From contig NIVC01000168.1 in NCBI GenBank assembly GCA_002269645.1, forward strand, positions 347,899 to 411,898: a stretch of 64,000 nt of DNA, in the 5' to 3' direction. How positions within the stretch are numbered: the stretch's first letter is position 1; every line of letters starts with the position of its first letter. The stretch comes from Macrostomum lignano (lineage: Eukaryota). The notes under the pieces are model-generated. The model searched no databases, was not told where the DNA came from, and worked only from the letters and a program-made list of their open reading frames with translations. Position numbers and translations under genes: made by a program. Shown here one piece after another: positions 1-64,000 of this stretch.

Positions 1-1451
1 ACAATGCCTTAGTTTTTTGATAGTACTAGAAATCTAGAATGCGAATTCGCATCCAATGTCTAATTTCAGGATGCGTTTATAAAAGTCAGGATGCCGTAGC
101 ATCGCTATCGCACAAAAAATAAACCTAGTCTCTATTTTTAAATGCGCTAATTGACAATTCAGTCGTTCTAGGCGAGGCAAGGTTTTAAATTTTTTATAGG
201 GCCAACAAATTGGAAATTCAGGCTTTTAAATAATTTACTTTCATAATGCAAAATTTTTAACAAAATAGTAGAAGTTAGTTTTACTTTTTAAAGTAGGAGC
301 TCGTATTTAAAACTTTAATGTACAAAGTGCTATAATAATATTTCTATGGTAGATAAAATGAAAGTACGCTAGATAGATATACAATAAACGACAAATGAAG
401 TACCATAGATATATCATCTCATATGCAATATAGATTTGCAAAAGAACCATTAAACGGGTTGTGCCTTTTGACGTTAATTACATGTGTACGTGTACATGTA
501 GGTACGAATAATCACCCATAACTCTACTAGTGAGCAGGCAGTTGCAGTTGTGCAAGTACAGCCTATTGTGTGCCCAATTCCCTAAGAACCAAGTTTATAG
601 CTGTATAAAAAATTTGCATGATAAATGTATGTACATGCATGACTAACTTAATTCTATGTCTATTAACTTCTTTGATGATGATTTCTTTAAACTAGTCTCT
701 TCCTAGATCGAAAGATTAAACATAAAAAACTGCTCGCATGCATTTGTACGAGCCTCGTATAGTCGTGTACTGAGCTTAATTACATACGAGGGTACATGTA
801 CATGCATGTACTTCATGGGAGATCGAGGCATTAACTGGCGCCCTAATGCACGGGCGCGAGTTCAAAGACAATCAGACTAATTTTTATGCGGCAACCCTAA
901 TTATTTTACTTTATAATATATGTCGCCGCGCAAATCGAATCGAATTTGTTGACCTACATGTGTAGCTAGAGGTAATATATAGTGTTACTGTAGTTTAAAG
1001 ACGGTGTTTACATTCTTTGGCGCGATTTGAATGGATACAGTATTTAATGTTGAGCTGCAAAAATATACATGCAATTTACATACTTTGAATACATACAGTA
1101 GCTCTATGACACCACATATATGTAAAGAATCAAAAGAAACGCGAGAAGTAATGTACATAAATACACGATGTGTACAGTATAGTTTGCTGGTTTAACTATT
1201 GTTAAGATATAGTTCAGTGTGTATTTAGAAGTAGAAAACTATCTCGGGATATTAGATTGCACAGAAAAGAATCCATCATACAGCATTTGTTTATTTGCTC
1301 ATGCTCTTAAATGTTGCGAATTTGTAGTAGCGGCAGTTTACTTAATTAAATATTCATGTCTAAATTAAAACATTTATGAAATAGATAAAATTTAGATTGA
1401 ATTTATTAAATGAGTCCATAGGCGGCATAGCATGAAGATCAGTTTATAGCA

Positions 1452-2891
1452 TCACGGTTGACGATGCTTCTCATCAACCCACATTGCCGGGTTTTGCTGT
1501 TTATTAAAACGTATTGAATTTTTCATTTCCATCGATAACTTTTTATCCAAATTTTCAGTTGGTGGCTGCTTTGAATCGCGCGGCAATTTCGGCTGCCGCA
1601 AAGCGGCCTTGCTGGCTGCCAGAACCACAAAATCCAGCAGCATCTCGATTAGTTCGAATAGCGTCAGTACGCTCAGTCCGAGCCAGAGGCCAACCTGCAA
1701 TGGTTATTATAATCATATGAATTAATAATATCGGCGCTCTCCGCTCCCTCTCCGCTCCCTCTCCGCTCCCTCTCCGCTCCCTCTCCGCTCCCTCTCCGCT
1801 CCCTCTCCGCTCCCTCTCCGCTCCCTCTCCGCTCCCTCTCCGCTCCCTCTCCGCTCCCTCTCCGCTCCCTCTCCGCTCCCTCTCCGCTCCCTCTCCGCTC
1901 CCTCTCCGCTCCCTCTCCGCTCCCTCTCCGCTCCCTCTCCGCTCCCTCTCCGCTCCCTCTCCGCTCCCTCTCCGCTCCCTCTCCGCTCCCTCTCCGCTCC
2001 CTCTCCGCTCCCTCTCCGCTCCCTCTCCGCTCCCTCTCCGCTCCCTCTCCGCTCCCTCTCCGCTCCCTCTCCGCTCCCTCTCCGCTCCCTCTCCGCTCCC
2101 TCTCCGCTCCCTCTCCGCTCTCTCTCTCTCTCTTCACTCCGCTTCCGCTCCTCCGCCTCGGCGCCAAAATGAGTGCCTGCGCGGCGCCAAAATGAGCGCT
2201 GACAACACCGATTCCCAAAAATAATGTACATGCAGGAATTTATTCATGTACATGTAAAATTCTTTGCTTTGCCCCCCTCATCATAAAATCCATGGGGCTC
2301 AGAACTCGGGCGAATGTAGATTAAATCCACAGGTTGCATGCACTGTACAAACCTGACCGCCCATATCCGAAAGCAGATCAGTAATTTCGTAGCCTTTCGT
2401 TGAGATTTCTGTGCGCGTCTCCGGGTCGGCAAAGAACACAATCAGCTTGACCATGTTTTGCCTGCGAAGCAGAGCGGTACAGGGGTCGTTGACGTTTGAG
2501 ACTAATTACTCTTAACCGTCAGAGAATACGGCAATCTGATTATGCTACTCACGATATAAAATCCGCCTTAGAGTCATCCGTTTTGTGTCCGTCCATCTGA
2601 GTTCGGACTATTGGATTGTACATCATCACTTGGTGGAACGCGTCCGACTGAAAAAATTGTGTGTAGCTGTCATTATTTGCCTGTGTCTGTCTATCTTAGT
2701 GTCTGTCTGTCTTAGTGTCTGTCTGTCTTAGTGTCTGTCTGTCTTAGTGTCTGTCTGTCTTAGTGTCTGTCTGTCTTAGTGTCTGTCTGTCTTAGTGTTT
2801 GTCTGTCTTAGTGTCTGTCTGTCTTAGTGTTTGTCTGTCTTAGTGTCTGTCTGTCTTAGTGTTTGTCTGTCTTAGTGTCTGTCTGTCTTAG

Positions 2892-2928
<37 letters not shown>

Positions 2929-5900
2929 GTCTGTCTGTCTGTATATTTTAACAAGTCAAGAAGCCGCAGACCTCGTATCCCATGCTTGGCCAAGCCGCCA
3001 TCGATATAGATGCATCGTATTGCATTTCCCTGAAAAAAATATCAAAATTGTATGCATTCGAATAAGCTTCGCAACGAAAGGAGTCGAAAGTGTTAAGGGA
3101 TCGATAATAACTTTTTGCTCAAACTTACTCGCATTGACTCTGACAACCAGATCGGCAAGTTTCGAACTCAGATTCTTGAACAGCATGCAAGCATTCGGCT
3201 GAGAAAGTTGAAAGAATTACAATTTTTAGTACAGAATAGCTTTAAAAGTAGAAAATAGTATAAAATTCGTTTTTACAAACCTTCTTGACTGACACTTTTC
3301 GAAGTTGAATTGTAGCTGTACTTGCAAATGGGGAGCGCAGGAGTTCGAGTGATGTTCGACGGCGGCAGCTTTGGCGAGCTGCAGTTGCATCGCGACTCCG
3401 TTTTGCGTTGAATGCAAGTTTTTAGGCAGACCTGTGGAAGTTGTTCGAGGTTTGACAGCGATGTTGATTTGGGCGCGTTCGAGTAGTTTAATTTGGCTTA
3501 AAATGAATTAAAAAAGATTTTAAGTGGACCATTTAAACCTACTCGGTAAAACAAAACAAATGATTTTGTTTGATACGCCGGTAAAGCAAACTCGATATGT
3601 GTTTATATAAATAGCGTTTTTTGGAATTTTAACAACTACTTAGTAACAAAGCTTTGGTACGTCCCTCCAGAGCTTTTACTGGAAGGGGGCATGTCCCCCT
3701 TGGATCCACTTACAATATTTACAATCACTTTAAACCAAGGGTTGGCTAACTTTTTTAACTTAAGGGCCAGATTTAGAATCTACATCAGAGAGATGGGAGA
3801 TGGGAGATTGTAAAGAAGAGAGGAGAGAGGAGTGGGTAGGGGAGAGGAGAAAAAAGAAGAGTGCTGAGAAGAGACGCCTTGGGCTTGGCGGATTGCTATT
3901 GTGAAGTTTTAAAGGACCCAAGTACCCAAGGACCCAAGTACCCAAGTACCCAAGTACCCAAGGACCCAAGTACCCAAGGACCCAAGTACCCAAGGACCCA
4001 AGTACCCAAGGACCCAAGTACCCAAGGACCCAAGTACCCAAGGACCCAAGTACCCAAGGACCCAAGGATAGAGAGGTTTCACGGGGACGCATGATTAAGC
4101 GCGCATTTTTTAACTGCTCTCAGTGACACAAGCGCGCATCTTGAATGCATGAGTCTGGCACAAGCGCGCATTCTAGACGCATCAATCTGAATGCTGCAGC
4201 TTGAAGTTAGAAGCCGGACTACAGCTGCAGCGGGCATTGTACTACCAGCGGCAGCCAGCGACAGACCATCAAAACCCGGCCTCAGACTTGCATAACATGT
4301 GGTTCTATTCTTAGATACTGAACATTTTACCATTTGAAATCGGAGCATTTTACCATTTGAAATCGGAGCATTTTACCATTTGAAATCGGAACATTTTACC
4401 ATTTGAAATCGGAGCATTTTACCATTTGAAATCGGAACATTTTACCATTTTAAATCGGAACATTTTACCATTTTTAATCTGAACATCTTATTTACCATTT
4501 TTAATCTGAACATTTTACCATTTTTAATCTGAACATTTTACCATTTTAAATCGGAACATTTTACCATTTTAAATCGGAACATTTTACCATTTTAAATCGG
4601 AACATTTTACCATTTTAAATCGGAACATTTTACCATTTTTAATCTGAACATTTTACCATTTTAAATCGGAACATCTTACCATTTTTAATCTGAACATTTT
4701 ACCATTTTTAATCTGAACATTTTACCATTTTTAATCTGAACATTTTACCATTTTAAATCGGAACATTTTACCATTTGAAATCGGAGCATTTTACCATTTT
4801 AAATCGGAACATTTTACCATTTGAAATCGGAGCATTTTACCATTTTAAATCGGAAAATTTTACCATTTGAAATCGGAACATTTTACCATTTGAAATCGGA
4901 ACATTTTAACATTTTAGATCGGAACATTTTACCATTTAAAATCGGAGCATTTTACCATTTTAAATCGGAACATCTTACCATTTTTAATCTGAACATTTTA
5001 CCATTTTTAATCTGAACATTTTACCATTTTAAATCGGAACATTTTACCATTTTTAATCTGAAAATTTTACCATTATTAATCTGAACATTTTACCATTTTT
5101 AATCTGAAAATTTTACCATTATTAATCTGAACATTTTACCATTTTAAATCGGAACATTTAAACTTTGTGAAAAATAAATATAGAGAAAATAAACCTTCGT
5201 GACTTTCTGTCGGATAGTCGTAAAAATGGACTGCGCGCTTATTTCCACACTTGCCAAAAAATACACATGCGCGCTTACGTCACGCGCTTTTTTTCAGCCC
5301 TCCCGTTTCACGGCCTCCTCCCTCCCGCATGTGGCCAGCGAGCCGAAGTTTGCCGATCCCGGCTTTAAACCATGCCACTCAAGCGCACCCTTTATTTGCA
5401 CGAGTAAGAGGCTTGGGCGCTGCGGCAAAAAAGTGACAAACTGCATAGCAACCCATCCATTTTCCGCTAACTCCGTGAGCATCCATGTACAAGCGTACAT
5501 GTACATGGATACACGTACGAGCAGTGTAAACTTATGCTCCTTTCACAATTTCAATTGCGCTTACCATTTTCGTATAGTTCACTTTAGGCAGAGCCCATTC
5601 ATCCAATGATCTGTACATGTTGTACTTTTTGTTGGCAGTTTTGTAGTCAATGGCGCAGTTGTCAGAGTACGGGCTGCCTAGTAGCTTTTTGTAGGTCTGA
5701 AAATTTAAGGAAATGTTTTATGTTGGATATATTTCTTTTGAGCAGAAATAGTAATAATTAATTATTGATTACACCTAGCTATTGCGCTGTTCAGTCCAAG
5801 GACTAAGGGGGGGGGGGGAGGGTCACCAAACACACCCTCAATTACCCCAGCTGATGCTGGCACCCATTTTACAGCTGAGTGAACTGAAGCAATGCAGAGT

Positions 5901-8900
5901 GTCTTGCTCAAGGACACAAAATCACCTGTTTCATCCCAATGTAGGTCTCCCGTCCAGGTGACACGCGAATGCCGGACTCCTCAGGAAACGGTTGCGTTGT
6001 TGGCTCGTGCAGCACCACGACTGCTCCAGCTGACTGCGCCACTGTGCTCACGTAATCCGACTGATCGATGTACAGCGTCAGGGTTAGTCCAAACAGGGGA
6101 CCCTGCTGTTTCACTGACACTCTGCTTGAGTTGGTGACAGCCGCATTGAAGGTGTAACAGTTGCCGTACATCGGGTGTAGAAAGCGGGTGAAGTTTCTAT
6201 AAAAAGGATTGAAATTGATCAGGTACATGTAAATATACTTTATAAGCGATGGCCAACTACCAAGTAGCAAGAAACAAATGTGAAGTAAATCCTGTACAAG
6301 TATGTGTCCCATTAAGGTTTTGAATCTCAATTTTCGACTCGAATAGTGGCGCACCTAGACCTAAAGCCCCTGGTGCTAAATCCTCTGGTGCTAAAGCCCC
6401 AGGTGCTTAAGACCCTGGTGCTAAAGCCCTGGTGCTAAAGCCCCTGGTGCTAAAGCCCTTGGTGCTAAAGCCCCTGGTGCTAAAGCCCTTGGTTCTCAAG
6501 AAGGAGTCCTAAAGAATTGATAAATCTATTAAAGTCGTTTTACTTCTGATTAAATCCCAATCCTTCCTATTCAATAAAGACAGAAAATCGTCAATGAAAT
6601 CTTTCTTGTACATTTTTAAATTATTTTGCTCAAGTGTTACTTATGCACAAAATTGTTGTAAGAAATCCTACAAAGCCTAAGTCGCATCTAGCTCATTCGA
6701 GAACACTTACGACACACTGCAGTAGCTGGTGCCCATACTGCAGTCAACCAGCATGTCACTAATCTGATAGCCAATCTCTGTCTTCACATCGTCGTCCAAC
6801 GTGTTATAGAAGTCTAGGAACATGTACGTCATGCGGACACTGTCCGGGACAGTCTTGGAATCCATTGTGCTCAGGTTTCGAGTAGTACCTGAGCTGTACA
6901 TCGAACTTGTAAGGCCGGAGTACTGCAAAGTGATCGTTGTACTGACTAACTGACTGACTGACTGACTGACTGACTGACTGACTGACTGACTGACTGACTG
7001 ACTGACTGACTGACTGACTGACTGACTGACTGACTGACTGACTGACTGACTAACTGACTGACTGACTGACTGACTTGAGTAACTGACTGACTGACTGACT
7101 GACTGACTGACTGACTGACTGACTGACTGACTGACTGACTGACTGACTGACTGACTGACTGACTGACTGACTGACTGACTGACTGACTGACTGACTGACT
7201 GACTGACTGACTGACTGACTGACTGACTGACAGTCTCTATTCATTAACAGTAGAACTACCAAGGGGGGGGGAAATTTCCCAGAAAATTCCCCCCCCCCTG
7301 ACAATTTTTTTTGCTGCGCCGGAACGGAGCAACGCAGACACACAAAATTCAAGAACACGGGCTAACTTTTTGTTGCGCACCTTCTCAAACAAGAATCAAG
7401 TCGCCAGCCCTCCGGACCGTCGAGATATTCGACGATTCTGCCAGAAGGTCGGATTTTTCCCATAAGCGCTAGTGTATTCAGTACACCCCTGTGCGCCAAT
7501 CAGCACTGCGCCTCAGCGCAGCCTTGCAATGCCTCCAAATTGCATCAGCACGTCGACCACATGTGTCTGCATCAGCTCTGACTTCGTTGGTCACTAGCCT
7601 TCACCCAGGCGGAGCTTCTAGACCTTCAACAGGTGGCACCAAGTGACTATGGACACTCTGATACGAATTTCTCGAGTTTCGCTGATCAAGCCTCGACAGT
7701 GGGCATACCTCAACTGCTAGGTATCCTCAGCTAGTCTCTCGAGCCTTCCATCATCACCCCGACGCCGTCGGCACCTTCAACGGATTGCACCAGGTGACTA
7801 TGAACACCCTGATGCAAATTTCTCTAGTTTCGCTGATCAAGCCTTGCCAATGGGCAAGCCTCAACCGCGGAACATCTTCAGCTAGTCTCTCAAGCATTCA
7901 GTCATCACCCCGACGCCGTCGGCACCTTCAACAGATGACACCAGGCGACTATGAACACCCTGATGCAAATTTCTCTAGTTTCGCTGATCAAGCCTTGCCA
8001 ATGGGCAAGCCTCAACCGCGGAACATCTTCAGCTAGTCTCTCAAGCATTCAGTCATCACCCCGACGCCGTCGGCACCTTCAACAGATGACACCAGGCGAC
8101 TATGAACACCCTGATGCAAATTTCTCTAGTTTCGCTGATCAAGCCTTGCCAATGGGCAAGCCTCAACCGCGGAACATCTTCAGCTAGTCTCTCAAGCATT
8201 CAGTCATCACCCCGACGCCGTCGGCACCTTCAACAGATGACACCAGGCGACTATGAACACCCTGATGCAAATTTCTCTAGTTTCGCTGATCAAGCCTTGC
8301 CAATGGGCAAGCCTCAACCGCGGAACATCTTCAGCTAGTCTCTCAAGCATTCAGTCATCACCCCGACGCCGTCGGCTCCTTCAACAGATTACAATAGGTG
8401 ACTATGAACATCCTATTGCAAATATGTCAGGTTTTTCTGATCAAGCTTCAATATTGGGCAAAGTCGGTTTTTTCATTTTTTAATGATTCAGAAATGTTAA
8501 GAGCATGATGAAAAATCACGCTCACGTGTCATTACTCCCCTGGTGCCACCGGTTGAAGGTGCCGACGGCGTCGGGGTGCTGGCTGAATGCTTGACTGACT
8601 AGCTGAGGATGTCCAGCAGTTGAGGTTTGCCCAATATTGAAGCTTGATCAGAAAAACCTGACATATTTGCAATAGGATGTTCATAGTCACCTATTGTAAT
8701 CTGTTGAAGGAGCCGACGGCGTCGGGGTGATGACTGAATGCTTGAGAGACTAGCTGAAGATGTTCCGCGGTTGAGGCTTGCCCATTGGCAAGGCTTGATC
8801 AGCGAAACTAGAGAAATTTGCATCAGGGTGTTCATAGTCGCCTGGTGTCATCTGTTGAAGGTGCCGACGGCGTCGGGGTGATGACTGAATGCTTGAGAGA

Positions 8901-11900
8901 CTAGCTGAAGATGTTCCGCGGTTGAGGCTTGCCCATTGGCAAGGCTTGATCAGCGAAACTAGAGAAATTTGCATCAGGGTGTTCATAGTCGCCTGGTGTC
9001 ATCTGTTGAAGGTGCCGACGGCGTCGGGTGATGACTGAATGCTTGAGAGACTAGCTGAAGATGTTCCGCGGTTGAGGCTTGCCCATTGGCAAGGCTTGAT
9101 CAGCGAAACTAGAGAAATTTGCATCAGGGTGTTCATAGTCACCTGGTGCAATCCGTTGAAGGTGCCGACGGCGTCGGGGTGATGATGGAAGGCTCGAGAG
9201 ACTAGCTGAGGATACCTAGCAGTTGAGGTATGCCCACTGTCGAGGCTTGATCAGCGAAACTCGAGAAATTCGTATCAGAGTGTCCATAGTCACTTGGTGC
9301 CACCTGTTGAAGGTCTAGAAGCTCCGCCTGGGTGAAGGCTAGTGACCAACGAAGTCAGAGCTGATGCAGACACATGTGGTCGACGTGCTGATGCAATTTG
9401 GAGGCATTGCAAGGCTGCGCTGAGGCGCAGTGCTGATTGGCGCACAGGGGTGTACTGAATACACTAGCGCTTATGGGAAAAATCCGACCTTCTGGCAGAA
9501 TCGTCGAATATCTCGACGGTCCGGAGGGCTGGCGACTTGATTCTTGTTTGAGAAGGTGCGCAACAAAAAGTTAGCCCGTGTTCTTGAATTTTGTGTGTCT
9601 GCGTTGCTCCGTTCCGGCGCAGCAAAAAAAATTGTCAGGGGGGGGGGGTAAATTTCCCCCCCCCTTGGTAGTTCGACGGGCGGAAAAATGGCTTGGTATT
9701 CCTACTGTTAAGCAGCAGGCAATAACTCACAGAATCCTCCTCATCTTTGTAACCAGAACCAGCGCTACGTTTTTTTCGCTTGGAAGCTAAAATAATGTTT
9801 TTCTTTGATAAAAAATAGCCATCTTCAGGTGAATAAAAACTGCTATTCACGATTGAGTTTATTACTCAAACAAAACATTTCTGCGACTCACGTGCAGGTG
9901 TCGAATTCGCAGCAATAATCGTACTGGAATTCATTGTCGATGTGGGAGTACTTGAAGTGACATTGCTATAACCCGCGGGACTCATCGTTGTAGTCGAAGT
10001 GGAATTCGCGGTAGCATTCGAAGTTTCAGTCGTACTCGTGCTCGTGCCTGTTGTTGGTGTATGCGGTGACAAATTCGCTTATATGATTGGTAATGCTGGA
10101 TGATGCGCACAAAGGACTACTGGGAGTTACCGTTGCATCATGGCACTAGACGCGATAGAAGACCTGCATTTCCAAGCACTTAATTACTTTCTATCTCTTG
10201 AATGTACGAGCTACGACAGATTTTTTCTAAAACCGACAGCTCAGCTGCAGCTATTGCGTGGCGCACCTGAAGGCTGCGTACGGCTGTTCAGTCCAAGGAC
10301 TGAGGGGGGGGGTCGCCACACACACCCTCAATTACCCCAGCTAATGCTGGCACCCATTTTACAGCTGGGTGAACTGAAGCAATGCAGAGTTAAGTGTCTT
10401 GCCCAAGGACGCAAATTGTTCCAGTGGGATCTGGAATCGAACCCCCGACCTTTCAGTCGGGGTTCACTAGGCTACAACCCCGTTCTGGTAAGACACAGAG
10501 CACTGTCACTTTTTTTCCGTTTCCTGAAGTTGAAGTAAAAAGAATGAATTAAAAAAAACTTGTTGGTACGACCAACAGTCGAACAAATGTCAGATTCATA
10601 CTGGAAGCCCTAAGCCATCGTTTTAACTGTAACTTATAGTAGTCCTTGATGCTCAGTTGAAAAAAAAACACAAAAAGCTCACTAGTAGCCGATTGCACTT
10701 TGCTTTTTCTAGCCGGGCTCTGGTTGCAGACTGTTACGGCCGGGAACTCTCTGGGCAAGTTGATCTCCGCGCCCCGAGCCACTGCGATGGGGTAGCTGTA
10801 GTATTTGTCCACTATGGACTTGATTTGCACCACTGTCAGGCCTGTGTAATGGTGCGGCATGTTGGGCGAGAGATCTGTGAGTACTAGTAACGCAGCTCTT
10901 CGACCGTGGAAGACAGTGGAATAAGGTCAAAGGGGGGAGATAAACAGAGAGGAAGACAACGAAAGAAGAGTAAAGAACAGAAGATTAACGAATGGAAGAA
11001 AATCAAAGCGCTGAAGAAGATTAAAGAGCGGAAGAAGATCAAAGAGCGGAAGAAGATCAAAGAGCGGAAGAAGATCAAAGAGCGGAAGAAGATCAAAGAG
11101 CGGAAGAAGATCAAAGAGCGGAAGAAGATCAAAGAGCGGAAGAAAATCAAATAGCGGAAGAAAATCAAAGAGCGGAAGAAGATAACAGAACGGAAGGAAA
11201 CCAAAGACGAACAACAACAACAACAAAGTACGCAGCCCCGCATGCAAGGTCACAGTTAGAGCAGGGTGCGTCAGATGGCGCGCCGCAGAGCCTGAGAGCG
11301 GACGAAGTCCACCCCGTTGGCGGTGTCGGGCGCCCCGGCGTCGCCTAGGAGGCAGTCCACGTATCGACGGGTTTGGGCCTGACCCCGCCTGAACGGGCCC
11401 TGAAAGCTGAGCAGCAGAACGTCCTGAACAGGTTGGGGGCAGTAGCCCTCGGCCCGGATCACGTGGCCCGCCAGTTGAAGTCACCGCCGGCGCAGGATGA
11501 TGGACGGGTACTGCAGCTTGGCCCGATCGTACAGGGCCTCGGTCCCGACGCTCTCGTCAGCTCGAAAGGCTGCATTGAGCAGCCCTGGGTGGGCTGAGTC
11601 CAGCTGCGGCTCCAGCGGGTCAGACAGGCCGTCCGCCCTCACCACAGCAGCTCGAGTATCGCAATACAGCGCCATGACAGCGTCGATTAGCTGCTTGGGG
11701 TACCCGGTAGGCTCGAAGGACAAAGGGAAGCGCGGCTTTCAACACCGAGTCAAACCCCCTTAGAAATTCAACGAAGACAATGATCAGCGTAGACTGGCGG
11801 ATGCGCTCGATGAAACGGCGGAGTGCGAGGATCTGGGCCGCGTTGCGGCCGGAATCCGTTCTGCTCGTACCACAGGTACGGGTCCAGCACCTACTGCAGA

Positions 11901-12570
11901 CGATCGAGCAGCATCCGGTTGAAGAGCTTCGCGACGCAGGACACAGTGAGATCCCGCGGTGGTCTTCTTTCGGCGTTGTCCCTGCTTTCTTCGGGATCGG
12001 CACGATGTGCGCTACGGTCCAGTCGGTGGGCGCAGGGGCGCCGGTGAGCACGCGGTTCATGACCTGTGACCTGGGAGGCCACACAGCGATCGAGCCGCAG
12101 CGCTTCGACCGGAATTTCGTCGGGGCCGAGCGCCTTGCCGCCTGATGTTTTCCGAGCAAACAGCACAAAGTCCTCCGTGGTGACTGGGCTGGTGCAGAAG
12201 TCCTCTTCAGCTGGGAGCGGCGTGTAGGGAGCACATAAGGAGCACAAACTCCGTAGTGCGCTCCGTCAAAGAACGGAAGGAGACCAAAGAGCGAAAGGAG
12301 ACCAAAGAACAGAAGGAGACCAAAGAGCGGAAGATCAAAGAGCGGACGGAGATCAAGGTAATAATCCAAAAAATACTTACACAACCCAGCTAGAAGCAAT
12401 AGCGTCCATAGAAACTTCTTTGCAACACTACTGCTCCTAGTGATATTCGGTATGCCGTGCATGCCGATGTTGGAGCCCCAGCTAGAGGCCAATTCGAGGA
12501 ACGAGTTGCCAGTCTTGGCATCGGGTTCCTTGTGCTCCTCATCCGTTGGAGTTTTCTTTTCAGTTGTCAT
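1452..12570 (-). CDS. DEG/ENaC (amiloride-sensitive sodium channel family) subunit, paralog 1; 13 exons, ~643 aa
   Basis: Exons (minus): 12570-12381, 10841-10683, 10077-9892, 9786-9731, 6922-6711, 6196-5926, 5696-5565, 3431-3281, 3198-3129, 3029-2972, 2647-2553, 2461-2353, 1694-1452. Sum 1932 nt, phases compatible. Family motifs: pre-TM1 GMHGIPNI, FPAVTVCN, HPMYGNCYTFN, QPFPEESG, thumb CLKTCIQ..CNC, WPS, LLSDMGGQVGLWLGLSVLT (TM2, G-x-S filter). Exon 10077-9892 has a weak AAG acceptor and is the least certain. Confidence 0.93.
1737..2120. repeat. 11-bp minisatellite (CTCCGCTCCCT)n
   Basis: ~35 near-perfect copies in the last intron of paralog 1. Confidence 0.95.
2690..2942. repeat. 18-bp GTGTCTGTCTGTCTTA-type array grading into (GTCT)n
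   Basis: Read directly. Confidence 0.9.
3915..4066. repeat. GGACCCAAGTACCCAA minisatellite inside the hAT element
   Basis: Read directly. Confidence 0.9.
4315..5160. repeat. 23-bp satellite AACATTTTACCATTTTAAATCGG inside the hAT element
   Basis: ~36 copies with variant blocks. Confidence 0.95.
5778..5918 (-). mobile_element. Headless SINE family 1 copy abutting a splice donor
   Basis: Body matches the other copies. The tRNA head is missing, and similarity starts ~5 nt into the intron after the donor at 5925. Confidence 0.7.
6362..6495. repeat. 15-bp AAAGCCCCTGGTGCT array
   Basis: Read directly. Confidence 0.85.
6943..7231. repeat. (ACTG)n microsatellite
   Basis: Read directly. Confidence 0.95.
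7248..9707. mobile_element. Non-autonomous foldback DNA transposon (2460 bp) with TTAA target-site duplication and tandem 151-bp repeats inside both inverted arms
   Basis: TTAA at 7244-7247 and 9708-9711; termini CAGTAG...CTACTG. Left arm 7248-8462 is the near-perfect reverse complement of right arm 8626-9707. The arms differ by one 151-bp unit (4 vs 3 full copies), a 28-bp terminal deletion and small indels. Confidence 0.85.
10230..10481 (-). mobile_element. tRNA-derived SINE family 1 with a CORE-like central domain
   Basis: Minus strand reads GGGGTTGTAGCCTAG...GGGGTTCGATTCC (A/B boxes), then CCTTGGGCAAGACACTTAACTCTGCATTGCTTCAGTTCACCCAGCTGTAAAATGGG, resembling the MIR CORE. Four copies in the window. 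Confidence 0.8.
10985..11200. repeat. 18-bp GAAGAAGATCAAAGAGCG minisatellite, resuming at ~12270-12355
   Basis: Read directly; interrupted by the LINE fragment. Confidence 0.9.
11208..12268 (-). mobile_element. Degenerate non-LTR retrotransposon RT fragment (RTE-like) with (TTG)n tail
   Basis: Frameshifted RT motifs KALGPDEIPVEALR, WTVAHIVPIPKK, HRGISL, KLFNRMLLDRLQ, FVEFLRGFDSV. Microsatellite tail at ~11208-11225. Confidence 0.8.
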
Positions 12571-12640
12571 TGTATTAGGGAGAAAATTCGAGCAATAGTC
12601 AAAGCGGTTCTGTAGCCGAGTAAGCGGGATCGGGGGGCGG

Positions 12641-12646
12641 TTTATA
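12641..12646 (-). promoter_or_regulatory. Candidate TATA box of DEG/ENaC paralog 1
   Basis: TATAAA on the minus strand ~70 bp upstream of the ATG at 12570; the same spacing occurs in paralog 2. Confidence 0.45.
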
Positions 12647-13529
12647 ATACCCTCATCAAACTGTCTATTGTTGTGTTAGCCAAAATGCAACGTTACCATA
12701 GCAACTAGACTTATAAGCACCAAATTTGGGGTTAATTTAGTTAAGCAGCAAATTTACTGAAGTAGATATAACAGCATCCTCTAATATTGAATGGTCGCTA
12801 AAACTCTACATAGCTATAATACTAGTTTGACCTCAGCTCTACCCAGAGATTAGTTGTCTTCTAATTAAGTGAGGAATCAGTTAGTTTTGGTCGCCAGCCA
12901 GCTGACTGGGCGCTTCTCTATTTACTCATTTGTTACGATTCTATAGATGCACTCGAGATTTCATAGTTATGGTAGCTATGGACAAACGACTTGCTAATTA
13001 AATTATCGTTCTAGTTGCAGTACCAGTTTGAATGGTGAAAAATTCCATTCAATACAATACAACAAAAGACCCAAAATTGTCATGAAGAACTGGTTTGGTT
13101 TTATTAATTAGTAACTTGCTACTCGTTAATGTATTGTTACAACACTCAGAATGACAGGCAACCCATTCATCTAATTATAGTGCTCCTGCATGGCTCCCAG
13201 TTTCCATCGATGTCGAATCGATCTAGTGTACCGGTCCCGCTTATTCAATACCAGCAGCTGAAAGCCTTGAGTTAGAAATCTGACTTTGACTACTTAGAGT
13301 AGGCTACTGATTTTCGAGAGTATAAAGCCTATTTTTTCTAAAATACAACTCAGCCGGGAAGGTGACCGACGTGTCGACGCATTCGATGAACCCGAGGTCA
13401 ATGGAATACTGTGTCGGTGCTCTTATCAATACAGAATTCTATGGCTAAAAGTACATGCATCAAACCTTAACCGTAACTTTTGGACACATGTTACAATTTT
13501 ACATATCACTTATTTCTTTCAAAGGGCCC

Positions 13530-13830
13530 TGCTTGGACTCAACCGCAGGGACATCAGGGCGGTGAACATGGCACTCTCGCGTCATGGCTGTTTTGCCAGG
13601 CATCGCCACCTCCAGGGAAAAATCCGCAGTGAGGAATGCCCCTTCTGCCTCTCCGGTGTCGAGAACGCGGAGCACTTCATCTGTGAATGCCCCGCTTTTA
13701 CTCAGGACAGGCTCACCTAGCTCGGCCCAAACCCGGACCTCTCCGACGTTTTCAGGCTCGAGAATCTCTGCCAGCTCGTCCGCTACCTAAGGGCTACCGG
13801 GCGAGCGACAATCCACCTCCTTATTCTACG
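13530..13830 (+). mobile_element. 3' fragment of an R1/Loa-like LINE ORF2 (CCHC zinc knuckle)
   Basis: My translation: LNRRDIRAVNMALSRHG...ECPFCLSGVENAEHFICECPAF, with an in-frame stop downstream. Confidence 0.7.
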
Positions 13831-14114
13831 GCGGCACCACCGGAGCTCAGTCAAAGCAAGTAGTTCTTTCAAATCGTACATGTAGTTGAAAGCCCTTAGT
13901 CCATTGACACGCAGAGAGTACATGTAATTCCTTGAGTATTCAGTGACATGTACATGACGTCTATAAAGTCTACAGGACACGATAATACGACAGCGTTGTC
14001 TTGTTAATACGCATTATCTGTCAGTGAGTTATTATTTTTTAAACAGCAACTATTGGCTTGGTCAATGTAAACGCTTTGATCAAAGTAGGCAGCATTAAGA
14101 GCTTCGGCTTAAGT

Positions 14115-14511
14115 CAGGGGTCGGCCATTTGCGGGCCGCAAAGCCTATCTCTATCCGGAACTTGGGTACTGTGAAACTTCCACCAAAGCAATCCGGCCAT
14201 AGTAAGACCGGAAACTTCATCATAGCAAGGTCTGTGTCGCTTCTAAGCTCTCTTTCTCTCTACTCTATCCCCTTATCATTCTCATCGCTCTTCCCTCTCT
14301 TCAATCTCTCCTCTTCTCTCCCCTCTCTCCTCTCCCTCTCTTCTCTCTCTTGTCTTCATTCCTCTCCTCCTGCTTTTCCCTCTGTTCTCTCACCTCTTCT
14401 CTTCTCTTATCTGTCATATTCTTTTCGCTCGCCGTTCCTTTCTCATCTGGACCGCAGCCGTGAGCTGAATTCTTTACCTGATCTTTCAGGTAGAAAATCT
14501 TGCCGATCCTG
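14115..14511. mobile_element. Probable older hAT MITE related to the 3736-5362 family
   Basis: Starts CAGGGGTCGGCC and ends TGCCGATCCTG. Flanks GCTTAAGT and GCCTATGT match at 6/8. Internal 14150-14200 is a reverse match to the GGATTGCTATTGTGAA..AAAGGACCC motif, followed by a CT-rich tract. Confidence 0.5.
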
Positions 14512-14744
14512 GCCTATGTGAAATTATACTTACTCATCTCTGGGCATCTACCTCTGGACCCGAATTTTTCCCTGATTTGCAGACAGCAGTTTAGCACTGC
14601 ATCGGCGCACCCATGGGATACATTGTAAGATTTTGTTTATTTAGACAAATAATGAATAAATTTTAGTTTAGATTAAGTGACAAGTAGTGCCCAAGTCATG
14701 TTCGCTATAAACGGCTTCGTTCCATTCCCGGAGACTGCAGTTTG

Positions 14745-21981
<7,237 letters not shown>

Positions 21982-22050
21982 ATTAAAAAGGTGTAATTTT
22001 TATCCAGATTTCTAACTTACTCTGGCGGTTTGTAGTTCGTCTCCAAATGC

Positions 22051-22057
22051 ATTTATA
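22051..22057 (-). promoter_or_regulatory. Candidate TATA box of DEG/ENaC paralog 2
   Basis: TATAAAT on the minus strand 70 bp upstream of the ATG at 21981. Confidence 0.45.
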
Positions 22058-22620
22058 CCTACACGAAACTCTGCGCTAAATCTATAGATGTGACGTTTCA
22101 ATACTGACTCAAACCAATCAAAGTAATGGTGCCAGTGTTCGCATTATGTTCAAACAAAACGTATTTCGCATCCGGTACTGCATGCCGGGGCTGAATTGCA
22201 AGGATCAATAATGATAATTACTTGGCAGCACCTGTAAAAATCTATATGAATTGTTCAAATGAATTAAGTTGATTGATGTGATTGATAGGAAACTGTATTA
22301 ATATGACAGCGATTGTCGCCAAATTTGGTAAAGTAACGGTAGGATAAATTGACGCTTCTGAGTAGACTGTAGATTGTTTGCAGTTTTATTACATAGATTT
22401 GATATACTTAAACAAATAAATTCGTAAATCTAATTACATAGAAATTTCCGATGTTTGCATGCAAAACAGACAGGGAAGATGCAATAGATACTATAGTGGC
22501 TGTATCCTACACGTCTACTCGTGCGTTCACACAGAAGAGATTAACAGGGTTTGCTAATTTATTGTCAAGCTTTCGTGGAAGCATGAATATTCATCCACTC
22601 ATATTGATTAATCACTTTAT

Positions 22621-25600
22621 CTAATACTTCTTTTCATTGTCCAAATCTCTCTGACGCCTTGCGTTCACTTTGCGAATAATGATCTGCATCATCTTGTCAG
22701 TGAACACTCGTTTGTCGGATTCTTCCATCTCGTCCAGTTCTCCTTCGCGTAGCACCCTGCCGAATACTTGCCGTTCGGCGTCGCGCATGTCGTCCGTGTG
22801 CTGCACAATGCCAAGTCGAGTTACGTCGTTCAAGACGTCGGTGTGCGCGCCGGAGCCGTGGCAAGCTGAAAAAAAAGCCGGAACATTTTTGTTATTTTAG
22901 ACTATGGGTACATAAAATGGATAATCGAGGACGTTGTTGAGGAATGGTGATGGATCAATGCTGGTGGATTAATAAGGTTTGATGAATAATTTTTATTGAG
23001 GAGCGCTTGATTGATGACTGATAATGAATGCTCTACGAGTATGAGGACTGGTTGATCAATGATGGTGCTTGATGAGGAGCGGTTGATGCTTGATGAGGAG
23101 CGGTTGATGCTTGATGAGTAGCGATTGATGCTTGATGAGTAGCGGTTGATGCTGGATGAGGAGCGGTTGTTCAATGACGATGCTTGATGACGAACGGTTG
23201 ATGCTGGGTGAGGAGCGGTTGATCAATGATGATGCTTGATGAGGAGCGGTTGATCAATGATAATGCTTGGTGAGAAGCGGTTGATAAATGCTGATGCTTG
23301 TCTGAGGAGGTGGCTGATGATATGGAGGATTGGTCGATAAACGATGCGTGATGCAGGGAAGTTTATTAATGTGTGTAAGCAGTTGATGAATGAATGAATG
23401 AGTGACGGCCTGCTAATGAATGGAGTTGCTTTCACATCCTCAGTTCCCTTACCCTTTCTCGCGGCGTGCGCCGTGGCTTCAACCATGCCGACAATCATTT
23501 CCAACGCCTGAGCCTCCGGTTCCAGATCGTGCACCGCATTCTGCGCCTTCTTGTACCAAGGCAGCGGTGAATAGTGCGTTGCTCTGCTAGGCGGCGGCGG
23601 GAACAGGAACAGCTCGCCAGCTGCCGATTCCCCGGTTGCTGGCCGCTTCCAGCCAGCTGTGCCAAGTCGCTGCGACGCGTCCCCCGCGACGCCTTCCTGT
23701 CCTTGACGCAGCTCCATTCGCAGGCGTCGCATCTCCTCCTCGTGACGCTGTTGATCTTCTAATCGGCGAAGCTTCTCCGCTCGCACCTGCTCGTCGAGGT
23801 ATTCTCGATCACGGCGCAGTCGGATTAGCTCTTCGGCGTCCTCCTTCGCCTGACGTTCCCGTTCGATTCTGAGCGCCTCCTCGGCCGCTTCGCGTTTCAC
23901 TTCGCTTCGATGCAGTTCGTCTTCTAAACCGAAGATTCGCTGCTTGTCGGCCTCGCGCTGGACTCGGCGGTGTTCGCGTTCGTCCGACCGGACTCGATCG
24001 GTGCGGCCCTCCTCGACAAGCCACTGGCGCCAATTTGGCTGAATTCCGCCGTCCACGCGACCGGTGTTGGGATCTGTCAGGCAGAGAAAGAGGAAGTGAA
24101 GTGAGGTGAGTAAAATCCAGGTGGAGTGAGGTGAGTAAAATCCAGGTGGAGTGAGGTGGGTGAAGCTAGGCGGAGTGAGGTGGGTGAAGCTAGGCGGAGT
24201 GAGGTGGGTGAAGCTAGGCGAAGTGAGGTGGGTGAAGCTAGGCGGAGTGAGGTGGGTGAAGCTAGGCGAAGTGAGGTGGGTGAAGCTAGGCGGAGTGAGG
24301 TGGGTGAAGCTAGGCGGAGTGAGGTGGGTAAAAGCTAGGCGGAGTGAGGTGCGTGAAGCTAGGCGGAGTGAGGTGGGTAAAAGCTAGGCGGAGTGAAGTG
24401 GGTAAAAGCTAGGCGGAGTGAGGTGGGTAAAGCTTATTTGGTGGTCGACATTTTGAATCTACCACGTAACAGATCAAATTATATTTAAGAAGTCTGATAA
24501 CAAAGAATTAAGAGCTCTGCTTACTTTGAGTCGGGTCCAAAATTGGAGCAGTCTTGTCAAAGTTGATCAACCGGTATAGATCGGAAAAGTAGAACCGATT
24601 GATGAGGTATTGGAAGTCGCGAGCTAGTAGCTTCAGACCCTCGGTTTTCAAAGCCTTTTCAAAGGCTGCCAGCTGTCAAAAATTTGTAAAATTTTATAGC
24701 TTTTGTTTTAAACAAGCGATGGGAATATCACATTGTAGGAAGTGGTGTGGGTGAACAAGATTAGTGTCGCAGCCTTTTATGGGGTTTTGTAGGGATAGTT
24801 GTAGGGAGTGTTGTAGGCAGTGTTGTAGGGATTGTTGTAGGGAGTGTTGTAGGAAATGTTGCAGGGAGTTTTGTTGGGAGTCTTGTAGGGAGTGTTGTTG
24901 CAAGGATGTAAGAAGGTGCTGTAACCCATAATGAAGCATCTTTGAGAAGGTATTCCACACAACGCTCCAATTGTTAAGGTAGATTCTGCAGAGGGGTGTT
25001 TCAAAGTCCTGCAATTAAAGTTGCTCACATTAGCTCCAGCCTTCAGCGGCGCCTTCATCAAGATGAAGTAGCAAGCAACAGCGATGGCCACAAATTCCTC
25101 CTGCAGCCCTGGCATGTCCAAGGACACAACGTACTGATCCCAGATGAACAGCAGGGCGTCCATGCCCAGGATGCCTGCGAAATATGAAATGATGAATTAC
25201 TTTCGATTGAAGCTTACTACTTGAACAGAATCTACTCAAACAAAGCAACAACTTATTCTCTGCAATCCAGCAGCATCTCAAATCCTACAATCCAGCATAC
25301 AATCCAGCATCTCAAATCCTGCTAAACAGCATCTCAAATCCTACAATCCATCATCTCAAATCCTACAATCCAGCATCTCAAATCCTACAATCCAGCATTA
25401 AAGATCTAAACGCCCAACTCACCAACAAAGAACGGCTTCAGCAGGGTCTTCATCAGCGGCATCATCGCACCGGCTAGGTACATGTCGTCGTCTTGATCGG
25501 AGAAGTCGGCTCCATGCTCCCGACCCGGCGCCAGGGCAGCGGCAAACACGTTGATAATTTCAGCATCAGCCTGACGGGCCAACGCAATCACTCGAGCAGT

Positions 25601-28034
25601 GAAGTGCTTAAGTGCGGATTCGTTCTCCTCGTGCCCGGTGTCCACCATGAATTTGGGCCGGCCGCTCATGAAGGTGAAGTACTCTTGCACCAGAACTTCT
25701 ACTACAGCTGTTGGCGGCGGTTCATGTCTGGAAAATGATAAGGCACCGGGAGTAGATGCGACGTTAGAATATGCAAACACACGGATGATGGCATTATAAT
25801 CAGGGAGTGACTGACTGACAATAAGGACATCGCAAAATGGCATCGAAATCAGGGAGTAACTGACTGTAAAAACATCGAGAAATGGCATCGAAATCAGGGA
25901 GTGACTGACTGTAAAGACATCGAGAAATGGCATCAAAATCAGGGAGTGACTGACTGTAAAGACATCGAGAAATGGCATCGAAATCAGGGAGTGACTGACT
26001 GTTAAGACATCGAGAAATAGCATCGAAATCAGGGAGTGACTGACTGTTAAGACATCGAGAAATGGCATCGAAATCAGGGAGTGACTGACTGTAAAGACAT
26101 CGAGAAATGGCATCGAAATCAGGGAGTGACTGACTGTAAAGACATCGAGAAATGGCATCGAAATCAGGGAGTGACTGACTGTAAAGACATCGAGAAATGG
26201 CATCGAAATCAGGGAGTGACTGACTGTTAAGACATCGAGAAATGGCATCGAAATCAGGGAGTGACTGACTGTAAAGACATCGAGAAATGGCATCGAAATC
26301 AGGGAGTGACTGACTGTAAAGACATCGAGAAATGGCATCGAAATCAGGGAGTGACTGACTGTAAAGACATCGAGAAATGGCATCGAAATCAGGGAGTGAC
26401 AGACTGTTAAGACATCGAGAAATGGCATCGAAATCAGGGAGTGACTAACTGTAAGACATCGAGAAATGGCATCGAAATCAGGGAGTAACTGACAGCGAAA
26501 CGCCCAGACACTAAAGTACAGAAATCTCAGCTTGGATAAAAACTGAAACCTTCATAAAGTACTTGTAAACACCCCAAGCTAACCTGGCAATCCGGTGCTG
26601 AATAACCTGCAGAAACGGTGCAATCAACAAGATCTCGGAGTCAGTGAGACGCTGCTGCGAGCTTTTCATCGCATGATAGTAGGATAACACAGCTTTCATG
26701 GCGTACCAAGCACCAGTTGATCCGTGCATATCCTTCAGGCTGGGCTCCTTGGATAGGATCTGCTTGCACCGCTCGCTAATTCCGTAGTCGTCGATGGAAA
26801 TTGCCTGCTGAGGATTTGAGTGCAGTATCCGATGGTACTGCTGCAGAACTGTGGAAGGAAAGAAAACAATATTGGGATGTTAACTGTCTGCCAAGCCTAT
26901 TCACTCACGGCGGCTTCCTGTAGAGGTGATGCAAGCAGCCCTATTCCACTGCGTACTAACCAAAATTCAGTCAGCTTAACTGCAACAAGACCACTAGAAT
27001 TTACCGTTGCCTCAGGACATAACACTCGCGTTCCAAGAAAGTTTGTTTACGAGCGTATAAAACCCAAATTCTTCCAAATTCATTTTACTGGAGTCTAATC
27101 TATAAGTTGGTTGAATTGATTGAATTGATAGTTGAATCTTCTGGAAGCGGGAAAAAGCGAAAGTAATCTATAATCTTATAATTTTGACTCACCATACTCG
27201 TTGTTAAAGTACACTCTCCACACGTGCAGCCTCAAGCCTAGCGGTAGCGACTGGTTGAGAAAGCGAACGAACTGACTTTTGAGATCCGGCCACTTGTACA
27301 ACAGGGACACAATGCCTTCCACAACACCGGCATGGATAGCCTCTGATCGTGTCTGATAGGGACTGTTTAGTTCGAATTCTTTGCTAACCTGATCATTCAG
27401 ATTCGTTTCAGTAGCTCTGGACAGCGCGTGAAATAGCTGTTGATGAGTTTCGCCTAAAAATGATTAAATTTATTTATCGAACCTTCAAAACCGTACCAAT
27501 ACTCAATAGTATCATTATCTCTAAGAACTCACCTCCAGAAAGCATTCTGAGTCCTTTCTCCTCAAATAGAATTTTTTCCGCCTCGGACAGATCGGTGAAC
27601 TGTTGAACGTGACTTTCAACCAGCTGCTGCTGAATAGCGTCTTGCAGTTCTCCGAGAAAACCGTTCCATTCCTAAAGAAATAGCATAGAAAGAAGTATAA
27701 ATTGCAAGCTTGCTTTAGCAATGACTATATATAATATGTGCTTCTTATCGGTTGGCATTAGCGTTAAGTCACAGTTAAAATATATACATCCTAATTAAAA
27801 AAGTAATGACAAAGATTAAGTACGCAAAGAAACATTAAATTATAAAAATACCAATCAAAGATCAGCAAGAACTGTTTTTCTGACGACAGACGGATTTTGA
27901 AACTAAATATCTCTGCCTGTTTGAGGCAGAACAAACGTCAATAAATTCAATGAAAATATTACCTTGGTCGTTGCAACATCATCAACAGACTTATTTAACC
28001 ACAATGGTGCCTTGGCGTCGAATAAGTGAGACAT
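22621..28034 (-). CDS. Uncharacterised ~733-aa protein: divergent TBC/Rab-GAP-like domain plus long E/R-rich coiled coil; 9 exons
   Basis: Exons (minus): 28034-27963, 27671-27533, 27453-27193, 26848-26584, 25727-25423, 25174-25029, 24672-24525, 24073-23453, 22865-22621. Sum 2202 nt, all GT-AG and in phase. TBC-like segments LPLGLRLHVWRVYF, AMKAVLSYYH, ILLIAPFL, ALLFIWDQY. Coiled coil EREHRRVQREADKQR...EEEMRRLRMELRQ. The gene model is solid; the domain call is by eye only. Confidence 0.75.
23060..23265. repeat. 21-bp GATGCTTGATGAGGAGCGGTT array
   Basis: Read directly. Confidence 0.85.
24095..24432. repeat. 24-bp GTGAGGTGGGTGAAGCTAGGCGGA array
   Basis: Read directly. Confidence 0.92.
24780..24900. 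repeat. 12-bp GTAGGGAGTGTT array
   Basis: Read directly. Confidence 0.8.
25255..25400. repeat. 22-bp AATCCAGCATCTCAAATCCTAC array
   Basis: Read directly. Confidence 0.8.
25797..26492. repeat. 45-bp AAATCAGGGAGTGACTGACTGTAAAGACATCGAGAAATGGCATCG array
   Basis: ~15 copies; this array produces the 15-aa periodicity of ORF 25406..26428. Confidence 0.95.
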
Positions 28035-28476
28035 ATTGGGAAGCTAAATTGGGATGATAAATTAAAAAAATCACAACGCGATCGTTCAAGAGCCAAAAAA
28101 TTTCATTAGGAATTATAAAAATACCTAACTTGTAATTCAAATTTTGTTTGCGTCTAAAGAAGCAAAAATGCGAGCTAAAAACACTAAAATTAAACATCTT
28201 GTTTCAGAATAAAACTATTTTTCCACGTATATAACAGTTAACAGAATATTTTTAAGTTTTCTGCAAAGTTTTCGACATAAATTTGATTTAATAATCTAAA
28301 AAGCTGTAAACAATTATAAATTCCTTGGGAAAACGAATTTCGTAGATATGCGTTTTGTTTTGTCCAATTTCATATTTACATTTTTACGCTTATTTAATAC
28401 CTATCTAAAGACTCCAGTGGTTAATTAAGTAGGTTAAATACCCTAAAAATAGCCGTGTAATTTTAAGTGCCTTGCT
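28035..28476. promoter_or_regulatory. Putative bidirectional promoter between the TBC-like and TLCD genes
   Basis: Divergent start codons only 442 bp apart; CpG is retained here, unlike the TLCD intron. Confidence 0.5.
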
Positions 28477-31400
28477 ATGGTCACCGATGCTATCACTTCA
28501 GTATTTCCTAACAATACTGATGTTGTGTCAGTACAAGGAGGATATGGTGTTATGATTGGCACTATCATTTTCTTCAACATTCTTAACCGCATCGTTAGTT
28601 ACATTGGAGTTCCTGTAGCTGTCGTTAAACATGCAGTAAATAAGGAAGAGGAAGCCTGGAAATGGAAAAATCTTTTGTTGTCCTGGATTCATGCATTTAT
28701 TGTTGGTCTCTGGGATATATTATGGTAAGTTTCTATTCTAACAATAGTTTAGAACAAGTAGTAGGCATTTCTTTTTGATTTAATAGAAATTACCTAATAA
28801 TATGTTCTTTTTTTCTATGTGAATATGAGACTAAAAAATATCCATATACTAAAAATGGTCTGTCGGTATGTGTGTGTGTGTATGTGTGTGTGTGATCGAT
28901 TTTAGCAAAAACGGCTCAACCGATTTTCTTCGAACTTGCACTGTTCGATCAGAAATTTTCCCGTGACAGTACATGCATCGTGGCTAAGAAATTGCTTGAT
29001 GCTAAAGGGATTAAATATTCGAAAAACATGCTTTTTTGCAAAGGTTTTTTAGTAAATTTCATTTTTTGAAATGATTCTTATTTTATTGGCAATAATTAAA
29101 AAAAACTGATTTGTATATTTTTTTAATTAGATAAACAATTGTAATTTTATTTAAACTAAATCGTCATTCAGTCCTAGATAGTATTTAGTTTTAGTATAAG
29201 GATAGATTTTGGAGGGAAGCATGTATGCGCAACTTTGGGAATCATCTAGCCATTTCTATTGGCAACACATACACAACACAGTCAGGAATGGCCTTTTTCA
29301 CGGAAAATTCTGGCACAAAAGGATTGGACATGCACTGTGCTGGCACATTCTAGTGCAAAAGGAGGCAAAAGAGAAAAATCTAGCACAGTACGGCGCAAAA
29401 AAAAAATTGGCACAATTTGGTATAGGAAAAAAACTTCCAACAAGACCATATGGCATATTTTCTCTAAAAAAATAAGCATGTATAATTTTTTGTTATTAGC
29501 ACTTTTTGTTTGTTGATATATTGATAGCTTTTTAATTCATTTATGTTACATTGCATTTCTATGAAACAGATTCAAATATTAGTTTTACTAATATTTTCAA
29601 ACAGAAAATTACTGATTTTTGTGTTTTTTTCAAAATTTGCAGTACATGGTGCAAGTAAACTTTTTTGATAAGATTTGTTCTAGTGCATGGCGCAATCAAA
29701 CTTTTTTGATAGGATTCATTCTATTACAGGTGTGCCATGATCCTGACTAGGCCCTTATGGCATATATTAAGTTGCTATTGGCTAAGAGCAATCATGTGAC
29801 TACTATTCTATCCAATAGTGACTCATGTGTGTGTTTTGCCAATAGAAACAGCCAAATGAATCCCAAGATTGTACCCAAGCATAGAGGAAAATGAGAGTAC
29901 CATAGTCCAAATCATGCTAGGTGCATACTTAAGCACAAATTGAATAATTACAAATGCCTACACAAATTGAGTGCATGCCCACTCTCAAATCTATGCAATA
30001 AACTAATGTTGCAATAATAAAAGACCTTTTTATATTGCAAAAATAAATGATCATTCTTTTAATTGCATAATAGACCCTTTAAGGCTATAAATTATTTTAT
30101 ATTTTTCCACTTAACATTAATTCTTCCACATAATTCTATAAAAAACACACTAAGTATGCATACATATTGGTGATACACACTAATTATGCATGCCTACTTT
30201 TGGCTTACAAGGCAATGCATGCCCAAATTTTTAGGCATATATTATATGATCTAAAATATGGTAAAAGAAGTGGCCATCCTTCCCAAAAAGCTTGACAGAA
30301 CTTTATGGCTCCAAAAAACCTAAGTTTATGCCTCCTAAACTTGATTTTTTTACTTCTAAACACATTTTTATGCCTCTCAGCTTGATTCTTTGCCTCTAAA
30401 TGCTTTTTTGCATCCCTAAGCTTGATTTTTTGTCCTTTTTATGGACTTTTGCATCCATAGCTTAAAAATTGGCACCTTTTATACTCATGTTGGCATCCTA
30501 AACTTGGATTGCCCCCTTTCCTCCTAAATGAAACTCTAGATCTACTACTGATTTAGTATTTCAACATTTGCAAACAATTTGTTAATCGAGTTTTTTATTT
30601 TCTATTATAATATTTAATGCTAAAATTAAGGTTAAAAAGGCAAAGAATATATGTGCAACTAGTGATAAGTCTAGATATTCAGATTTGGAATTTTTTGTAC
30701 ATTTAGATTCAGTTTTAGAAACTTGCAGAATTCCATTATCACTGTGTAACCCCTCTGATATACATTGACTATAGAACTTACTTTTTTGACTAAGAATAAA
30801 AATAGAACTTACTTATATAAGAATTCTAAGCAAAAATTAATGTATTTTTTATAAATGGCAAGACTAAGTATAGCTATATAATATTATTAAAGCTAAATGC
30901 CTCATAATCCAATTAGTACTATGTCTATGTTTTTCTAATAGGAATTTTTGCAACTTATCTTAGCATGTATTATTCATGTTTTTTAATAGCTTAACAGCTT
31001 TTAATATATTTATTAACTGAAGTACATATATTCTATAATGCCAAGATACATTTTTAAGACTATTTATTAGTCCTAGCCTTAGGTTAGTCAGGATTATAGC
31101 ATAAGGAACTGATAAAAAAGTAGCTGATTCATTAAAAGTATGATAGTCAAGAAGACAATACCTAAAAAGATAATGCTCAAATGGATAATTGTCCAAATAT
31201 TTTAAACTATTATTTGTTAATTTTTTAAATATATTCAAATTTATTTCACTTATTGCCTTCAATATACTAGATCTACTAAATGGTTGCTACATTTGAATTT
31301 AAAAAATAAAATTTCTTAATTGTTTTGTAAGAGTTAAGCTTATCATTCAGTAGTGGTCCAAAAGTTCTGATCTAACTATGGCAATATAATTCTATATGTT

Positions 31401-34400
31401 GTTAATTTAACAATGTATATTATTGTGTTAGTCCAATATATCTAGACTTTGGGTAGTATATATATATATGCCAAAAAGTCTAGCATATAGGACCTATAAT
31501 GCACCATTGATATTCAACTTGGCATATAAAAGAGCCTAATGTGCCCTTTTAGCATGTAGCTTGACATATAGAGATTGTTAAGACAATAGGTGGGACAAAG
31601 TTCCAAGTCCCAACCAATGTACTTAGTTAATATTAAAAAATGACCAAGTTTAAGTTTAGCATAGTTTTTATATTTATAGTTGGAAAAGCTAAATTTTGAT
31701 CAAAAACTGAATAAGAATGTTTTCTAAAAATGATAGAAAAATAAATTAAAATTCATGGTGTTTATAACTTTTCTAAGATAAAAAATTAACTAGTTCTTTA
31801 TAATTTTAGTAAAAGATGACCAATTTTTTTGTTTCTTTTTGCAGAGATAAAAAAAGATTAAAATATAGTTAGTACTTTTTTGCCTTAGTGCATTTTCCTG
31901 TGATATAAATTCATTGGCGTATAGGAACTATACAAACAAATTTCATTCTGGTGTACACTGGTACACAATCCTAAAACTGGCAATACATTTTAACTATTTG
32001 TACATTTTAACAAATATAAGTATTGTATAAGTCTAGTGCATTTTAGCTAACCTTGTTACTTATAAAGCTTAAAAATACAAGTCTAATGAATGTGAACTTA
32101 TAATTGGTCCTACCTTAAAGTAGTCCTAATTTCTGCTTCCAAGGTCCAATTTATTAATTTAGTCATTTTTTATCTATATCTATAATCTAATATTGGCCAA
32201 CAAATAGGAAAAATGGCTTTGCTCTATCATGCCAAATGCACCATAGGAAAAAGGAATTATAGTCAAACCTCAGTGGGCAATTCTCTTGGACCCATTACTA
32301 GTCAGTCCTAGGTAATTACCATTTTAATATCAAGGTATTCATAACTCAACTCAATAGATGATTGTTAAGCTGCTTAGATGATTTCTAAGCTGTTGGAGTT
32401 TCTATAACTCTCTAACCCTTTGACTCATGCCCCTCTAAATTCTTAAATGTATATAATGAATATAATATTTTAAATTTATTTTAAATAAAATTAGTCTATA
32501 TTTATATTTTTCCTAACTTGATCTATATCTAATATCTGACAGATAAAACAGTCTAGTAAGATAATAAAAAAATAGCATTAGCATTAGTTAATTTTGTTGT
32601 AAAAAAGTTCTTGTAAATACAAAATCTTCTAAATGGACTTGATTCTACATGTAGTCACATTAATTTGCCACTAAATTGAAATCTTTGCTTGGGTCTATTG
32701 TGAAATTAAGATCCTTCAGGGCCTAGCCTCCTAGGCAAGGTGAAGTATGTATTGCCTAACAATAAATAAAGTTAGACCATTAACATTCCTGTGTCTATGT
32801 ATATAACTGTGTATGTATGTGCACTTGGTATTGCTGCTCAGTGGAGTTAATGGAATGGTCAGTAATGCCACTCCCTAGTTGTGTAACAAATTTGTTTTTA
32901 GTATACCATCTTGCATACAGACCCCATGTCTACAAGTACCTATTAAAATATTTAATTCCTTTAAAACTTTTTTATTAAAAAACCTAATTCTATACAATTT
33001 CAAATTCAATTTGTAGTTTTTACTACTACCCCGAGATTTGGCAAGATCTCATCACTCACATCACACCATTCACCTATTATATGGTGGCTGTGTCCACAGG
33101 TAAGATATAATCTTTGCATTTTGTTTCTATTTCTGGGTGTGCTCTATCTCAATTTTGAATCTTTCACTTTATCCAAACTTCATTAGGTCCAAAACTTCAT
33201 TTAATTTCAAAATATTTAAGAACTTCCCAGAATCTGATCTGATCTTCATCAACACAGAATATCCACAGTTTGTTGCTGCTGTGTAAAATCATACTAATCC
33301 CTGGCACTTTCCTCTCCACCCACTAAAGGCTACTTCATGTACGACTTTGGCGACCTAATTGTTCAAAAGAAAGTATTGGAAATGTGGCAATTAACGTTGC
33401 ACCATATTGCGGTAAGTGTTGTTAAAAGTTACAATTAATTTTAGCATTTACTATTTTTACTCTATTTTAGATAAGCTTGCAAGCTGGATTAGTTAAACCT
33501 TTGTCTTTATTGGCACATACACACAGCGGTAGCTGCTATGCACCAATTATTATTTTGCTGAATTACCTCAATTGCTTCATCTGATAGTCGTAAAATCAAT
33601 CGTCACTACAGCTAAGAAGAATGAGCGAGTAGATGAGAAGGGATCGTGAGAAGAGAGCTGAGAAGAGACAAAAATACTGAGCGGTCTGGATTGCTATTGT
33701 GAACTTTCAAAGGTCCCGAGGGCCCGGATAGAGAGGCATCGATTTGATAGTGTTCATTGGTAGATTTTTCTAACAAATCAAACACAACACACGATGGCGT
33801 GTCTGCTTGTCTGTATCTGTAAAGGTTGTTCAAAGTTCAACACAATGTAAAACCATTGACAACAAGTATAAAACTCTGTAGACCTACTCGTAGATATCGG
33901 TTCAAACTGCAGTCACACCACCGCGCGCCCAACTCTTATGGTGCACTCTTGGCTTCTGTAAGAGGGGCAGTGCTTATGGCTAGAGTACTGGACTACCCCA
34001 CTGCTACTATAATAAAACTGAGTTCGCTTGAGAGAGAGAGAGGGAGAGAGAAAGAACGTGCTCACCAAAACGTTCAAGAGTAACAGTAAACGAGAAGAGA
34101 AATCGACTATACCCACGCAGTAATGAACAGTGTTTTTCTTTCTGTAATGCATTTTCTCCTACGTGGACTTTTTTTTCTGCCAAGCTTCACTTATCTTCTC
34201 CTACCCGACCGTATCGGACAATTTATGAGCCTTAGTAGGGTTGGCTTGCGAATGAAATGCTCTGGGCCAAGCACTACTTTAGCAAACCCACATATGCGTT
34301 CCTATTAATAGAAGCATTCATGGCATATCATTAAGAAGCGAATGGGAACATTTGAAGGCCAATATAGGCGAAATTATAGAAGAATATATAATCGATCCTA

Positions 34401-35429
34401 GTTAAATTTCTTTCCTAAAAATTTGTTCGCAATTTTTAGAATAAAAGTTAAAATTTAACTGCTTAAGGTAACGTATTTTGGTGATTCATTTATCAGAAAA
34501 TAACATGCTTGCAACACTTATTTTAAAGTTGAACAGTTCGTTATGATTTACCTGTTTTATTTTTGTTTCGGTTTAAATGATGCGTTTCCAATGTAGACTA
34601 ATTGATTTGTAATTTTGTCAGTGCCCTCTGACTACAGAGACCTCGGTTTACTTCTTACTCCACTCCTCTCAATCTCACTCCGTCTGCTCTAACTCTGCTC
34701 TCTTCTCAATCTACTCTCACTCCGTTTACTCTCACTCCACTCTCACTCTACTCGCCCTAACTCTAACTCTTCTTTATTCTAGGTCTAACTCTGCTCTATT
34801 CTCACTTCTCACTCAGTTTTTCATTCCAATCTTGCTCCTTTCGCCCACCCCTCTGCTAATCCATATTAGTCCCAACTTTCTCTAGCTAATCTGTAACTCA
34901 TACTGATATTACAAATTTGCAGGTAACGTCAATGTTCTTCTACAATCTGACCACAAGAAGATGCGTCGCCTACAATGTCGTAGCACTCATGGCCGAGATT
35001 AATTCGTTTTTCTTGCACTCGCGCAAACTCATGCAAATGCAACAGTTCAAATTCAGCAGTCCAATTTATCAGGCCAACGCGCTAGTTAATCTGGTCACAT
35101 TCTTGTTTTGTCGCGGCTTCGGCCTGGGTAGAATCACCTACGGCATGATTGTTGAAGGCCACCGGGTTGACTCGGTGTACTTTTACACACTGACCGGATC
35201 CATGTTCATCATGAATATGATTAACCCCGGCCTGTTTATCATCTTGTTAAAGAATGACTTTCTAAGAAAAGATTATCACAGTAAGGCGACTAAGAAGCAG
35301 CTGAGAGGCTCTGGTGAGTCTGTTAAGCCGGTGCAAAACGGGCTTCATCCGACTGAGTCTACAGACTCCCTGCCCGGCTACAGTAAACTGCTAGCTGAAG
35401 GCAGTATTGACGCTCACAAGATTGATTAG
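28477..35429 (+). CDS. TLCD2: TLC-domain membrane protein, TLCD1/TLCD2 (fld-1)-like; 4 exons, ~306 aa
   Basis: Exons: 28477-28724, 33017-33099, 33329-33411, 34923-35429 (921 nt). Motifs WKWKNLLLSWIHA, VAVSTGYFMYD, LTLHH, AEINSFFLHSRKL parallel TLCD1/2 (W.W.NL.VS..HS, VAVSVGYF..D, LL.HH, ELNS..LH.RKL). TLCD1 versus TLCD2 cannot be resolved by eye. Confidence 0.88.
28835..29045 (+). mobile_element. Helitron/Helentron-type non-autonomous element 5' end
   Basis: TATCCATATACTAAAAATG, then a (GT)n microsatellite, then AAAACGGCTCAACCGATTTT, the layout of Lep1/DINE-type elements. Confidence 0.5.
33610..33740 (+). mobile_element. Internal fragment of the hAT MITE family
   Basis: GAGAAGAGAC...GGATTGCTATTGTGAACTTTCAAAGGTCCCGAGGGCCCGGATAGAGAGG resembles 3865-3920 and 4065-4078. 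A further copy of the motif is at ~41800-41870. Confidence 0.55.
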
Positions 35430-35689
35430 ATCAAATCTGAGGATTTTTATATATTTATCCATTTCTTTTCTAAGCCAGATAACCGTCTAAAAGCTTAACT
35501 TTATTTATAAAAAATTTCTTTCTTTCTTATAATAATGTGTCCTATAGCTTGGTTTCTATTTACTGATGCACGTATATATATATGAATTTTATTTAGTAAT
35601 AGCTAGATTAATGCTATATTTATAGTTTTTCTGTTTACACGTGTTTCACTTTGAATTTGTCTATTAATTTTATATCATAATTATCACCA

Positions 35690-36090
35690 GCCTCCCAGAG
35701 TGACAGTTGCTGGGCCAGCCTCTCAGATCCTCAGTTGCTGGGCCAGCCTCTCAGATCCTCAGTTGCTGGGCCAGCCTCCCAGATCCTCAGTTGCTGGGCC
35801 AGCCTCCCAGATCCTCAGTTGCTGGGCCAGCCTCTCAGATCCTCAGTTGCTGGGCCAGTCTCTCAGATCCTCAGTTGCTGGGCCAGCCTCTCAGATCCTC
35901 AGTTGCTGGGCCAGCCTCTCAGATCCTCAGTTGCTGGGCCAGCCTCTCAGATCCTCAGTTGCTGGGCCAGCCTCTCAGATCCTCAGTTGCTGGGCCAGCC
36001 TCTCAGATCCTCAGTTGCTGGGCCAGCCTCTCAGATCCTCAATTGCTGTTCCAGCCTGCCAGATCCTCAATTGCTGGGCCACCAGCCTCC
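35690..36090. repeat. 28-bp CCAGCCTCTCAGATCCTCAGTTGCTGGG array
   Basis: Read directly. Confidence 0.93.
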
Positions 36091-37214
36091 CATTGCCATA
36101 TCCAGAATTTAAAATTTACCTTTAAATGAGCAACTAAAGTAGCACCTTAATGTAACTTTCCAGTCTTTTATTTGTGAATCTTGTGTGTACTGTGCTACTG
36201 CTTAATACAATTAGTAGTCAATCTATCTTTTATAAATTTTCGTGCTTCATGTCACCATTCTGCTCAGTCTATTATAATAAGAGCCTGCTAAAAATTCGTT
36301 TCTTTAACTTCTAGCCGCAGCTTTTTATTAAAAACGGTCCTAACTAAAAAAATCTTAAGTTTCTACTTGCAGTAGCAAAGCCGAACAATTTTATTTTTCT
36401 TTATTCATTTTACTGCTGAAATCAATGTTTCGTTAATTGTTCTTTTGTTATATCGATTGCAATTTAAACTTATTCTCGAGTACTTAGATAATTCAAGTTG
36501 CTGGTGTCTCTTTGAAATTTTTGACTTAATTAACTTTTTAAAGTTTATTACTCAACTGCTTTGTCAGAGAATTTAAATTAACTGACATGTGATGTGGTTG
36601 CATGAAATTTTTATTTATTATACTTGCTTTTTGTTGTTTTCTCATTTTTAACCAAAAAAATTGCACATTTTACGCAATCGTGTTAACTTAATATATCCGT
36701 TTAACTGTATTTCTATATAAAGATGTCCCTCTAGTTATTATTATTCATATTTTTTTCTAAAATGGGCCGCCTCTGTCTTTGCTGCGCAAGTGCAATGCTG
36801 CTTAGTCACATCCTAGATTTTTTGTTTTTTTTCTAAAAAAAATGTCATATCTTTTCTCTCTTGTTTGGAATATTGAATTAGAAGTGTTTTTAGGAATCAG
36901 TCTCACCTTTGCTCTAATCTCCTAACTTTTCATTTTCATCATTATTAGTTGACAAGTGATTTATTGACTAATGTTTGTGACAGTTCTAGAATGGATTTAA
37001 CTATTTATTTTTAGAAGACAGTACTTTAATACTGTTGGAATGTAGTTCTATCTCTTGCTGACAGTAATAGTTTAGTCCAAAGTTTTCTTTATTGCTTCTT
37101 AATAATTGGAGAAATGCTTGGAAACAGTAATTATCAAATAGTGGTTTGGCGTCTGTCACTGATGCTAGCAGACTAAATTATAGTGCGTCGTACCCCATTT
37201 TCCCTAAAATGAGC

Positions 37215-37770
37215 CCAAGACACCCACCCCAGATAGGCTGAGCCACCCACCCCATTCTCTCGGCAGTGTACGCACTCGACCCTAGATAGGCTGAGCCACC
37301 CACCCCATATTCTCGGCAGTGTAGAAAGCCTGAGCCACCCACCCCATTCTCTCGGCAATGTAGATAGGCTGAGCCACCCACCCCATTCTCTTGGCAGTGT
37401 ACGCACTCGACCCTAGATAGGCTGAGCCACCCACCCCATTCTCTCGGCAATGTAGATAGGCTGAGCCACCCACCCCATTCTCTCGGCAATGTAGATAGGC
37501 TGAGCCACCCACCCCATTCTCTCGGCAATGTAGATAGGCTGAGCCACCCACCCCATTCTCTCGGCAGTGTACGCACTCGCCCCTAGATAGGCTGAGCCAC
37601 CCACCCCATTCTCTCGGCAATGTAGATAGGCTGAGCCACCCACCCTATTCTCTCGGCAGTGTACGCACTCGGCCGTAGAGAGCCTGGGCCACCCACCCCA
37701 TTCTCTCGGCAATGTATGCATGCACTTGGCCCTAGAAATTGTGAGCCACCCACCCATTCTGCAATGTCCG
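37215..37770. repeat. ~39-bp-core ATAGGCTGAGCCACCCACCCCATTCTCTCGGCAATGTAG array with longer variants
   Basis: Read directly. Confidence 0.9.
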
Positions 37771-38769
37771 CACTCGCTTTTGGGTAAATAAAATTTTTGG
37801 TTGGCGTAGCAAAAGAATAATAGTTTTTTTAAATAATGCTTTTCCTCACTAATCTTTGAGGCAGCTACTGTTTGTATTACTAATACTACATATAAAAACC
37901 ATACAAATGAAAAAAAACTTATCTCAAACTAAGGTCAGTTAACTTAAATTGCCTGAATGTTTATTTTTCAAAGAAACGGTAAAGCTTTTTAGATTCCTTT
38001 GACAAAGAAAAAATTCAGGTAGTGGTTCTTATACCAGCTATATTTTCCTATAAAAATCCATGCTACTGAATCTAATTGTATTTGTCTATCACCGCTTTTG
38101 TCGTGCAATTTGATTTTCTGCGCGCTTATAAAAAAAACAATAAAACAATTCCAATATGCGTTTCTTATTTGACCAGTTGTTTAAGCTACTATCAGTAGTA
38201 TACGATATTGTTGCTTTATTTTCCCGTCTCATGAATTCTGTCAGTCTGATTTCAATGTTCTATATTTAATAATATAGTTAATCTTTATAGTTTATTTTTG
38301 CCTATATAAATATTGTCGAAATTTGTCCTAATTCTTGAATAAGAGAAGTCGTACTTTGCTATCTAATATTGCTATAGTAATGATACTGATAATGAATCAT
38401 TTAAAAGTCAATCTTTATTCTTTATTATGTTTGATGATGTCATTGATTCCTGCGAACTGTTTTCAATCTGTCATGTCAATCTGTCAAATCAAACGTTAAT
38501 AAAGTTTTCTCTTTTAATACTGCGTTTGAGTCCGTTTTAGTTAATCTAGTAGCAAGCGTTAATAACTGAAAGTCTGTGAGCGCTGTGTGTATTTTTTGAA
38601 CGGAAGTAAACCAATTTGATCAACTTGATATGCCAATCATTTTCAAAATCACTGTTTCCTCTGTCTCAGACTTTTATTTTTTAAACTGTTTGTTTTCAAT
38701 GTATATTGTTTAAGTTTTAAGTACCTTAAGGGCGCTAGTGTCTTAGACACAAATAATAGCTGGTAAATA

Positions 38770-39615
38770 TGAGCCCCCTTGAGAATCTGGAGTCAAATCT
38801 CATTGAGAATCTGGCTCAAATCTCAATTAAAATCATAGTCAAATCTCATTGAGAATCAGAGTCAAATCTCATTGAGAATCAGATTCAAATCTCTTTAAGA
38901 ATCAGACTCAGCACCTTTAGAATCGGACTCAGCACCTTTAGAATCGGCCTCAGCACCTTTAGAATCGGCCTCAGCACCTTTAGAATCGGACTCAGCACCT
39001 TTAGAATCGGCCTCAGCACCTTTAGAATCGGACTCAGCACCTTTAGAATCGGACTCAGCACCTTTAGAATCGGACTCAGCACCTTTAGAATCGGACTCAG
39101 CACCTTTAGAATCGGCCTCAGCACCTTTAGAATCAGACTCAGCACCTTTAGAATCGGCCTCAGCACCTTTAGAATCAGACTCAGCACCTTTAGAATCGGC
39201 CTCAGCACCTTTAGAATCAGACTCAGCACCTTTAGAATCGGCCTCAGCACCTTTAGAATCAGACTCAGCACCTTTAGAATCGGCCTCAGCACCTTTAGAA
39301 TCAGACTCAGCGCCTTTAGAATCGGACTCAGCACCTTTAGAATCGGCCTCAGCACCTTTAGAATCGGCCTCAGCACCTTTAGAATCGGACTCAGCACCTT
39401 TAGAATCGGACTCAGCACCTTTAGAATCGGCCTCAGCACCTTTAGAATCAGACTCAGCACCTTTAGAATCGGCCTCAGCACCTTTAGAATCGGCCTCAGC
39501 ACCTTTAGAATCGGCCTCAGCACCTTTAGAATCGGACTCAGCACCTTTAGAATCGGACTCAGCACCTTTAGAATCGGCCTCAGCACCTTTAGAATCAGAC
39601 TCAGCAACCTCAATA
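38770..39615. repeat. 21-bp GACTCAGCACCTTTAGAATCG array immediately upstream of the GGT7-like ATG
   Basis: Read directly; ends ~25 bp before the start codon. Confidence 0.95.
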
Positions 39616-39636
39616 AGAATCTGACCGTTTTTATTC

Positions 39637-42600
39637 ATGCGCACTTCAGCCAATCGCCAGCCCGCAAGCATGAGCGAAGGTGACAAAACAAATCTGGTGA
39701 ACCAGACCGACGAAGGCACCGATCCGAACAACGCCGCAGGCGCTGCCGCTATCGGCGCTGATGAGCCGTCGTCAGCAGACAAGACGGCCAGCTCGTCTCC
39801 ATTGCAACGAAAATTGCGCTGCCCCCCGCCGCGCGGCATGACACTAATCGTATTAGTCTCTGTGATATTCAGCGCCGCAGTGACCTTGGCTCTCATTCTG
39901 ACCATAATTTTCGGCGAGCCGCAAGTTCAACGACTTGGCGCGGTGGCCGCCGACACAACCGAAGCGGGAAAATGCGGCCTTGAGATGCTCACCAACGGTG
40001 GTAGCGCTGTTGATGCAGCTGTTGCCGCCGCTTTATGCAATGCCGTTATACAATATCCAATCACTGGTCTGGGCGGCGGAGGCCTCATGCTGGTGCACAG
40101 TCATCGGGCGGACAAGACTACTCTGTTTGATTTCTTAGAAACTGCGCCAGCCACCGTCACCGCGAAATCGTTTGCAGCGGCTGGCGGCGAGTCCAGAGCG
40201 TTGAAATCTGCGCTTGGCGCTGGCGTGCCCGGCTTTGCGCGCGGTTTAGAGGTGGCGCATAAGTGAGTTTTTTGTTGTTACTATGCCGTTGCTATGTGGG
40301 TTTTATGGTATTTCGCCACTTGCTATGCTGTTTCTATGTCAATATTTCGTTGCTATGGTGTTTCTAGTCTGGTTGCTATGGTTTTTCTAGTCTGGTTGCT
40401 ATGGTGTTTCTAGTCTGGTTGCTATGGTGTTTCTAGTCTGGTTGCTATGGTGTTTCTAGTCTGGTTGCTATGGTGTTTCTAGTCTGGTTGCTATGGTGTT
40501 TCTAGTCTGGTTGCTATGGTGTTTCTAGTCTGGTTGCTATGGTGTTTCTAGTCTGGTTGCTATGGTGTTTCTAGTCTGGTTGCTATGGTGTTTCTAGTCT
40601 GGTTGCTATGGTGTTTCTAGTCTGGTTGCTATGGTGTTTCTAGTCTGGTTGCTATGGTGTTTCTAGTCTGGTTGCTATGGTGTTTCTAGTCTGGTTGCTA
40701 TGTTGTTTCTAGTCTGGTTGCTAAGCCGCTCGTCTGTCAACGCCGTATTTATCAGCCCTCTTCTTTCCCCCATCAAGGCGGTTCGGCCGGCTGAAATGGT
40801 CCAGCCTATTTGCTCCGGCGATTCGCCTGGCAACAAGCGGCTTTCACATGCCGGCCGATGTTCACCTATTAGTGGCGAACAATGCGGCCCGTTTAGCCGG
40901 CAATCCTTTGTTAAAGCGCGTGTACCTGACACCTAGCGGAGCTCCCAAGCCAACTGGCACTCTGATCACCATGCCTGAGCTTGCTGGCGCTTTGAAATTT
41001 CTACGGGACCAAGGCGCCAATGCAATGTACAGCGGCAGCCTGTCCGCCCAGCTGCTGTCCACTTCGTCTGACAATGGCGGCTTTCTGGCCCAGGCGGATC
41101 TGACCGGCTACAAAGTGCAGGAGCGAACCGCTCTGGTTGGGCACTACCGCAATTTTACCATTAGAACTTTTCCTCCGCCTTCTTCTGGCGGCGCCTACAC
41201 TCTGCTGCTGGCCCAGGTGTTGGCCGGATATCCGGGTTAGTCCCCACCTTTGTTGACCTGTTAGCGAAATCAATATTTTGCTTTAGGGCGACAACAAATG
41301 ACTGCCTGCGGCGCTAAAATGAGTGCCTGCGGCGCTAAAATGAGTGCCTGTGGCGTTAAAATGAGTGCCTGTGGCGCCAAAATGAGTGCCTGCGGCGCTA
41401 AAATGAGTGCCTGCGGCGTTAAAATGAGTGCCTGTGGCGCCAAAATGAGTGCCTGCGGCGCTAAAATGAGTGCCTCTGGCGCTAAAATGAGTGCCTGTGG
41501 CGCTAAAATAAGTCTCTGTGGCGCTAAAATGAGTGCCTGCGGCGCTAAAATGAGTGCCTGCGGCGCCAAAATGAGTGCCTGTGGCGCTAAAATGAGTGGC
41601 TGCGGCGCTAAAATGAGTGTCTGCGGCGCTAAAATGAGTGCCTGTGGCGCTAAAATGAGTGCCTGCGGCGCTAAAATGAGTGCCTGCGGCGTCAAAATGA
41701 GTGCCTGCGCCGCCAAAATAATCGCCCTGATTCTGAAAATAATAAACTCTTGGCTTTGCCCCCCCCCTTTACCATAGAATCCATGGCGACTCCCCCCGTG
41801 AGGAGAGACAAACCTTGAGAGGGCCAGATTGCTATTGTAAAGTTACAAAGGACCCGAGGGCTATCGAATACCTCCCCCCCTCATCACCCTTACTTCCAGC
41901 ATCCAGCAACGACTTGTCCAATTCCACCGGCCTTCTGCTCCATCGGTTCGCCGAAGCTGCCAAATTCGCCCTCGGCGCTGTACAATCCATCGGCGAGTCC
42001 TCTACCGCCCTCGCCGCCGACCTGTCGACGCCCGCTTACGCCGACCGACTTCGAAGTCGAATTGCCGACAATCGCGTATTCAACGCCGACAATTCGACTG
42101 CCTACGCCGAGCAGCCGTGGCCTCAGCCGAATCGCCCGCTGCAGGCCAGCTCTAGCCTGGTTGCCGTTGACAACGACGAACTATACGTATCCATGGAGAC
42201 GAGTATTAACACGCCGTTCGCCGCCGGTTTGACCACCTCGCCTAATGGCATCTTGCTTAACAATGCGCTGGCTAATTTCGATCTGTCCGGCGGCTCCGCT
42301 GGTAACTATAGCAACGCACCGGCCGGTGGCAGACGGCCTGCCACGCTAATGTCGCCATCGTTCGCCTTCAATCCGCGTCAACGATGCGGCCTGAGATTCG
42401 CCTTTGGCGCCTCAAATAGCACCGCTGTGCCCAGCGTTACCGCTTGGTTGGCTGCCAGGTTAGGGGCCTTCAGATTCTTTAATAATCCTCTTTATACCCC
42501 TTTATGAGCATCGTACTTAAAGTTCTCCTTCCCGAGAATCCTACTCAAGATCCCCTACCTGAAAATCCTACTCAAGATCCTCTCCCTGATAATCCTACTC

Positions 42601-44666
42601 AAGATCCCCTCCCTGATAATCCTACTCAAGATCCCCTCCCTGATAATCCTACTCAAGATCCTCTCCCTGATAATCCTACTCAAGATTCCCTCCCTGATAA
42701 TCCTACTCAAGATCCCCTCCCTGATAATCCTACTCAAGATCCCCTCCCTGATAATCCTACTCAAGATTCCCTACCTGATAATCCTACTCAAGATCCCCTC
42801 CCTGATAATCCTACTCAAGATTCCCTACCTGATAATCCTACTCAAGATTCCCTACCTGATAATCCTACTCAAGATCCCCTACCTGATAATCCTACTCAAG
42901 ATTCCCTCCCTGATAATCCTACTCAAGATTCCCTACCTGATAATCCTACTCAAGATTCCCTACCTGATAATCCTACTCAAGATCCCCTACCTGATAATCC
43001 TACTCAAGATCCTCTCCCTGATAATCCTACTCAAGATCCCCTCCCTGATAATCCTACTCAAGATCCCCTCCCTGATAATCCTACTCAAGATTCCCTACCT
43101 GATAATCCTACTCAAGATCCCCTCCCTGAAAATCCTACTCAAGATCCCCTCCCTGATAATCCTACTCAAGATCCCCTCCCTGATAATCCTACTCAAGATC
43201 CCCTCCCTGATAATCCTACTCAAGATCCCCTACCTGATAATCCTACTCAAGATCCTCTCCCTGATAATCCTACTCAAGATCCCCTCCCTGATAATCCTAC
43301 TCAAGATCCCCTCCCTGACAATCCTACTCAAGATTCCCTACCTGATAATCCTACTCAAGATCCCCTACCTGATAATCCTACTCAAAGATCCCCTCCCTGA
43401 GAATCCTACTTAAGATCCCCTCCCTGATAATCCTACTCAAGATTCCCTACCTGATAATCCTACTCAAGATCCCCTCCCTGATAATCCTACTCAAGATCCC
43501 CTCCCTGATAATCCTACTCAAGATCCCCTCCCTGATAATCCTACTCAAGATCCCCTCCCTGATAATCCTACTCAAGATTCCCTACCTGATAATCCTACTC
43601 AAGATCCCCTCCCTGAAAATCCTACTCAAGATCCCCTCCCTGATAATCCTACTCAAGATCCCCTCCCTGATAATCCTACTCAAGATCCCCTCCCTGATAA
43701 TCCTTCTCAAGATTCCCTACCTGATAATCCTACTCAAGATCCCCTACCTGATAATCCTACTCAAGATCCTCTCCCTGATAATCCTACTCAAGATTCCCTA
43801 CCTGATAATCCTACTCAAGATCCCCTCCCTGATAATCCTACTCAAAGATCCACTACCTGAAAATCCTACTCAAGATCCCCTCCCTGATAATCCTACTCAA
43901 GATCCCCTCCCTGATAATCCTACTCAAGATCCTCTCTCTGATAATCCTACTCAAAGACCCACTACCCGATAATCCTACTCAAAGATCCCCTCCCTGAGAA
44001 TCCTGCTCAAAGATCCCCTCCCTGAGAATCCTACTTAAGATCCCTACCTGAGAATCCTGCTCAAAGATCCCCTCCCTGAGAATCCTACTTAAGATCCCTC
44101 CCTGATAATCCTACTCAAAGATCCCCTACTCAAGATCCCCTTCCGGATAATCCTACTCAAGATCCTCTCTCTAAGAATCCTACTAAAATTTCCCTCCGTG
44201 ATAATCCTACTCGCCTCCTTGACAATCGCTCTCTATCTTCTGAAAACGCAACAGTTCTCTGAACCTTACGTAGCGCAGCCTTTTCCTTGTCTATAAAAAA
44301 AGTGCTAATCCCCTTTCACACAGACTGTCGGACCTCTCCGCCGACACCAGCGTGTGCCCGCACGTTGTGAGTAGTCGTCGAAAGGACTCGAAACGACAGC
44401 CCTGCCTGCCTTTGGCATCGACCGACAAAGCGCCCAGAGTGAATCCGCTGCTGCCGCCCGACCATCCGGTGCTGGAATCCGAGAGCCGCTTACCAGCCGA
44501 TATTGGCAAGATGCTCACCGCTATGGGGCATAAATTAGTTGTGCAGCCGAACGGACTGGCTCGAGCCCAACTAGTTGCCATGGACATGTACAGCTTGGCT
44601 GCTGATAGCGACCTCCCTCGATCTGGTGCCGTAGCTGCTCTCCTGCCGCAGAGTGGCAGCTCCTAA
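39637..44666 (+). CDS. GGT7: Gamma-glutamyltransferase 7-like type II membrane protein, probably catalytically impaired; 4 exons, ~661 aa
   Basis: Exons: 39637-40262, 40778-41235, 41900-42458, 44324-44666 (1986 nt). Signal anchor followed by IIFGEPQV..GAVAAD, GGSAVDAAVAAALC, GLGGGGLMLVH, GVPG, PPPSSGG, NGILLNN, GGRRPAT, RCGLRFAFGA. The N-terminal and C-terminal context resembles GGT7 more than GGT1. AATAAA near 44789. Confidence 0.88.
40345..40725. repeat. 23-bp ATGGTGTTTCTAGTCTGGTTGCT array (GGT intron 1)
   Basis: Read directly; same family as 60125-62050. Confidence 0.95.
41296..41717. repeat. 20-bp AAAATGAGTGCCTGCGGCGC array (GGT intron 2)
   Basis: ~21 copies; two copies of the same unit at 2161-2200. 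Confidence 0.93.
42530..44200. repeat. 27-bp CTACTCAAGATCCCCTCCCTGATAATC array (GGT intron 3)
   Basis: ~60 copies. Confidence 0.96.
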
Positions 44667-44829
44667 ATTGAAGGGAGTTGCGTGTCCATTTAATCAATTA
44701 ATCAATTATCTTCTACATATCAGTGTGTGTTGATCACAAATATTTCTTTTTAATTTTCCGAGGTTTTTGTGCGTTTTTTTCTGTTATAATAAACTTTAAT
44801 TCCAACATTTGACCTAACTGTTTGACTAG

Positions 44830-45200
44830 CGTAAAATGGCATCTTGGAGTTGAACTTCCCTGGAGTCAAAATGGCGTCTTGAATTTAAACTTCCCTAGGG
44901 TCAAAATGGCATCTTGGATTTAAACTTCCTTAGGGTCAAAATAGCATCTTGGTTTTAAACTTCCCTAGAGTCAAAATAGCATCTTGGATTTGAACTTCCC
45001 TAGAGCCAAAATGACATCTTGGATTTAAACTTCCCTAGAGTCAAAATAGCATCTTGGATTTAAACTTCCCTAGGGTCAAAATGGCATCTTGGATTTGAAC
45101 TTCCCTAGAGCCAAAATGACATCTTGGATTTAAACTTCCCTAGAGTCAAAATAGCATCTTGGATTTAAACTTCCCTAGAGCCAAAATGACATTTTGGATT
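44830..45200. repeat. 35-bp AAAATAGCATCTTGGATTTAAACTTCCCTAGAGTC array
   Basis: Read directly. Confidence 0.92.
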
Positions 45201-45789
45201 CGACAAGTATGACACGTCACCCCAGTGAACAAAGTAAATATAGAAAGAATAAACTTTTAAAATATCAATTGAAATTTTTTTCTAACAAATTTTGTCAGAT
45301 TTTTTGGCTTGATAATGAGTGACTTTTAACTAGCGAGATTTACAGTATGCAATTTGCTTTGAATTCATTATCTATTATTTCTTTAAAGTTTAAATTGCTT
45401 CGACTTTTTTGGTGGTTTGAATCTCCCATGTTTTTATTGTTGTGCCCTGTGCCTGGTATAATTGTTTGTTTAGAATTTTCTTCCTTTATTTCTATGGGTT
45501 GAACCCTAGTATATCTAGACATAATATTCACAGCTGAAATTTGAATGACACAGCACTTAATGGTCTAGGATTTATGATGAATACTGATAATAAATCTTCA
45601 ATGCTATTTTTCTATTGTATTTAAGTACTTTGTGTTATCTCTGGTTGTTGTTTGGTCTTCCGAAATAAATACAAAGTTAATCCATGACAGGACAAAATCT
45701 TTATTATATAATATATTATTTGTGTCACTATAAACATACTGGCTATATTGTATTTATTTAATAGCATTTTAATAGTAGAACTACAAAAG

Positions 45790-45990
45790 CAACGCTGGCA
45801 CAGGAAATTCAGGAACACGGGGCTGTATTTTTATTTGCGCACCTTCTAAACCAAAAATCAAGTCGAGATGTTTAACAATTCTGCCAGAAGGTCTGATTTT
45901 TCCCGTAAGCTCTATAGGTGTATTTAATACACTCCTTTGCGCTAATCAGCACCTCCTACCACACCTGTCTGCATCAGTTCTGACTTTCTT
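45790..45990 (+). mobile_element. Older, more diverged fragment of the same foldback family
   Basis: GAAATTCAGGAACACGGGG...TTGCGCACCTTC...AATCAAGTCG...TTCTGCCAGAAGGTC...TGTCTGCATCAGTTCTGACTT matches 7345-7590 with internal deletions. Confidence 0.7.
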
Positions 45991-46079
45991 GCAAAAGAAT
46001 TCTCGGTATTCCTACTGTGAAAGCACAACTTAGTTACATTGATGATATCACAACTTCCATATGATTCTTTACTACTGGC

Positions 46080-46195
46080 ATAAATCCTTGATGTAAGACA
46101 GCTTTTGAGTCTTGGTCCATTCACCAGCCGTTCTCCAGACGTGTGAGTGCACGAGTATCCCCAGTAGTATTGGTTGGTGTTTCCATCCAGGGCTC
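46080..46195 (-). pseudogene. Decayed fragment of a second-type F-type lectin exon
   Basis: GTGTGAGTGCACGAGTATCCCCAGTAGTATTGGTTGGTGTTTCCATC and CACCAGCCGTTCTCCAG match the GNTNQYYWGHSCTHT-coding region of 51604-52005, with frameshifts. Confidence 0.7.
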
Positions 46196-46315
46196 AGTGC
46201 TAAATAAATTGTGGATTATATATACGTAGTGATTTTCATGAATATTACGAGTAACTTCAATATTATTTATTGAAGTTGAACTTTATTCGACGATTCTGCT
46301 AAATTGTGACAGGGG

Positions 46316-46575
46316 GAGGGGTTGTGGCCTAATAGTTAAAGCGTCGAACTCTCGAAAAGTAGGTCGGGGTGTGACTCTTGATCCCACTGGAACAATTTGT
46401 ATCCTTGAGCCAGACACTTAACTCTGCATTGCTTCAGTTAACCCAGCTGTAAAATGGGTGCCAGCATTAGCTGGGGTAATTGAGGGTGTGTGGCGACCCC
46501 CCAGTCCTTGGACTGAACAGCCGTACGCAGCTTTCAGATGCGCCACGCAATAGCTGCGGCTGAGCTATCGGTTTA
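46316..46575 (+). mobile_element. SINE family 1 copy (plus orientation)
   Basis: GGGGTTGTGGCCTAATAG...GACACTTAACTCTGCATTGCTTCAGTTAACCCAGCTGTAAAATGGGTGCCAGCATTAGCTGGGGTAATTGAGGG...; the head is degenerate. Confidence 0.8.
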
Positions 46576-47783
46576 GGGTCAGCGTAATCAATTATTACTA
46601 TATGATTAAGTGAGACAAATATTAATTGGACGGTATTATTATCGACGGTACTCATCGTTAAATTGGATGGTGGATCTATTACTTCACCTATTTTTTCTGT
46701 AAAAAAGTAAAATGGCAAAACGCAGGACAGTTCGACAAGATGATCGACTCGCAGTCATTCAGCTGTAAATTCTAAGAAATTGTTTACTTTAAACTTTTCA
46801 ATTTGGAATATTCGACTGCTGGCAGAGAAATAGTCTGTATGGTACCGCTTGTGTCGTGACTTGTAGTATAGTCTGTACCGCCAGAAATTTAAATTCTTTA
46901 GAAGCAAGGGAGGGCATTAGACCAACGACCGCTGTATTATAAAGACGTATAACTCAAACATTGTGTATTTTTCCGAGGTCAATTTCTTAGAAAAAAAGTA
47001 CACTGCGAAAATCACTTATTTCAATGCGTACTTATTGATGGCAATTGGACTGGGACAATATAGATTACCATTCTTTAATTTAACATCATTAGCTGAACTT
47101 TTTGATTTGTTCTTTCTTGAATATTGAATCAAGTTTTTGTGCTAGTGTTCTTGTGATGAAAAAAAAACTGTTTTTTCCTATCTTGGCAGTGTACTTTTTC
47201 CAAGATATTGGTTTCCAAAAAATCACGATCCTTGAGTTTAGCGTTCTGTTATACTACAGTGGTCCTTGGCTGATTATTAAAAAAAACAATTTTACTATGT
47301 TTTCATCGTATGCAATGCCAGTCAATATCTGACTGGCACTGGTGGCTCCCACAGTAGATTGCATAAAGGCGAAAGTCAAATTTCCCATATGAGACGTTAC
47401 ATTTTCTTTCTTTCGTAATCAAGTGCATCCAATGCTCGTGGTCGAGTTTTAGCAATGTATAGCTGTTCAGTTTAGTTATTAAGATGCTCTGTTTGCAGTT
47501 TGCACCAACAGAGACACATCCGGCAGTAAAAATTGTAAAGAGAAAAGACAAACAAAAACGACTGTCTGATTGACAATGCAAGATGTTAATCACCAGTTGT
47601 AGTATATTAAATAACACGGGTACTAAATCAAGTCCACTGACAATTCACCTGTTTCTAATTAAGTAGAGAATAAAACCGAAAATCCAGTATTTAGTTGTTT
47701 AACCTAAACCATTACACTATATTTTAGACTTTATTGTAGCTTCTTGTCAAGCCACTCCAAGGAGTAGCCACGTTCACAAAACT

Positions 47784-50700
47784 TCACGACACGTTTTTAT
47801 CCACCTCGAACACGGCGTTCCGCATTTTGCCGCCGCACTTGATTCCTGAGTCTCCAGAGCACGGCACGTTGCAGTCTCCGTCCTCCGCTTCTCCATTGCC
47901 GTAAATGTAGTTTTCGCCGCAGAAGCACCGACTGCCGGACTGCACTGCAAAGTAAGTAGTGCCGCGGGACTTGCAGAACCGGTTGCACTTGCGCTGCGTC
48001 ATTTTTCTGCTTGAAGCCGCTTTAATGGAAAATTGCGGGTACTCCTTGCTGTCATAGAAGCAGCCAAGATACTCTGAAAGTAGAAGCAAAGTACTTCATA
48101 GTTACTATCATAGCTCACAAAAGCTCACTAAGAGAAAATAGAAATAAGAGAAAAAGACTCACTAAACTTGGGCCGTTTCTTGAAATAATCACCGAACACC
48201 TGAACTTCGCATAGAGTCAGGTAAGTTTTCTTGCGACTGCTGATCATCACGACCCTGCCTACTCTGTTGCACCTGAACGTCGTCACCTTGAAGACGCTGT
48301 GAGAGTGGTACGAGCCGCACACGTGACCGTCCACCGTGACCACAAAGTTTGTGAGTCTATCAAAGCAGCAGTCGAGTCTGTTGAAGATCTTGATCTCCTT
48401 GATGTGAGCCAGCTTCTGAGTCTTGGCCATCCACCAGCCGCTCTCCAGCTTCGTGTGAGTGCACGAGTGTCCCCAGTAGTTCTGGTTGGTGTTTCCATCG
48501 ATGGCTTTGCTGCAGACGCCGTTCCAGCCGACAGAGCTCTGAGAGCAACGGCTCAGAGGCAAAATATCTGCAATTGAGTCAGTATTCACTCATAATACTC
48601 TCTACTGAAATGCATCACGCAATAATTATTTCCCACTCACTAGATCTCTTAGCTGCCAGCTCAGTGTACTCTCCGAACACTTCGACCTCGCACAGAGTGA
48701 ACCACTTCTTCAGATTGTTCCTGATGATGACATTCTGACCGACCTTGTTGCACTTGAATCTCTTCACCGAGAAGAACGTGCTGGACCTGTGTCTGGCGCA
48801 CACCTGTCCGTCCACGATGATGTCGAAGTTGTTGAGTAGGTTGGAGCAACAGTCGAGCCTGTTGTAGATGACGACCTCCTTGATGTGAGCGGGTCTGGTA
48901 AAGCTTCCTTGCCAGAATCCGCCAGGGGCTTTAGTGTGGGTGCAGGAGTGCTTGCCGTAATCCTGGTTTTTGTTTCCATCCATGGCTCGCTTGCAGACTC
49001 CGTTCCATCCCGTCGATGTCTGGAAGCACGTGTTGAAGCTCAGCTTGTCTGTGGATTCAGTTCAGTTGGTTTGTTTTGTGTGCTGGCTTTAACTAATAAA
49101 GTTTAGCAACAAGAGACCTACTTTTGGTTGTGAAACATCAAATGAAGTTTGCTTTGTATGTACTCAATTTCACAAATTAGTGGTACATGTACTTCTAAAA
49201 CAGTAGGTCTGGTTGCTTGTCGGTCTGGTACCTGGGCTATATGATAAATTTTGTATCTGAATAGACGCTTGTAGGAAAGAGGAGAATTTTGTTAATAAAT
49301 TCGTAAATCTGAAGTCATATTAAAGAACTTATTATAGTTGGGACACACATGTAGGTAAACGAAAATGGGAATAAATTTGTTATTTAGCCAATGAAGATTG
49401 GACGCTATCATTGAATCTCGTCGGCTAAGGTGCCGCGCAGAATTAAAGGCAGCGTCTGTCTAAACTTGACATGGTGTAACTAATATATTAGGTTATGATT
49501 GTATTGTATCGTTTTTTGCTTGTACAAACCATTCTGCATTGCCAGTCTATCTTCCTCATCCACTGTTACGCTCGTAAAACTGCAGAGTTGGCCAACATTA
49601 GTATTCTGGACAGTTGTTGGAATTTCTCACTAGACTGCTCCAAGGCTCCCGTAGCCTCCATAAAATATCACCCACAGCAGCAGCATCAGCATCAGCCGCA
49701 GTTGCCTTGGTCCAACAACAACAGAATTGCTGCGCCCGCATCATCTCGGGCTGCATCACTCCGACCCGTGCCACTAACCTGGCCACCACCAACCTTCCGC
49801 CCATCGGCCACATTGCTGCGGAACGAGCAGCCAACCTCGGCTACCGTCCACCCCCACGCTGGACTCCCACAACCGGGAGACGCATCCGCCGCGCCGGCTA
49901 GATCCGACAAGCGTCCCGACGAACCTAACGATCCAGCTGGACCTCACCGCCTCCTGCGGACACGTCACCCTGTATGACCTGAAGCGGGATCGTGCCGTCG
50001 CCTACCTCGCCGACCTTGCGACGCCGGACATTGAAGTCCGGACGGACGGCTCAGCATCGGAGGGCACTACTAACAGTAGGAGCGCGGCTGTGATAATCAC
50101 CAAGCTGTGGCACCAGGTCGTCACTAGTCCAGCCGGAATTCTCACCAGCTCCACTCAAGCAGAACTGACTGCCATCCGCACTGCCATCCAGATCACGGCC
50201 GAGCTGAACCCAGGTTTTGGACAGACGGTCCGTGTCCACTCCGACTCGCTGGCGGCTCTCAAAGCTGGACACTGGGGCCCTCACCCAGTCCACCCAGCTG
50301 GCGGCGGACTGCTGGTTTGAGCTAGCTGCCAGCAACCGCTCCTATGAACTGATCTGGGTGCCGGCCCACTGCCGTATCTCCGGCAATGAAGTCCCCGACA
50401 GGGCGGCTAACAGAGCGGGGTAAACCTCAACGGCGCTACTGCGGCTCCCATTACTTTCCAAGCGGCCAAAGCGGCGATCAAGCGGGACCGCCGCACCAAA
50501 GATCGGAAATTCTTTGCGACCGATCCCTGGCCACCTCTTCCGACCAACCTGACTCGCACCGAGGCGGTCGCTGTAAACCAGCTGCGGGCCGGAGCTTCCA
50601 TGCTGGCTGCAGCCACTCGCCACCGAATCGGCATTGAAACCGACCCTCCCTGCCGCGATTGCGTGGCCGTGGACAACGAGGATCATCTTCTGCACGAGTG

Positions 50701-53700
50701 CCCCCGCGCCGATCGCGTCAGGGGCCAGCTGGACCCGGATGTTCGGGATGACCTGCTTGCCCATCCGGTGGCGGTCATCAAAATTCTGCGTGCCCTGGGG
50801 CGCCTCTAGGCGCCTACCCCCAGCTGCAGCCGCAGCGTTGTGGGCGCTGGCAAGAAGAAGTTGCCTTGGTGAAGTATGGCGTGCAAATTTGACGAAAGCG
50901 CCTTCCAATGTTGAAAGAATGCATTCCAAATGATGGTCACTAACTGCGTCATCTTTACCTGTTTGCAATGTTACACTTTGACTGCTTCCCCCCCCCCCCC
51001 GACAATTTCTTGCTGCGCCGGAACGAAGCAACGCAGGCACACGAAATTCAAAAACACCGGCTAACTTTTTGTTGCGCACCTTTTGAAACAAAAATCAAAT
51101 CGCCAGCCCTCCGGACCGTCGAGATATTCGACGATTCTGCCAGAAGATTTAATTTTTTCCATAAGCGCTAATGTATTATTCAGTATACCCCTGTACGCCA
51201 ATCAGCACTGTGCCTCAGCGCAGCCTTGCCAAGACTCCAACTTTCATCAGTACGTTGATCACATGTGTCTGCATCAGCTCTGACTTCGTTAGTCACTGGC
51301 CTTCACCGAGACGGAGCTTCTAGACCATTAACAGGTGGCACCAGGTGACTATGAACACCCTGATACAAATTTCACGAGTTTCGCCGATCATGCCTCGACA
51401 GTGAGCAAACCTCAACTTCTGGACACCCTCAGCTGGTCTCTCGAGCATTCCATCATCACCACAACACCGTCGGCACCTTCAACATGTGGCATCAGATAAC
51501 TATGGACATCCTTTTAAAACTATCAGGTTATACGTGATTATATACCTGAAAATTTAGATTGGTCCATTTTAGTAAAACGAAAAAGAAAGACTTATCAACT
51601 TACTGCCTGTGGATCTCTTTGTGTACAATCCGAAAACCTGAACTTCGCATAGAGTCAGGTAAGTCCTCTTGCGACTTCTGATCATCACGACCTTGCCGAC
51701 TTTATTACACCTGAACGTTTTCACCTTGAAGACACCGCGAGAGTTGTACGAGCCGCACACGTGACCGTCCACCGTGACCACAAAGTTTGTGAGTCGATTA
51801 GAACAGCAGTCGAGTCTGTTGAAGATCTTGATCTCCTTGATGTGAGCCAGCTTCTGAGTCTTGGCCATCCACCAGCCGCTCTCCAGCTTCGTGTGAGTGC
51901 ACGAGTGTCCCCAGTAGTACTGGTTGGTGTTTCCATCGATGGCTCTGCTGCAGACGCCGTTCCAGCCGACAGAGCTCTGAGAGCAATGGCTCAGAGGCAA
52001 AATATCTGCAGTTGGGTCAGTAACCACTCATAATACTCTCTACTGAAATGTATCACGCAATAATTATTTCCCACTCACCAGATCTCTTAGCGGCCAGCTT
52101 GGTGTACTGTCCGAACACTTCGACCTCGCACAGAGTAAACCACTTCTTCAGATTGTTCCTGATGATGACATTCTGACCGACCTTGTCGCACTTGAATCTC
52201 TTCACCGAGAAGAACGTGCTGGACCTGTGTCTGGCGCACACCTGTCCGTCCACGATGATGTCGAAGTTGTTGAGTAGGTTGGAGCAACAGTCGAGCCTGT
52301 TGTAGATGACGACCTCCTTGATATGAGCGGGTCTGGTAAAGCTTCCTTGCCAGAATCCGCCAGGGGCTTTAGTGTGGGTGCAGGAGTGCTTGCCGTAATC
52401 CTGGTTTTTGTTTCCATCCATGGCTCGCTTGCAGACTCCGTTCCATCCCGTCGAGGTCTGGAAGCACGTGTTGAAGCTCAGCTTGTCTGTGGATTCAGTT
52501 CAGTTGGTTGGTAATGAAGCTCGCTTAATAAACAGTAAATAAATGGAGGAGATAATCAACATGTTTTAATGCCGATGCATACTGCCATAATGGATATCGT
52601 CAGGGCTTACCAAATGTATTAAAGGAAATGAAATTTCGCTCTTATATATTGTTTTTTTTATTAGAGGCAGGGGGTTGTGTGCACCCTGGCGCACTTTAAG
52701 CGGCACAGACACACAACCGGCGAGAGGCATTACCACCCATTCCGCCGACTCCCCTGAGCAGGCACACAAGCGCGCGGATACCTACGCAGGCACACACCCA
52801 CACAGGAGTGTACAGCGGCCTAACTTTATTTTATCGTTAGGCATGTACACTTCACTGCGCATTGGGGGGTTGGCCCTCAAGGCCGTTAATTGCACGAGCA
52901 GAGCCAAGCCGAGATTCCAATTCAGCCCCAAATTAATTTGACTGCACTTGGAATCGAGCCTGGGTCGCTGGCACACGAGAGCCTGCGCTAGACCGCTGGG
53001 CTACGCCCCCCTCTTCTCTTATATATTGACGTGAGACTATTGAATTTTGTAAGAACGATAACAAACTTAGCTTATTAGAGGCTATGCACATCAAGGCCCA
53101 ACAACCTACTCTGAACCATCAGCTTGCCATGGGGGGTGCTAGCCGTCAGCTTCAACATTTTTTAGCTCGCTCAATAACCAGACTGGACTATTTTGATTTG
53201 TACCACGCCTTTCACCCAAACTAGTGTTACCCTGTTATGCACTTAATTTTTACTCCTGTCAAATAGTTGATTGTTCAAGTCTATGTATTAGAGCAAAATT
53301 TAATTTCGTTTAATAAATTTAGTAAGCCCTGAGGATGTCCATTGGGTGACGAAATGCATCGGCATTAAAACATGTTTATTATCTCCTTCAGTTGATTGTT
53401 TTTCTGTGCTGGCTTTAACTGATAAAGTTTAGTAGCGAAAGACCTACTTTGGGTTGTGAAACATCAAATGAAGTTTGCTTTTTGGGTACTAAATTTCACA
53501 TATTAGTGACACCAGACGCGCAGTTTATCCTTGTCTAAAAGTGTCTCGTCTAAAAGTCTTGTCTAAAAGTCTTGTCCAATATTTAAAAAGTGCTTGGGAT
53601 TTCCTTTCGAGAATCGTAGATTACGTCAAGCTATATTAGCACCACCAGCCTGTGCCTGCGCCTCCTTTTCTTGGATGTGGTAGTTGACCTTGCCCAAGCG

Positions 53701-56700
53701 CCTCGAGACTCGGTACGACCTTTCCACTTGTCGCTCAGGCACCGCGTATGCCTGCGCTTTATGACGAAGTTGCGAGCGGAGCATCACGAGTAGGCCCTCC
53801 TCAATTGACACGAACTGACAGTCATGGTGGGATCATGGTTCAGGCGCTCTGATGATTTTTCTTGAGTCCGCGGCAGAAAGCCGTGATGTCTGCCGTCCGC
53901 TGTCGGCAGGTCGTCGTTCATTTGTCAGCTGTCAAGAGCCAGCCGTGAAAGACCTTGTACGACTGATGTGGGTGGTACTGTGCACCGAGGTGTTATAGAA
54001 CCAAGTAATGTACAGTACGACAGCTTCCGGTCTGTGAGAATCTTCTTGACGCCCAGTCGCTAGCAGTGACGGCTGAACATCTCGCTCTGGAATTGCTGAC
54101 CCTGTTCGCTGTGCTGCACCAGATGGGATCGATCGTCACAAAAGCTGCGTCTCCATCCGCTTAGAGAACGTGTCGCACATGCTCAGGATATATGAGTTGC
54201 ACGTCGCATGCGATTACGCGTCGGGTTCCTCGTGCAGGTCACCATCGTCGTCCCACCGAGTCTGCAGACGAGTACAGGCCACCCGGCTTGACGCATCCGG
54301 CACCACGTTGTCTCTGCACGGCCGGTACCGCAACTCGAAAAAGAACTGCTACAGAGTCGACAGTCCCCGTGCCAGCCGACCCTATACGTGTCCTTGGTCA
54401 CCAGCCGACCTTGCAGCGGTCGGTGGTCCGAATAGACTGTAGAGCACGGTACACTCAGCAAGTCCGTTCTGACGTGCTTCAGAATCCAAACCGTGCCAGC
54501 AGCTCCAGGTCTGTAGCCGGGTAGTCTCGCTCGGCCTTGTTGAGGGTGGGAGAGGCGAACGCCACCGGCAGCTTAGCGTCCCCATGCAGCTGGCTGAGTA
54601 CCGCGCTGACGGCGAACTGGCTGCTGTCCCAGCTGAGCACAAACTACCTGGTGAAATCCCGGCACTTTCACAACCGGAGCCATCGTCAGCTAGTTCTCCA
54701 GTTCCTTGAAAGCTCGCTCGCAGTCGCTGGTCCATGTGAAGTCTGTTGATTTCACGCCGACCTCGCGCAGGACTCTCGCCGTCTGGCTGAACTCTTCGAT
54801 GAAACGGCCGTAGAATCCATGCCGAGAGACCGCTTGACCTCTTCGGCCGAATTTGAACTAGGCATGTGGCGAATGACCTCCACCTTGCTAGGGTTCGGTG
54901 CAATGCCCTGCTCGTTGATCAGTTGTCCCAGGTACAGCAGCTGGCTATGGCCGAACACGCTCTTTGCCTTGTGTATTTTGAGACCCACATCACGCAGCCA
55001 CTGAAAAAGGCGCTCCAGCCTCACCAGATGCTCGGCGAAGGTCCTGATGACGAGAACGACATCTTCGATGCAAGTCAGCACTGCAAGTTCCAGAAATAGG
55101 CCCGACATCACCAGCTTCATGAGCCGCAGAAACGTCGCTGGGGCGGTTTACATTCCAAAGCCCATTTTGCGAAACTGCATGAGGCCAAGGGTCGAATAGA
55201 AGGCCGTATTATATAGGTCCTCCTCCGCCAACTTCACCTGGTGGTAAGAACCAGGAGCACCCGACCAGAGCATCCATAGTGTGCTGCAGGTGCGGTAACG
55301 GGTACGCCGAGCAGATTTGTGCTTCGCCTGTCCCAAGCAGCTTCAGCTTCTAGGTCTTCATATTTTCATTCCATTCGCAGTCATTGGCAAGTCCACAAAC
55401 GTGTTGAGCAACTTTCTCACATTGGTTTCGCCGCTAAACTTTAGAGCCAGTAAAATGAAAACCACTTTCAAACCATGCTGTTTCACGTCAGAGTTACCAA
55501 AACGCATCAGGCTCACTTCAATACCGGTATATGAAGGCTAGAACCTGGGTAGAACCAATGAAACCTGGGCGCCAGTGTCAAGCAGAGCGGGTGCTAACAA
55601 CTGCCAGGACGTACCTCCACGAAGACCGAGCGCACAACACTAAAGGTCCATTAGAGCGGTGCGAGCGTACGAGTACCGTTTTTTACATCTTATATTCGCT
55701 TGCCGCTTTCCACTTTGTGCCGATTGATATGACTTTGGTTACAGTAATTGCATGGAGAAAATAAGTTGGGAATTATTTTTGCAGCTGCAGTTGCTGTCAT
55801 GAAATCTATACGTGAAAATTTAGATTGGCCCATTTTAGTAAAATAAAAAAAATATTTATCAACTTACTGCCTGTCGATCTCTTTGTGTACGATCCGAACA
55901 CCTGAACTTCGCATAGAGTCAGGTAGGTCCTCTTGCGACTGCTGATCATCACGACCCTGCCTACTCTGTTGCACCTGAACGTCGTCACCTTGAAGACGCT
56001 GTGAGAGTGGTACGAGCCGCACACGTGACCGTCCACCGTGACCACAAAGTTTGTGAGTCTATCAAAGCAGCAGTCGAGTCTGTTGAAGATCTTGATCTCC
56101 TTGATGTGAGCCAGCTTCTGAGTCTTGGCCATCCACCAGCCGCTCTCCAGCTTTGTGTGAGTGCACGAGTGTCCCCAGTAGTTCTGGTTGGTGTTTCCAT
56201 CGATGGCTCTGCTGCAGACGCCGCTCCAGCCGACAGAGCTCTGAGAGCAATGGCTCAGAGGCAGCATATCTGCAATTGAGTCAGCAATCACTCATATACT
56301 CTCTACTGAAATGTATCACGCAATAATTATTTCTCACTCACCAGATCTCTTAGCGGCCAGCTTGGTGTACTCTCCGAACACTTCGACCTCGCACAGAGTG
56401 AGGTACTTCTTCAGATTTGTCCTGATGATGACATTCTGACCGACCTTGTCGCACTTGAATCTCTTCACTGAGAAGAACGTGCTGGACCTGTGTCTGGCGC
56501 ACACCTGTCCGTCCACGATGATGTCGAAGTTGTTGAGTAGGTTGGAGCAACAGTCGAGCCTGTTGTAGATGACGACCTCCTTGATGTGAGCGGGTCTGGT
56601 AAAGCTTCCTTGCCAGAATCCGCCAGGGGCTTTAGTGTGGGTGCAGGAGTGCTTGCCGTAATCCTGGTTTTTGTTTCCATCCATGGCTCGCTTGCAGACT

Positions 56701-57799
56701 CCGTTCCATCCCGTCGAGGTCTGGAAGCACGTGTTGAAGCTCAGCTTGTCTGTGGATTCAGTTCAGTTGGTTGGTTTTGTGTGCTGGCTTTAACTAATAA
56801 AGTTTAGCAGCAAGAGACCTACTTTGGGTGGAGAAACATCGAATGAAGTTAGTGATGTAGGTACTAAATGTCACATATCAGTGGTACTTTTTACAGTTTT
56901 AGTGTCTCTAAAGAATGTCTAAAAAGAAAGTCAATGCATGAGAAATACTCCTACGTTGACTTGTTGACTTGCTGTAAAGCTGGTTAGTAAAAATTCACCG
57001 GTATTCTTACAGCTGCGAGCGGGGCCAAAATATGCTGAGGGCAAAAATCTTCTTTGTCAACTAATACCTCGCGTCATTGCGTTTTGTTATACTACGATAA
57101 CACAGTTGACGTGGTTTTAAGCTTTGATGTATGGTTATGATTTTTTAATTAGCAGCTGAAGTTTAATTAAGAAGAAAAAATTAAAAAGTAACAACTCTCT
57201 TACTATGGAGAATTGGGTTAGCAAGAGGATATCGTTTGATTCCCTGATCGTGTGTTAGCATTGAACGTCTACGTTGACTACTGTGTAGAATCTGTGTTTA
57301 GAATTAAGATACGTTTTAAAAGCAATCTTTTAAGGCTGTAAAATGTTTTTGTTTATTCCTTTAATCTTCTGCGGATTCAAAATGATTTAAGCAAAATCAC
57401 TAAAGTTGTCAATGCACGGGATTACACCCACAAGTTTGATATTATACTATGATGGGCAAAGCAAAAAGGGTAACAAAATAAGTTTGTTCTGGGACTTCGT
57501 GGCAGTGAAACTTCGTATAGTCTAAAATTGGAGTTTCTTTGCTGTGGGCAACTTTGCTGTGCAGAACACTGAAGTGGTGCAGAAGTTGATGGTAGAGTTT
57601 ATACATTTCTGACGCTTGCTACGGCTTATATTTCCGGATTCACTTTTTCGTCATGGAGTTTTAATCTAGTACGTTAGAAATAAATTATGAATCAATCAGC
57701 ATAGGAAATTGGCTTACTGTTGGCAGTAACAGCCTGAAGTAGCATCAAAAATAGAAGCCATCGATGCCAAGCCACTTGAAAATTCGACCTGCTGGTCAT
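47784..57799 (-). CDS. Secreted multi-domain lectin: signal peptide + 6 F-type (fucolectin) domains + C-terminal WSC domain; 8 exons, ~934 aa
   Basis: Exons (minus): 57799-57718 (MTSRSNFQVAWHRWLLFLMLLQAVTAN), 56749-56342, 56269-55868, 52486-52079, 52005-51604, 49048-48641, 48567-48163, 48073-47784. All introns phase 1, sum 2805 nt. F-type motifs A(M/I)DGN, SCTHT, NRLDCC, TLCEV. WSC motif YLGCF...C..FC...YFAVQ.G..CFCG...C..PC.GD...CGG. The only stop and AATAAA follow the last exon. The link to the signal exon is the least certain part. Confidence 0.8.
49700..50830 (+). mobile_element. 3' part of an RNase H-encoding (I-group-like) LINE, degenerate
   Basis: RNase H motifs TDGSA, SSTQAELTAI, VHSDSLAAL, LIWVPAHCRISGNEVPDRAA, then NQLRAG and the CCHC knuckle CRDC...EDHLLHECP; frameshifted. 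Confidence 0.8.
50985..51510 (+). mobile_element. Diverged single-arm copy of the foldback family (5' truncated, about one 151-bp-type unit)
   Basis: CCCCGACAATTTCTTGCTGCGCCGGAACGAAGCAACGCAGG...CGCCAGCCCTCCGGACCGTCGAGATATTCGACGATTCTGCCAGAAG is collinear with 7290-7800. Confidence 0.85.
52652..53015 (-). mobile_element. tRNA-derived SINE family 2 with A-tail and 13-bp TSD
   Basis: TSD CTCTTATATATTG at 52639-52651 and 53016-53028. Minus strand GGGGGCGTAGCCCAGCGG (A box)...GGCTCGATTCC (B box); ends TAATAAAAAAAA. Confidence 0.8.
53323..53367 (+). ncRNA. Minimal type-I hammerhead ribozyme motif
   Basis: UAAGCC-CUGAGGA-U-GUC(CAUUGGGU)GAC-GAAA-UGCA-UC^GGCAUUA. Core CUGANGA and GAAA are intact. Stem II is 3 bp, stem III has a palindromic UGCA loop, stem I is GCC/GGC extended by UAA/UUA across one bulge. 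Predicted cleavage after 53360. Confidence 0.7.
53507..55340 (-). mobile_element. Degenerate Ty3/Gypsy LTR-retrotransposon pol relic (RT, RNase H, integrase)
   Basis: YHQVKLAEEDLYNTAFYSTLGLMQFRKMGFG, TFAEHLVRLERLFQWLRDVGLKI, LYLGQLINEQGIAPNPSKV, and later YNTSVHSTT-like integrase remnants; many stops and frameshifts. Confidence 0.85.
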
Positions 57800-60124
57800 G
57801 CTGAACCGTTAGAATCCTTTTGATAGTCGAATACTATCCCTTTGATAGTCTGTTATTGCTCAATTTTGAAAGGGCTTTGTGTTCAAAATTTTTGGCAGCT
57901 CAGCTCAACCGTTGGAGATCGGTTGGGCCTCAAGGCTGAGGCCGTGTCTATTTTATAGTCTTTAGAATTTCGCCTCTGATGGGGTGGCTTCCGCATGGTT
58001 GGCAGCGGCATAGACAGTTTCATGCCACGGTTTATCCGGGTTTTATCCATTACACCTGTATCCTTCTACGTGAGGCAAGGGTATAGATTAGCTAGGGCTT
58101 TTGCTTTCGGTGAGTCAGGAGAGTTAAGCAAGGGCAGTCGTTGAGTCTTTTGCCGCTCTTTCGTGCGGGTCGGCCACTCGGGGTTGGCCGTCGGTCTGTC
58201 GGTCTTTTGGGTTCGCTCGCAGCTTCTCATCCCCGCGGCAGACTCCGGGTTGTGCTCACGCTGCGCTAATTAATGTTAATAGTCTCGCCGGTAAGCTGCT
58301 TTGCTCAACTCGCCGCATCGGCCTTGTCTTTTGTCTGGAATGGCTGGTGGCTGCTATTGTCTTCTCTCGCGCTGTTTCTTTTTGTCTCTGCTCATGCTCT
58401 ACTCTGGCTTCGGCTCGCTTTACGGCTGCTCAGTTTTGCTTTTTAGCTCGTATACGGCCCTTTCTTGCGGATTTCTAAGCCTTCCATCTCCTTCATGCAA
58501 ACAGGAGGCCGTCTCTCGCTCCTGTTTTTATTGGCAACTCCAATACTGTGCTAGCTTTAGCTATAACGTTATATGGGGCCGTTTTGATTGCCAGGTGAAG
58601 TTTAATTATGAAATCGAAAATCACTACTGTCGAGACAATAAACTGAAATGTTTTCTACATTAAAAAGAAAATTTTCTGTAAAATCTAACACCTAAGAGGA
58701 GCTGTTAACAATTGTAGCCAGACAGTATTACCGCACTGTGGAATTCAAGTGTTGGTTTTCGATATTCTCATTCAACTTTTTTTGCAGATATTGATTGGGA
58801 TTCGTTGGAAAGATCGAGAGGTCTTTTAGAAGCAACTGTGTGCAATTCTACGATACTGAAGTCTTCGTGGGTTTCAATTCCGAACAGTATAAAGTTTTCT
58901 AATTTTTGTTTGGTCATTTTACTCATAAAACGTACGGTTAAGTGAAATAGTGAATAGTATAAAAAAGATATACTATTGAGAAGAGGTGTAGAGATCTCCA
59001 AACACAGTAGCCTACTAAAAGTAGTAACATAAAATTACGAACACAAATTTAAAAATAGCTATGTGTCATACTCTATTTTTAGTAATACCAGTCATATCAC
59101 GCAAACAGCGAGTGACTATGCTATTGTTCGAAAAACCGGTTCTCGACATCTATTTTTAGAACTTCCAAATATGGTAAATGTTAACCTGAATGTAACCCAA
59201 GTCTCACCCCTTTCTATTCAAAAACCCCACCTGTCAAATAATAAAATTCCTTTCGTGAACTCATCAAAAAACCGGTTTTGAGCTCAAGGTCGACTCAAGG
59301 CCGACAAATTGTGTATAAATATAAACGAAAAATCCGAGCTGAAGTCTCAGACTCGGAGCAGCCTCCGAAGAGGCTACATCTCTGAGGAAGAAATAAATAC
59401 CAATTGGTAAGCTTTGTTCAAGTCTTCGTTATTTTGATTATTGAGAGCGATTGTTATTGCCGGCCGTTACTGTTCAGTTGATTTTATTGAGTCTATTGAG
59501 TTTGAGGCCTCCCTTTTCCTAAGGGATTGGATAGGATCTGCGGACCGATTCCGATACCCTTAGAGGATTATTGATTTGATTGATTTTGGTTATCCTAGAT
59601 TAACCGATAGGAGCACACGACTCCGATTCCGTTAGTTCTAGAAGAAGACGCCCTTTCTGGAGGACCTCGTATTGTGATAGAAGTTGATTCTGCTACTAGG
59701 GCGCATCGTTGACATTGATTTCGGCACTCGAGAATACATTGAATTCTGCACTTGAAGAAATACTGCGACGTCGATTTAATTGCTACGCTCTCACTTTCGG
59801 CCGATTCTAGACTTCAAGAAGACCACCCCGGAAGGAACAGCTCTAAGGAGACCAGCTCTACAGACGCGCGACAAAGAAGAGGAGCCCGCAACAGTAAGTG
59901 ATCACTGATTTTGTTCCCAGGCTTAAGTGTCTGGAAGTGGGAGTTTTCGGGGGACTGATCACCTCCCGAATCAACTCTTCAGCGGCGCGATATGCCGCCA
60001 CTTTTTCTGGCATTGAGCAACTGTAGAAGAAATGCAAATACACTTTGTATCTGTAGGCAAAAGTGTTCTTTATTTTCCTGGTTTTCTTTCTAGACACAAG
60101 CAAGATTTCTCATTTTGTGAAAAT

Positions 60125-62050
60125 TTGCCATGGTGTTTCTGGTCTAGTTGCCATGGTGTTTCTGGTCTAGTTGCCATGGTGTTTCTGGTCTGGTTGCTAT
60201 GGTGTTTCTGGTCTGGTTGTAATGGTGTTTCTGGTCTGGTTGTAATGGTGTTTCTGGTCTGGTTGTAATGGTGTTTCTGGTCTGGTTGTAATGGTGTTTC
60301 TGGTCTGGTTGTAATGGTGTTTCTGGTCTGGTTGTAATGGTGTTTCTGGTCTGGTTGTAATCGTGTTTCTGGTCTGGTTGTAATGGTGTTTCTGGTCTGG
60401 TTGTAATGGTGTTTCTGGTCTGGTTGTAATCGTGTTTCTGGTCTGGTTGCAATGATGTTTCTGGTCTGGTTGTAATGGTGTTTCTGGTATAGATGCAATG
60501 ATGTTTCTGGTCTGGTTGTATGGTGTTTCTGGTCTGGTTGTAATGGTGTTTCTGGTCTGGTTGTAATGGTGTTTCTGGTCTGGTTGTAATGGTGTTTCTG
60601 GTCTGGTTGTAATGGTGTTTCTGGTCTGGTTGTAATGGTGTTTCTGGTCTGGTTGTAATGGTGTTTCTGGTCTGGTTGTAATGGTGTTTCTGGTCTGGTT
60701 GTAATGGTGTTTCTGGTCTGGTTGTAATGGTGTTTCTGGTCTGGTTGTAATGGTGTTTCTGGTCTGGTTGTAATGGTGTTTCTGGTATAGATGCAATGAT
60801 GTTTCTGGTCTGGTTGCTATGGTGTTTCTGGTCTGGTTGTAATGGTGTTTCTGGTCTGGTTGTAATGGTGTTTCTGGTCTGGTTGTAATGGTGTTTCTGG
60901 TCTGGTTGCTATGGTGTTTCTGGTATAGATGCAATGATGTTTCTGGTCTGGTTGCTATGGTGTTTCTGGTCTGGTTGTAATGGTGTTTCTGGTCTGGTTG
61001 TAATGGTGTTTCTGGTCTGGTTGTAATGGTGTTTCTGGTCTGGTTGCAATGATGTTTCTGGTCTGGTTGTAATGGTGTTTCTGGTCTGGTTGCAATGATG
61101 TTTCTGGTCTGGTTGTAATGGTGTTTCTGGTCTGGTTGCAATGATGTTTCTGGTCTGGTTGTAATGGTGTTTCTGGTCTGGTTGCAATGATGTTTCTGGT
61201 CTGGTTGTAATGGTGTTTCTGGTCTAGATGCAATGATGTTTCTGGTCTGGTTGCTATGGTGTTTCTGGTATAGATGCAATGGTGTTTCTGGTCTGGTTGC
61301 TATGGTGTTTCTGGTTTAGTTGCAATGGTGTTTCTGGTCTGGTTGCGATGGTGTTTGTCTTGCTATGGTGTTTCTGGTCTGGTTGTAATGGTGTTTCTGG
61401 TCTGGTTGTAATGGTGTTTCTGGTCTGGTTGTAATGGTGTTTCTGGTCTGGTTGTAATGGTGTTTCTGGTCTGGTTGTAATAGTGTTTCTGGTCTGGTTG
61501 TAATGGTGTTTCTGGTCTGGTTGTAATGGTGTTTCTGGTCTGGTTGTAATGGTGTTTCTGGTCTGGTTGTAATGGTGTTTCTGGTCTGGTTGTAATGGTG
61601 TTTCTGGTCTGGTTGCTATGGTGTTTCTGGTCTGGTTGTAATGGTGTTTCTGGTCTGGTTGTAATGGTGTTTCTGGTCTGGTTGTAATAGTGTTTCTGGT
61701 CTGGTTGTAATGGTGTTTCTGGTCTGGTTGTAATGGTGTTTATGGTCTGGTTGTAATGGTGTTTCTGGTCTGGTTGTAATGGTGTTTCTGGTCTGGTTGT
61801 AATAGTGTTTCTGGTCTGGTTGTAATGGTGTTTCTGGTCTGGTTGTAATCGTGTTTCTGGTCTGGTTGTAATGGTGTTTCTGGTCTGGTTGTAATGGTGT
61901 TTCTGGTCTGGTTGTAATGGTGTTTCTGGTCTGGTTGTAATGGTGTTTCTGGTCTGGTTGTAACGGTGTTTCTGGTCTGGTTGTAATAGTGTTTCTGGTC
62001 TGGTTGTAATGGTGTTTCTGGTCTGGTTATAATGGTGTTTCTGGTCTAGA
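60125..62050. repeat. 23-bp ATGGTGTTTCTGGTCTGGTTGTA array
   Basis: ~80 copies; a variant of the GGT intron-1 satellite. Confidence 0.96.
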
Positions 62051-62185
62051 TGCCAGTCTTGTATCATTCCTACGCCGTGCTTATTGGCTGCTGCAAAATT
62101 ACTTCCTCCACTTCTTCCCCCATCAAGGCGATTAGGCTGGCTGAAATGGTCCAGCCAATCTACTCAGGCGATTCGCCTGGCAGCA
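60125..62185 (+). pseudogene. Relic of GGT7-like intron 1 (expanded 23-bp satellite) plus the first ~60 bp of exon 2
   Basis: 62115-62183 CCCCCATCAAGGCGATTAGGCTGGCTGAAATGGTCCAGCCAATC...GCGATTCGCCTGGCA aligns to 40766-40833. It is preceded by ACGCCGTGCTTATT (ACGCCGTATTTATC at ~40740) and by the same satellite family as 40345-40725. Confidence 0.8.
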
Positions 62186-62445
62186 AAAATCATAAACAGA
62201 AAATACTTACATAATTTTTGCCTGATTTACCAATAAATATATTAATCACGATTGATTTTGTAGTATATTTGGGTAAGACAGGTACTAAATCAAGTCCACT
62301 GACAATTCACCTGTTTCTAATTAAGTAGAGAATAAAACCAATAATCCAGTATTTAGTTGTTTCACCTAAACCATTTCACTATATTTTAGACTTTATTGTA
62401 GCTTTTTGTCAAGCCACTTCAAGGCGTAGTCACGTTCACAAAACT

Positions 62446-63687
62446 TCACGACACGTTTTTATCCACCTCGAACACGGCGTTCCGCATTTTGCCGCCGCAC
62501 TTGATTCCCGAGTCTCCCGAGCACGGCACGTTGCAGTCTCCGTCCTCCGCTTCTCCATTGTTGCCGTAGTTTTCGCCGCAGAAGCACCGATTGCCGGACT
62601 GCACTGCGAAGTAAGTAGTGCCGCGGGACTTGCAGAACCGGTTGCACTTCCGCTGCGTCATTTTGCTGTTTGAAGCCGCCTTGATGAAGAAGTCCGGATA
62701 CTCCTCGCTGTCATAAAAACAGCCAAGATACTCTGAAAGTAAAAGTAAAATACTTCGTAGTTAGTATCATAGCTCACAAAATCTATACATAGAAAACTCA
62801 CCAAATTTTGGCCGTCTCTTGAAATATTTGCCGAAAACTTGCACCTCGCATAGAGTCAGGTAGGTCCTCTTGCGACTGCGGATCATCACGACCCTACCGA
62901 CTTTATTACACTTGAACGTCTTAACTTTGAAGACGCTGCGAGAGTTGTACGATGCGCACACGTGACCGTCCACTGTGACAACAAAGTTTGTGAGTCGATT
63001 AGAACAGCAATCAACTCTGTTGAAGATCTTGATCTCCTTGATGTGAGCCAGCTTCTGAGTCTTGGCGGTCCACCAGCCCTTCTGCAGCTTTGTGTGAGTG
63101 CACGAGTGTCCCAGTAGTGCTGGTTGGTGTTTCCGTCGATGGCTCTGCTGCAGACGCCGTTCCAGCCAACAGAGCTCTGAGAGCAATGGCTCAGAGGCAG
63201 CACATCTGCAATTGGGTCAGCAATCACTCATATACTCTCTACTGAAATGTATCAAGCTATAATTATTTCCAACTCACCAGATCTCTTAGCGGCCAGCTTG
63301 GTGTACTCTCCGAACACTTCGACCTCGCACAGAGTGAGCCACTTTTTCGAATGCGACTTGATGGCCACGTTCCGGCCCACCCTGTTGCATTTGAAGCTCT
63401 TCACGAGAAGAAGGTGCTGGACCGGTGTCTGACGCACACGTGGCCGTCCACGATGATGTCAAAGCTGTTGAGTCGGTTCGAGCAGCAGTCGAGTCTGTTG
63501 TAGATAACGACCTCCTTGATGTGAGCGGGCCGGCTCAAACTCGCATGCCAGTATCCGCCTACTGGATTTTTGGTATGTGTGCAGGATTTAGCACCATAGT
63601 TCTGGTTTGTGTTTCCGTCGATGGCTCTCTCGCAAACTCCTTTGTGAGCCACAGAATTTTGAAAGCACTTGTTGAACTTCAGCTTTT
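62446..63687 (-). pseudogene. Paralogous 2xF-type lectin + WSC gene, 5' exon not found in the window; two 1-nt deletions (pseudogene or assembly error)
   Basis: Exons 63687-63278 (410 nt, in-frame length would be 411), 63205-62802 (404 nt, paralog 405), 62732-62446. Deletions in short homopolymers near 63403 (TCGGTG>TCGTG) and near 63110 (TGGGGA>TGGGA). The 3' flank 62281-62445 is nearly identical to 47620-47783. Confidence 0.75.
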
Positions 63688-64000
63688 CTGGAATTCAGTA
63701 ATTAAGCAAGGATGCACATCGAGTGGTTTCGATTTCGATTTGATTTGATGCCACCATTATTTAACTGCAACTATGCTTTCTCAGGTTAGAAATTAATCCG
63801 CAGATGTTATTCCACGGCTAAACTAATTTGTCAATGCAATCGTACGAAAGTAAGTGTACAATTGTAGGACATCCAAAAGCAAAAGTAGTAAATTCTGAGG
63901 CACATTTTTAAAATCGTCCTATACGGTACAGAGAATAGAATCATGCGACTCAAATTGCCGGGTTTTGCAATTCCCTATCAACTCTAAAAAAACTTCTCAA

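Follow-up and report, generated by a model that had tools for sequence, protein, structure and literature searches.

A TTAA-flanked foldback element with 151-bp tandem repeats in its inverted arms, probably a non-autonomous transposon, in an intron of Macrostomum lignano

Foldback elements and other repeat-bearing transposons

Satellite-bearing MITE-like elements, such as those of bivalves, are short and non-autonomous and contain a small internal array of ~150–170-bp units in variable copy number. The array in these hybrids of transposable element and satellite lies in one orientation between the ends, and many of them are related to Helitrons. Other elements carry tandem repeats in long inverted arms, including FB of Drosophila melanogaster and Galileo of D. 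buzzatii, with target-site duplications (TSDs) of 9 and 7 bp, respectively. As cited in the Tetris study (PMC4079207), FB and Galileo, the latter a member of the P superfamily, have kilobase inverted arms with internal tandem repeats that vary in number, and repeated origins have been proposed for the foldback form, through loss of the transposase and elongation of the terminal inverted repeats (TIRs). Tetris of D. virilis is non-coding, and its TIR comprises an outer flanking domain, tandem repeats, and an inner partial domain; the middle is short and non-coding, the number of units varies, and very few copies are structurally complete (PMC4079207). Its repeat unit measures ~220 bp, its TSDs are 8–10 bp long, it is assigned to Mutator, and the MITE DAIBAM shares only its ends with Tetris (PMC4079207).

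Here we describe an element with this kind of architecture in a 64,000-nt stretch of Macrostomum lignano DNA, which we refer to as the window. It resembles FB, Galileo, and Tetris in the structural traits listed above, and a 244-bp MITE in the window provides a parallel to DAIBAM. It differs from Tetris in its 151-bp unit, its TTAA target, its CA..TG ends, and the second, internal left terminus kept in its right arm; for Tetris, kilobase-scale satellite arrays outside the element have been demonstrated (PMC4079207). Autonomous partners are known for FB and Galileo, whereas none was found for the M. lignano element among the window open reading frames (ORFs) that were scanned. Galileo repeats carry transposase-binding sites, whereas similarity between the terminus and the repeat unit was not significant in the M. 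lignano element. Unlike the array of the bivalve-type elements, that of M. lignano lies within an inverted duplication. The TTAA duplication and, in the 244-bp copy, the short TIRs (~16 bp) are shared with piggyBac MITEs, but the papers searched do not describe arms of kilobase length with tandem repeats for piggyBac.

Inverted arms, tandem units and the host intron

With its TSDs, the element occupies window positions 7244–9711 (NIVC01000168.1:355,142–357,609, assembly Mlig_3_7) and has the form TTAA-CAGTAG...CTACTG-TTAA. An earlier note had described an element bounded by TTAA, with tandem units of 151 bp in its long inverted arms, and this description was borne out by the sequence, by alignment of the arms, and by TRF. 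The arms (1,215 and 1,082 nt) make up most of the 2,460 nt and enclose a short non-coding middle with 63 unique nt; together with arm repeats that vary in number and a TSD at the outer ends, these are the traits of the foldback structural class. Two gap-free blocks of the arms were compared, 7289–7910 with 9026–9647 (622 nt) and 8060–8462 with 8626–9028 (403 nt), and neither contained a mismatch, giving 0 substitutions in 1,025 nt. In the global alignment, the left arm has one additional 151-bp unit and the arms otherwise differ by one 1-bp indel, until they diverge at their outer ends (41 nt on the left, 60 nt on the right) through indels of 28 and 9 nt. The near identity claimed for the arms thus holds for the two blocks but not for the outer ends, and assembly polishing could account for part of the perfect match. 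Folding of the element as single-stranded DNA was predicted at –1524 kcal/mol, compared with ~–357 kcal/mol for shuffled sequences.

The flanking, non-repeated domain of the left arm (7248–7621, plus strand) runs from the terminus through G9, AAATTT, and C10 into ~330 nt of unique sequence and is identical from 7289 inward to 9315–9647. Its counterpart in the right arm, delimited from the sequence and the arm alignment, carries a composite right end (9315–9707, minus strand). Period-151 arrays were found by TRF at 7622–8446 (5.5 copies) and at 8552–9314 (5.1 copies), and the arrays as delimited below comprise 5.6 and 5.2 units. We parsed the left array (7622–8462, plus strand) into units A (7622), B' (7773), B (7924), B (8075), B (8226), and C, the last of which ends after 86 nt (8377–8462), and the right array (8526–9314, minus strand) into A (9314), B' (9163, 150 nt), B (9013), B (8862), a complete C (8711–8561), and a 35-nt A-like stub (8560–8526). 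The four plus one units previously counted on the left are therefore replaced by five full units and a partial C, and the three plus one on the right by four full units, a full diverged C, and the stub. The three B units of the left arm are 100% identical among themselves, and the arms differ by one such unit (three on the left versus two on the right). Every unit carries the palindrome CCGACG-C-CGTCGG, which has 10 matches within the element versus 0 expected by chance. The interval between positions 8462 and 8626 does measure 163 nt, as stated in the earlier note, but 100 nt of this loop (8526–8625) are a continuation of the right array and only the 63-nt, AT-rich middle domain (8463–8525), which has no other match in the window, is unique. 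The right array extends 100 nt deeper towards the middle than its left counterpart, which makes the centre asymmetric.

The host intron (6923–9730, minus strand) has GT at 9730–9729 and AG at 6924–6923 and belongs to an ASC/DEG-ENaC (sodium-channel) gene, with Pfam ASC found on the exons at 5911–6354 and 10552–10926. Its 2,808 nt are accounted for by the element with one TSD (2,464), a (TCAG)n tract (291), and a further 53 nt, and 19 nt separate the splice donor from the element. The exons on either side are 100% identical to UniProt A0A1I8HZ99, and the left and right flanks of the element are unrelated sequences that form the two halves of one GT..AG intron. A GGT exon in the window showed 99% identity to M. 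lignano proteins, and window positions 29640–54666 match a locus (L005) of GCA_002269645.1 at 100%.

The inverted duplication could have been created in the assembly, by a fold-back (missing-adapter) long-read chimera or by repeat collapse or polishing. Such an artefact would agree with the 100% identity of the arms, with an assembly that is PacBio-based and rich in repeats (PMC5730564), and with the homeologous contig NIVC01004215.1, which by extrapolation ends at about the expected position of the element; the homeologous loci that we compared reach to ~3.7 kb short of it. A chimera would also invert the flank, however, whereas the palindrome stops exactly at the TIR/TTAA boundaries, between two halves of one intron whose exons match a UniProt protein in full. 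The one-unit difference between the arms, their dissimilar outer 41 and 60 nt, and the position of the element well within an 840-kb contig also speak against an artefact, and the asymmetric centre with its 63 unique nt argues for inverted duplication rather than a read chimera. We consider an assembly origin highly improbable.

Termini, target site and other copies

The junctions read ...TATTCA TTAA CAGTAGAACTACCAAG ... CTTGGTATTCCTACTG TTAA GCAGCAGG..., with identical TSDs at 7244–7247 and 9708–9711. The left terminal motif CAGTAGAACTACCAAG, the terminus in its short form (7248–7263, plus strand), has its equivalent in TAGTAGAACTACAAAAG, with which the MITE begins on the left (45773–45789). 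The right terminal motif (9692–9707, minus strand) reads CAGTAGGAATACCAAG on the minus strand and CTTGGTATTCCTACTG on the plus strand, and the right end of the MITE (46004–46016) has GGTATTCCTACTG in common with it. The resulting TIRs of the foldback element are 16 bp long and imperfect. The left terminal motif is present a second time, inverted and internal (CCGTCGAACTACCAAGG, 9663–9679, minus strand); this copy has two mismatches to the left terminus and, in the arm alignment, sits 12 nt inside the true right end.

The MITE (45773–46016, plus strand) is flanked by TTAA and TGAA, lacks 151-bp units, and has, between its left and right ends, ~200 nt of flanking domain in which deletions have occurred. 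It is small and non-coding, with TIRs, a TSD, and ends common to the larger element, so that what had been taken for a single arm at 45790–45990 is in fact a complete two-ended element. This copy shows that the apparent native ends of the family are short (~16 bp) and that left and right are unlike; kilobase TIRs, as proposed earlier, are thus not supported as a family trait. The putative functional ends of the family are terminal motifs of ~16 bp, 5'-CAGTAGnAnTACCAAG, and the two copies show insertion at TTAA with duplication of the target. The MITE was found at the same site in the homeologous contig NIVC01000031.1 (L004), and the alignment of a further locus (L006) also spans the site, at the level of the alignment.

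The earlier report of a diverged single-arm copy near 50985–51510 proved correct: a solo arm fragment extends from 50990 to ~51540 (plus strand), its inner boundary having been fixed by comparison with paralogous lectin cassettes. It begins at poly-C without termini, adjoins a fragment of a non-LTR retrotransposon on the latter's 3' side, shows 87% identity to the left flanking domain over 50990–51323, and contains one A-type unit plus ~60 nt of C-like sequence. The fragment is near-identical in all three homeologous contigs. To judge from these contigs, the MITE and the solo arm are probably old and fixed, so the family may no longer be active. The window thus contains one foldback element, the only such copy seen, one MITE, and one solo arm. 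Only three predicted M. lignano proteins in UniProt contain arm- or unit-derived stretches (A0A1I8HVP0, A0A1I8J1H1, and A0A1I8G181), which places further members of the family at other sites in the genome; two UniProt ORFs show at least two related units, with ~2.5 in A0A1I8HVP0. Metagenome, prokaryote, and viral scans for the element returned nothing relevant.

The longest ORF of the element encodes 83 amino acids, with no transposase ORF, and none of the ten window ORFs scanned against Pfam contained a transposase domain, so that neither a DDE_Tnp_1_7 partner, as expected for piggyBac, nor a DDD transposase of the Sola3 type came to light among them. For Sola3, which Bao et al. 2009 defined, the papers searched gave no rule on TSD or termini. 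Given that no transposase was found, we make no superfamily assignment. The sequence 5'-CAGT is a classic Tc1-like terminus, and each TTAA contains TA. If the element were of Tc1/mariner or pogo type, its ends would be ACAGTAG...CTACTGT, its target duplication would be TA, and an element base next to the TA on either side would complete each TTAA; the predicted empty site TATTCATTAAGCAGC reads identically in the TA and TTAA models. The outer T on the left and the outer A on the right would then be host bases, yet all four outer flank bases of the two copies are compatible with TTAA over bare TA, an outcome with a chance of ~1% at the local base composition unless the transposase favours T-TA-A. 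On these two copies TTAA appears to fit better than TA as the target, and we regard a Tc1/mariner- or pogo-type origin as quite improbable. A TTAA TSD is a piggyBac trait, represented here by TTAA/TTAA and TTAA/TGAA in the two copies, but the usual piggyBac termini are 5'-CCY...RGG-3', and the CAGTAG...CTACTG ends do not conform, confirming a mismatch that had been pointed out previously. The Kolobok superfamily has a 4-bp, TTAA-specific TSD and termini 5'-RR...YY-3' (PMC9587614); the TTAA agrees with this description, but the CA...TG ends likewise fail it.

Formation of the arms and fate of the repeats

We propose that the element is probably a copy of a non-autonomous class II (cut-and-paste, TIR) transposon with foldback architecture, short ends of ~16 bp, insertion at TTAA, and a body formed by inverted duplication of one arm. 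That arm, a ~375-bp flanking domain followed by the 151-bp array, would have been inverted and duplicated. Given that an internal left terminus is separated by 12 nt from the true right end in the right arm, and that the MITE ends are short, the foldback seems to have arisen when part of an element with short TIRs was duplicated in inverted orientation. The alignment of the arms shows that the presumed duplication left both the asymmetric centre and the internal left-terminus copy beside the true right end. It may have occurred while the DNA was being replicated or a gap repaired, via template switching or a hairpin, or two inverted copies may have recombined. The arms would be very young, or their identity may be maintained by gene conversion within the element. 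Mobilised in trans by a hypothetical TTAA-specific transposase, the element would have landed in a small ASC/DEG-ENaC intron, 19 nt from the 5' splice site.

Several of the same observations could also be explained by a private rearrangement in place, in which a short-TIR, single-arm element inserted and most of its body was later inverted and duplicated on site, a one-off that never transposed and is no archetype of a family. The sole other two-ended copy is a short-TIR MITE, the inner left terminus is retained in the right arm but not at its end, the centre is asymmetric, and the absence of arm substitutions in a family 13% diverged fits a recent local event. The duplication ends within a few nucleotides of the terminal motifs, however, and both functional-looking ends and the TSD were kept; such precise limits, seen here in one copy, are also known in transposing foldback families (PMC4079207). 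A rearrangement in place is possible but less likely, and we favour a transposon copy with foldback architecture.

Growth of the array inside the arm, as suggested earlier, is supported by its larger size here than in the diverged solo arm. With no more than ~1.4 units in the solo arm, expansion of the identical B units probably took place in the foldback copy, and unequal exchange or slippage may have produced the three and two identical B units of the two arms. The family might in turn have given rise to a ~150-bp satellite and spread it through the genome. This expansion, the related units at other loci with at least two units per array (~2.5 in A0A1I8HVP0), the 13% of the assembly made up of tandem repeats, and the precedent of Tetris (PMC4079207) are consistent with such a role. 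No array was seen outside the context of the element, however, and within 64 kb the 151-mer is confined to family copies, the many other tandem repeats of the window (periods of 4–198 bp) being unrelated; the literature searched yielded nothing on a 150-bp satellite in M. lignano. We consider a satellite source unlikely. The earlier note had also suggested ~150-mers as a dominant tandem class in M. lignano; Wudarski 2017 provides only overall shares, with tandem repeats at 13.12% and DNA transposons at 3.05%. It is a rather improbable proposition that Macrostomum has, or once had, an active and undescribed TTAA-specific lineage with CAG...CTG ends, the foldback derivatives of which transpose, give birth to dispersed 151-bp repeats, and add to the unusually high tandem-repeat load of 13%.

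A transposon that breeds tandem repeats has precedents, and the element adds to a known type of foldback rather than being unprecedented. If real and part of a family, it would be a spiralian, TTAA-targeting addition to the repeat-breeding foldback elements, which so far come mainly from Drosophila and have TSDs of 7–10 bp. It would also capture early steps of array formation within a single copy, from one unit in an old arm to two or three identical units in a young arm. Given that M. lignano is a model for transgenesis with piggyBac (PMC8717057), the stability of vectors could depend on whether the worm has a TTAA-specific transposase of its own, with non-autonomous substrates. In addition, assembly breaks, deletions, and hairpin RNA are likely to concentrate at a perfect palindrome of 1 kb that lies so close (19 nt) to a splice donor.

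Ends, arms and repeat arrays of the foldback element

The foldback element lies at NIVC01000168.1:355,142-357,609 (window 7244-9711), with a left boundary at 7244 that reads ...TATTCA|TTAA|CAGTAGAACTACCAAG... and a right boundary at 9711 that reads ...CTTGGTATTCCTACTG|TTAA|GCAGCAGG.... A repeat search and mismatch count yielded two inverted blocks, one of 622 nt at 7289-7910/9026-9647 and one of 403 nt at 8060-8462/8626-9028, each with 0 mismatches. Arm identity is perfect from the poly-C tract (7289/9647) inward; when the left arm was aligned globally with the reverse-complemented right arm, the only differences in this region were a 1-bp indel and an additional 151-bp unit in the left arm. 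A 9-nt indel between the arms is located directly inside the terminal region. The 25-mer centred on the palindrome CCGACG-C-CGTCGG had 10 occurrences in the element and none in shuffled sequences, and the folding energy of single-stranded DNA was -1524 kcal/mol for the element compared with approximately -357 kcal/mol for the shuffles. The foldback structure is real and well past chance level.

TRF detected arrays of period 151 at 7622-8446 and 8552-9314. In register, the left array consists of unit A at 7622, B' at 7773, three B units (7924, 8075, and 8226) that are 100% identical to one another, and a diverged C unit that breaks off at 8462, having reached 86 nt. The right array comprises, from outer to inner, A, B' (150 nt), B, B, a full C unit (8711-8561), and a 35-nt A-like stub (8560-8526). 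The middle of the element, 8463-8525 (63 nt), has no second match within the window. An earlier note on this DNA had described a TTAA-flanked element whose long, near-identical inverted arms carry 151-bp tandem units containing the palindrome, and the boundaries, mismatch-free blocks, TRF arrays, and palindrome counts all bear out that description. Its 163-nt loop stands as the spacer between the innermost arm ends but, given that the right arm extends 100 nt further inward than the left, consists of 63 unique nt and 100 nt of the right array.

The left end of the element reads CAGTAG-AACTACCAAG-G9, and the right end, from outer to inner, reads CAGTAGGAATACCAAG, 12 nt, and then CCGTCGAACTACCAAGG-G9. 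Comparison of these sequences indicates that the right arm carries internally an almost complete copy of the left terminus and has at its own end a different terminus that is 28 nt longer. An arm made up of flanking domain (its outer, non-repeated part) and array is thus present in inverted duplication, around an asymmetric centre and with an inner copy of the left terminus. Nested insertion of one family copy in another was considered and rejected, with the inner junctions showing neither TTAA nor a complete terminus.

Host intron and homeologous contigs

The UniProt protein A0A1I8HZ99 (ASC/acid-sensing channel) aligned with 100% identity to exons on the minus strand between 12633 and 1455, and Pfam ASC matched the exons at 5911-6354 and 10552-10926. 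On the minus strand, the donor side shows the exon end ...GAGGAGGATTCT at 9731, followed by GTGAGTTATTGCCTGCTGC, TTAA, and the element; the acceptor side shows the element, TTAA-TGAATAGAGACTG, a 291-nt (TCAG)n tract, and ...CTTTGCAG|TACTCC at 6923/6922. The GT..AG host intron of 2,808 nt is accounted for by the element with one TSD (2,464), the microsatellite (291), and a remainder of 53, with the insertion 19 nt away from the 5' splice site. An inverted duplication made by a fold-back read chimera would not produce this context, given that the flanks are mutually unrelated and each make up one half of a single intron, which separates exons of the same protein.

The microsatellite (6941-7231, 291 nt, (ACTG)n or, on the opposite strand, (CAGT)n) ends 12 nt from the left TTAA, and its unit is the terminal tetranucleotide of the element, CAGT; its position beside the element may be a coincidence or an expansion derived from the element's end. 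The minus strand of the window carries two tandem ASC/DEG-ENaC paralogues (1455-12633 and 14748-21999), and UniProt A0A1I8I062 joins the upstream TBC (Rab-GAP) gene to the NH2-terminal exons of the second of these, a fusion that is likely to be a read-through or polycistronic precursor or a mis-annotation.

The locus occurs three times in Mlig_3_7, in copies that differ mainly by the lengths of their tandem arrays. Homeologous or allelic copies of the window lie on NIVC01000031.1 and NIVC01004215.1 (92-99% identical), and a third locus, NIVC01000168.1:377,538-402,564, is window 29640-54666 itself at 100% identity, which places the whole window at NIVC01000168.1:347,899-411,898. A GGT exon in the window matches M. 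lignano GGT proteins at 99% identity, and the cluster of that protein has three members on three GCA_002269645.1 contigs. Redundancy and hidden polyploidy are known for the DV1 line, and the triple presence of the locus fits both. Homeologous loci were retrieved through the neighbouring TBC gene with 10-kb flanks, and they cover the window down to approximately 13.4 kb, 3.7 kb from the element. By extrapolation, the site orthologous to the foldback would be at approximately 107.4-109.9 kb of NIVC01000031.1; that on NIVC01004215.1, extrapolated from locus L007, would be cut by the end of the contig (54,551) approximately 750 bp into the expected position of the foldback. The assembly may have broken here because of the palindrome or of adjacent microsatellites.

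Related copies and the duplicated target

A BLAST search of the window with the arm identified two further copies. One, at 45773-46016, is a complete 244-bp element (referred to here as the MITE) with left terminus TAGTAGAACTACAAAAG, right terminus GGTATTCCTACTG, and flanks of TTAA and TGAA; its interior is approximately 200 nt of the flanking domain, with deletions. The ends of the MITE indicate that the native ends of the family are short (~16 bp) and that the difference between left and right ends is a family trait and not damage confined to the foldback copy. The other, at 50990-~51540, is a solo arm with 87% identity that begins exactly at the poly-C tract, has no terminus, and adjoins a non-LTR retrotransposon fragment at the 3' end of the latter (RNase H match 49778-50317). 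The earlier note had placed single-arm copies at 45790-45990 and 50985-51510: the former is in fact the two-ended MITE, and the latter corresponds to the solo arm, diverged and with fewer units as described.

The solo arm contains only one A-type unit and approximately 60 nt of C-like sequence, and the B units of the foldback are identical and unequal in number between its arms. Expansion of B is therefore specific to the foldback copy, and the earlier proposal that the array had enlarged inside the arm agrees with these unequal counts and with the 1.4 units of the older solo arm.

In locus L004 on NIVC01000031.1, base-by-base reading showed the MITE at the corresponding site, which the alignment of locus L006 on NIVC01004215.1 also covers. 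All three homeologous contigs carry the solo arm with an unchanged structure, and both copies are therefore old and fixed. Paralogous lectin cassettes were tried as the uninserted counterpart of the solo-arm site, but their upstream sequences differ and provided no clean empty site. These cassettes form a minus-strand tandem cluster at 47100-63700 of at least four, each with two F5/8-type-C (F-type lectin-like) domains (Pfam PF22633/PF00754), and the NCBI annotation of the loci examined calls no gene among them.

Other repeats in the window include non-LTR retrotransposon fragments (RT, RNase H, and C-terminal zinc-finger) at 11623-12300, 13298-13717, and 49778-50930, one of them within the region of the ASC gene. 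The protein (P0035) encoded on a 2.7-kb JGI metagenome contig is 81% identical to the C-terminal part, and a metagenome thus contains flatworm-like DNA. A repeat of approximately 210 bp, probably a SINE, occurs four times at 86-92% identity (10230-10460, 20985-21189, 46361-46574, and 5786-5920) and contains CAGTCCAAGGACTGAGGGGGGGGG and a tRNA-like stretch; tRNA (ARAGORN) and Rfam scans of the window made no calls, at this repeat or elsewhere.

Short terminal motifs are common to the foldback and the MITE, and TTAA is duplicated. The predicted empty site, TATTCATTAAGCAGC, is identical under TTAA and TA models. Under the TA model, the element would be Tc1-like with ends ACAGT...ACTGT, and the outer T and A would be host bases; these outer bases fit TTAA at 4/4 positions in the two two-ended copies, an agreement that chance would give in approximately 1% of cases if the enzyme has no preference for T-TA-A. 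From these two copies only, TTAA appears favoured over TA as the duplicated target. Within the element there is no transposase ORF, and no transposase was detected among the ten window ORFs, covering part of the window, that were scanned against Pfam. The ends of piggyBac are normally CCY...RGG; the CAG termini of the element depart from this pattern, as the earlier note had recognized. They also depart from Kolobok, which combines TTAA with 5'-RR...YY-3' termini (PMC9587614).

Beyond the window, a 78-aa unit ORF had only two UniProt matches, both from M. lignano (A0A1I8HVP0, 78%, and A0A1I8J1H1, 52%), and arm ORFs matched one more M. lignano UniProt protein, low counts that are weak evidence of scarcity given that the same word-indexed protein search, run with an ASC exon, missed A0A1I8HZ99 despite 48 consecutive identical residues. 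A0A1I8HVP0 carries approximately 2.5 units, and A0A1I8G181 carries the flanking domain followed by a unit end. Arm or unit stretches in three M. lignano predicted proteins indicate that arms and short arrays are present at other loci. A 20-mer from the arm was not found in the prokaryote genomes or viral contigs scanned, and three loci obtained in a metagenome scan with a unit 23-mer matched only over the 23-26-bp palindrome and were dismissed as chance.

Possible origin and comparison with known foldback elements

Divergence between the arms is zero; by comparison, the solo arm differs from them by 13%, and homeologous contigs differ from one another by 1-8%. Such identity would reflect either a very recent origin or ongoing gene conversion within the element that stops short of its outer 41 and 60 nt. 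Template switching, or a hairpin formed while DNA was replicated or a gap repaired, could have given rise to the foldback, as could recombination of inverted copies, and its arrays may have grown by unequal exchange or slippage. The copy is presumably non-autonomous and would be, or once have been, mobilised in trans by a TTAA-specific transposase. The foldback form may have transposed to this site or arisen in place, the latter seeming to us the less likely. The most plausible reading of the structure is a TTAA-flanked copy of a non-autonomous DNA transposon of foldback type, located in an ASC intron of M. lignano and with a 151-bp array expanding in its arms.

Units in Galileo add transposase-binding sites, according to work cited in PMC4079207. 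A similar role for the 151-bp units was considered and was not supported: the sole similarity between terminus and unit, CAGTAGGAATACC versus CAGTGGGCATACC (unit A), had p~0.007 in 1 of 18 tests and was not significant after correction.

Within the 64 kb, the 151-mer is confined to family copies, and the other tandem repeats detected by TRF (periods 4-198 bp) are unrelated to it. Minisatellite density in the window is extreme (63 TRF rows, periods mostly 11-46 bp, arrays up to 1.9 kb, such as 60130-62047 and 42530-44127), and many minisatellites are intronic or fall between exons of the genes described above. In Mlig_3_7, tandem repeats are reported to make up 13.12% and DNA transposons 3.05% (supplement of PMC5730564).

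Among described elements, Tetris of D. virilis (PMC4079207) is the closest analogue. Like the M. lignano element, Tetris is non-coding, with a short middle and very few complete copies, and its TIRs consist of a flanking domain, a tandem-repeat domain (~220-bp repeats, compared with 151-bp units here), and an inner domain. Both also have a related MITE, that of Tetris, DAIBAM, having only the ends in common with it. The TSDs of Tetris are 8-10 bp (Mutator-like), whereas the M. lignano element has TTAA, and Tetris repeats have been demonstrated as kb-scale satellite arrays elsewhere (PMC4079207). We found no description of a TTAA-flanked foldback element or of this M. lignano family in the literature searched, a search that covered papers and not Repbase or Dfam and does not prove absence. 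The foldback structure is viewed, in work cited in PMC4079207, as evolving independently in separate TE lineages, and the TTAA-flanked foldback of this flatworm would therefore be a fresh instance of a known architecture and not a novel architecture.
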